This document shows positions 1 to 64,000 of a stretch of 64,000 nucleotides of DNA, piece after piece. The stretch is from the NCBI GenBank assembly GCA_003614675.1, contig ML002220.1, positions 1 to 64,000 of the forward strand. The letters run 5' to 3'. The notes below the pieces were generated by a model, which was given only the letters and a program-made list of their open reading frames with translations, was not told the DNA's origin and searched no databases. Position 1 is the stretch's first letter. Each line of letters begins with the position of its first letter. The DNA is from Dimargaris cristalligena (taxonomy: Eukaryota). The position numbers and the translations under genes were made by a program.

Positions 1-428
1 GGCCTGATATGACGGCGGTCATATCAGTTGGATTAGGACGGATTAGGAGGGGCGACACTCGGCAATAGTATTTTATGTAGCATGCAGCTAGACCAAGTCT
101 TACCTAAGTCGAGGATCTTCTCTATAGACGAATTAGCCTAGCCTTTACTCATTGGTCAATAAGTTTATTTCCATTTATACTGTTACGTGTCGGCCCGACC
201 AAAATAGTATAATAATATAAAAGTATATGAACGCTTATTATGCTGGACGTAGGAGCGGGAAAGAGCCTCCTAGAGCAAGGGGGAGGTGAGGGCACTTGAT
301 TTTGATAACCAATGACGGGGCAAATCCTCTTGTCTCGCTGGTTGTTATGCTAGCGCTACTATTGGCTGTGCGGGTTATAACAAAACCATAAAATGCGCCA
401 CTGAAGGTTAAAGGGCTAAGGAATTGAT

Positions 429-1808
429 TCAAACGCGCCTGGGCTTGCGGCACGATTTATTATGTAGTGTTAAAAGACAGGGAGTGGGAAATTGCTCATG
501 GCAAATTTTGCACAGATACGGCGCCTTCTTTTTGGTTATGTATAAATGCGCGCGTAGAGTCCTAGGCTTAGAAAAAATTTTGTTACAAAAAGTGCACGGA
601 TAAGCGTTGCGGGAACAGTTGATGGTCTTATGCTTGGCTAAAACGACTGGATTGGTTAACAAACTCCCGCATATATCACAGATCTGATCTCTACCACAGT
701 CGATTGTTTTGAGGTGGTAAAGAAGAGAGCTGAAACGGGTGAACTTTTTCTGGCAGATGGAACACACAAGACCCTTACAGATCTTCCTGTGTCTATCCGC
801 ATTTCTATAAGTTTTAAATAACTTTAAACATTTTGCACACTTCAGGCTCTCGACAAGTCGGTAGCCCTTGAGGGGTTGGTTAATGATATCCGGGGATTCC
901 TCTAGCATGGTTTTCAGGTCCGTCTCGGTATCACTGTGCCCACCATCGGAGACTTTGGCCGGGTGGTCCTTCACCACGCCATTGTAATCAATATTGCCAG
1001 CATCCTCGCTCGAAATATGTTCAGGGCTGGCTGGAGCATCAGCCTTTGAATCGCAATCACCGCATTTGACGCGCTGTGTTTCAATAAAACTACTCGCACC
1101 TTCGACGTCCACTAAGACCTCACAAGCTTCAGTGTCCGACAACTCAACTGTTACATCCGCGTATTCGTCCTCGGTCTGACAATCAACACCTGCGGGGGAA
1201 GATTCATCAACAGTGCCATATATAGCACAGTACTCTGCTAATTCCATACCGATGTCCTGTAGACAAGATATCACGGAGGATTCGTCTGAATCAACAGATT
1301 CGAAGTCGGAGCCACTATTTCCCTGATCTGGTACCTCGCTTGGGACATCTGGACACTTGTATGTCGGTCCAGCCTCGGAGCCGTTCGATGGTTCGACCCT
1401 ATTATTATTACTGGAATTCTGAACCATTTCGAAGCAGTTGTCGTTCCAACGGCTGTGCCCTTCCCAGGTGCCCGCGCTAGTTTGTACGTGTTCGTCGTCG
1501 TAATTGTCAAGGTCCCACTGGATGCTACCTTGGAATGGGAACTCACTGTCCATGAATAGCTCAGGACAGTATTCGGATAAAAACTCATTGGGGCCTGAGT
1601 CGCTTGAACTCGGCAGACTGAGCTGGCGCGATACCTGCCCATCAGGGCCGCTCCTAGCCAAAACATCAAGAGGGCATAAAAGGCTTTGTTCGGCCGATCC
1701 AACCGATGGAGTACTAGTTGCCATATCGCCAGGAAGGGGCCGGGCGGATATAAAGCAAGGAAGCCCCGCAGCCAAGCCAAGCTTGAAAACAGTTGTAGAT
1801 AAATGCAT
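429..1808 (-). CDS. Intronless 459-aa protein: predicted signal peptide, long acidic low-complexity region, five tandem C2H2-like (mostly C2HC) zinc fingers, basic C-terminus
   Basis: N-terminus MHLSTTVFKLGLAAGLPCFISA|RP; D/E/S-rich middle; CxxC-x3-F/L-x8-H repeats (CAKC, CSIC, CDIC, CTFC, CKIC); ends RKPRRV. Confidence 0.85.
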   Translation of the reverse strand: MHLSTTVFKLGLAAGLPCFISARPLPGDMATSTPSVGSAEQSLLCPLDVLARSGPDGQVSRQLSLPSSSDSGPNEFLSEYCPELFMDSEFPFQGSIQWDLDNYDDEHVQTSAGTWEGHSRWNDNCFEMVQNSSNNNRVEPSNGSEAGPTYKCPDVPSEVPDQGNSGSDFESVDSDESSVISCLQDIGMELAEYCAIYGTVDESSPAGVDCQTEDEYADVTVELSDTEACEVLVDVEGASSFIETQRVKCGDCDSKADAPASPEHISSEDAGNIDYNGVVKDHPAKVSDGGHSDTETDLKTMLEESPDIINQPLKGYRLVESLKCAKCLKLFKTYRNADRHRKICKGLVCSICQKKFTRFSSLLYHLKTIDCGRDQICDICGSLLTNPVVLAKHKTINCSRNAYPCTFCNKIFSKPRTLRAHLYITKKKAPYLCKICHEQFPTPCLLTLHNKSCRKPRRV

Positions 1809-4055
1809 ATCTAGGAACTGGAGGGTTTATGTCGAAGTAGGGATGAGACAATAGAAAAAAAGTCGGGCTTAAATTAAAAGAATAGTCAAAGTAATGGTGG
1901 GAAAAGGTTGATGGTAGCTGGCTTAAACGAAAGGTCCAAGTTAACTGGTGTTTTAAGCAAGTAAATCTATCAAAGGAGGCTATAAAGTGCGAGCACGTTT
2001 ATTTTTATTCAGCCTATTTTTTTACGCTGACCATACGTATTGGCGAGCCACCCTACCTACAATAACAGTTTATGCCCTCCTAGCCGCCTATGGAACTGAA
2101 CCGGCACAATATAGGCAGACCATATTGGGAGGTGCACTCCGTTTGAATCAGGCTATTTCACTGGTGCATCTTCCCTAGAGAACCGCTTTACACTTGGTGA
2201 ATTTGTCTATACAGTGCTACATTGGGTACAACACAGGGCACGGAAAGACAAGGCCAAAGGTATGAAGCGAAGAAGGGAGAAAGCTAACCAGGCCATGATC
2301 TCGCCCTGCTTCACACTAGGCCAAGTAGTACAGTGTCCAATTCATGGTAATAACCGAAGCCGGAACATTGCTATGTGTTACCTTCCAGGGCATCACCTGA
2401 AAGCTAACCACTAACGATCGCTGCTTTCCATGTGTGGCTTCTCATTTTTTAACAGACCATAGTATAAGCCAGTTACTTTTAGGTCTACACCTTTGCTGTA
2501 AAGGCATCGGGACGCCCATGCAATCTCCCTCTCTGGTGGGTAACTTTCGAGTATCAACTTGGGGGACTCAAAAATTAGGTGTAGGGAAGCGGGGCCTACA
2601 GAATAATGGGCAAGTGTACGAACTGAAAATGTCAACAGATTACGTATTTCCACCACCAAGCTTGTTTCATTATCGGACGGAGCTACATTATATAGGGCAT
2701 TGTCGAGCTTGCTAAGGCCGATAAGGGATAGGTATGTTTATTTTAATCTATAGCAGTTTAGTGGCTAGCGCAGCTTTTCCTTGGGCCTCTCTCATGGTCC
2801 ATAAAGCTAATTGGCAGTATTGTCTTGAACCTGGGCATATAGTGCGACTATTGTTCTACCTAACATATATAGATGTTACAAACGAGGCGTAGTTTCCTAA
2901 CCGTACGAATTCCATATAATCCTATGGTTGACAAAATTACTTTAAATATATATATATATATATATATATAATATAAATAGGCCAAAAACAGGGTAACTGT
3001 TAAAGCGGGTTTTACTAGCTGAAAAAATACCCCACCGATAATACTATGGACATTGCATCCAAGGCCTCATACAATCATTTTTATATTCATCCTTGTTTTT
3101 TTCCGCCTGCCCAATCCACCTTGGACATCGTATATTTTTATTTGAGATTCCCTAACTAATATTTATAGTAAGTTGCCTCTGTGAATCATCTTAAAATAGC
3201 AAAGCCTCTAAAGATTACATTTTGTATGAAGCTGCATTTTACTAAGCCAGGGTCGCAGCCCACCTATATTTATAGTAACCATCCAATTACGACTGTCTCG
3301 TATAACTCCTACGCGCAATAGCCCAATGGGAACTTCAGTTTTAGGTCAAATGGTATACTAAATGGCGACTGTGGGGGTCTATTAGAATAAGGGAGGGCAA
3401 GTGCCCTCCATATGATACTCTATTATTTGGGGGGGTGGCTATATAGGATACAGTGGAAATGTCAAAACAGAACCAACTATCCTATATTTTTAATTAACCA
3501 GCCGTTTGAGCAGAGGTACACACTGTCTAGTCAAATCACCCATCCCCTCTGTTCACTGGAGTTGGAAAATGGGATATATCTTTTAACCAATACTATATCA
3601 AACTAGTCCTTTTAACAATAAATTAAGGATAGCCAGCTTGTTTCTATCTCTACTATACCTTTCTTCATTTGTAAAAGGCATGTCTGTACTGCAACCGGCT
3701 ATTCGACGAAAATAATAGATTTTGTAACATCCAGTCGGACGGGTGGATTTACACTCGCTGGCTGTTATCAAAACTAGCAGCTCCCACCACCCCCTAACTC
3801 AAGGAAAATCATTCATGTATTCATCCCCACATCAATACACCCTATATACTACATTCTCATTCCTACCTATCAACACATAGCAATACAATTAATTAACCTT
3901 GAGGATATGTGATATTGGGCCAGGCTCGCCTATACCAATTAGCCACGATTACCACTGGGAATATTACCTATAGACTACGTCAAAGTGCTGGTCAACTATT
4001 ATAATATATGCCTAAAATTATGAATGTCCAACCGGATCAGCCATCTAATCAATAC

Positions 4056-4191
4056 TGGGGAGGTTCAGCCAGGCTGTATAACGAAAAATCCGCTGGATGA
4101 AGCAAATATTGCTGGTTAGAAATGAGGATCCCGCCTATTTTCCTATATACATACCTTGTGATGACTTATAAAGCTGGACTGAATTTCATAC
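4056..4191 (-). mobile_element. Degenerate copy of the 136-bp MITE family, reverse orientation
   Basis: Aligns by eye to the reverse complement of 7895-8030 (GCTGTATAACGAAAAATCC...AATATT..CTGGTT...TGAATTTCA); same length; right flank ATTT. Confidence 0.7.
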
Positions 4192-5079
4192 ATTTCTACT
4201 ATTTCTTAGGTCCGGCGTTTTTGGGCATGGCACGTCGTTGACTGAATTACATTCAAAAGCAAATCCACAACCGGCATCTTAAATACCACGTTATTTATAG
4301 AAGGTAAAGAAATAAGACTAGATAAATCATTCAGTAGTATTCGAATTAGAACCAAATGTTGCTAATGGAGTGAATAGCAATACCGGTTAATAAGGCTGCA
4401 GCGGTCTTCAGAAACGATCGCGCGATACTCCAAGAGAGAGAGAGAGCGCGAGACCGTATAAGAAAATGAGTCAAGGATTCATGACGAAATATGATGAAAT
4501 AAAGGGATGCGAGAAAGTGTTAAAAATAATAAGTAACGAATCAAAAAAAGGGGGGGCGAGGTTCACTACCGCTATATATTATTTTGAACGGAAATGCAAA
4601 TGGGGAAAGTGAGTGGGATATATTCGACATAAGCCAGAACTATCCAGTCCCACCGACAGAATTTCCGTTATATAGCTGGGTTGAACTGGCGCCTGAATAA
4701 ATTGAAACAAACTAGGTTAGCATGTTGAGCTCCGCTGGACAGGTGGAGGTGGGGGTGGGGTGTGTAGAATAAGGGAAATTATAGGTACATCATACTATCC
4801 TGGACGAGCTGCTCGTGCTGTGAGAGCAGGGCTTGCCGAACCTGGTAGCGTAACTGGGTTTGGCACCCCTTCTGCGAATTAAAGGGAAGACCGGTGAGGC
4901 CATCCAGCTCGTAGCAAAGGGCCTCGACAATCTAATATAAGCGAATGGATAGGGTATGTGTGGGTAAATATTAACGTTTTTGTGTTAGAAAGTCGGGAAA
5001 TATAATAAAGAAATGCATGGCCAAGACCAATACATATATGTATAGTAAACTACATAGAGGGTATATAAGAATGGCCGTA

Positions 5080-6982
5080 TTATCCTACCTTCCGATCCTC
5101 CGACGAAACAGGGATGGGCTCGCCGAATTTGGAGTTAAGCCGGGCTTCCTTGACTAGAGCGGTAGAGTCGATAGCATCACTCTCAGCGGCGTCGCTTGAA
5201 GTAGAGTAGGCCGTCGATCGGGGAGCAAAGGTATCACTATGACTCAGGTAGGCCGGCAGGCGTTTGGCCGGGTATAGTAGACCCGTAAATGGAATGCCCT
5301 GGACGGCCAAAAGCGAACAAAGCGAATGCAGGAAGGGGTCGTTGACCGTCGTGCTAGCGTCTAGGCGGGGCAAACTGGCGGGGGTCACTAAAACCAGGGA
5401 CGTGAATATAAAGGTGAAGTGGGATGGTCAACCAACCATGGAAAGTTAATAATAAACTATTTCAAGACGAGGGATTTTTAACCATTTAGAGGTAGGATGT
5501 TTACGTGTGGCATTACGGGGCGTTGGCTAACGAAAGATATAATAATACTTACTCTGACGAGAGTTACTGCTACCCGAGAAGAAGGACAGGTTGGTGGAGC
5601 TAACCGGAGCGCTAGCCGAGTGCATGATGGGCTCTTCGAACGGGGAACCAAACTCGTGCACCTGACCCTCTGCCCCCCGATTGGGTTTGAAGTCAGCGGC
5701 GGCAACGATGAGCACCCGCCGAACGGGGGACATGATAAGGACCTGGGAACCTTCCCCGCTCATTACCGAAGGTGAGGCACCAGCGGCAGCGGCAGCAGCA
5801 GCAGCAGTGGGGGCGAGCGGAGTATTCGCAAATGAGCCTTGACTATTGGCGAGAACGGCAGGCATATTATACGGCGATGTGGCCGACGAACCCACCGGGT
5901 CCCGACGGGTCGGGTTAGTCAGCCAGGCCACGAGGGCATCGGCGAACCAGGGGACACTCTGGGGGTCGGGTAGTCCGGTGATTTGCACCAACGAAATCCG
6001 TTCCGTTTCCGCCCAATCCGCCGTGACGTTCAGGACATGTACTTGGATTGCCCGGTGGTCCGCTGAACTCTTCGGACGTTGGGGGGGATGCTGCTGAAGC
6101 AGTACCTGAAGCCCCCGTGGGGGAGGCGACGGAACTCCGGTGGGAAGCAGTAGCGAAGGGATTTTCTTCGTGATGATGGGCGAATGCGGTTGAACTATCA
6201 GTGGGGGCGGTCTGGGCATGCTGAGTCAGACAGGTCGAAGACCCGGTCGTGGACGGAATGGTCGAGGTCGGGACACTAATACCCGGGAAATGGAACGGGG
6301 CAGCCGAGCGATCGGCCGGGTCAGCCGTCGTGGCGACCGAACGAGTGGGGGCGGCAGCGCCTTGATCCACCACCCCATATGGGTCTTCAGCCGATACCAC
6401 CTGCACAAAAGGCTGGGGGGCCTGGGCCGGGTCAGTATCAGCGGCGGGATTATCGAAGGCCGGGCCCTGCCAGGTATAAATAGCGGATGCTAGTTCGACG
6501 GTGGCATCCCCACAGCCAAAGACCGCCCGAACGGACGGGGTCAGACAGGGGGGTAGGAAACTGAGGGAGGAAACGGCCGCGGAGGCCGACGACAAGTGGG
6601 AGGCACCCCCCGTATTACCGGACCGAGCGAATCCTCCACCCCCCAGGGTAGAAGCACCCTGACCATTGGCGGACTTGCCAGCAGTGGCCGACGAACCGTT
6701 GGTCCCCGATGACCGGTACGGAGTAAACGAGTGGAGGGCCCGTAGACCGGCCAGGCGCACATCGGGGTAGCTCAGCACGACGGTGGGTTGGAGGGCGAAT
6801 CCACGGGGCACCTGGGGAGCCGGTTGGAGGGTGGTCAAGCCCAACGAGAGCGGAAATTGGAAACAGGTGGTCTGTGAATTGGACGAACAGACTTGCGGGG
6901 AGGCGGAGGCCTTGAGCAGGTGGAGAGCGTTTTCCACTCCAACAGGACTTGACCCGAGTACATGACTATCCAGGACGGGCAT
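5080..6982 (-). CDS. Hypothetical protein (~565-580 aa) with a frame discontinuity near 6063-6105; C-terminal alpha/beta region weakly reminiscent of the PAC1/PAC2 proteasome-chaperone fold
   Basis: ORF 5915-6982 reads protein-like to ..SAASP. ORF 5527-6219 continues (IQVHVLNV..ISLVQITG..WFADALVAWL..RRVLIVAAADF). Intron 5388-5552 (GTAAGT..TTTTAG) joins in frame to the last exon 5080-5387. Fold assignment is weak. Confidence 0.6.
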
Positions 6983-7894
6983 GGCAGCAAAGAGAATAAA
7001 GCGGAGCCTTCGTTGAATGTATTCGTGGAAAGGGGGAGGGAAGTATAGGTATAACTATAACTATAATTCGGTATCGAGGAACCAACCCAAGGAAGTGGGG
7101 AGTGGAGTATGGAGACTGGAAGAAATGCGGTCAGCTACGAAAGGCAAAGGTGGCTCGGGGATGTAGACGTAAAGCTCAGTTTAGTTACACAAGATGAGGC
7201 GAACCAGGGGGCTTGGAGTGCAGCTATAACAGGCAGTATTCAAGTCCAGGCAGTCCCCTCTCCCCACAACTTAGCCACTGCTTAAAGATACTTGAAAAAA
7301 AGCTGCCAGAACAGTCCAAAAAATGCCACACTCGCGAACCTTCAGGACCTCTCTCCTGTGCTTTTGTTCGAAGCCTACAATACATGGGTTTATATCTTTC
7401 ACGTATTCACGCAAATCCAAATAGCCAGCTTTCTATGCTGTATAGCCTGTACCATTTTATATATAAAACGGGCCCGGATTTTCATAATCTGTAACACTAG
7501 ACTTACATTTCAAATACTGGCCCCTCGAAGCAATGCGCCGCTATTATATGTGCTCTTCCTTGCCAATGGCCTCCACGAGAAACAGTACAAATCAGTTGGA
7601 TTAAACCAGCTGATAGATCAGTCGACTGTCCCCATCCCCTTACTTCAGTACAATGGTATTACAAATAAACCAAATTACTATGCAGCAGTAACTAATAGAT
7701 GTGTAAATAACACTTCCGCGGTTTGTAAGGCTGGGGTGAAACAATCCCAACGTGCAAGTGTGTTTAATGACAATCACCATGCTTCTTCTTCCATGGCTGT
7801 AGCCCTAACAACTCTCAGTATGGATTCATTTATCCTAAAAATGCCCAGGGTTATATAGTGGAGCCCATGAACCCCATGCAACACATATCCATAT

Positions 7895-8030
7895 GGGTGA
7901 ACTTCAAACCAGCTGTACAAGGTTTTACATAATAGGTGTATGGGCGAATATATGTGAGAATAGCTTTAAACCAGTAATATTGGCCGCATCCAATGGATTT
8001 TTCATTATACAGCCTGAATGAACTTCTCCC
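7895..8030 (+). mobile_element. 136-bp MITE (non-autonomous DNA transposon), ~26-bp imperfect TIRs, ATAT TSD
   Basis: Left end GGGTGAACTTCAAACCAGCTGTACAA; reverse complement of right end GGGAGAAGTTCATTCAGGCTGTATAA; ATAT at 7891-7894 and 8031-8034; three other copies in window. Confidence 0.85.
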
Positions 8031-8376
8031 ATATATAATCAGAAAGGCCTAGATTTAAGGACGGGTTTAGAAAGCCCAAGCCGGAGGGATATTACTTGTG
8101 TGGGCGGTGAAATGGGACCCTCCTGTAAGGTATTAGGCCAGTATGAAGGTCCCATGAATGGGAGAAAGTTCTTGAATCCACACACTCGCTCCCACCAGAG
8201 ATGGCGTGGAAGATCCTTCCTCCTCGCATATATCCTAGCGGAAAGAAGGTACGCAAGAAAGGGGGGTCCTGGGCGAATGCACATTAGGCACCAATGCCCC
8301 TCTCTTACTTTAAACCTGGCTCTTAAATTCCCTATTGTACATCCCATACCCTTTTCCCTTTTCACCACCCATCGGC

Positions 8377-9192
8377 ATGCCTGTATACGATTCCTTCGCC
8401 GACTTCGAAGCGGCTGCTCAGGAATTCTACCAAGCGGCCCCTGCCAATGTAAGTCCAATTAACCTATAGGTTGTCTGTATACGGCTGATTCTCTCATCTC
8501 TTACTTCCCAAGTCCTTTATCCGCCATTCCGCCGAGTCGCTCATAGTGAGACAGTTATGGGCCGCTGCATAAGCCAACATTAGCCAACCTCACGAAGCTA
8601 ACCAGCTAATATACTTAAATCCGTCCCATCCACCACACCTCCATGGACATGTACCTTATTGACTAAAGATCCGCTTCGTAACCAAATTTCAGCCGACCGA
8701 AGGCGCCATGCGATTCAAACTTACCAACGACGTAGTGGTAAGTCTCTCTGCCCGACCTATATACCTTATATTCAGTATAATACCCTTCAGTACAATGTGC
8801 AATTCACTGGGGATATACTTACCCATACTCAGTTCTACCAACCACGGCTACTAATTGCATCTCCTTCATCACCACTGTTCTATCTTTATCATACACTTCA
8901 CCTCCAACGTATTTTTTTGGTTTTCCGTACCGTGATAAATGTACCCTAGACTCTTCAATACTGCACCCAAACCCCCGCAGATTTCGACCGGGTTCGTGTA
9001 CTTCAAGAAACCCTGGCCAGTGCGATGCATAATATTTCCCGTCCGGCTGATTTTGATTTGCGGGAAATCGAGACCGCATCCGCCACCAACAACTCCACTT
9101 CGGCCGCGGGAGCTAAGCCCGCCAAAGGCGCTGCTAAAGCATCGGGTGGTAAAGGTGGGAATGCCCAAAAATCGAAAAAGAAGAAGCGGTAA
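8377..9192 (+). CDS. SRP9: Signal recognition particle Alu-domain subunit SRP9/SRP21, 128 aa, 3 exons (8377-8448, 8669-8737, 8950-9192)
   Basis: Spliced product MPVYDSFADFEAAAQEFYQAAPAN-IRFVTKFQPTEGAMRFKLTNDVV-TLQYCTQTPADFDRVRVLQETLASAM...GGKGGNAQKSKKKKR; two phase-0 GTAAGT..AG introns; pattern matches SRP9/21 with a basic fungal tail. Confidence 0.88.
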
Positions 9193-9806
9193 ATACAATA
9201 AACTAAGAGAGTTCAACGTAAATTGAAGTACGGGTTTACGTAAGGAAGGCATTGTAGCTGGTGTTCACGAATGCCAATCAGGCCAATTTCAAAGACTAGG
9301 GAACGGATGGGACTACATGGCCCGGGGGTGATTTACAGTCATGGTTGTAGTTAAAGTACCCCCCCCCCTAATGAACGCCAAAGGCTCCTGGCAATCCCAT
9401 TCGTTCTCCCGATACAGAATCCAGCGCCATCCACACTACCCACCTATCCTATAGTATTCGACATGTTCATAATTGTGAGTAATAAAAATCGATTCGGAAT
9501 CTACCTAAATAGCCAGGGTAGCTACCGAACTAAGGTCTTCAAAGCACAGTAAGATAATTTTATCCTGTAGCCAATACTATATCCAAACCACATGGTTTAT
9601 CAATTGAACTAACTAATGCATAAAGTGTGAAAAAAAAGAAGATTTTAAACGATGTCGATGAAAGAAAGTAAATCAAATGAAATGTATTCGGCACCAGAAT
9701 GTAAAACGGATGAAAACATAAGGGAAAGGGAATCGGGGCACCGGGCAGCCCGGCCTTGCTTCCTCTCCTTCCCTTGCTAATGTATTTGCATGTAAAAGAT
9801 GGATGA

Positions 9807-11419
9807 TTAACCAAGCCCCGAGTAGTCGGTTTTCAATGGGGCTCCCCCAGTGAATGAATGGCTCACATTATGGCTAGTCGCGGTGGGAAACAGTTGCATG
9901 AGTTGTAAAAAGTCGCGCGACAGGGCCTCGTCAACCGATTCGATTAATTTCGTGTTCATCTTACTAAAATTCTCCAATTTGTACAGCTGGAGCTTCTCTT
10001 TGAATTTCTGGGGGTCGGGGAAGTCGCCCGGAGCCAAATTATACTGGATCTGGATTTTCTTGAACTCGTCGGGAAGGTTGTCCAACAAGGCGGCCTGCTT
10101 CTTCTTCTTGCCGAACATGTTGGGCATGGACCCGCGAAGGTGGCCGATGATGAGGGCATGGACACGGGCGAGACGGGCGCGCTTGACGATTTCGTTGATT
10201 TTGCGGATGGCGGCACTCTGGGGGAGTTCGGTGAGTTCGCGCAACAGGTCGTTTTGCTCGGCTTCGAGGAGGGTCCGGCAGTCGTCGTAGCGGTGCTGCG
10301 GGGGTTCAATCCAGAAGGAGCCCAGGCATACTTTCATGACTTCGGGGGAATGGACCACCTTGCCGAGCGACCACATGAGAGCGCCGTAGACCCGCATGAG
10401 CTCTTGGCCGCTGACTTGGTCACATTTGTTGAGTACTATCCGTACTTTGTCCTCCTGACCGTGAAGGGCCCCAATGGCTGACTTCAGCTCATCGGAAATA
10501 TCCAGCTTGTGGCCGTCGAAGAGGACCAGAATCATGTTAGCCCGAGCGGCGAACCATTCAATGACCGCGGGAAAATCATACCCCCGCTGGATACGCTGTT
10601 TTTCACCCGATAGCACACCGGGAGAGTCCACAATGGTCATGGATTGAAGCAGGGGGTGAGGCATTTGCGAGACCTGAGGTGGACGAAAAGGAGTATAAGC
10701 GTGTAGGGAGGGGGGGGATGGGTGGAAAATTGCGAAAATCAGCACCCAACCAAGGGGCAAAGTACATGATGAATGACCAACCATAGCACAGTAGGCTCTG
10801 ATTTGCCTAATAGAGTGATACACATTGCATAATTGGCACGGCAATGGGAAGGAGGGGGGCTGTCCTACAATAGATACGGATTGGACAGTCTAAAGGAAAA
10901 AGGATCGATCATTTGATATGTACACTAGTTGGGTCAAACATTGGGACATTTGACTCTAAAATAACTGACCTGGAAGCGGGAGAGGAATGCGTTACCGTAT
11001 TTCTGCAGGCCTTGGAAGGGCATGTCACCCGACACGGCGGCAGCATGGCCCGGAATGACCTTGGGTTCAGGGCCACTTGTGATGGCGATGAAGCGGTCGG
11101 TGGTGGGTTCGATGCCGATATGCGCACCGGGGTAGGGCTGGCGCAGTAAGTACTCAACGAACGAGGTTTTACCAGTGGAGTACTGACCCAATAGGAGAAC
11201 CATAGGCTTGGCCTCAATGTCCATGTCGCTGAGTGGGGCTGAATGGAAGGCCTCGAAGTTATAAGTAGTCTCAAGCGGCTTGAGCTTCTTGCGATAAATT
11301 TTCTGCAGGTTTGCGATGGCCGTTTCATAAACCGTGTCCGTCGAGGACTGCTGCCCACCACCTTGATTGGATGGGGCACCAAAACTCTGACCGGCGATGC
11401 TAGGGGCGGGAGTACCCAT
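9807..11419 (-). CDS. EHD1: EHD-family (RME-1/Past1-like) dynamin-related ATPase, 438 aa, 2 exons (11419-10970, 10673-9807); no EH domain
   Basis: LKPLETTYNFEAFHSAPL, P-loop GQYSTGKT, IGIEPTTDRF, DSPGVLSGEKQRIQRGYDF, DGHKLDISDE, LNKCD, LMRVYGALMWSLGKV, KRARLARVHALII; phase-0 intron 10674-10969. Confidence 0.92.
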
Positions 11420-12591
11420 GGCGAAATGGATATATGAATGGAAGAGGGGAATAAAGGAGGGGGCGGAAAGGTAATTCTGGAATACGGAATGGGTTAGCAA
11501 TAGAGAAACAAAGAGGGGATGGATTCAGGCGGAAGTGGTGGTCTTGAAGAACAAGGCCGGTTTCATAACAGTCGTAGGATGCCACAGTGAGCGGGACAAG
11601 CGGCAGTGGCTGGTCGCGGAGAGGGGACAGGTCATAATAAAGGGTGGGTGGCAATGGAATGATAACTGGCTGTGGTTAACAAACGAAGTGCTATCCTATC
11701 AAAATAACTAGAGCGGTGTTCGATAAAGCGGGCCTTGAATGTATTCCATGGAAGGGCGGATCATTGGGAGGGTATCGCCCACGAACGGCAATGTCCCATC
11801 CTACTGGTTGCTGGGGCAGGGACAGACTCTACCTACGCTCCTAAAGGTAGCCGTGACATCAGAGAGTGAAAGGTGTCAGTAAGGGGTGAGATACGCGATC
11901 ACTTCCCCTCTCTGTCCCCATAGCCCATCACAATACCACCCCTCCCTCAGCACCCAAGGCAGCCGGATAGAATAGCCCGTCCATGGCAATGGGGAGCGGT
12001 TAGAGAGGATAGAACAGGAGAGTAGAGGAGAGTTCCCTTGTGGTGGGCCTTGAGTTCCCATGACCACGCAAACAAGCCACTTTAGCACAATGATTTAAAA
12101 ATAAGTGGTCAAATAACAATAGTATGAGACCTGATGGGATGCATCTGGGATTGATTTAACCGCAACATTTACCTTCCTAATGATCCAAATAATGCGGTGG
12201 CGGGAATTCCACAGCCGACCTCTGAGCTCCTTAGCGAGCCAAGGGCCCTTTCAGTTCAGGATTCTCAATAGCGAAGTACAAGAACATTTATGTCTATGTA
12301 TATAGAGATATATATATATATATATATATATAAATACGTGAACACGTTGGTTTGCTACTTGGTCGCCCTCTCCTATCTATGGAGATGGATAATAAGAGGA
12401 GCTACAGTTGAGTGGGCGGTGATATAGATCACGTGATATATACTTTCGATGAATAGCTGGGCGAATGGTAGATTCCACGTACGTAACTGCCCTGGTAGCC
12501 CCTATTACAGCCCTGATTAACTACTAGCGCTGGGGATTTGTTGCCTGCGTTCGTCAGCCAATCTTCGGAGGTTAAAAATGGCCTAGCGAAT

Positions 12592-13270
12592 CTAGTTTGG
12601 CACCATGTGAACCGGCAATTCCTGCCAACAGGGCGGAGATGATTAAAGCGGAATTGAGTCAGGAGTTAGTAGAGCATAAGGTGGATAGAACCCATAAGTT
12701 CCTTACCCGTAACTGTGGCTTAATAACTATACTATGGACTAACATCAACATGAATATTCGAATGAGTCGTATAGCTAAAGCATCCGATATGCGGTACGTA
12801 TGGGCCATATGCATCCCATATGCCTATATGTTGGTGAAATAAATGCGAAAGGTAAGACACGGCATATGAGAGAAAGAAAAGGGATGAAACGACGGGATAA
12901 AATTGAATAACTTACCTTTGACAAGGGATGCATTTATGCATTAGGGCGGGGCCATACCTTGAATGTATGCATGCCTTTTAGTCACGAAGTTCACGGGTAG
13001 CCTATTGGTTGTGCTGAATGATCCCCGCGGTAGTTGGTGACTGTATTAGACATGGTCAGTTATAGATAGGTAGGGGCTCATGTCAGAATCGAGATATAAG
13101 TGACCCTCTCCCCCATGTACAGTTTTTTAATAACTACATAGTCGGGCTATGCCGTATCGAGATGACAGTGTACTGGCTTGTTAGATATATAGATTGTATT
13201 TGGAAAGGGACTGGTGCGGTTGGTAAATGTACCTGGCGGAGCCACCTATTTGATACAGGCAGTATTTATA
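12592..13270 (-). other. Unannotated spliced transcript (lncRNA or 54-aa microprotein gene)
   Basis: Minus-strand introns 12622-12706 (GTAAGG..TACTAAC..GGCAG), 12824-12915 (AAG|GTAAGT..pyrimidine tract..TAG) and possibly 13173-13232; TATAAATA near 13262-13270. Confidence 0.5.
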
Positions 13271-16039
13271 AAGGGAGAAGGTAAGTGAAAGGAGCACGAT
13301 TAAACGTCCTGGTCATTATGGCCATGACTATGACCATGCTAGACCGAAGCCCGCTTTCCATGCGCCAGGTGAGTGGGAAAACGGGCAGATCGCGCGACAC
13401 GTGGATTATCCTATTCATGAATAGAGGTGGTGAACGTGAACTAACCTCACATAGATAGGGTGTATTTCAGGCAGATCCAGGCCCCCAGCGAGTCGTTGGG
13501 CGCTGTGTGATATAGCAGGGGATTATTTCCTCAAGGTTTAGAACAGTAGGATTATTTATAGTTGGGAGAACAAGGGGGACCGGTCGATTATATGGGCAGT
13601 CACCCTAAAGGCCTATATGTATAAGTTCTGGCAGCTCTTATATATATATTGCAAAATATGCGTAGAATTAGTAAGGTGATAGTATTTTACTCAGACCATC
13701 TTCCTTCATAGTCGTTATTACAGCGAAGAGTGGGAGGAGAGAGAAAGAACAGCAGGCTAACGGACTGCTTAGTCCCTCAAATGCACGATTCGTCTCCCCT
13801 TTCACTCTCCCTACTGTTTAGTATATGCCCCCTAACCCTATTACACAGTCCAAGAGAAACCCATCCATACCACACAGAGGACCAGGAAGAGCCCACCGCC
13901 TCTCTCATTTTTGCTATATGAAATCTGAGTAAGAGAGGGCGAACCACGGGCGGCGGGACAAATATAAAATCCCCCATCCCATCGTCAGCGGAGGATCGAC
14001 GCATATATATGTAATGGTATCCCTCCGCAAATATATCCCATTGCTTGGATATTAACTCCCATTCCCCGGTTTATGGAAGATGTGTGATAGGCTGGAAGCG
14101 TAGGCTGATGTGGATTATCTCCAGCCTGGCTTTCTCTCTCTCTCTCTCTCTTTATCTTCCTTTCCGCATCACCCACCATATATGCTGGCGGTCAGCAACC
14201 GCCGCCACTACTCTACTACTCACTCACTCTGCCTGAATAGACGTCAAGTATATAAACCAGGGTCTTTCGCCACCAGTACCCGGTTGTCTTCCGAAACCTG
14301 GACTTGGACTCTCCACCTACTTACTTTACCTATATTGTCTCCAACTATTAGTTGCTATCTCCACCACTGCTGATGTAAGGTGGCTCCGCTTTCCCTCTCT
14401 TCTTATATTCCGTTTTCTGGCTGTTATGTTTCACCATAACTGGTGAGTTGGGCCATATTATTTACTGACTCCAAGTTGTGCTGGATAGACGATGCATATG
14501 CGTGTATGTATATTATGTATTACCACTGCCTTATCGCCTTTCACCGCAACCATAGTAACTGCCTGTACATTATTATTACCATTATTATTAGAAGAATAAG
14601 GAAGAGGGATTATCACCACCTATATACCTACTCATCTTGTCCTTCCTTTGCTCTTACATATCCCACATTCTTTTCCTTGGCCTCCTCTTCCTTTGATTAT
14701 TATTAACCCTCCCCATTCACTCCTTCTGGACCACTCACAGTCCATCCTTACGCTTGACCAATCCGTGAGAGGCAACGCCAACGCAACGCAACCCAGCCAG
14801 CCATTATTCCCCCCCATTGTTTTACTCCCACTCCTCCTTCTATGCATATATAATACCCGCCCTTCCCCCTCCCTTCCTTTCCTCTAAACTTCTTTCCATT
14901 TTACTTTGGGGAGTATTTTGTGTGACTCTAGCTTTACCTTGCCGTGGGATCACGTGTTTTTTCTGCTGCCCCCTTCTATTTCTCCCTATTCGGGCCCAAG
15001 CCTATAAAGGGTTTCTTATTCCCGCCCTGCTTCACGCACCTCTTGCCTATAAGCATAACCGTCGGATACCATCGGTTTTTCTGCCCAGCCTTCCCCCTCC
15101 CCTTCACCACTGTCCTCCCTCATTTTTTGTCCCACCTTTGTTTTATTTCCCCCATTTATATTTCTTCTTTTTCTTACCTGTGCGAGTGTGCAGCTTTCAT
15201 TAGTTGGGCGCCTATATACTGTAGGAGTGTGTCTGTTAGCTGTACCTAATAGGTGTGTACCGTATTACTCTCCCTGTAGCCCTATTTGACTCTTTCCTTA
15301 TCCTCACGCCACTCCGGTCTATTACCCACGGACCGCTTTCCCTTTTCCAGCCACACTTCCCCCGTCCCTGTCGTTAGAGTGGACCAGGCATTGCTTCCTT
15401 CCATTATTGGTGGTTAACAAGCAGTGGTTCTTCCCTCCGCCTAGACCAATTCCAATCCATCCGTAAGAAAGAAGCAACCCGTCCTTTATTTAAGTCCGCG
15501 ATAGTTTGGATGCCATTCACCAAACCCAATTGGCTGTTTTTTTTATCGCCCTCCCTCCTCCCCTAGCGAATCCTCGCTTAGATTCCCTTTTGCAGTGTAA
15601 CCGACTCGCTTTCTCCGCATTCTTTTGAGCTGACGTTTCTCCTCTCCTAGAGACGCCGTTAAAGTTCCTGACCAGGCTACACCTTTTATATACACTTACA
15701 TTAGTGACTTAGTCGGTTTCACAAAATTAACTATATTGCTATTGTTACCCCCTCTTCCCTTCCCTTTCCTCTCCACTCGCCAGTATACCAGAGTTGTCAC
15801 TTTCTAATGGTGGGGATGTCTATAATAGTAACCTCTTCCTCCAGCAGGTCATTGTCCTAGATACATACCTATATAGACCACTATTATTCACCTCCCCTTT
15901 TTATCATTTCTCCCTATATATAGGCCCCTCCTGCCGCCATTATCCGTTGGATTCTTTACCATCTGGCGGGTTAGCGCCCCCTTACCGTGGCCGATTGCTA
16001 ATTATTCTATTATTTAGCACCCCCGAGACTTTTATTCAA

Positions 16040-19000
16040 ATGCTTATTATATTTTTGCTGGACACGAGTGCATCAATGAATGCACTCATGCCCGATGGCC
16101 TCAGTCATTTGGACTGTGCCAAGTCGGGCATCGAGTATTTCATCAAGGTAGGTTATGTGGCCAGATCTATCCACGTGACTATATGCGTTATATTGCCCCA
16201 CATCTTTCATTTAACACTAAGCCTTATAATTGGTGCTTCATATATATTTGGGGCCCTAATTCTACGGTCATTTTTTACATCGACTATATATATATATCCC
16301 CCTTTATAACCTACCTACCTTTGCTAATTGTTTTATATACGTTGCATATGGATCGACACACATACCCTTTCTTCTTTTCCAGAAACGCAACAACCAGCGC
16401 GATGACAAGTTCATGCTTCTGACCTACGAAGAAGGCCCGGAATCCATCAAGGTATGTCCTCCCTACTCATATACACCGGGTTCTCTTTCTCAATAATGCC
16501 CATACCACATTGCCGTATTGTGTGGTATACGCCTGCTCTTCCCTATACTATCTGCTTCTGTCGCTTCCCTGTCTTTATCCTTGACCCCGGTCAAGCTGGA
16601 GTGCAGATGACTAGATTCAACCACGGATAACTATCTAGATAGTGCAGCCTTGTGCTCTATCCGCTCCATCTCGGTCATCTGTGCGTCTTGGATGTTATCT
16701 TTCCCCAAGCCCCAGCGACTCGGTCCCGATTAAAGAGCAGTACGGCGGAGCGTGAGGTGCGGCGAAATGGTTTCATCCTTGTTTATGATGTCCTGTATTT
16801 ATATCTGATTCGGCTCGTACCACCACATCCCGTGGATTTCCCCGGATTTTCTGTTCAATTCACACTCATTACTTCAGCTCGCTTTGCTTCCTGACAATTA
16901 TTAACTTCCATGATGATTGATTTCCATAAACTACATCCTTCCTCTAATCCCACCTCCATCACTACAGGCCCGGATACGAGATCCACCCCCCTATCTGCTC
17001 GACCAAGTTAAAAACCTACGGGCCTACGATATGTTCAACGGAGGAGTGGCCCTAGGTACCATCTTCGACCAACTCAATCTCTATCGCAATCTCCAGGACA
17101 TGGATACCTTTGGCCTTGGTCGGCGGCCGTGGGCATCCGAGCCTGCCCTCATACTATGGTTTACCGACGGACGAACCATGATTCAGCCCAATGGGTCATC
17201 CGATAAACTCAATATTCCGGGTCTCGTTTCCCCTGGCGCCGAGCGGTATTTAGAGCCATTTCGCTGGGACCAGCGACTATTTACCATCTACCTCAATGCC
17301 ATACCCCAGCTTCCAGCTGTTGAACCCCAGATTAATGCCATGTGCGACGTAATGGGCGGCGCCTCCATTCATGTATCCACCCTACGCTCTCTCCAGCAGA
17401 GCATCGACACGATGCTTGGGATGGCTAAGCCAAGCAAGGAAATGGTTAATAATACCCCGTTCATTGCCCAGCCTCACGGCGTTTTAGTGAATTTTGAGTG
17501 CATGACAAGTAAGTTTTCCGGCTTTAGTATATGCGCGAACATTTTTAAATCCGATGGTATAGACAGCTAGCCCTCGGTGAACTTCACACTCTGGTTAGTG
17601 GTTTGGCTCTGCTGTGGTATACCCTAGTTTGAACCAATGTCATCTAACCGTAATCCCCGGATGATCGCCTTCTTCACCCATACCCTTTGTTTGAACCCCC
17701 TCTCTCTATACAGGCGACCCCAAAGTACCCCCCAATGCTCGTAACTTTCACCGCCTTATTTCACTGATTGGTAGTAACGGTCGAAATACCGGGTTCTTTC
17801 CTATTCCCGAGGCCTACTGGCCGGGGGAACAGGCTGCCCCTCCAGCAAGGAAAGCCCACCCGTCTATTCTTTACCACCCTGTTAACGCACCCGTTAATAT
17901 CCCAGGCGGTTTTCCTTTCGACAAGTACACAGTCGATCCCTGTCCGATGACCCAGGACCTGTTAAAACAGCCGCCCAATACTTACTGGCAAGTTTTCGTA
18001 CCTAATAGTTACAAGACTCCCGGCGGGGGATTCCCCTTTGGCTTTCTGAGGGCCAATACGATCCAAACGGCTGTAAACCTCTATATTCTGCCCTACAACT
18101 ACCAGGCGTTATTTATTCTGCTAGGTAAGTGAGCGGTACCATATGGATGAAATTCAAGCCAGCTGTATAGGGCTTTACATAATACGTGTATGGGCGAACA
18201 TATGTGAAAATAGCATTTAACCAGTAATATTGGCCTCATCCAATGGATTTTTCGTTATACAGCCTGAATGAACTTCTCCCATATCCTTACCCGTTGGGCT
18301 TCTAGATTTAGCCTGACAGTAATTTGCGCTTTTTATTTTCTCCTCTAAAGACCACCCATTAATGTCCTATTTAGATATGGTCTAATGATTAACGGTCTAT
18401 TTTCTCACCTACGCTACTGTGGACATTCTTCTAATTTACGCTTCATATCATCGGCCTGCCGATTTGTTCATCGCAAACAGACAATCTCAAGAAAATCCCG
18501 AACCAAGTGCCTACACCCAAGTGGAACAAGGACTTTGAGGAATACCTGAACCACACACCCCTGTATTACATATGGTTTCTGCGCAACGCCCTCAACCTTT
18601 ACGGTCTAGCCCAAATCAGTGCCCTCCAGTGGAGCTCCGAGTCCATGCGTATATCTAAGCGCCTGGATATGATGCGCGCTGCCTTGCGTGTCGATGCCGA
18701 GCGCCTTATCGGAGTCGCCCGGAAATTGTTTATCCCTATCAGTCGAGTGGTCAAAACCGAAGTGGACGACGCTTTAGTTCTGACTACCAACGCCTTTGAC
18801 GTGGTTCGCGGAGATCTCGCCGTACGCCTCAGCAAGTTTCGGGCCCTGTTCGTGGAAGACTATGTCCAAAATGGGGATGACCCCGCTTACCACCAGTATC
18901 AGCAACATCAGCAGTTCCAGACCGACGAGGCCCGCCATAGCGTCCCGATTGCCATGATGGGACAGTTCCAGTCGATTATGACCCGCAATGTAGAGCAAGA

Positions 19001-20633
19001 GCTGCGCGACCCACTGGCCGATGAAGAACAGTTGCGTCAACGCAAGCGATCCATGTTCGGTAACCCTTACGTGCGGTACGACAAGCGTGCCCCTGCGTTG
19101 GATAACGTAAACGAGGATATGGCCCTAGATCTGAACGAGACCCAAGACGAGACGTCGCCACCCACGCCACTACGAGGCAAACCAGCTAGCCGAGGTGGGC
19201 CTATACGTCGCCGGTTCTTGAACTCCGCGCTCCGTAAACGCAAACCCTCGTCCCAGGACGTGGCGGGCTTGGGGCCACCCGCCCACCGGGCCTGGCCCTC
19301 CGCCGGGGGCAATATAGTGTCCATCGGAGCAATTACTGCGCCTAAGAATGACGTGTTCTCAGCGGTTAAAGCGGAACCGACCGACGCTAAAGTCGAATCG
19401 GCGTTTGATACTTCCAGGGCATCCTCCGCCCTGGATCAGGCTCTGCCGCCCACGCCCATGCCGACACCGCCCCTTTCGGTCACACCCACCCCTGCTCCGG
19501 TCACCACCAATGGATTGCCGAGCGTTCCGTCGCCCCTGGGAACCCTCCCCGTTTCGGACCCTAAAAACTCTACTGATAATGTACCTCAGCCGCCCCCCCG
19601 CAGCCCTAGTCTCTTCATGCCTAACCCCCAATGGCCCTCGACCTCGAGTCCCACACCCACCATTGCGTCGACCGATTCTACGGCTCTCCTTACCCTAGGT
19701 AGCAGTGACCCTCCGACGACGGCCGGGGGTAGTGGGGACCCTGGCTCGCCCGAAGGGGCCGATTCCGATATTCTTTCGTCGTGGAAACTGGCCATGTCCA
19801 CCGCCCAGCAGCTCGACACGCCCGACTCGATTGATTCGACGGAGGCTGTTCAAGAGGTGAATGGTACAGCTAGCCGGGGAGGTCTGCCTGCAGAGTCTTC
19901 CATAGGGGCAGGTCAACAGCAGCACCCGCTGGTGATGGGAGGTGGGTCACTCCCTCGACCCCGGTCGGCCTCTCCGAACATGTTGGGCCTGGGAGGCGCA
20001 TTACCTGCTCTAACCACGGGACCAGTGCTGGCTTCTGTAACCGCCACCCTCCCCCGCCCCTCCGCTCGGGAAGGCGGTAGTGTTGCCCGAATTATGGGTC
20101 GATCCACCGAAGCTGGACCAGGCCCTAGTACCACCACCGCAGGTTCATCCCCGATTTTGGGGACGATTAGTCCGGCCAGTATCCTGTCCACTAGTTCTCT
20201 TTGGCAAGGGGATATGACCCCCCAGGCGCCCCCTTCTCTATCGGGCCATCGCTCCTCTCTATTGCCACCTCATTCCAGAAATGCCGCGGACTCTAGCGGA
20301 AACACCTCCCCCCGCCTGAAACATCTACCCCAACCGACGAACGGTAGCAGTCCGGTTAACGGAGTGGGAAATGGTAGCCCAGGTTCCTCCCCACATTTGA
20401 TCCGCGAAAGTTTCCTCGAATTCAAGAACAAGCTGCTTAAGCAACTCAAGATGGACCCCCGCAATTACGACGAGTCGGCGGTGTTGCAACGCTTGAACAC
20501 CGTAGAGGCTAGTCCGTCGTTTAATTTGTCCCAGAAAATGACCCTGATTAATTCATGTGTGAGTATTGCGAAGGGCTTGCGACGACGGGCAGTGGTGGAT
20601 AAACTGGAGCGGATGCGCAAGACTTTGGTTTAA
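16040..20633 (+). CDS. INTS6: Integrator complex subunit 6 homolog (VWA domain, INTS6 core, Pro/Ser-rich linker, INTS6/SAGE1/DDX26B C-terminal domain); exons 16040-16147, 16383-16451, 16968-17508, 17714-18124, 18481-20633
   Basis: MLIIFLLDTSASMN..SHLDCAKSGIEYFIK, DKFMLLTYEE, LILWFTDG, LEPFRWDQRLF, MCDVMGG, FPIPEAYWP, FPFDKYTVDP, PFGFLRAN, LYILPYNY, HSVPIAMMGQF, MFGNPY; all introns GT-AG and frame-consistent. Confidence 0.92.
18145..18280 (+). mobile_element. 136-bp MITE copy in intron 4 of INTS6, ATAT TSD
   Basis: Near-identical and colinear to 7895-8030; ATAT at 18141-18144 and 18281-18284; starts 20 nt after the donor GT at 18125. Confidence 0.85.
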
Positions 20634-22458
20634 CCGTGGCAGCAATACCCCCTGCCTATTATGTTAGTATAACTGTGATGGTAGTAGTAATGGGGGTTGA
20701 GATACGGAGCTCCCCCTCCCCTACCGACACGGTTATACACCTAGGCCCCGCTTTTTTTAATTGCCTAGACTCGCGGAACACATGTATGTATGTATACCAC
20801 CACCCTTCCATCCCTTTCATCGCTCGGGTATCTTCATCCGTATTCTTTCTTGGGTCCCAGAATCAAAAAAGCATCTCTAGCGAGGGATGCTATGTAATAC
20901 TCTGTTGCTGGTTTCTCCTTCGGGTTATTGCCCCCCTTTTTTTTCATTCTTTATTTCCGTTCATCCCAGATACTCACATCCATTCTCTTTAATTTCGCTG
21001 TACACTATGTTACTCATCGTTGGTATTCGTCGTTTCTTTCATCAAAATTCGCTATGGGCTTATTTCGGATCTGGTTTTAATTTGGTTTTGTTATTTTATT
21101 TTATTTGGCTGCATATAGATTGGTGCACAATAAATAGATCGTCATATTCTTTTTGCAGTCGATTTGAATGGCTGTGTAAGCCAGGTAGGAGGTACGTGGG
21201 GCCAAGACAATAGATTAATCGCATTCTACGGAATGTGACTACGTAAAACAACTTGAACTAATGTAATTGGACCTTCTGTGAGAGAATTCGCTGATGTGGT
21301 GTGCTGCCAATTATCTAATGGTGAGCCAAACATGGATGTGTAAAATGTATACGTAGAGAAACTAGATACCCTATGGGAAGAAGAATCACGTAATCACATT
21401 CCCCACAATGAACCGAATAGACTACTTTCGGATCTATCGTAAGTTGACATCAACTTGTATACTACGTAAATAGTGGCGTATATATATTGTACCTTGGGGT
21501 AGGAAGAGGGAGGGAGGGAGAGCAATAGGGGGTGCCGATGGTACTAGGATTGTAAATGGTGGGTATATCATCTATCCTCCTACGCCAAGCCCAACTATTT
21601 TTAGTTGGCGTCTATGGAACATGCCTATGTATATGTGTGTTTGTGTGTGGTGCGGGAAATACCCCCCCTCCCTCATCACCAATACTAGAACAGCTTGCGT
21701 CTTTTTTTCCGGGTGGTGTCTTATTGAATTAGTTGTCGGAACGGGATATCCCATTATCTGTCACTAACTGGCGCGTGGAATGGAAGTAACCTAACGTTAC
21801 TATATATATATATATATATACGTCATTAATCTTAAAATTGGGCTGGAATGTGTGATGAAATGCCGCTGTCGTTGTCGTGGTGGTGGTGGTGGCGGATAAT
21901 TTGCATTTTAACAACTAGTGGGTTAACGGTTGGTTGGTTAGGTAGACGGAACGCCAAATGAGGGAGAGAAGGGGAAAGGGGTGGTGGGTGGGAGGAGGGA
22001 CCTTCCTCACAAGAGAAAGGGTTGAAGAGAGAGAGAGAGAGAGAGAGAAGCGGGGTGCGGGTCCCATGATTCGGGGCCTAATTAACGTGCTAATTTACTA
22101 AAAGGTGGAATTAGAGCGTGGGTACGCGCCAGTGGATCTGTGGTACATACTTCCCCTCTTCTCTTACTTGACTCGGGTTGATGTCGTGCACATTTTGATA
22201 TGATTATTTTACAATATCAATATCAATAGCAATACCAATACCGACATACATATCTATATATAGTCGCCGATCAAGGTATAGAGAAGTCCTTGGGTACATA
22301 CATAAATAAAGGGTCGTGTAGTTGGTTCTGCTTAATATAACCGGCACAAACAACTATCCCCGCCACTTCCGTTTCACTTATCCTCTGTATTCCCCACCCA
22401 CTTCCAAAGCCGTTTTGGCTTGACGATACCTTCCATGATTAGTTTCGGCGGCTTCCTG

Positions 22459-22497
<39 letters not shown>

Positions 22498-25400
22498 CGT
22501 GTGCTGGAGCATGTGCAATAGCCCCAATTAGGTTGGTGCATTATTTTACATCAATAATAGCACTATTATCTGATTTGGCCTGCCGTATAGGGGAGGGGGT
22601 TCGTCAACTGGGAATGGCTGTATTGCCGAAGACGATGGGTATGTTATGCACAGACAATAAAATATTTTAAAAAAATGAAGGAAAAATTAACCACCCATAT
22701 CCTCCACATAACCCAGGAAGTAGCAAGTGTGATATTCTTTGGTCACTTCGACCAGCAGCCGGCATGCATAGATGAACTGGCCTTACTAACGTCCGATTTG
22801 GAGGAGAAGAGGGAGTTTTTTTATATATATTTTTGTAAGAGAGTGTGTGCCAATTTATGCAGTCCATTCGGTTTAATAGGATCCAAAGAAGAAAGAGGCG
22901 GGCCGGAGATTCCTCCCCCATTATCATTGTAATCAATCCCACTTCCTTCTCCCCTTGGCGTGCGTTGCTTTGGGTGGCTTTACTGTATAGTAGCGTTAGA
23001 TTATTCTGCCAAACATGGAGGGGGGGTGAAACCCCCCCCCCTCTTCTCTCCTTATCCGTATGAGACCACTATATACCTCCACCATACCGACCTTCAGGAA
23101 ACCACTTAGACTTGGTGTAGCTGGTTGTTAATGGGGGGCCCTTGATCACCCGGTTCGGTCGAATCAAAAAGGACCCTTCCTCAACTCAGCCACCACGAAA
23201 TTGGCCTATATATGTATATAATACTCATGAGGAGGGGAGGAGGATCTCTCTATTTGCCTGTATGGAGGTATATTATGTACGTGCGGGCGGAGGGTTGATT
23301 TACCATAGTTTATCAATATACCCACTGCTCTGACAGCCCCCCCCCGCCCGTAACCTCTCCTCTGGGCAGTTGGCTCGTGTTCGAAACGGTGGTGTAAGTA
23401 TAAAGGGACACGGATGGAGTTCTAGATAATTCGGAATGGGCGGGTATAGTAGAGTGGTGTAAAGTGGTGTGGGGTTGCGGAAAATTCGGGAGAAAAGAGG
23501 AGGGGGGAAGGGCCCCCCCCCCACGGGATGGGTCAGGCTGGACTCATCATCTGAATGATTAATGGCATCTCGGGCCAGGGGGCTGGGTTGGTGGGATTCT
23601 AAGGAGAGAGAGGGAGTTGTGGCCGACCGGAGGAGGTCAATGTGAATATTTATTATTTATTTAGCGGGGTTGATGTGTTTTTTTAGATGTTTGGGATCTG
23701 CTCAATTCGAGCCGCTGCTCTGACCTCTCACCACAGTGGCGGCATTTTTTTTTAAGAAGTGCACACAACAACCACTTCTGGCCAAATAATAATCAAACCA
23801 AATCAACAAAGTGGATAGGATAAGCGATTGAAATGTGTGGGGGAAGGGGGTAACACCAGGTAATAATAAGGGTATCACATCTCACTGGTGAAAAACGGGG
23901 TATATGGTATTTTCAAGTAGTTTATTATTGACATTGTGTATGAGGTTTTATACTTTGCCTCCCCGGTTTTCTACCTGCCTACCTACATATGCCTCTCTAT
24001 ATCTATACTGTTCACTTTCACTTAATAATAATAATAATAATATATTCATACTCTAACATGAAGATTTCGGTTTCTGGACCAATCTACTATGGAAGGAAAT
24101 CAGGAGGCTGGAAGAGCGCGGGGAAAGGCAAGAGGAGAGGGGAGAGAGAAGGGGGGGATATATACACTTAACTACAGAAGGACTATAAACCCTAGATCAT
24201 GCTGAGCCAGGGGTATATATGGGATGTTTTAGATATATATATATATATATATATCCTCCAATCGGAATATAGTGGGAGCTTACCCGACTTAAGCGTACCC
24301 AAGACGAAGTACATTTGAAGGGAGGAGGTATATGTTCAATAGAATCAATAGAATCCCATGCGACGGCGCGTTGGAAAGTTGTATAAGTCAATCCGTAGTA
24401 AGTAACCAAGTGGTGAATAGGAAAGCAACATTCCAGTGCCGAATGTGAGACCGCCAGTTGGTTGGTGAGATGGGTGTCGATAAGCGTAGAATAGTATCAA
24501 CCAAAGTTCGTTGCCATTATGATAACGAGTCCGCCGCGGTGTATACCCACATGGCGATAGAGAATATATGGGGGAGACGTAGATTGATAGTATCACCATA
24601 CGCTATGGCTGTCGAATGGCTATACTTCACAATCTTCGCATCGATCCTCCATTCCGACTCCAAACCCAAATCCACCAAGCGTATACACCCTGTCCCTGGC
24701 TCATGTGGGAATAAGGGTTTGTGTGATAAGGGGAGAGAGGGATGATACAGAAGGGCTGGGCAATGCTGTGTTAGCTGGGCTGATGTGTGCCCCTCCCACT
24801 CACTCTCACTCTTACACTTACTCCTTCATGTTACGGCTGGAATCTATCCAAATGGGTGTGTGGATAAAGCAAGGCAAGGGGGGGAGGAAGGGGAGGGGGA
24901 TCACAATACAACTCTACCCATTCCTTAATCCTATTTTCGCTCCAATCCTATCCAATAACACTGGGGACATCAGCGGCACATTCTAAGAGTAATAACCAAT
25001 GGCCAAACACAAAGATGGATTATTAGGTGGAAGGGTGTGTAGAGAGAAGGACTTACTAGAAGATCGGATATTGACTGTTGTACAAACCCTGGTGGGAGAA
25101 AGAGAGTGTGTAGAGGTCCCTCTCTCTCATTTTCCAATTGTCGGCCTGTCTTATTAATTATAGCCATATATCCGGTAGAAGGGTGGGGGGTGAGAGTGTG
25201 GGAGAACATTACGGTGGTTTATTGGAGGGGTGAGTGTGAGGGGGAAAGAGGGGACGTTTTATATATGTACATATTGGGGTGTGTTGTGGCCAAGCATACG
25301 CTGCTGGCATGATGGTTGTTGGTTGGGGAGAGAGTAAAAAAAGAGTGTGTTAGGCGGAAAGCCCACTCTCCCCACTCGAAGAAGAGTATCGAAAAAGGCA

Positions 25401-25753
25401 CGGAGACAGACACGTAAAGAAAAGGATTAAGAAAGTTGGAACACGGCTCCGGCGAAAAAATTGTTATTGTGTTACAAATGAAGGGTTAAGAAGGATGGGT
25501 CGGGGTTATTCCGGGGATAATAATAATGATAATGATATAGAGCGCCACGACTAATGGCGATAAGGAAGGGGGAAAGTGTCCAAGGTGTAATTTAGTAGGG
25601 ACGGTACATCTCAATGGAGAAAGAGGAGATAAGCGAACCGATCGTTTTGATGCATGGAGGCAGGACGGTAGAAAGGAAGGAACGAGGAAGAAGAAACACG
25701 GGGACCTGTTGTTTGCTCCACCTCGATCTCTCACTTTATCTCACACCCTTTTT

Positions 25754-26401
25754 TTAGGAACTGGCGGAACGCAGGTACATGGACCCAGACCCGGTGCAGT
25801 AGTCAGTTCCCGAGCGCATAAACCCCGACTGGGCCAGGTTGAACACGGGAGGCGCGACGCGGTACATGGTGGGCGGGTGGGCCGACGCGGAACCAAAAGC
25901 GCTATGGAAATGAGGGGCAGCCATCGCGGCTCCACCTCGACGGGGCGATAGGGTGTTATTATGAGTGGAGGGGGATGCCACCGGGGTTGTCGTGGCCGTG
26001 GACGACGAATAGGCGTAGTAGGAACCGGGCGCCACTCGGGGCTGAATAGAGATGGGGCGGGTTGAGTTATACAAATGGGCAAGGTTGTTGTTATTGGTGG
26101 TGGTGGTATGCGATGAAGGGTGTTGTTGGAGGGCGTACAAGTTGCCACTGGCGGGCGAAGCCTTCAGGGCCGGGGATAGAGTGGCTGAAGAAGGTGCTGC
26201 TGCGGCGGAGGAGTAGTAGTGGGTGCCCGCCGACGCCAACGACGAAGACGATGACGTGAGCCGGGGGGAGGCGCAGGGCGACAACAGGGTACTGGCCGAG
26301 TCGGCGTCGATGGCTTCGCAAGTTTCACTGCAGTAAAGCGAGGAGTCGCCGTACAGCGAGTCAATGTGCTTGTCGCAGACGATGCACCAGTTGATATCCA
26401 T
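25754..26401 (-). CDS. Ecl1-family (extender of chronological lifespan) zinc-binding protein, 215 aa, intronless
   Basis: N-terminal MDINWCIVCDKHI..SLYCSETCEAID fits the Ecl1 WCxxCDK..LYCSxxC..D motif, followed by a Ser/Thr/Pro-rich tail; ORF-track upstream extension starts at TTG and looks like UTR. Confidence 0.82.
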   Translation of the reverse strand: MDINWCIVCDKHIDSLYGDSSLYCSETCEAIDADSASTLLSPCASPRLTSSSSSLASAGTHYYSSAAAAPSSATLSPALKASPASGNLYALQQHPSSHTTTTNNNNLAHLYNSTRPISIQPRVAPGSYYAYSSSTATTTPVASPSTHNNTLSPRRGGAAMAAPHFHSAFGSASAHPPTMYRVAPPVFNLAQSGFMRSGTDYCTGSGSMYLRSASS

Positions 26402-26818
26402 GTTGACGGGGTAATTAAGGAGGGGCGAGAAGGGTAGATTATAAGAGGGATGCTGCCACGGTGGAGGAGGCGGACGTTGTCTTGTAAATAGACAGATATA
26501 TAAACGGTGCGGAGGGTGGATCGATTCTAATGGAGGAGGAGCGGATAGATAGCAAGGGTGGGCGAAGGGAACTGCTACCGGGATAGTGGGCGTAAAGAGG
26601 TCATTCAAATATATATTATATAAACTTGACAAAAAGAGAGTGCGGGATAGGGCAATAGTGGAAGGCTATAAGGTACGGGTCATTGGAATAGTTAATTGAA
26701 TAGATAGGGAGGAAAGAAGTAATGGTAATGAGAGAGGGACAGGACAGGAGGGAAGGGGCGCAGTTTGAAGCGAGAAGAAGGGGGTGAGTAAATGCCAGCT
26801 GGACGGGGGAAGGGCCGG

Positions 26819-26827
26819 GTATTTATA
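26819..26827 (-). promoter_or_regulatory. Probable TATA box of the Ecl1-like gene
   Basis: TATAAATAC on the minus strand ~420 nt upstream of the ATG, followed by a CT-rich leader. Confidence 0.45.
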
Positions 26828-28240
26828 CAAAGTCAGGGCCTAGGAAAGGCAATGAGGGCAGTCCCGGGTGGAATGGCGCCTTGCCTTTCCACCTGTCTAT
26901 ATGCTAAGCAAGCAGTTGATGATGATGGGTGAGTAAGTGGAAGGCGAGTCATCAAGGGAAAGAAGGGAAAAAGGGGGGAGGGTCTCTCCAACTATAGTAA
27001 TGGGGTGGTGGGGAGAGATGAGAAAAGGGACCATTGCGATGGCGGAATGGATGGCAGCGCTGATTGGCCCATGTGCCCTCGACCCCTCTTTCCCTATCAC
27101 TGCCATCATGCTATAGAGACCTACAGAGTATCATAGTGACCCATCATCATCATCATTATCATCTCTATATCCTGTGGCGAACGAGATGGGGGGAAAGACC
27201 CCACCCCCCCCTTTTGCCTGGTCTATATGCGCCATGTCCATCTCCATACATAATAGCTCCACTAAAACACTGCATTTACTTCCTCGCTAGTCCCTACTAT
27301 ATACTATACCTATGCCTTAGGCCCATCGTCCTTCAGGGGCCCTTCCCTTTCCTCTCCCTTTCTAGACCTACACCCACAGAGCCCAAAATAGATTAATGAT
27401 GACGCCGTCTCGAGGCCATCGACCACCGACATTCTATCTATATACATATATATAGAAGGAAAACGGAGAGAAGAAGATACACCGGTTGGAGGGTGGCAGT
27501 GGCGGAGAATATCTCTCAAACTAGGAAGGTGTGCGCCGACCCCCTTCTTCCCTACTACTACACCCCATGAATTCCCTATTCTCCATATACAACGTGCCGA
27601 ATCGAGTCCAACTAACGGTGGCGAAGGAGTGTACACCTCTCTAACTATCTAATGGGAGATTATGACGCGCGGAGTAAAAAGGAGGAGAGTGTAAAAGTAT
27701 AAGGCGAGGGGAATTGGTGCCACCCTCACGTATCAAATACCCCTCTCCTCTTCTCTCATGCCATATACTAATGCTAATACATCCCCACGGCCAAGCGAAA
27801 GGGTTCCAGCCCACTGTGTTTAAAGCTGGCTGTCAAAGGAGTAACGGGCCAACTCGAGACTTGGACTAGCAGCAATGTATATGTGGGTGGGTGGGCGTGG
27901 TGTGTAACCTTACTCTACTGTTGCTACTGTTGTGTGAGTGGGGAGGGCCCCTCCTCTTCCTAATCTCTCCTTCGGCGCCTCTTCTATTTTAGTTGCTACG
28001 GAACAACACGTACCACCACTACCATGGGCACTGACTGCGCCTGCTCCAAGCACCCCCCCCTGGTCTATTCCCCGGCCAATACATCTAACGTTATTTGGAC
28101 TGAAACTCCCGACCAATACTTTCAAAGGGTGTGTGGATCGTGAAAAACTGGGGTAACACGGTGTAGTAATTGGGAAATGGGGTGGACGAGCCACACCATA
28201 CAACGGATACACCCGAAATGACATTTGTAAGCAGCCTCCA

Positions 28241-31158
28241 CCACTACCCTACTATATCCCACCGCGGCGGCAGATACACACCAGAATATTAGACTCTTCC
28301 GCATCGAAGGAGAAGTGTGAGGGACTGGCGTCTTTGTGTACCCTCTCGGCTTCGACACTATAGACTATCAATTAACGATGACGGAGTCCAAGTTGGGCTG
28401 GCGAAGTGCAGAGAAGCCGATGATCTTCCCCCCTCCCTTCACTCCCTTTCTTTTCTGTTTCTCGGACTGTCTACTATCACCATCATCGATTAAGTTCTGC
28501 TTAATATTTCGGGTGGATCAGGGGGTTTGGTTTAGGCCAGGGTGGACGAGCGCGTCCCCCCACCACACACATGTACACACACACACATACACAACCCATG
28601 TAGGCTCGGAAATAGCCCGTCTGCCTACTTCTTGATCCTGACGGCTCACCTCATCAATTTGGCTGGGGTCGTAGCTACCCAATGATGACCGTCGAATCCT
28701 AAATGGTGAAGTGTAATGTTGTCTATAGGTAACGTCGAACTTTGATCTGCCCCCCCCCTTTCACCCATCTACTGAAGGAAATTATCATGTCGATGGTGGG
28801 GGACATCGCGCTAACCGTCGGAGCACTGGTTGGTTAAGCAAGTACCCTGCCCCATGTCACTAGTGTAGGGCCAAACAGGGTGGGATAGTTGAAGGAATCC
28901 CCCTTATTCCCAATACCAGTGCCAGTCCCATTACCGCATCCAAACGCCTGTCGAGACCAAAATATTAGCAATCTAGTCAAGGACACCGCAGCCCCCGCCC
29001 GATTGGCTAGTGTTCCACGGAACTCGCAGTCGTATCATAGTGTCCCAGCTCCCCACTTCCCACCTACCATTGTCGCCTAGCTTCAGTGGATAACCGAGCT
29101 GGTTGGCGTGCCAATAGTTTGTGGTCCTCCGTGACAGCTAGCCAACAACACCGCACCCCCACGTAAGATGGAAAGGTTCCTAAGAACCTTGTTGTGGTGG
29201 GTGAAGGGAGGGGAGAGGGGTGTGATTTCACCGGTTGAAAAGCATTCGGGGGGATCGGGTGGTGCACTCAATTAGCCAGGCTGATAATTAGACAGGATCC
29301 TTACGAACCCATACAGCGTCGCTGGCTTGCTTCTCGGGTGAATTATTCGTATTAGTTAATCCCGCTTTTCGAAGATTGTCGGTGGTCCACAACTCCTTTC
29401 GTTCGGGAAAAGTAGAATGTAATAGGGGGAGGGGAGTGAAGGATAATGGAAGTTGATTCTGGTATAGACTAATGAAGGGGCGCGTACTGGATAGATTTGA
29501 GTAGAGCTCGTCTATATATCGAGGGGGGGGGTCGGGCTATCTAGATTGTGGTGAAACGTAGGGACGGCTGAAAGTACCTATTTCCCTGTCCTCTGACCAG
29601 TTCACTAAGGTATACCTATAAATATGGATGTAGATGTAGGAATAGATGGACCGTATGTATTTTTGGGATCAGGCCCCTTCATTAGTCTATACCAGAATCA
29701 ACTTCCATTATCCTTCACTCCCCCACTACCCTACTATATCCCACCGCGGCGGCAGATACACACCAGAATATTAGACTCTTCCGCATCGAAGGAGAAGTGT
29801 GAGGGACTGGCGTCTTTGTGTACCCTCTCGGCTTCGACACTATAGACTATCAATTAACGATGACGGAGTCCAAGTTGGGCTGGCGAAGTGCAGAGAAGCC
29901 GATGATCTTCCCCCCTCCCTTCACTCCCTTTCTTTTCTGTTTCTCGGACTGTCTACTATCACCATCATCGATTAAGTTCTGCTTAATATTTCGGGTGGAT
30001 CAGGGGGTTTGGTTTAGGCCAGGGTGGACGAGCGCGTCCCCCCACCACACACATGTACACACACACACATACACAACCCATGTAGGCTCGGAAATAGCCC
30101 GTCTGCCTACTTCTTGATCCTGACGGCTCACCTCATCAATTTGGCTGGGGTCGTAGCTACCCAATGATGACCGTCGAATCCTAAATGGTGAAGTGTAATG
30201 TTGTCTATAGGTAACGTCGAACTTTGATCTGCCCCCCCCCTTTCACCCATCTACTGAAGGAAATTATCATGTCGATGGTGGGGGACATCGCGCTAACCGT
30301 CGGAGCACTGGTTGGTTAAGCAAGTACCCTGCCCCATGTCACTAGTGTAGGGCCAAACAGGGTGGGATAGTTGAAGGAATCCCCCTTATTCCCAATACCA
30401 GTGCCAGTCCCATTACCGCATCCAAACGCCTGTCGAGACCAAAATATTAGCAATCTAGTCAAGGACACCGCAGCCCCCGCCCGATTGGCTAGTGTTCCAC
30501 GGAACTCGCAGTCGTATCATAGTGTCCCAGCTCCCCACTTCCCACCTACCATTGTCGCCTAGCTTCAGTGGATAACCGAGCTGGTTGGCGTGCCAATAGT
30601 TTGTGGTCCTCCGTGACAGCTAGCCAACAACACCGCACCCCCACGTAAGATGGAAAGGTTCCTAAGAACCTTGTTGTGGTGGGTGAAGGGAGGGGAGAGG
30701 GGTGTGATTTCACCGGTTGAAAAGCATTCGGGGGGATCGGGTGGTGCACTCAATTAGCCAGGCTGATAATTAGACAGGATCCTTACGAACCCATACAGCG
30801 TCGCTGGCTTGCTTCTCGGGTGAATTATTCGTATTAGTTAATCCCGCTTTTCGAAGATTGTCGGTGGTCCACAACTCCTTTCGTTCGGGAAAAGTAGAAT
30901 GTAATAGGGGGAGGGGAGTGAAGGATAATGGAAGTTGATTCTGGTATAGACTAATGAAGGGGCGCGTACTGGATAGATTTGAGTAGAGCTCGTCTATATA
31001 TCGAGGGGGGGTCGGGCTATCTAGATTGTGGTGAAACGTAGGGACGGCTGAAAGTACCTATTTCCCTGTCCTCTGACCAGTTCACTAAGGTATACCTATA
31101 AATATGGATGTAGATGTAGGAATAGATGGACCGTATGTATTTTTGGGATCAGGCCCCT
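28241..31158. repeat. Near-perfect direct tandem duplication (28241-29678 and 29723-31158) with a 44-bp spacer
   Basis: Identical ORFs at offset 1482; only visible difference is a G run (9 vs 7 G at ~29523 and ~31005). Confidence 0.95.
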
Positions 31159-31628
31159 CCTCCTTCTTATCCATTTTAGGGCCTTATCGATGAGCCTGGA
31201 TTGCCCTTCAGTGAGCATCTATTATCGTGCTTACAATTGCTTTTCTTCTTCTTATATATTTTTTATTAAAAATATAAGATCCGGCAGTCGCATACCACTC
31301 TCGCTTCGTCCATCCCATTCTTTGTATGGTACGGGTTTGTTTGGGGGGTGCTGTGGCGCCGTTGCTGGAGGGGAGTATCAGGGTAAACGAAAGGGCGGCA
31401 GGCGGAGTCGAAATTCCAAGGAGCCTCCCACTCTCTCTCATACGAATCTGCGGAAGGGAAAGAAGAGGCTGTCAACACCAAGGAAATCTACTATTGTCTC
31501 TTCCACACCACTCCCTTCTTGGCCTCCTGTTCTTATCGATAGGCCAGCCAACCCTCAACTGCGAATTAACGAAGGGGCCAATGGATGATCCTGTCGCAGT
31601 CCATGATGATGAATCATAGCCCTCAAGA

Positions 31629-31697
31629 GGTAATGGTAATGGTATTGGTATTGGTATTGGTATTGGTATTGGTATTGGTATTGGTATTGGTATTGGT
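31629..31697 (+). repeat. Hexanucleotide microsatellite (GGTAAT)2(GGTATT)9
   Basis: Directly visible. Confidence 0.9.
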
Positions 31698-34600
31698 GCG
31701 TAAGTAGTAGGGGTCTATAATATGGGTGAGAGAGGGGGGTGGTGGACGGCTGGTAGTTGCGGCTGACCCCGTTTTTTGATTATCGAGTCACTGTGACCAC
31801 GAATCACCTAATCCACCAACCAATTAATTAATGACTTTGCCAACATGCCTTCCTTACTCTCTCCCCTTCATCTTTCCTTTCCTAACCAACCTAGGCCAGG
31901 TGCGCACATGATATCCGCTGCTCTCCCTAGTCCACAATACCTTTAGCCGAGTCCCCTCTCCCTATACACATCCACACCCAATCCCATATTCACTGTTGCG
32001 ACTGAGCTTTAGGCACTCATGTCCCCCATATACACACACACACACACCCCCTCGTGGGTTCCCAATCCAATGGCTCGGGCGGGTACCGAAGTAGGTGTCA
32101 TGGACAGTAGTGGCAGTCGGTGCTGGGGAGGAGGAAGCGTGTGCCCCCGTATCATCCGCCGTCGCAGCCGCTGAATCTAACTGGCTGGTTAATCGCCCGG
32201 GCTCCGCTCCGGTTTTCCGCGAGATACAGGAGTGAGCCGGGTGGGGGTAACGTTCCTCGCTCCACAGCCATTTGCCACCAGCTTCAAGTGACACAAGACA
32301 TAAACTAAACTAAAACGGCGATATAAATATATCCATGTATCTATCTATGTACGTATCCTTCGCCCGGTTTAGCTATTTAGGAGGAGTCACCCCCACATGC
32401 TTTTTGGAGATTGCCGGGGTAGGTGTTTCGGGCCAATGGGCTTGGTATTATTACAAGCACCATAGCGGGTGGTATTCAATGCTAGAAGGGCCGGCGGGTC
32501 AGGGTAGGAGAGGGCGAGTGAATAAAAGGGGGGGGGTATATGGGGGAAAGTGGTGGTCAATAGTTCCTCGGAATCATCGACCAAATGCGTTGCAGCTATA
32601 ATTTCCGCCTCATCCAGGGCACGTGTAGGTATTACTAAAGCCATAGGCCGGATGTAGGGAGAAGGAGGAGGAGGGAGTTTGGATTTGAAGCCCTATAACC
32701 CAGTTGTTGCCTAGGACTACTAGCCACCCGCCCGATACAATGGCTGGCGAGGGGCTAAAGAGAAGGTGGGGGCCGATTAGAGGGATTGGTGCTGTGTATC
32801 CGGCTTGGCACGGGGCAGGCCACAGACGAGAGGGGAGGGGGGCTTTTCCATTCGCTTGGTGCTTATCCACATCGCCCCGTCGCCCTAACATGAACCGGCG
32901 GCCCGGTCGTCAACTGAATACCAGTCATCATCTCACATGTGGGTAGAGGAGGGGGTGGAATTCAAGTCCCGCTTTTTGAAACAACACCCGTCAGCCTACG
33001 CGGGAGGGGGGGGGGCATCCCGGTCGCAGTCGCAGTCCTGGAAAAGGGTGGGATAACGGTCGACAGTATTGCCAGATTTCTCCTCGGTGCTATGGGCGTA
33101 GTATCCATAGTACCAAGTGACCAAAGGGTTATAGGCATCGCTGGCCTACTTCGGGTCACCACCACCACTGCCTACAACACCCATTATATTCTGTCCAGCT
33201 GTATACTATATTCCTTTACAATAGGATAGGATAGGGGTTTTGGCATCTCTTGGGTGGGTTCAGATACCGTGGCATTTTCTTTTTCTGGGCTGGTTTCATC
33301 GCAACAACATCAAACTCGGCCGGCTGATTTCGATTGCCTTTGCCATTCCAACGGTGAGACTATCCCCTAAAAAGTAAATTCGACTGTCGCGACAACCCTA
33401 AAGGTTAGCGGGTCTTCAGATTAGGGAAAGTCGTGGTTTCCCATCTCCTTCCCCATTCCAGCTCCCCTGTTTCAACCATGGCCTTTGGGTAAAGTACCAA
33501 GTCCTCCCCATATTCCTGGGACATTGGACCCCGCCCCAAACAATAATAGCAGTGATAGTAATAATCATAATAAATGATACGCCGCGGAGCTTGACTTCCA
33601 ACCGGGATAAAGTATCTCTATCTGGTGTGGTGATATCGACAACCTCCTCCCCTCCTTAAACCCTTGCCCCCCCCCCCAGAAAAAGAACAGGGCTCTAAAC
33701 TAAGTCTTCCCGCCGGATCTATTGTATCCGAGTAAACAGTCCTAGACAACCGAGCCGGCGTCAGTTTTCCCCTCCCCCACTCCCGCCATTCTCCCCCCAA
33801 AGCTGCGATACCTCACCGCCCTGTTTAGGTTACTTCCCCCAAAGACACAAAACCAAAACACGGGTCACGGTATACTTTGCTCCATGGGCGATACCACTTT
33901 ACAAGAATGGGGCAAATATATGGATGATGTTCATCATATATCCATAACATGGTGACCATTGTTCTATCGCACACCCATCCACGCACACAAGACACACACG
34001 CACACCGTGGCCATGGGTCTAAGTCTTCTTCTTTTATCTGACCCTACAGGTTTATTATGCTTTCCGGAAACATAAACCGTTCTATCCCGCGACCATACTC
34101 CGCTGCCTATCTAGGCGCTTGATGCATCTTCTGCCATTAGCAAACTAGGCATCTTCGTGTTTATAAATTTTCTTTACAGCCATCCCTCCTATTATATTCC
34201 CCCGTCCACCATCCCAATTTTATAAAAGGAAAATGATCGCCTGGGGCTGAAGTCGTTCGTTTAGGCACGGAGGCTATCGAGTTTGGGAACCACGGTGGGG
34301 CAACTTTCCCATTAAATCCCCCCCCCCAACTAAACTGAGCTGTACATGAGTTAGGATGTTATTTCGTGTGGGGAAAAGGGTGAAGGGGTCGTCGACCGAT
34401 ACTAAAAAGGGACTCTCCCTGGGATAACCCATAATTTTTTATAGGTAGAGAAGGTGGTATAGTAAAGTAGGGGGGCACAGCTGTTCCCAACCCCGGGTCA
34501 ACAAACGAACCTTGCGATTATTAAATGAACATACGGCAGGCGGTAACTGGGCCGGGTGGGACCTTAATGTCTTCTTCACACACGGGAAACACCAGTAGAC

Positions 34601-37600
34601 GGTTTTCACGCAACCCACCCACTCATCTATACAAGTTGAAACCTCCCTCCTGTAGATATAGTGCTGATGATTCCTTCGGAAGTGGGCCGTTGCCTATAGG
34701 TCGATGCTAAATAAATCCACCAAGTACCTGCCTACCGGTAATATACCGAAATATTTTCTGGATGGAAGGAGAGAAGGGGGCCTGCACTATCTATCATCTT
34801 CCGCGATGGATCGAATCTAAAGTCCGGGTGCTTCAAATAGGCTCACGTACCCGGAGAATCGTAACGATAGGGTGGGTTGCTCTAAGCAGCGGATCTAGAC
34901 CCTAGTTAATGCAAGATATCCGGATTGATGGTTATCATCCCTGGCTTTGCTTTGCCCTTTATCCGTCCACTCGGTTTGTTTTCCTACTGCACTTCCCCCC
35001 TCACATCGGGGTTAAATTACGTGCACGACAATTCGGTATTGCGTGTTTTGACCCGGCGGCACCCATGTCTTTCAACCCATGCGCGGTCGTTGAGAGGTGT
35101 GCCCGTGAATGTGCGCGGGGAATAGTAATGGTAATGGTAATGGTGGTGGTGGTGGTGGTGGTGGTAAGGGATGTAATGCAGACCTTAAATCACCGTCCCC
35201 ATGCCTTCTCCCATTATTTCTTAACTTTAATCCTTGGTGGGAGAGGGGGGGGTGGTAGTGGGGCTTGGTCAGGGATAGTCAGTGGGGCTGTGTTGAAGCC
35301 GAGCCCGGCTACTACCCAAGGATTCCCATTTAGGATACACCCCCTTCTATACAGGTGTAGGCAATGTCATGTTGCCGATATCAAGATTGATTAATGGAAG
35401 AAGTGATGTTCGGCATAAAACCAAGGGGATATAATAGAGGAGAGGGGGGGCGGGCGGTAGAAGCTGGACTGGAGAATATTCGTGAATTTCGGTGTTCCGC
35501 CGTTCTCGCTATTCCAGCCACCCAACCTCCTGGAATGGTGGTAATACTTAAACCCTTCTTACCAACTTGTCCTAACTCGCGGGCAAAAGGGGGAGGGTAT
35601 GGTTGATGGCTGTGATCAATCTCCGGGTGGGAAGCAACCAGCCGAGGCGATTAGGCAGGCTGGGGGGGGGGGGGGGGGCACGGAAATGGAGCCAAACTGA
35701 AGGGTCATCTGGGAAGGTACACACACCCCGCGCCTCCCTCCCATTCTTCACCGTCGGACCATGTCGAAGTGAAACGCGACTCTTTATGTACATATTATAT
35801 TTGGTATTCTCTCACACACCCACAACTAAAACCTTTTCTTCTATTCCTTTGATTTCGAATCTATTCTCCTTTCCCTCTTCCTCTCCCTCTCCCTCTCTCC
35901 CCACCCTATCCCCATTTCCATCTCCCTGGCATGGGTATGGAGCAAACAGCCACTAACCTAATTTCCCGTACATTTCTTGGCCATTTAAAAGTACGATATC
36001 TATATATAATACTAGTATATATCCCTTTAAATGTCTACACTATTGTCCATTAGGTTAAAATTCGGCAACCCCAGATAAGGGGGGCGGATGCGGATTTATC
36101 GAGAAATACAGGCCAACCAGTCTCCCCGCCTTTACCCCTTCTCTTTCAATCCGGCGGGAGGGAGGGGGGGGCAAGAGCAGTAGTCGTACAACTGGGTGTG
36201 CAGTATATCCCGGGCGCCACACCGGTGTATTTTTATGCGGCCTATTCTCCTTAGACACCCACCCCCTCTTTTTTTCTAATTTATTATTCACCCGTTTACT
36301 CACTCCCCTCATCCCTTATTCAAAAACAACCAGGGCTTCCCAATGCCACTTAATGAATAAAAACCCTGGGGAATCGGCGGGGAAAAGTAGTGTATGTAGG
36401 AGGTTCATTGCTTGGCCCCATGGCCATGCTAGTCATTGACAGGATTCCACTTCATTCACACACACACAACAGACACCCCCCCCCACACACACATATACAG
36501 ATAGACAGACACACAGACATACATGCACATCCGCCTATACACATTTACTCACGGAGTCCTACACTTCCTTTTGTATACATTCATTCATTCACCCGCACGA
36601 TTATCTGAATATCGGGACATCCATCAAACTATTCCACCCGGCGTGGTTTACAGGATGCTACTTAAACATTTGAGAAGGACAAGGAAGAGGAGGGTTGTTG
36701 ATGTTGTTTTCCTGTTTTATTTGGGAACGCAATAAGAGTGAACGAACCTGAGCGTGCGATATTCGTGGAGAATAAACGGTATGGGACACGGGATAGAAGG
36801 TATTAGAGTACTCGAATTAGCTGCTTACTATCCGCCCAGCTGAAAAACTAGTGGCGGGGTTTCCCACTCTGCTCCATTCCCCCTGGGCTGTAATAAACAA
36901 ATGTGTGTGTGGGTGTTGAGCGGTACCAAGCAAGCTATGGGGCGAGTAAATATGTACCTCGGCCCGGTACATTCTTTATCATTTTACGCATCCTCCTAAT
37001 ATTTATTATCGTCACCTGAAATGCATTCGCAGGTGGTATACTAGTCCTGGTGGCTGATGCCCTTCTCCGTTCGCGTATTGAGGCGGTTCAGTGGGTTACA
37101 GTAGGTCTCCCCCCAAGTCACGTTCCCGAGATACCATTCAGAATCCCTATAGTACAATGTATATCTCCTAGTTCTGTACATTAGTCCCACCACCACTACC
37201 TTGAATTTACTATTGATAACACCTATTCGACTATTCTAAATCCTTTTCTTAAATCCATTCGACCTGGGGATTCTATTCCCCGCTACAATATATATACACC
37301 CGATATGAGATTATCTTTCTCATTCTCCTGTTCCCGCCAGTCGGGGTGTTTCAAAAGTCACGTCGTCTCCCTCCTTCTCGTCCTTCCATATACCAATGAA
37401 ACGTACCCGTATTTTTAAATTTAAGCACAGTAATCGCAAGGGTCGAGGCGCGTGTCACACCATCACTGCCTTCACCACCACCACCATTATCGCCCAAAAT
37501 ACGCTCTATTCTATTCTATTCTATGATACACAAGCCCACTTCCGCCTGTCCTATCTCCCCCCCCCCCACACACATGCTCGCCCTCCTCCCTACCCCCGCC

Positions 37601-40600
37601 CCCACAATCCGTCCACGAACCCAAGTCATTTCAATATCAGCGTGTAAATAATACCCCACCTCCCCTCCACCCTCCCTCGGCAAATGGAAAGACGGGCATC
37701 AGTCCGAATGAATTGCCACCATACCTCCGATACTAACCCCGCTTTCTGTTCACCAAACACTACTTACACCCCCTATATCTCGAGCAGTAAGAAACCGGTT
37801 CCGAACCGTTCTCGCCCTTTATGCACCCGTGGATGCCTATGGCGTATACATATCCACCTACCCACACACCAATACATATGAATCAAAGAAGCCCCTCTTC
37901 ACCCCCATTAACCGTGGTATATTCCAAGTGAATTACCTGGTTATGCTCTCAGCTGACCTCGGTAACAAAGACGACCAAGCCAACTCCGACTGAGTTGGCA
38001 AAGGAACTAAGGCAGGGAAGTATATATGTATGTCTGTGGGTGGGTGGATGCGGAGGCACCTTAAAAGGGTAGATTCAGATTCCGGGTACTTTACATGTCA
38101 AAATAAACAACGGGCCGTACCAGCTTGATCCCGATAATTCTACATGCCGCCCCTCTATCAGATTTAGATTGATTAAGCCGAATATCGGGCTTGTACAGCT
38201 AGCCACCCAAGAATGATGGAGGGAGGAGAGGGTATATAACCATTTATTACAAGGACTGAAACCGGGCCTAAAACTCAGAATGCTGCAATAGGTGCGTGGA
38301 TATAATCCTGGTTTCGAATTATTGGAGTTTACATTTAATACCGGCAGAGGCATGGGCAGGCTATCCTTTTCATCGCTAGCTGCGAGGGGCTTCTCCTTCT
38401 TCTTTCTCTCTTCTTTCTGGCCAAGACTAGGCAGATTATAGTCGAATAAATTAACCGATATTGCTTGGATTAAAATTGGACCGCTTAAGTTAGCTATCGC
38501 TCCATATCTAATATACCTAGAAGTACCATTGCTGCTCGATAATACCCGTTTAGACTGACTCATGTGGCTTCGTCAGATAGTGGGTTAACGCAGCAACATG
38601 AGTCACTAGGCCAAATGGGGATGATGGGTGCCGGGCAAGCTAGAGTCCCCGATGAATCCATTCGCGGTATTTACTAACCCTAATTATGCTAGGCAATCCG
38701 GGCCGATTATAAGCTGGATGGTTAACCACCCTATCTGAAATCTACCCCCCCCCCCTCCACCTCTCTTTCCCCATTTATTTGGGTATTCTGAACCAGAGGT
38801 CGGGTCAACAATCAGATTGTCCATCGGGGGCCTACATTCCGGTGTATGGGTGACTCTATTGCTGTAAGTCACGGGCGAAATGTATGGGGCCACCTGGTCC
38901 TACTCCTTTCCTCTTTACTTAATCACCAGTATAGGGTTACTAGTCATATATACAGGATATATCGGAAATATCCCAGGGAACTTCGGTTACTCCCACCACT
39001 ACCACCACATCACCACCACCACTACTACCACTACTACCACTGCCGCTAATGCCGCGATTTTGGATGGTGCTTGCTATATCATCCATTTGAATGAGGTATC
39101 AAATAATTCATCGATAATAGGAGGAGGCTGGAAAATCATCCTGCAGCAGGGTCACATTGTGGGACATTGGCCCGGCCGCGTGATTGCATTTTTGGGCTTG
39201 ATTTTCGGGTTGACTAGGTGGTGTTTGGATTATGGTTGGTTGTCGTGTAAACTGTGACTTGTGTCCATTAGGTTTTTACAGGTGAGAATAAGGTTAGTTA
39301 GTGGTGGATAATGGGTAGGGGGTTTCAAGTCGACCCATATGGGGCTCATCTACGTCGGAAATCAAAGCTGGAGAGTCATATGATGATGTATCTTTTTTTC
39401 TTGATAAAAGGCATAAACCATATGAAAGATGGCGCGACGTGGGAGCGTCCTAAATATAATACCAATATTCCGCAATCCGTTACAATGGGAAACTGGTATA
39501 TATATATATATATATTCGACCGTATGTTTGGCAAAGGGTTGCTGTTTCAACATTTTTAGTCGCTTATATAGCAGTATGTCTAAAGGTATTCCCGGAAGAC
39601 AACAGGGTGGGTGGGTGGATTAGTCTCCCACCTGGCAATCGGGCCGACGGCTTATTGGCTAGACCGCTTGTGTAAAAGGGCACACTAGGAGGGACCTATC
39701 GTCTATGATCATACTTAATACTCGTTGATGCCATCTACTCGAGCGCCGGGGCCCTGCCGATGCGGACGATAGCGGATTGCCGACGATCCTACCGGTCCAG
39801 TGCGGCCCCATAGTCACCACCTCCTCCACCCCCCTGCGCCCATATCGAAGTGATAAGGAGTTGATGTGAGTAAGGGTCCCTCGTTAAGGGAGGGGGGAGG
39901 GTGGCAAGTGAGAGAGAGAGAGAGCCCACAGTTGTCGCCAAGTTTATCATCTAGAGCTTCTCTCATTCATTCTACTCCCGCTTTGTTCTAGACAATCCCC
40001 TATAATGGTCAACAAAGGCGAAGGGAACTCACTTGGCCGATATGGTTGAATCGCCCTGCCCCACACTCTCTCCTACGCCTACCAATTCCACCAGTCGGAC
40101 CATCGGTTCGTCATTGAAGTCGCGCTCCTCCTCCTCCTCATTGTATCCCAGTTCATTCTTTCCATCCCCCTACACCTCATTTTTCCTTACCCCATCCTTC
40201 ACTTTTTATATATTACATTTAGAGATGGGATGTTCCTCTTCACTGTTGATGGTCACAGTGCGTGGTTCATGCAAAACTCCGTATGATTGTCTATTTCTCT
40301 CATTCGAAGTTCATTTGAGTAGGTGAATCCAATTCATTAGGATTAATTGGGGGTAATTGGTGGTAGAGTAGAAGGTAGCCAGCCACCTACGTAAATTTAT
40401 ACATGTTACTAATGGGAAGGACGGTGACGAAATACGCACAAAGAAAAATCAACAGAACAGAAATCCTAAGGAGAGAGCGGGATAAGTGAAAAAGAAGGCC
40501 ATGCTATAAGGAACGAGGGTCGTCAGTTTAAGCGTCCCGCGCACTTTCCAGCCAAACGGGGCGGAAAAGGCCCTTTGGAGTCGAAGATGGCTCTCGACAA

Positions 40601-43600
40601 TTTGTGCCTAATCTTGATTTAGTGGTAGTATCGCCGAATTCTGCATATTCCCTCCCCTCCCCCTATTTTTTTTTAGATTATATTTTTACGCCTCTGCAAA
40701 AAACACGCTATACAGAGAGGCCCGGTGGAATCTTCAGGCTCGCCTATAATTAGAAAGCGGCCGTATAATCCATTCGATCCAATATTGCCTTTATCTAACT
40801 GCCGGCTCATCTGTATACCACTCACTCACTCTTCGGCATCTGTGGTTTAGATTGGATTGCTGTGCCCGTGACTGTCAAATGTGAACTCAGTATACCTGTT
40901 ATTGGGCTGCGATAATAGGCGTATCATTCCTTGACCTTACGAGTGTCTTTGTCGTAGAGAGTATCCAGGCAAGTGAGTGGCCCAGCCATCCCCCGTAACT
41001 CACCATTCTTATCCAACCTCCCGCCCCTCCCATACACACATAGACATAGACGTAGACATGTATTCATATACACCTAAAAGAATTGGCCTAGTGTTCACCT
41101 GTGCAGTATAATTCGACCCATCAAGCTGGTCATACACAGCCTATATAACCCGATTCGGATCTTTCCATCGATCGCATCTCAATAGAATTAAAGAAAGCGG
41201 ATGGAAAGAGCGGAGAGGGGGGGTTGGAAGTAGCAGCAAGGTGACCCATTTCAATAATTACCCATCTAAGTTGGGATATCCGTACCAGTTAGTCGTCAGC
41301 GGAAAGAATAAATAAATAAAACATGCTAACCGTAAAACCCAGAAGGGGGTATATTGCGGGACCAGGAGGGTCACGCGGAGGTTCCCCTATCGAACACCCG
41401 CATCTAAGACCAACCGTGGATTTTGAGGACGCGGGAGGCGTGTTCTTATTGAGCTCAGGCGGGGGAGGAGAAGAAGAAGTTGCCTTGCGATATGTATATA
41501 CACCATTGTCCAGCGGGTTAACATGCCCCGTACATGCTTGATACCCCTTTATATTCGGCGGCGGGGGCTAGGCTATTCAGTGGATATAGGGGGATATGTC
41601 GGCCATTAGGGACACATGTTTTTTCTTACCTAAGCACCCCCGCATGCACGTAATTCGCTGGGGGGGGGCACAAAAAGGCGATAACTTATCCGAGAAAGCC
41701 CAATAGTAATAATCAAACGATAAACCCACTCACAAAGAGGTCGTCGAGGACCTAAGGGCTAAGAGCGTTTTTAGAACCATGGCCATCTACTACCATCCCC
41801 TTAGCGATTCCGAGGTCATAGGCTAAAGCATAAAACCACTTTGGTGGTTTTTAAAAAGAGGGTGGTAGAGGAGGGGGGCTGTATGGATAATTTGACTGGC
41901 ATTGCCAAGGATTTACACGGGGGCGACACAACCAAACCCACTCTAACCCTTATTATCCATACAGATCCTCTACCCCTTCACATACATACATACAACAACT
42001 CATCTATTGGATTATGAGTCTACCGCCAATAATTTCATTTTGATTAGACCCTATCATTCGGACCACTCCCCTCTCTCTCTCTCTTTCTTTCTCCTTCAGG
42101 GCCATATCAACCCGCCCTATAGATAGGGGCACCGGTCTGTATTCTGTGGCCGAGATGGAGACCCCCCCTTCTACCAATTCTCCATACACAGGCTACCAGA
42201 GTCATCGAGAGGGGGGGTTTTCCACCATTGCTTTAATATCTATTCGCCACTCACAACCAGCCCATGTGTTGCATTCGCCGCTTGTCTAGTGGCGGATGGC
42301 CCGAATGGTGGGTAAATCCAGGGCCTTGCCAGTGAACTCGGCTGTTGACCCTAGCTGGCCCCCAACGTCTATATACCCAAGGAGTATAGAATAAGGTGTA
42401 TGTGTGTGTGTGTGGTGGGGGGGGGGGTCGCCAGGGATGGTTAAATAAACTGTATGTATATCTTGACTATCGAGTGTACTAGGAGGGAAGGTGGTTAATC
42501 CTGAGTCTTTTTCCCAACCAGGCCCTTGGCACTGCACCGCACCCCCTTCCTCTCTCTCTCTCTCTTTTTAGCCTGGCTCATTTGGAATCATTATCTCAGA
42601 TGGCGGCTTATTCCAAGGGTGGTTGGGGTGGTAGGTAATTGGGTAATTGGGGAAAGGGGTGTGTAGACATGGGTGTAATATACGGTACCTAGTTGTGACT
42701 TGGGTAGCCCAGTCACTCTCAACTGTGTGTTATCCGGGGTGTGTGAGGGAGAGAGAGAGAGGGACGCAATGCATATTTTTGGTCACCAAAGTAGTGGCAG
42801 TATGTCACACAACCTACGATACATACATACCACTGACAAGCACCAGATCCCTCTTCACCTCCTCAAATAATAATAATTTAATATTTTCACGAATATAATT
42901 AAATATACGCCAATGTAACCTCCTCCCCTGCCCCCCCCCCGTGGTGAATATATAGAAGTAGCATGGTATACTTTATAGCCCTGAAATGACGCCAACGGTG
43001 TGTATATGTGTGTGCGCGTATAGCAGGTGGTTTCATGTATGGCTAACTGCGATGAACACCTACCATTCCCGAAGGATTGCTTCTTATTATGATTAGTAGG
43101 GTTTAGCATACTGCCCACCCACCTTCCTCCCTCCCTATGCCCACACCGAAGGCAGGACTGGTTCAATTTCATTTAGAGTATTGTAAAAAGAGAGAGAGAG
43201 CGAGAGCAGGGGAGTATTGACGGAGAAGGATGTGGAAGAGGGGGTGGGTAAACCCAACGGGTGAGGGGTATATATTTCAAATTCAAGATTGCCATTGGCC
43301 CCTGTTCTCCTCACTTCCTCCTCCCCCCTCTCTTTTACCCTGACGTTGCGCCATGGGGCCCAATTATTAGCATTCGAATGCATCCTCCTCCCTCTAGAAC
43401 ATATACTACTGGTCCAATCTACAACGTGTCGTAAGTATACCTGATTATCGCACCACACACGCTTCCCCAACCTTTCGGCCAACACAATTCAGGCCCATGT
43501 GCTGATTCGCAGACGCAGCTGAGTGGATATACGGGGCAATATGGTGGTCAGTACTATAAGCGGAGCTGGTCTTGGTGTAACGGATAGTTCTATTATCATT

Positions 43601-46338
43601 TTATTTATCTCATCCAATCTTCCGAGGAAAAGGGGATAGGTGCGGCTAACATCCTTCCTCCCTCCCTCCCCACCCCACCCCCTATTCCGCCTCCGCAGGC
43701 CACTGTTTTAACCAAAGCTGAGCCCTATGGGTGAGTGCAAGGAGAATCATATGTGGGGTTGGTATCATAGCATCTCTGCTCTACAGGGCCCTGCAACACC
43801 GTATGATCAGGCCATATTCCTAGTTGAATAGTAGATTCACGAACAGGGTGAGTGAAGTGCCCTTCTAAGGCGCAGCTCCTTTGCCTAATTCCTCATAACA
43901 AAATGGGGTAACAATCGTTCGGGCTATTAGTGGCTGTGCATAAGATGAGGAGGGAGGGGGGGGTTGAAGAGGTGCTCAGGTGGATCTTATGTAAAAAGTA
44001 CATGGTTGAATGAATTGAAAGGCACTCACTCGGACTGTTTAGAAGCTTCTCCTACTATTTTCCAGAGTCACTTGAAAATCTAGCCACTAAAACCTGAACT
44101 ATTGCTACACTATAATGACCGGATAATAGGGGGAAGTGGTGTAGTGAGTATACTAGTGTCTGCGGATGTATAACAACAATCACTGAGGGGAGAGCCTGGC
44201 GGATTTTTTATTTTATTTTACAGGGGCGCTTCTTAATAAATAGCTGAGCTTGTGGTGTATATTGAACAGCAAGAGGTAGGCGAATCATTTCCAATATGTC
44301 GTGGGTCTCTACTACTCCCTTCATCCACCTGATATTAGTGCTTCAATTGGAGACGAGAAGTCCCCCATGTCATAATGGAAATTGTCAACAGATCACCAAT
44401 GGAGCAGTCGTATTCAGGTCATAATGTAAATAATCAGCACGGCCAAGAGAAAGACGCTAAGTGGTTGGCCGAGTATGCATCTCTGGTGACCTTGTCCATT
44501 GCTATTTTAAAAAGACAGTCCCCAGTCCCTCTTCCTTCTCCACCTCACCCCCTGTGTAAGCCCTACTTTACTAAACTGATCCCCGGAATCCTAGAATAAC
44601 CTACTCTCATCCCCCCCATACATCGTTGGTGTGACCGGTCACTATATACCCTATTTGAAAAGGTTAGTCTGTCCACTTCTTCCGGATCTTGGTAACTATC
44701 ATACATACGTTTTCAGGGATGGGGGAGAGCCATATTAGGGGGGCTAAAGACAGGGGTGGATCATAGCAATGGACGAACGAGTAGCAACAACAGGCTAGAG
44801 TAAGTTTTGGAGTTGGACCTGCCCTTCTTCTACCTCTGCTAATAGCTGTAAGGTGGCCTACCCAAGAGCACAGGCCCTGTCCTAAATTAGGGATCGGTTA
44901 GCTTAACTGGAAGCGATAAATATGGTCTGATGAAAGGAGGGGGTGTGGAGGCATATGTGGGTCCCCTTTAAAGCCAGGCACAGCCAGGGTGGGAGAAATA
45001 GAGAGGTGGTGGCCATACGATTCGATGAAGCGAGTGAGATTTTGAAACGCACCCACCCAGTGGCATGTCCGTCTGTGAAGTGATAAATCCCTTTTATTAT
45101 AGAGGGGCTGGTCCAAAATGGGGGCAGAGGAGGGGGCCGGGAAAGATAGCGGGCGGATAGCCCGAGTTGGACGACCATATATTATTACCGCCTAGCAATT
45201 ACGATGATTACTAGGTCACTCCATTAGGCCCAAGGATAATCATTGCGTCTATTTAGGGTTGGCGTTGGTGTAACGGATTGCCTTCCGTCAAATTACAGAA
45301 CTTGCTCTCCTCCTCTTCCCGTATTTAGACCCCTTCTGCGACCCAAACTGGGCTAAACTTCGGTCCTACCATCGTTCCGAGTCTGCGCGTGTCGCTAACA
45401 TATCCCCTCCCAATGCTTCTAATTCCACCATTCATAAAACAAAGTGCCGATGAGATGGGCGAGACTGAAAGTTGGCAGGGGGGTTTGGAGGATGGCGTTT
45501 CAGATGTCTAGAAAGGGTCGAGAGGAAAAGTAAGACGGGTTCCCATGTACAGAGTGGCCAAACGGAACTTGATATCCAACTATAAGGGCCCCCAATTAGA
45601 ATTGCTCAATGTTGTGTCACACACCCTCCTCCCTCCCTATTCAAGAGCAGCTTTAATGGTGCCCCCTCCCCCAAGCGCGCTACCTCTTTGGCACCTGGGA
45701 CGGATTTCTAGGGGCAATGGTCCATTGATTTTGTATAATTGGTTAAGTTTTCCGTGCACCAAAAGTAGAGCCTTTTGAATATTGAAGCCACCCCTCAGGG
45801 TTGGCATAATAGGGACCCTAATGGTGCAGTATGTGGTAGGCGCGGGGTTGTGACTAGGCATGGTAACATTTTTATGAGCCTCAGTCATAGGGTCATTGAT
45901 ATGAGGGAGGCGGGTTTCTAACTACGACCAGGTTTATATGGAATAGTATCCTAGCATTTGGATAAAGACTACTCGTTCCAGTATACCCTAATGTGCATCC
46001 GTATCGAATTCGTGTATTCTGAAGAAACCCATGGTTAGTAAATAATGAGGTGGCTAGTTTCATCAATGGAAGTGGCTTAAAAATTGGTAAAGCGAGGCTT
46101 AAACAGGGTGCGATTTGTGTTCTCAGATACAATGCATCGCTGGTTTGTTTATTAAAGGGTGGTAAAATGCGCCTGCGTAGGAGGGATGTGGTTAGTTAGT
46201 TCCAAATTCGCGCTTGACTTTGGGGATGGTGCCATTTTGCAATACCGGAATTATGGTCAAAGCCTCACATGGATATAGTCACTGCGGTCGCCAAGATCTA
46301 CCTGATGTCGTCCTTCCCACCGTTTGTAATATCCATTT

Positions 46339-46474
46339 GGGAGAAGTTCATCCAAGCTGTATAACGAAAAATCTATTTGATAAGGCAGGTACTACTGGTT
46401 GAAAATAAACATCCCACCAATTTTCCCATACACATATCGGTTAAAACCTTATACAACCAAGCTGAACTTCACCC
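46339..46474 (-). mobile_element. 136-bp MITE copy, reverse orientation, ATTT TSD
   Basis: GGGAGAAGTTCATCCAAGCTGTATAACG...GCTGAACTTCACCC, flanked on both sides by ATTT (46335-46338, 46475-46478). Confidence 0.8.
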
Positions 46475-47975
46475 ATTTAAACAAGTCTGTAACGATTGGC
46501 GGCCTGTTAGTTGGAAGAAACCTCTATTCCATGCCATGTCCTTGCCTATGGCCTCTTTCGTTAGATAGTTGGTTAGATAGACTCGGTTTCATTAAAACGG
46601 ATGCATTTTCCGAACCCTTTCCATTGAGTATTATCTTTAGGTTTGGTTCTGGCGACTTATCAAAGTGTATTCTAAATTGAGACTGGCTTGTTACTCACGG
46701 AGTATAACTCGTAGGTAACTCTTAATTCGAAAATTATACTGCGCCCACTCAATTATCAAAGGTGTTCGACATTAACCATTCCAATTCCGACATCTCGGTT
46801 AAGATGATTGACACCACCCCGTGACTGAATTCCAGAGCCACTCCGGACGACCGAATGGCGCAAGGGGCGCCACCTTGGGCATACTCCGGAATACCAATTG
46901 GTATGTGAAACGGTCTGCCATGACTGAGACAGCCAAAAGCACCCTTAATTCATATCAAGGGTGCTTGTCAGAATAGATGTATTAGCATACCGTCGCGGTT
47001 GAGCCAAAGCAAAGGGATACTGTATATTTTTAAAAACGCGGTATACCATTTGGCCGTCCTAGAATGTCGTTATAGGGCCTTAAAATCCAACTTGAAAACT
47101 TGGTCGCGTAGATGGCCCCAAGCATATACATCAATTGAACCGTTGGTGAAGCCGAGCCGAATATCGGATGTGTAATATGGCCATGGTATTATCTTCATGG
47201 CGAATTTTCAGACTTGCTGGCAACATTGATGGCATCTGACCCCCCTGGCCCGCATTCCCCATGGTCGGATAAGCACATTAATACAATCGATAGATCCGGA
47301 CCGCTTCAGGTGGATTAGGCAAATTTAATAATAAATTACAGGGATTAATCATAGTATCTATCCTTAGCCCGGTTCGGTATCCCTACTTTGCCGCCAATAA
47401 TAATAATAATAATAATAATTGAGCTGGGTCTACTAAGCCGACCAAAAATGATGAAATACAAGCCGACTATTTTTTATATAGAGCCATCCGACCGGTTGGG
47501 TGTTCCGCTTACCTCATTTTGGTCATTCCTCGCGTGATCAGGCGTGACGCATCTATACATGAGGGTCGACCATCCGGTAGGGTTCGGTCGTAGAACGAGC
47601 CGGTCACCAAATTAATGATCACTTTGCCGGGTTTAGGCGACGGGTAGGGATGTATTCAGCTCCAAGATCTGCTGTGGAGCATGTGCCAGCCCAAATGGTA
47701 TATATGATAGCGTATTTACATGTGCCGCGCACAGGTACAGTCATACGGAAACGGATAGGGTCATTGCGGAGTGCAATCAATCAACATCGTCTATTAGAAT
47801 AGTCAGGTATTGATCTACTGGGACTATTCAACTGCATATACGTATATATATATTAAAAACCCCATATTCTCCCTTTCTGCTCTACAAGTCACACAATCGG
47901 CCCGGGAATTTTATTGTTAAATCATGTAATGTGACACGCCAGCCTCCCCCCTCCCTTTCCAGTGCATGATCCGGG

Positions 47976-49127
47976 TTATAGCAAGGTAGGCCAGTCCGGC
48001 AAATACCTCCGATCGACCAAGGGCCAGACCTTGTTAATGTTAAACAGTTCGATAAACTGTTGGTCCATGTGACGGGACTTGGGGTGGGAATACACGCGGT
48101 ACTCGTTAAAAATGGCGGTGTGGGACCAGTGTTGTAACCGCCGCAGACAGCCCACCAGACAACCCGTGCGGTGTTTACCCTTATTGCAATGAATCAAAAT
48201 CGGGTGGTTACGTCGGTCCAAGAGAACCGCCAAAGCGGCACAAATGGTATCCTGGGGAATATCAACGAAGGGTTCCTTATTACCCGCCACGCCGAATTGG
48301 TACAGTTGGATGCCGTGTTCGTCAAGGAATTTGACGTTTTGGATCGGGTAGTCTTCGAGAATAAGGGTCAGGATGCTTTTCAGGCCCAGTTTCAGAAGAA
48401 AGGGGAAATGCTTTTTGAGCGGGAAGGAACTGCGGTACACGAAGGGGGCCACCATGGCGAAATTGGCGGGCGGGATCAGGGTGGGTTGGTAAAGTAGGTC
48501 GGTAGTGGTAGCGGTGCTAACATGCCTGTCGCCGCTTTTATGATTGTTGTTGCTGTTGCTGTTGCTGCTATTGTTAGTAGTGGTCATAGTAGTAGCGGTG
48601 GAGTTGTGCGAAGAGTCGTGATATAGACCGTCGCCCAGGGAAATGACGGTCCGACCCATTGGTGGGAATAATGGCTCTGTTTGGTGGGGTAGAAGGTTGG
48701 GCAGGTAGAAGGGGATATCGGGGTGTAAGGTGCCCCCCATGGGTAAGGTGGCCTCGGAACGAGTGCTCGGCAAGGGGCCCGAGGAAGATGCCGCGGGAGT
48801 AGGAAGCGACGGACACTCGGTGGCCGTAGGGAGAGTGGTGACGGGGGCGGTGGGGTTGGAGTTGGCCGCTAGGGTGGGCGATTTAGTCTCGGGCGACCGC
48901 ATAGGCGACTTTGGGTGGTCGGTAGACCCCGGCGAAACTTCGGACGCATGGCCGGGTATATGCAGGCTATGTGGTGGACTCGCACGGGGGGATTCAACGG
49001 GCCCCTGGTTGTCGTTGTCGTCGTCTTGGAGGTGGCTATGGGGGAGGTCGGGGTTTGGACCAACTCTACTTGGTTCTGGTGGTGATTGTGACCGGGACCC
49101 GGTTTCGTCGGCGGATGGGACAGTCAT
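47976..49127 (-). CDS. SIW14: Siw14/PFA-DSP family atypical dual-specificity (inositol pyrophosphate) phosphatase, ~383 aa, long disordered N-terminus
   Basis: LIPPANFAMVAPFVYRSSFP, LKSILTLILEDYP, GNKEPF, catalytic HCNKGKHRTG, DQQFIELF; start taken at MTVPSAD (49127). Confidence 0.9.
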   Translation of the reverse strand: MTVPSADETGSRSQSPPEPSRVGPNPDLPHSHLQDDDNDNQGPVESPRASPPHSLHIPGHASEVSPGSTDHPKSPMRSPETKSPTLAANSNPTAPVTTLPTATECPSLPTPAASSSGPLPSTRSEATLPMGGTLHPDIPFYLPNLLPHQTEPLFPPMGRTVISLGDGLYHDSSHNSTATTMTTTNNSSNSNSNNNHKSGDRHVSTATTTDLLYQPTLIPPANFAMVAPFVYRSSFPLKKHFPFLLKLGLKSILTLILEDYPIQNVKFLDEHGIQLYQFGVAGNKEPFVDIPQDTICAALAVLLDRRNHPILIHCNKGKHRTGCLVGCLRRLQHWSHTAIFNEYRVYSHPKSRHMDQQFIELFNINKVWPLVDRRYLPDWPTLL

Positions 49128-50055
49128 GGAAGTACTAGGTATGAATAGGCCTGGGAAGTAGTGGGAGTAGGTCGGAGTAGGAGCACTTTGGTGCAATATA
49201 TATATATGTATATAGATATGGATATGAGGACACACAAAGTAGGATAGGTAGTGAAAGGAGAATGTTTTATGTCGCAAGTGAATAATATGCAGTTAAGTGG
49301 TATATGCTATAACGTAGAGACGAGTATGGGCCAGTATTGCAATGCAGTTGAAGTCCAGCAAAAAAAGCCAAAGAAAATTGACAGAGGAGGGTTGGTAAAT
49401 AATAGTACGGTTGTTTCTCATAGGGGGGTATGGTGGGAAGCAGTTAGTTGGTCTACATCGCTCTGCTGAAGAAGGCCCTCTCTCCTATTCCATTAGACTG
49501 CATCCCGTTTGGTACAAAGGCGTTGAGTAACTGTTGCTCGTTTGGTAGCCAATTATTTACAAAGAAAAGAATAGTAATACCAGTAGTAATAAGCGTGCAA
49601 TAGCAACGAGGGAAACAAAGAACCCGTTTTGGGTTGGGCTGTTTACACACCAAATACCAGGAAGGGCTAAAAGAATCCTCGAAAGGGGCTGAAGGAGGCT
49701 GCCGAAACGGCCATTTAGTAGAGGAAGAAGACTTCATGAGTCCAATTCAAGTCGCACACCAAAGCCGAGTCAAGCGAAATTCACTTACCAGTGTTGGCGA
49801 CGCACCCTTCCCTTCACAATATAGTAGTAACTCCACCCTTTATTTCTTAGTCTTCCATTTTCCTTTGCTATTATTACTATTTACGACAAAATCACCCATA
49901 ACTGCTACTACACCTTATTTCCCCCTATACATTTGTCGTGTTTTACATTCCCCTGGTTGTTCCCTTTCACACCACCACCATCCGAATCGGCATTTCCGGT
50001 TAGCCAATTGACATTCTCCCACTCGTTTTTTTCTTCCCTCGCCCAAGGAGCAGGC

Positions 50056-51127
50056 ATGTCCAAGGCGCAAGAACGCAATCAAGAAGCCTCGGTGTACATT
50101 GGCAACCTCGACGACCGCTGCACCGATGAGCTCGTTTGGGAACTTATGGTCCAGGCCGGACCCGTGGTCAATGTCCATCTTCCCAAAGACCGAGTGACCC
50201 AGCAGCACCAGGGGTACGGTTTCTGTGAATTCGTGTCCGAAGAGGATGCCGACTACGCCATCAAGATCATGAACATGATCAAGCTTTATAACAAGCCCAT
50301 TCGGGTCAATAAAGTACGTCATAGTTTCCCCGGCACGCGCCTGGCTGGGCGTAAACCCGATGACGCTCTATTTAATCGGCTGACCGTTTATATATATATA
50401 TACATATATATTTGCTAACAAACCCTTGGGGGAACCCCAGCACCTATACGATCTAGCCGAACTGGAGCATAGTACTAACCTGTCTTTAATATTCCGCGCC
50501 TATCTACTATACATACCCGGATATTATCACCCCGCCTCATCTACCTAGTCTTCGACCGAGAAGAAAAACATCGATGTAGGCGCCAATCTCTATGTAGGCA
50601 ATCTAGACCCCGACGTGGACGAAAAGCTACTCTACGACACCTTCAGCGCCTTTGGCCAAATCATCCAACCCCCCCGGGTCGCTCGCGATCCCGAAACCGG
50701 CCATTCCAAGGGCTTCGCTTTTATCAATTTCGACAATTTTGAAGCGGCCGACAATGCCATTGAGTCCATGAATGGGCAGTATTTGGCCAATAAGCCCATC
50801 AACGTGAATTTCGCTCTTAAGAAAGATGGCAAGGGCGAACGGCACGGGTCCGCGGCCGAACGTTTGTTGGCGGCCCAGGCGAAGAAACACCAAGCGGCGA
50901 TGCCGAATCGGTTATTCGCGGACGTGCAACCTTCCCCATCCCAACCGAATGGACAAGGTGGTGGTATGGTCCCTTCGGGAGGGGTTGCGCCCGGGTATGG
51001 AGGGGGGATGGTGCCTCCTCCCATGGCTTATCCGCCACCAGGTATGCCATCAATAGGCCATATGCCCCCTAATGGCGCTCCCTACTATGGTGGTGCTCCA
51101 CCACCCCAATGGGGGGGCTCCCATTAG
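50056..51127 (+). CDS. SF3B4: Splicing factor 3B subunit 4 (SAP49/Hsh49), two RRMs and a Pro/Gly tail, 278 aa; exons 50056-50313, 50549-51127
   Basis: [78 protein letters not shown]. Confidence 0.97.
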
Positions 51128-51906
51128 TAGAGCCTGGAAAAACAATACCAGTACTACAATCACCCGGGCGTGGCTGATGGGATGTTTAGCACCATTCACC
51201 ACTTCGTTTAGGTCCGTACTTCGCCCATGTGCTTCTTATCGCCAATAATCCTTTATTTGCCGAGGACTTATTTCTTTTTATGTACTCTTAAAACCTGTTG
51301 GGCAGCCAGCCTATTGAATATAAATATACTTATGCCTTCGTGAGAGTATTGGTAGTAGAATTGTGATTATTTGAGCGGCACGTTGATGCGGATCAGATAT
51401 TGCAAGCAGACTGAGTTGCTGCTGGAAAAGGGGATTCACAAAATCAAATAGTGAGTTGTTTTTACCAGTAAATCTGGAGACAAGGGCGGAGTTATCTGGG
51501 CATACCGATATATTTAGTAGTAGAATCTGTCAGGAAGGTTAAGCTGACTTGTCCATCGTAAATTACGGTTGTATTCGATGCTGCGGCGGCACGACCCTAA
51601 TTCCTTCAGCCAACTCCCATGAAGCAGCAACGGGAATGAGAGGGGGCATGCACAGGAAAAAAAAATAGCCTCCCAGCGGAAGGGAAGCAGAGCACAAAGA
51701 CTGCTTCCAACCATACCCTTTATTCTCCCTTCAAAGCACCTCCAACTGAATATTCGCGTTTATTGACATTTCTAACCTAACCTTCTCTACCCATTTAGCC
51801 CCCCTCCTATTATAGCAGCCACTTAGCACTTCTAATTTTAGAGCACCCACTAAAAAACCTCCTTCACCTCGCTAACTTACGGACACGTACCGCGCATATA
51901 ACACCC

Positions 51907-54900
51907 ATGGGAATGGGAAGTGGTTCGACGGACTTTGTCACCGTGGTGGATGGCTTCGCCAACGAGATCTCGGGCAAAGGCCCACTGGCAGCGGCCTTGT
52001 CCAGTCGGAGTCCCAACACCTCATTTGACTTGACGGACCAAGCGGCCGGTCCCCCATGGTAAATACCCCTTATAGACCTCTCTAGGACGGATTTGTTGAC
52101 ATTACATCTAAAGCGACCATCGGGGATAATGAATTGTTTAATACCGGTTGTTATTTATTTATTTATATTTATATTTTTGCGGTGATATCTCACGCTTAAG
52201 TAAAACACACTTGGAATATTGGCCATCAATGTACTTTCTCTAGGGGTTGGCTGGCGACTACGCTACTAGATATTCTGGATGAATACCCGTCGGGTCTAAC
52301 CTTTGCAATCATTGTGGCCGAACTCAACTCCCGGGTAAGCAGTAATATACGATCAATGTGCCCCGTTTAGTTTTAATACTGACTACTGGTCATTTGGAAT
52401 GTCCCATTAACCGACTCTAATAAGCGATGTCATCTTAACGCCTTAAAATACCTTATATTCACATCGATTTGTCGTATAGTGGAGTGAATCGAAGGACAAC
52501 CTTGAAGCCGATGCTTCCAAAAGTAAGTAGTTTTAGACATGCCCAATTGGCTAACGGGCAAAGTAGCCCCAGCCTCTTGCGGGTTAGTGATCAGTGCAAT
52601 AAAAAAAGCCCCTTTGGTTATATTTTCCCACTCTAGGTATCCGCAAAAAGAATAGACCTATTTACGCATCTATGAAATATCCTGCATGTCCCACGTACAC
52701 CACCTTCGCCAGAATTCACCGCGATGGCGGCTCTAATCGACGGGCACAGTACCTCCCAGAGCCTATTTGAAATGTCCGTCGTTGACGCCCACCTCCTCCC
52801 GAACACCCAAGTGTGGTTTCTCCGGCTCCAAGAGACCGACAGCGCCCATTCCGTAATCCAAGCCTACCTCCACCAGAAATTCTACGTCTTGACCACCGCC
52901 GCGGGGTTCCATTTATTGACCCGCTGGTTGCCCCGACGTATCCGGTTTACGGGCGCCCGAGTGGTGCAGAATGCGGATCAGTTGTACCGGTTGCTACCCA
53001 CCCCTTGGGTCGTATTTGAATTGCATCCGGAGGTATTGAATTGTCGGGCCTTGAAAAATAGACGACCGGGCTTGGTTTCCCAGTCTTTGGCTACGCCGCC
53101 GCTAGCCACGAGGGTTATTCCTCTACTACCTCCGGGGATTGGCGCCACTACCACTACGGAGCATTTGGACCAGTCGCAAACACAGGCGCAGACGCAGTCG
53201 CAGACAGATGCGGATAGTCAGTTTGTCAAGAATTATTTTGCAAGCGATTTCCTGTCCGAAGTAACGCCCGAGGCAATCGCCCGGGGTCAGGAATTTCGAT
53301 TCTTAGTCAAAGTAAGCAGTGCAAGATTTAGCCGATCGCACTCCCCTCTTTCTCGCAATCAAATGTTAACTTTTTTAAATATATATATATATTACAATCG
53401 GGTTAAAACTGAGGCCGAAGGTATGCTTTACTTGGCTGTGTTACCAGTTTCCAAAAACTACCGCTAATTCGATATCTTCACAGACTTAATGAGTGCTCTG
53501 TTTTTCTTACTATATTATTGATATACCTTTAAGATCATTCACATTATTATGAACGATGCTACCCAACGAGATGGCCACCGGAAGAAAGCCCAGCTTATTG
53601 TGACAGACTATCTCGACCACGATAGCACGGCTGACCCCTGGGACCAAGCTAATGCGGTCGCCGCGTTGACTCTCTGGGACGATCAGATTCCCCTAGCCTT
53701 GGCAGTCAAACGAGGGGACTGCTTGGGTATTTACCTACCCACAATCATCAATCAACGTCTGACGTCGGCCCTCGCTCCCTCCGCCTCTTTTCCCGCGAGT
53801 GGTTCAACGAACCAGACCGATAATAATAATAATAGTAGTAGTAGTAGTGCCGGCCACCCCGATGATATCCTCCAACTCGAATACGGACCCCAGACCATTT
53901 TGTTCCATATCCCCCCGAACCACCCGTCTGCGGTACCTAGCCAGCGGTCCCTGAAAACTTTAGCAACGGGGGCTTTTGGCGGGGGAACCACACCACGGGC
54001 ATTGCAGGACGATTTGGGTGGAATGGTCGATTGCAAATATTTTCCTACCCGGATTAAAATCGGGGATCTGGTGCCCCTGATGAACGGGGTGACGCTCGTG
54101 GCCCAGGTGGTGGCCGTTTCCCAAAATGTAAGTCGTCGGTGAAATGAACATAATAATAATAATAATAATAGTGTGGAGAGGGGGACTGCGGAATGTAATT
54201 TAATAGGAAATTTTGGCTTTGGCCTGTTATCGCCTGGTAAATGACATGCTCCGTAGTTTCGTGATTTCTGACCCCTGCCTAACGCTTGGCGGTCTGTGAT
54301 TATTAGTTGCCATATTCGGCATATTAATGGAATGTGTGGGTTCGTTGGGGTTCTGCTTTAATACTTTTGATCTAGATCCCGATTGAACAAAATGGGAAAT
54401 GTACTGATCGATTCGCCTTGCGAGTGCAGGATGAAACAGGCAAGTGCAGGTGTGTTTACTAACCAATCGGTCCTGGAATTGGGTGTGCTAGCCGAGACTA
54501 TAAATCTGGTCATATTTTACTGTCTATACGGGATTGTCCTTATTAATTGATATACAATGCCAACGGGGTGTTTACCACCGCCACTCGTTTCTCTAGGAAC
54601 CCTGGATGTAACCTGCTGGGACGCGGTGGGATTTGAGGCAGTCCGTTGTCGGCCCGGCCAGTGGGTACTACTCAACAATCTTATTACTTCAGCAGTCCAG
54701 GCTGATGGGCAGTCCTTTTTTTCCAACCTTAGCTCGCTACCGGGTTCGCGGATTCGGACAAGTAAGTATCATTTTTGGAGGAAGGGGTTATTAACTTAGT
54801 CACTGTTACCAAGTATTCACTCTCTCTCTCTTCCCCACTCCAACCTAGCCAACTACAATCAGAATACGCCACCATTACCATTTATCAGAATGACCATCAA

Positions 54901-56587
54901 GGATACAGCGTCATATACTGGACCCGGGCATAGCCCAATATGGCAATTTTCCGACAACCTAGAGCTCTTATAGAAATAGGGGTCAACTCCATTCCTTTTT
55001 CCTCCTCCCTATTCCATACACTGACTATACTTATCATATAATTTTCGGGTCGCATCCCCACAACCACCTATATCACTTCTTCCCCCCCCCCAAAAAAAAG
55101 TCCACTCGCGCCGGGGATGGCTATCGTGTAGCCACCTTCGTCACCTTTCGCCGTTGGTCCACAGCGAGGAATTCCAAGTCAGCCACTGTCGAGTGGTGAT
55201 CACGGGCTGGCGTCCCTGTGACCAGGTCCAAACGTCCGACTACGTTCATCCGTCCAATGATCACTTGGGTTTGGTCGTTTTAGTGCGTAAGTGACCATAG
55301 TAGATACAACTACTAAAAATTACGTATATTCTATCGAAGGGTGCTCCACTGGACAGGTGCTTTTTGCCCAAGACCCGGGGCGCCTATTTGGAATGAGACG
55401 ATACATTTTGCGTCGACTGGGCGGATAATATGTTTAGTGATGTATTGCAGCCTATTTCAGGCACCGAGTGGCGTTTCTTTTTTTATATTATTTTTTACTA
55501 ACAATTACCCAATGAGCCTAGGGGGGGGATACATCCTCATGACATGCTTTGTTTCATGGCTGGGTATGGGCGGGTGGGATATATGTGTATATGTATATCA
55601 TTTTAGACAACAAATGCCAGCGCTCGGTAATGGAAAGCGATGCGGGACGGTACTACTGCACGTTCTGTCAGGCCTACGTGGCGGATGACCTGGCCTCAAT
55701 TGGTATGCAGATTCGGGTCATTTGGCAAATTGACGACGGAACGGGCATGTTGGAGCTGGAGACGGAACCAAGCGCGAGCAAAGTAAGTACAGCCCATATT
55801 GTTTTTGTTTTTTCATCGATGTAATACTAGCGAAGTTGAGTATATGGTTGTGGGGGCTGTGCTAGCCAGGGGCAGTTTCATACACTACTACTCTCAAGTC
55901 AAGAATCCTATTGTAATCAAGGTGGACCCGGTGTTAGCTGAATCTAGCATTACCGGCACTATGGCATTTTTACTAAGCGTAATTAGCCAAACTTGACTAT
56001 GGTCTGCACCTTTCTCTGGCTCTGCTCGGGAATATTGGTAGGATATTATTGGCGTGTCGGCTGCTGAGCTTTCCAGCTATCGAATCTACAAACAAAACCA
56101 CGTTCTCAATTCTACCATCGGCAAAAGTTTCTATATATCGGTTATACGGACGGTAAGTGGTTTGATGATAGTAGCGGATATTTTAATGAGCTATCGGCAG
56201 GTGGGACCAGGGGCCGCGGGGCTTTACCATTTGGTCTATTTTAATCCCCCATGGCATTTTAGCGAGATGTCCATGGAGTGTTGAAACTTGGCTCGTGTCA
56301 CTAACATGAATGTGCATGGAATCTGTTGCATATCTAATAATAATTACTTTTTGGCTGAAAACATGGTATGGGATCATGATAAATATACGTATCTAAAAAA
56401 AACCCCGTACATCATGGCTTTGCAGCCCCCGGGCCAGAAGAAAACGCCCCAGACGCCACCCTATCTCATTACCGCGGCTTGTCCACCCGACGGTATAATG
56501 GCGGACACTCGGACCCTTTGTTCGTATTTGGTTAAAAAATCGAATCCACGACCCACTCTCCAGGATATTAGATTTCCCACTGTATAA
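51907..56587 (+). CDS. Multi-OB-fold ssDNA-binding-type protein of the CDC24-OB family with an RPA-like zinc ribbon, ~780 aa; exons 51907-52058, 52244-52334, 52480-52522, 52713-53311, 53534-54127, 54376-54439, 54597-54761, 55101-55286, 55607-55782, 56042-56152, 56426-56587
   Basis: GPPWGWLATTLL..YPSGLTFAIIVAEL, AYLHQKFY, RLLPTPWVVF, LWDDQIPLA..KRGDCLGIYLP, LEYGPQTILF, RFALRVQDETGTLDVTCWD, HNKC..YYCTFC, WQIDDGTG; exon lengths sum to 2343 nt in one open frame. Confidence 0.8.
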
Positions 56588-57633
56588 GCCATCTTGTCCC
56601 CCCCCCCTTCTCCTTCTCCTCCCCCTACATATTATTCTCTATTTTATTGGGCTTTTTTAATATATTCGAATGCATCCCCGCGCCCATATTCCACTACAGT
56701 TGACCCGGGAAGCGGCCAATGTGCAAATAATACAGGAGGCTTACCAAAGGATACTGTATCGTATATTACCTCCCCCCCCCTCCTCGCCTTGTTGATTATC
56801 AGCCATCTATGGTGTATTTGACGGAATTAGTCCTATACATAACCATGATTTACATAGTTCTCCAAATCAGCATTGAGCAAACCTATTTTTAAGTCTTGGG
56901 AAATCCCAGATAAATGAGGCTAAAATGGGTCGGTATGAAAAGGGGAATGTCGGTTCAAGGAGCCCAGTAGCTTCTTGGGAGAGCAGCGATACCAGCCTAC
57001 CGGTGGCTGTTTAACAGTGGTGCTTCACGACTATTCCACTGCCAATTGGAATTTCTAGGGGAAATGCATCTATTTTTTTGGGTCGGCGATAAGACCGTTT
57101 AGAGGAAGAATTGGGTATTTCCATCCCAATGACTCCATATCAAGTGACTTGGGTGAATGGCAGACATATCTTTACATTTGGGGCAATAAAATAGTATACT
57201 GTCACCGCTTGTCTTAGTCTTAAGTGACTAGCTGAGTTCAGTGTTTATCCAAAACCGGGCGAAATTGGGCGCAACGGGCAGCATCAGTTTGAAACTATTG
57301 ATACTAGATGTTTTTGGTAACATACAGGTTTTATTGAGGGTAATAAAGGCGCAATGCAAGGGGGGAGATGGGGCTTGTTGTTAATAAAGAAATGTGAGGG
57401 CTTGGCGGAGGTAAGGGAGTATTCTTCCAAAATGGAATGGCTTAGATTTCTCAATGACCAGAGATGTAGGTTGGGGATATGTACTAAAATAATCGATATT
57501 GAAGCTGTCGATTCGAAAAGGTCGACTAAATAATGTATTTCAGAATTAGACGGGGTTGGGATTGGGATTGGTAGTTATATATATATATATATATATATAA
57601 AGATGTGAAAGACATTGCAGAGAGGGGAGGGTA

Positions 57634-58005
57634 TTAAGACTTGGACGGTGACTGCCGTTGAGATCCAGGCATGTCAGGGTTAGGGGGAGCATCGAGAGGC
57701 CGCCGGGCCAGTGGATCACAGGGGTTCGCCTGGCCCCGAACGGCCTTTTCCAAATCCATGACGAAGTAGGCCTGCTTGTGGGCCAACGCCTCCAGTCGGT
57801 CGGCATGCCGCTTGGCGTCCCGTTTGGCGGTGAACACTTTGGGGATCCAGAATTGGTTTCCGTGGAAATCCGAGCGGTAGATACCGAAAAAGGAGCGGCG
57901 AATCGGCCGGGATGGACTGACAAAGAAGCGAAAGGAAGTGGTCCGCGCCGCTTTTTGGAATAGTGTGGTGATGGTGATGGTGGCGGGGTTGGTAAAGAGA
58001 GACAT
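57634..58005 (-). CDS. 123-aa intronless protein: mitochondrial-presequence-like N-terminus plus a small domain resembling actinobacterial 'SPOR domain-containing' proteins
   Basis: First ~44 aa are R/S/T/F-rich with no acidic residues; core IYRSDFHGNQF..FTAKRDAKRHADRLEALAHKQAYFV recalls the bacterial RxDDNGN..A..L..RGHKQxYWV pattern. Confidence 0.65.
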   Translation of the reverse strand: MSLFTNPATITITTLFQKAARTTSFRFFVSPSRPIRRSFFGIYRSDFHGNQFWIPKVFTAKRDAKRHADRLEALAHKQAYFVMDLEKAVRGQANPCDPLARRPLDAPPNPDMPGSQRQSPSKS

Positions 58006-59061
58006 GGCGTGTGGTGGGGTTTAAATAGGGGAGGTGGCTGGATAATGGAAGCTGGAATCAATACTAATATAATCAACCATAATGTTTAGAAGGAAGGAGG
58101 GGGTACGTATCGGTACGCGAGCTGGTTATGAAGCGATCGTTGGAACCGGCTCTAAACCGGACTATTTATACCGGTTTTACTAGGTAGGTGGCCCCGGCGC
58201 GCAGTAGAGGTCAACCAGCATAAGTTTACTGGATAGGAAACCACGGACCCATTTGCAAATACGACTAAAAAGATGAGTAAAATAGTATAGTGCAGATGGA
58301 CTGTAATACCAAATAAAGGTAAGGAGAGGTCGTCCACCGCCAACAATGCTACCCCAAGAGCGAGCCAATGTCAATGTCAATGTGCTGGGGCTGGATAGAT
58401 TAAGAAGCACTGTGGGCGGCAGGTGGGATTTCCATACTGGACTGGGTCAGGGGCAGAAGGAGCTGTTACGATTGGCTTCCATGCGAAACGGGCGGGAGAT
58501 TTAATTGGGACTCCGACCCGTTGGTCCCACGTTGAGCCTATCCCTTGGGTTTAACTAGGCAGGTGAAAAAAATTGCAAGCGACTTCATTCGCCCTAAAAA
58601 TATCCACCAGACATACCCCTACACCGTCGTTGCCAAATAACCAGTCCCCCTTGTTTTCCTTGCCTTCTTTTCCTTTCGCCTGGCTGTCTGAAAGGCAGTT
58701 GTATTTTTACACTTTCTTCCGGAACCGCCCCGTCTTGTTCGTCAACGGCCTCTTTATTGCTCCTTTAACCGCCCGCGCCTCCATTCCCCACCGCTTTATA
58801 CCTCCCGTTACCCCTGAGCCCTCCGGATCCAGCTGCACCGCCTACCCACCACCCATACACACATATACTCACTCTATACCTCTACGAGGCTTCCCGCCAA
58901 CCTGGCCGTCGCTCTCCTTTCCTTTACACTCTGTTACCCACCCATTACCATTCCCTCACGACCTTTCATGCTTTAGTAGTCTATTTTCATCCACCTAGAA
59001 ATCCATTCGCTATATTATAATTCCACTCTCTCACGCTATCCCAGCCACCCTGAGGAACACC

Positions 59062-60629
59062 ATGCTACCCATCGACGACTATGAGGTTTCGCGTCAGAAA
59101 CAAATCAAGGCCAACCAGGAGATGCTGGCGGCCCTGGGCCTGGGCGGACCCACTCTAACCTTCAAAACCCCCGCCTCTAAAACGGGAACCCGTGCACTGA
59201 AACGCAGCTTCTCCGACATGGTACCACGTCGCAGTGAGCGCCGTATCAGCTCTGGCCAAGATACTAATTACAACCCAGTAGCTTCCGACGACGAAGATCA
59301 TTATATGGAACCCAGCAACCCAAGGAAAATACGGCGCATGGGTTCGATTAACTCAGTAAGTACTTCTAATCACTGGCTTCATACGCATCCCGCATATGCG
59401 CTCTCCAGTAGATTGGCTGACGGGTCTAGAGATGGCAGTTTTTGGATCATACCCCTGTTTCTATCGAAAAACCAGTCACAAATCCAATCACGCTAACAGG
59501 ATGCTCTATTCATCTACCATTCCTCAACAAGGCACTCCAAAAGAACCGCAATAAGTCTGTGTTTGTGCGGAATGGTCGGGTTTACGACGGTATAAACGGG
59601 GAAAGCTGCCACCAGTGTCGACAGAAAACTACCGATAAAAAGGTGAGTTACAATACATAGATCAGCCGTTTTGGAATATTGGCCCGGCTATCGGCAGCAT
59701 TGCCAATGCTAATAGAGTGTTGAACCAAAGCTACCTTATCCCCACGGTAGCCAGTGAACTTGGCATTGTTTAGCCTAAATCGACCTTGGTACTAATGATC
59801 CCTTCTTGAACACTCGTGCCGTGTTGCTGTATCTCTCTCCCCCTGTGTTATCTAATCGGCATGGTCACACAGTATTATTGTACTAATACTATTGGCGGTT
59901 ATCCCTGTCGCTATATGTGGGACCAGCACTGCTACCATAATCGGTAGGTTATTGATCTAGTTGTATATAGTAGTATAGATTCGGCCCCATGGTTCTGATA
60001 GCCTAGGGACTCGACTACGCATACTACTGGGATCCATTTTGGTACCCCTGTAAATATATACGATGATTTATCCCACAGGCACCTGCTCCATCCTACATTA
60101 GCAGATATCCCATTTTTAACACCATTCCTATGTCTTCGTTCCTACCCCCTCGCACAATCCACGGTCCCTTCTGATCCGGCTCCTTATTTCGCCACTTAGA
60201 TATGGAGATGGCCCCTCTGATCCGAGTACTTGGGTCTGTCCTAAATGCCGGCTAGTCTGTAATTGCTCTTTTTGCCGCAAACTCCCGAACAACATCCCCA
60301 CTATACCACCGCGGGGGTCGCCTTTCCGGAAGAGCTTCCGCCGATTTTCCTCAATCCCCGACGTGCCCAACATGCCCCTGCCCATTTGCCGGACGTACTC
60401 CCTGCGGGTGAAACGTTCGGTCCCCTCGTATTCGGATGGGGATGACCCGGATGACAGCTTATCCGAATCCAGCGGCAGCATGATCAGTACGAGTACTAAC
60501 ACCAGCAGCCGGTATACCCCCCGGGCTAAATTGGAGTACTGGGCTGCCCAGATTTCCAAAGAGCTGCCCAAGCACGAGGTGTACGTGTTGGTGGCGGCAC
60601 CGGCCCAGAATCTTTGCATGGAGGTATAA
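59062..60629 (+). CDS. CDCA7: CDCA7-like protein with zf-4CXXC_R1 domain, 301 aa; exons 59062-59355, 59532-59642, 59873-59943, 60200-60629
   Basis: N-terminal helix YEVSRQKQIKANQEMLAALGL; spliced domain RVYDGINGESCHQCRQKTTDKKYYCTNTIGGYPCRYMWDQHCYHNRYGDGPSDPSTWVCPKCRLVCNCSFCRK. Confidence 0.85.
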
Positions 60630-62393
60630 TAATGGCGCGGGATTTTAGTGTATTCCCCGAACATTTCCTATATGTTGGTTATCCATCCTTAAGTATTCCA
60701 GATGGTAGTGTAGAAGACCCTTTGGGTCAACAAACTCCCCTTCCCCAGCGAAATTTTATATAGATTTATTATTTTATGCGGCTTTTTGCTGGCTACTAGC
60801 TGGTCAATCCGGCCGAGCCGAAGTTATCCCCCGCCGCTGCTCTTCAACAACCTGTGGGTGGTATAATAGGTCCGGGGCGATGCTTCCAATATAATCGCTA
60901 ATCCCCGCCTTTGTAGAATTTTGATTTCACGTGGTTTAAGTTATGAATATTATAGAATAAAGTTGCTCACTCATTTACGCAGAAATGCACCATAGAAGAA
61001 GAGTTGGTTTGCATTGACGATTCCATTCCACGACAATTCGGTGGTTTCAGACTAATTCTCTGAATTTGCCATTATAATAATTCTCCGATGATGGGGCCTG
61101 GAACCGGCCAGTCGAAGCGTTGTGAATAGAGGGGTGGGTGGGATAATAGGATTGATGATTGGCCCCCCCATCGGTGAATCTCTCCCCGTCACAAGGAAGA
61201 AGGGGATGATCCTCCACCCCGGAATGCTGGCGCTAGTTTCCCAAGCGGGCAAGGGGCACTGGTTTGATTGTCCAGTCTCTTTTAAAAGAATAAACGTTGG
61301 TGAGAGAGAAGGTCTTACCCTGATGGAACTAACTGCCCACAGGGGCACAAAACGCATGTCCCTTCCCTTCCTTCGCTCGTATTCCCTACCTGCCAACATT
61401 TGGGCTGAGCCGACGAGCAGTATCTCGGTATCGAGATGATGGAAAATGGGCTGAGCCGTGTTCGATGACTATTGATATCCCCTCCCTCCCCCATTTCTTC
61501 TCCCCTGTACCTACAGAAAGATATCACAAGGCACCTTTACATACTGATTACTACGCAGCCATGTACAGGTTACATAGATTCGCGAATACATATATATATC
61601 ATTGTCCTTTAGTCCGGGTCGGGATGTGGGTCTTCGCTTGGGAAAAGAGGAGGGGTGGTCTTGTCCCCTCCATATACCCTTCTCATACAGTGTTCTAGGA
61701 GGGGAAAAGGTCACCAGACAACGCTAACACTAAGAGGCATGGTATATACCGCCGTCGTATTATTTGTCAAGGATGTGTGGAGTTAAAAGACCCGAGAACC
61801 AATGGCAAATAGCCGTTATCAACAGTATACTCTCATAATGAAAGAGAGAGAAGAAAGGCCAGCCATTTTATACTATCTCTCTCTCTCTTCCTTGGTTCTT
61901 TCTCCAATCCCCTGACCTTTACTTCTTCACCTTTCTAATATTTTTACTAAATTACTTTCTTGGAAGCCCGCAACCCATTGGACCCCTTCAGTCCTTCACT
62001 ATTCGCAAGTAACATACACTACCACTACTATTACTACCACTACCACTACCACTACTACTATACTACCTTGGTTGTTCATTCAGCGTTGGTTATATCTTCT
62101 TCCCCCTTCACGGTTCCCCGTCGCTGAGTAAGTGTGCTCCCTTCGCCGAAACGCTCGGTTTTAGACCCCGGTGGTCCTCGTACCCTTGATATACCTCCAC
62201 TCTTCTGACTCCCGTGTCACTGAATTCCCCGCCTCTGCTCATCGAACGCTCCCCCCGGTTTCAAAAAATTGCCAACTATCCATCTAACCCTCTCTATAAC
62301 TCTCCATTCCGGTAACCCCAGCCCCACCCCACCAGACCTATCGAACTCCTTCCCAGTCTCTCTTTCTCCTCCGCCCACCCCCGCTCTGCGACC

Positions 62394-62677
62394 ATGAACA
62401 AATTCAATCCAGATGGCCAGTTGGTCATTGAACAACCGTTTCTCCGGGTAAGTCGGTTGGTTTGTATTTTAAATTCTATTTAGGGAGACGGGTCTAAGTC
62501 GAAGCCCGGCTGTGGCAGGCCCGGAGGGCCGGTCAACTCCGGGTGCATGCTCGGAGCCGTATTGTTTTTTTTTTGTTTTAGTCTCGGAGGAGGATACTTC
62601 CCTTCATGGAGCTCATTAAACCATTTTGATTTGAGGAATTTCCACTCGCCTTTTTAATCGAACCCTTCCCCACCGGC

Positions 62678-62712
<35 letters not shown>

Positions 62713-64000
62713 CTAACAGATTCCGCATGAACAGACCAAAAAAGCCTATCGGCTTTCCCAGAAGTATCTGGAAAAGGACCTGGCGTTTGTCAACAACCAC
62801 GCGGGCGAATTAGTCAAACAGGCCAAAAAACAGCAACTGGCGAGCCGCGCACAGGACGGTTCTGCCGCCTCCTCCTCCGCTACCGCCCATAAACTCCTGG
62901 ATAGTATGCTTAACCGGCTGACCATGCTCAAACGCAAACTATCCGATACCAAAGCGGACGAAACCATGTACCTCCACCGCAGTAAATTGCGGTCTGTGCA
63001 CTTGAATGAATTGTGCACCATGACGTCAACACAGGACCCCGGATACGAGGCGTGGAGCCATACCCGGTTGAATCGGCTGCTGGTGGACTATATGTTCCGG
63101 AAGGGCTACCATCAATCTGCTACTAAACTGGCCCACGATCAGACTATTCGGGTAGGCCCTTGTTTGCTTTTTTATTATCTTTTGAAGTCACCAAATATAC
63201 CATAGTTCTAGGAAGATTATGTCCATCGGATTCAAGTTTCCATTCCCAACTCAGTCCCAATTATCTTCCGATTATTATTGTTGTTATTTACCGGAAATCA
63301 CCATTTATCCAGGACTTTGCCGATTTCGAGCTCTTCCGCGAGTCCGCTACCATCGAACAGTCGCTCCGTGATCAGAATTGTGCCAAATGTCTGCAATGGT
63401 GTAGCGATAACAAATCCGCTCTGCGGAAGGTTAAGGTACGTGTGACTATAGATTCTATATGCCATTACTTCCGTGCCTAGTATGAACTAACCCGCAATAC
63501 AGCGTGTCGAGTGAGCGAAAGATGTATACATTTATATATCCAACTAACCTGTACGTTTACCTGTCGAATATCCCGACAATTTCTCCCGATTTATAGAGCT
63601 CACTCGAATTCGATCTCCACCTTCAGGAGTTCATCGAGCTGGCCCGGTCCCAACAAACTCGGATAGCCATTCAATACGCCAAGAAACATCTACTCCCTTG
63701 GTCCGAAACTCACCAGCGCCAGATTGAACAGGCCATGGGTCTACTGGCCTTTAGTGCTCTGACCACTTGTGAACCCTACAAGGTATGTACCTTAAACGGT
63801 CTGTTTATGCCTGGTTGTGGTTAGTCCATCAAGTATAAGATAATCCCCCGCCAGATTGTCCGTTTTATCCGTTCGACATCGCGATTTATTAACAACCTGT
63901 ACATCTATTTTTTAATGCCCTCCACCATGACATCCGTTAGCAACTGTACGACACCTCTCGGTGGCAGCATCTCATTGACCATTTCCGGACCGACAATTTC
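62394..64000 (+). CDS. FYV10: GID/CTLH E3 ligase subunit Fyv10/Gid9/MAEA, 5' part (runs off the window); exons 62394-62447, 62720-63151, 63313-63435, 63597-63782, 63941->
   Basis: LVIEQPFLRIPHE..RLSQKYLEKDL, LisH WSHTRLNRLLVDYMFRKGY, CTLH CLQWCSDNKSALRK, LEFDLHLQEFIEL, AIQYAKKHL, AMGLLAF, LYDTSRWQHL. Confidence 0.92.

Follow-up and report, generated by a model that had tools for sequence, protein, structure and literature searches.

Secreted C2H2 zinc-finger proteins that act in the nuclei of a host are already known from fungi. MoHTR1 and MoHTR2 of Magnaporthe oryzae are reported to move out of the fungus into rice nuclei, where they bind host promoters, and both are described as specific to M. 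oryzae (PMC7672089). With MoHTR3, another C2H2 effector that is small and secreted (PMC10189765), these proteins mean that the idea of such an effector is not new in kind. In the same screen, 11 candidates were reported to be species-specific and 9 to have homologues in other fungi, with 5 of these 9 having homologues in most of the fungi and oomycetes analysed (PMC7672089). The screen also indicates that the combination of a signal peptide and a DNA-binding domain is a common outcome of prediction that does not prove export, and that it often marks ordinary conserved factors (PMC7672089).

The gene described here, from the mycoparasite Dimargaris cristalligena, resembles MoHTR1–3, as far as these have been described, in its predicted N-terminal secretion signal (here only signal-peptide-like), its classical-type finger, and its basic residues. 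Like the MoHTRs, it is also a species-specific gene of a biotrophic fungal parasite. However, the MoHTRs are reported to be small, and MoHTR1 and MoHTR2 were modelled on the single-finger GAGA type, whereas the present protein comprises 459 amino acids with five fingers, none of which has the CCHH ligand set. Furthermore, it contains an acidic region of 290 amino acids that distinguishes it from the MoHTRs, and its host would be a fungus rather than a plant; the likeness is one of description only, with secretion being putative.

The individual fingers are most similar in type to the finger-type CCHC domains of FOG/U-shaped, NEMO, BCL11A, and ZNF750, which are described as having the pattern C-x2-C-x12-H-x3-5-C, a beta-beta-alpha fold, and the classical hydrophobic core (PMC10465944). 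In FOG, NEMO, BCL11A, and ZNF750, the CCHC fingers are single or scattered among CCHH fingers, whereas in the present protein four of them stand in a tandem array with the 28-residue period of the DNA-binding type. The best sequence and fold matches were the poly-C2H2 arrays represented by ZNF568/ZFP568, ZBTB24, CTCF, and PRDM9, with which the protein shares the 28-residue period and, in KKKAPY, the remnant of a linker that resembles TGEKPY. It differs from these arrays in its low identity to them (approximately 25–31%), in a last ligand that is Cys or missing, in the spacing of 25 between fingers 1 and 2, in linkers that are otherwise not of the TGEKP type, and in having no KRAB, BTB, or SET domain. 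In the TAL effectors of Xanthomonas, a single injected protein combines an export signal, DNA-targeting repeats, a nuclear localization signal (NLS), and an acidic activation region. The likeness of the present protein to TAL effectors lies in this logic only and is an analogy, not kinship: the order of the modules differs, there is no type III secretion, and repeats of 33–35 amino acids with RVDs are absent (the ORF contains no tandem repeat, and its repeated units are the 28-amino-acid fingers).

Gene models and species restriction

The gene is an ATG-initiated ORF of 459 codons plus a stop codon, located on the minus strand at 429..1808 (stop codon, 429..431) in the ORF listing of the window, i.e., the whole stretch of 64,000 nucleotides analysed. 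The initial annotation had not named a strand. The source species of the ORF is D. cristalligena. Amino acids 1–318 are identical to the protein record RKP40189.1, and 292 of the 294 positions of KAJ1983063.1 match the ORF; both records are from this species, as the initial annotation had guessed when it considered a Dimargaris-like organism. KAJ1983063.1 represents a second isolate, and its 2 differing residues (of 294) are accompanied by no stop.

Both public models are truncated and miss the finger domain. RKP40189.1 (323 amino acids, a JGI model) begins with M1 and agrees fully with the ORF up to amino acid 318, after which it continues with TQEDL and a stop, and KAJ1983063.1 (294 amino acids, labelled "partial") begins with M29 and extends to amino acid 322. 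Thus, the fingers are absent from both models, and the two starts disagree (M1 vs. M29). The two models break no more than four codons apart, at the point where the finger region begins.

The protein end ...GYRL-TQEDL of RKP40189.1 corresponds to a 62-nt intron at 793..854 (minus strand; GTCGAG...GATAG). If spliced, this intron would delete finger 1 and shift the frame, with a stop following after five codons. The unspliced frame, on the other hand, remains open for 141 codons beyond amino acid 318 and encodes complete fingers, and the GC content at third codon positions is similar on the two sides of the putative intron (0.51 vs. 0.48). For these reasons, we judge the intron unlikely to be constitutive and consider it wrong or minor. 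The probability that 141 stop-free codons would follow by chance is approximately 2 in 10,000, at approximately 0.06 stops per codon as calculated from the base composition. Fungal intron donors usually have a G at position +5, and the donor GTCGAG lacks it. No species intron consensus emerged from the 381 ORF-bridging GT..AG pairs in the window. The initial description of the gene as intronless is therefore correct for the ORF as read, whereas the RKP40189.1 model contains the 62-nt intron.

In the available text of the D. cristalligena genome paper, which is the source of the M1 model, the string "transcriptom" occurs 0 times (PMC6784888). KAJ1983063.1 appears to stem from the low-coverage study of Kickxellomycotina (PMC9866270), which, in the part of its text that is accessible, defines its assemblies as ones to which no transcriptome contributed. 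Therefore, the public start and intron are probably the calls of gene predictors.

When the whole ORF was compared with a collection of 5.8 billion proteins, a single match was obtained at E ≤ 0.001 among 4702 candidates, and this match was a cluster consisting of two NCBI records, both from D. cristalligena. For the acidic region, too, a single one of 2620 candidates reached E ≤ 10, and this was again the cluster of D. cristalligena itself. The Atlas search matched the whole protein to generic C2H2 clusters only and yielded no usable match for amino acids 1–320. Among 33 candidate relatives of the finger part with a near-equal length, none reached E ≤ 0.1, and none of the 54 pattern matches in a metagenome scan was confirmed as a relative. 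Across the searches of the protein collection, of the acidic region, for near-length relatives, and of metagenomes, no orthologue was found outside D. cristalligena. A search for paralogues within the window with tblastn detected the gene itself and one chance match (21.6 bits, E = 2.8), and a regular expression for the fingers matched only this ORF in the window. The ORF is a real gene of D. cristalligena and, as far as these searches reach, restricted to this species.

The finger array and the acidic region

The C-terminal part of the protein (amino acids 321–459) is rich in basic residues (21.6% K+R; net charge, +25) and contains 15 Cys residues. It includes five C-x2-C-x12-H units, with the first Cys at amino acids 324, 349, 377, 405, and 433. 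All five units lie on the minus strand. Fingers 1 (amino acids 324–344; 777..839) and 5 (amino acids 433–453; 450..512) have the pattern C-x2-C-x12-H-x3-C, finger 2 (amino acids 349–371; 696..764) has C-x2-C-x12-H-x5-C, and finger 3 (amino acids 377–398; 615..680) has C-x2-C-x12-H-x4-C. Finger 4 (amino acids 405–421; 546..596) consists of C-x2-C-x12-H; it lacks a fourth ligand ahead of finger 5 and is followed by KKKAPY, a linker remnant. None of the fingers has the classical ligand set C-x2-4-C-x12-H-x3-5-H, whereas the finger-type CCHC pattern C-x2-C-x12-H-x3-5-C occurs on the classical scaffold in four of them, giving a count of 0/5 for CCHH and 4/5 for CCHC, with only three ligands in finger 4. 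The initial annotation had described five tandem fingers and likened them to tandem C2H2-type arrays; the number and the tandem arrangement are correct, but none of the five is CCHH, four being CCHC and one having three ligands.

Several lines of evidence place these units on the C2H2 scaffold. The Pfam zf-C2H2 profile (PF00096) matched three stretches with E = 1.3e-8 and 35.3 bits (cut-off, 25.2), and the best stretch covered positions 1–20 of the 23 profile positions, ending before the last His. In a search of PDB sequences, ZNF568 was the best match (E = 5.6e-19), 98 distinct sequences were detected at E ≤ 0.01, and fingers 2–5 aligned without gaps to canonical KRAB-type fingers. The period of the array is 28 residues for fingers 2–5 and 25 residues between fingers 1 and 2, corresponding to a deletion of three residues. 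Only one linker, KKKAPY, resembles the TGEKP-type consensus (TGEKPY). The hydrophobic F/L core is kept, with the core residues being F/A, F/L, L/L, F/L, and F/L in fingers 1–5, respectively.

The structure of the array predicted with AlphaFold2 from a 21-row alignment had a mean pLDDT of 81.3 and showed five units of a beta-hairpin and a helix (beta-beta-alpha); the rows of this alignment are themselves zinc-finger proteins, and the model leans on them. Single-sequence AlphaFold prediction of the whole protein was uninformative (mean pLDDT, 35.1). Foldseek related the array model to 73 PDB chains at E ≤ 0.001 (best E = 6.5e-9), with the DNA-bound arrays of ZBTB24, Aart, ZFP568, and CTCF at the top and TM-scores near 0.3, as expected for flexible arrays. 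By sequence patterns and models, the array thus consists of five classical beta-beta-alpha fingers, in which the final His has been replaced by Cys in four and lost in one.

With amino acids 307–459 as the query, an exhaustive HMMER search retrieved 47,657 representatives (E ≤ 1e-3). Long, generic poly-finger proteins of 773–5807 amino acids with 25–33% identity to the query made up the whole of the best 150, which contained 4681 CCHH motifs vs. 188 CCHC motifs; any paralogue from Dimargaris would rank below these 150. Relative to these best 150 matches, therefore, an array with CCHC in four of five fingers and CCHH in none is unusual. In fingers 1, 2, and 4, the residues at helix positions −1, 2, 3, and 6 are polar or basic; in fingers 3 and 5, they are hydrophobic. 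CCHC on the classical scaffold is reported to be a proven zinc site, the CCHC finger of ZNF750 having a Kd in the pM range (PMC10465944). According to the same account, the finger-type CCHC domains described so far all make contacts with proteins and not with DNA (PMC10465944), and for this reason the array can be called DNA-binding only presumptively.

The array is preceded by an acidic, serine-rich region at amino acids 29–320 (849..1724, minus strand), for which no relative was found outside the species. Its 292 residues comprise 20.5% D+E and 13.7% S and have a net charge of −47. The initial annotation had referred to approximately 290 amino acids of acidic low-complexity sequence: the length and acidity are confirmed and the composition is biased, but the region contains no simple repeat and no tandem repeat. 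This N-terminal acidic region of approximately 290 amino acids is probably disordered. Tandem fingers together with an acidic region form the layout of nuclear activators.

The N-terminus and the C-terminal tail

The first 28 residues are neutral and hydrophobic. The hydrophobic N-terminus with an ISA|RP cleavage-like site that the initial annotation had pointed out is present: amino acids 10–20 form the most hydrophobic 11-residue stretch of the protein (Kyte–Doolittle mean, 2.04) and are followed by ISA|RP at 20–24. In terms of composition, amino acids 1–22 (1743..1808, minus strand) resemble a signal peptide, with one basic residue (K9), the hydrophobic stretch, and ISA at positions −3 to −1. 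We assessed this likeness with a crude, home-made rule that requires an uncharged 11-residue window with a Kyte–Doolittle mean of at least 2.0, no acidic residue before this window, and then a small-residue site at (−3, −1). The N-terminus of the ORF passes this rule, with cleavage after A22, but fails when the threshold is set at 2.2 instead of 2.0. The rule was also passed by 7 of the 119 six-frame ATG-initiated ORFs of at least 60 amino acids in the window (query included), by 11 of 349 Met positions followed by at least 45 open codons, and by 214 of 5000 shuffles of amino acids 2–28, whereas none of 147 unrelated zinc-finger proteins passed it. Thus, such a hydrophobic start is unusual for a zinc-finger protein, yet 3–6% of arbitrary ORF starts in the window pass. 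As judged from these comparisons, the signal-peptide likeness of amino acids 1–22 is marginal, and as evidence it is far weaker than the 141 stop-free codons behind the finger array.

Whether these residues are translated depends on the start codon. ATG1 has a purine (G) at −3 and C at +4, whereas the alternative start codon M29 (1722..1724, minus strand), which is used by KAJ1983063.1, has the stronger context, with G at both −3 and +4. Direct reading of the 5′ flank (1809..1930, minus strand) revealed that an in-frame stop precedes ATG1 by 21 nt. The flank also contains a pyrimidine-rich tract, and ATG1 is the first ATG that follows it. CT-rich tracts are linked to transcription start sites in fungi, and if transcription started at this tract, ATG1 would be used. 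The codon-usage score of the first 28 codons was −2.28 in frame vs. −0.58 and −1.69 in the other frames, 9% of the intergenic windows score as high, and the measure does not tell the frames apart. The combination of a signal peptide and zinc fingers is by itself a weak predictor, and a transcript-verified start is needed.

At the other end of the protein, the basic sequence RKPRRV that had been noted initially is indeed the true C-terminus (amino acids 454–459; 432..449, minus strand). It had also been called an NLS-like tail. This holds for the relaxed pattern [KR][KR]x[KR], which it fits as RKPR at amino acid 454, but neither the strict monopartite pattern K-[KR]-x-[KR] nor a bipartite pattern was found anywhere in the protein. 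Nuclear import is accordingly no more than presumed. The protein has four N-x-S/T sequons, of which two N-x-S sites, N397 and N450, adjoin the zinc ligands C398 and H449/C453, respectively. Glycosylation of these two residues in the ER would probably spoil the fingers concerned.

Functional interpretation and genomic surroundings

In our judgment, the most likely function of the protein, at a little better than an even chance, is that of an ordinary nuclear regulator that works inside the cells of the fungus itself. From the evidence above, we infer a nuclear location, a regulatory role, and the absence of secretion. In such a mechanism, the acidic region would recruit the transcription machinery, and the finger array would dock on DNA or, like the known CCHC fingers, on a second nuclear protein. 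If translation started at M29, the 22 residues that resemble a signal peptide would not be translated at all; otherwise, they would be a hydrophobic N-terminus that arose by chance. This interpretation is supported by the zf-C2H2 match, the HMMER, PDB, and Foldseek matches, the AlphaFold2 model, the F/L core, and the activator-like layout, as well as by the stronger context of M29 and the independent annotation that starts there. Further support comes from the N-terminal hydrophobicity, which lies only at the threshold of a rule that 7 of 119 ATG-initiated ORFs in the window pass, and from the sequons N397 and N450 beside zinc ligands, as well as from the commonness of predictions that pair a signal peptide with a DNA-binding domain in the Magnaporthe screen (PMC7672089). 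Against it stand the failure of all 147 zinc-finger proteins to pass the signal-peptide rule, the purine at −3 of ATG1, the pyrimidine-rich tract, the M1 start of the JGI model, and the lack of a strict NLS. The species restriction also counts against it, being typical of effectors, although typical of orphans as well, as does the lifestyle of D. cristalligena, which is described as a haustorial, biotrophic mycoparasite (PMC6784888). Even within this interpretation, the role of a DNA-binding activator is not assured, since the CCHC fingers described make protein–protein contacts, as reported (PMC10465944).

The same N-terminus is the starting point of the proposal that the protein is secreted and acts in the nucleus of a host, which we regard as a less likely alternative. 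Translation would start at M1, the signal peptide would be cleaved after A22, and the protein would be exported at the haustorium and taken up into the host fungus. There it would enter the nucleus and rewire transcription via DNA or a host nuclear protein, with the acidic region serving as the activation module. The n/h/c layout of a signal peptide, the passing of the crude rule by this protein but by 0 of 147 zinc-finger proteins, the position of ATG1 as the first ATG after the pyrimidine-rich tract with a purine at −3, and the use of M1 in the JGI model are all consistent with this proposal. So are the species restriction, which is also reported for MoHTR1 and MoHTR2, the observation of secreted C2H2 nuclear effectors in host nuclei (PMC7672089), and the biotrophic mycoparasitism described for the species (PMC6784888). 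However, the signal-peptide likeness is marginal, failing at 2.2 and being shared by 3–6% of arbitrary ORF starts, and M29, used by KAJ1983063.1, is an equal or better start. The sequons N397 and N450 adjoin zinc ligands, a strict NLS is absent, and a protein of 459 amino acids with five fingers differs widely from the small secreted proteins of the MoHTR type. Furthermore, the CCHC class, so far reported only from protein–protein contacts, weakens the step that invokes a DNA-binding array (PMC10465944). A more specific version appears rather improbable. In this version, haustorial export would deliver the protein into a host of the Mucorales, where the tandem CCHC fingers would capture one of the host's nuclear proteins or a promoter and transcription would be imposed by the acidic region. 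Two further explanations concern the integrity of the gene. The JGI model would be right if the 62-nt intron at 793..854 were spliced, yielding a finger-less acidic protein of 323 amino acids and leaving the finger array as an untranslated relic or as part of a minor isoform. The end ...GYRL-TQEDL requires exactly this GT..AG intron, and KAJ1983063.1, labelled "partial", also stops no more than four codons away, at amino acid 322. Nevertheless, without splicing a further 141 codons are free of stops and encode four more well-formed fingers (chance, approximately 2e-4), the third-position GC content is alike on both sides (0.51 vs. 0.48), and GTCGAG has no G at +5, so that splicing as modelled is most unlikely. 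The intron was also probably called ab initio, given the 0 occurrences of "transcriptom" in the available text of the genome paper (PMC6784888). Alternatively, the gene may be a decaying or non-functional former C2H2 factor that has lost its last His and is no longer under selection or expressed. The absence of CCHH from all five fingers, the three ligands of finger 4, the ratio of 4681 CCHH to 188 CCHC motifs among the 150 best relatives, and the failure to find orthologues would fit such decay. This is nonetheless very improbable in view of an ORF that is intact across 459 codons, core F/L residues that are kept, and a second isolate that differs at 2 of 294 residues with no stop. In addition, Cys follows His at x3–x5 in four of the five fingers, which is the ligand set reported for proven zinc-binding CCHC fingers (PMC10465944).

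Compared with these alternatives, a nuclear regulator of the fungus itself remains our preferred interpretation, and the gene is a reasonable but ordinary effector candidate. We know of nothing that has been established about the control that haustorial mycoparasites of the early-diverging fungi exert over their hosts. The words "secreted" and "effector" occur 0 times in the available text of the D. cristalligena genome paper (PMC6784888), and the accessible part of the Kickxellomycotina comparison mentions effectors only for fungalysin proteases (PMC9866270). If the protein is exported, it would be a concrete and testable candidate for transcriptional manipulation of one fungus by another. 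If the proposal of a fungus-to-fungus effector is true, no earlier transcription-factor-like effector would be on record for mycoparasites or for the Zoopagomycota, nor any earlier tandem array of all-CCHC fingers with a defined role. Being an unusual variant in which a canonical C2H2 scaffold carries all-CCHC fingers, the array also bears on whether such fingers bind DNA.

With regard to the surroundings of the gene, neither the gene nor its flanks coincide with any direct or inverted repeat, and a transposon origin was rejected on this basis. None of eight small ORFs that overlap the gene or lie upstream of it had a Pfam match. Approximately 3.7 kb upstream contains no ORF of at least 100 amino acids, and the GC content of the 2001–4000 block is 0.41. 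Searches of the window for Rfam families and tRNAs detected none. The next recognisable genes are two on the minus strand. One is an Ecl1-family ORF at 25754–26632; the other, at 9807–11500, encodes an EHD-type dynamin-like ATPase, and when it was read by hand, a single probable intron donor was seen.

A putative MITE family and intergenic microsatellites

Four copies of a dispersed element of approximately 145 nt, which shared 70–91% likeness with one another, were found in the window at positions 4048–4195, 7889–8034, 18139–18284, and 46331–46478, the last in inverse orientation relative to the other three. The element is bounded by terminal inverted repeats (GGGTGAAGTTCA...TGAACTTCTCCC), which makes it look like a MITE family. 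The intergenic DNA upstream of the finger gene (positions 429–1808, minus strand), which encodes an acidic region followed by five zinc fingers, contains one of the copies. Numerous (AT)n and (GT)n microsatellites were also dispersed across the intergenic DNA of the window, including those at positions 2946–2979, 12290–12350, 22449–22503, 57565–57609, and 62671–62721.

Repeats and possible assembly effects

Direct repeats with 98–100% identity and a spacing of approximately 1.48 kb were located within positions 28236–31158 (pairs 28236–28535/29718–30017 and 29515–29678/30995–31158), together with three perfect 51-nt inverted copies at positions 29431–29481, 29673–29723, and 30913–30963. If the repeats in this region do not stem from a recent duplication, they are an artefact of assembling amplified single-cell DNA. 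An inverted repeat, perfect over 10 nt and with a 4-nt spacer, occupies positions 5–27, right where the window begins, and may be a chimera formed at the contig end or during amplification; the finger gene is only approximately 430 nt from the window start. The two public protein models of this gene, RKP40189.1 and KAJ1983063.1, break or end no more than four codons apart, at positions 843–854 (codons 318–322 of the ORF), coinciding exactly with the onset of the finger domain. The former breaks at a modelled intron, and the latter is labelled 'partial'; the models could both break here because a contig ends, because the DNA is repetitive, or because the other isolate carries a variant.

Other genes in the window

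An EHD-type dynamin-like ATPase gene with EHD_N, Dynamin_N, and DUF5600 domains (positions 9807–11500, minus strand) was spread across at least two ORFs, and CAG|GTCAGT near position 10968 is probably an intron donor. The long ORFs at positions 18507–20633 (plus strand; 708 aa) and, in overlapping frames, at positions 5527–6982 (minus strand; 355 and 230 aa) matched no Pfam family at E ≤ 0.001 and are additional orphan genes of the window. An ORF at positions 25754–26632 (minus strand) contained an Ecl1 domain (TORC1 inhibitor Ecl family; E = 6.7e-11).
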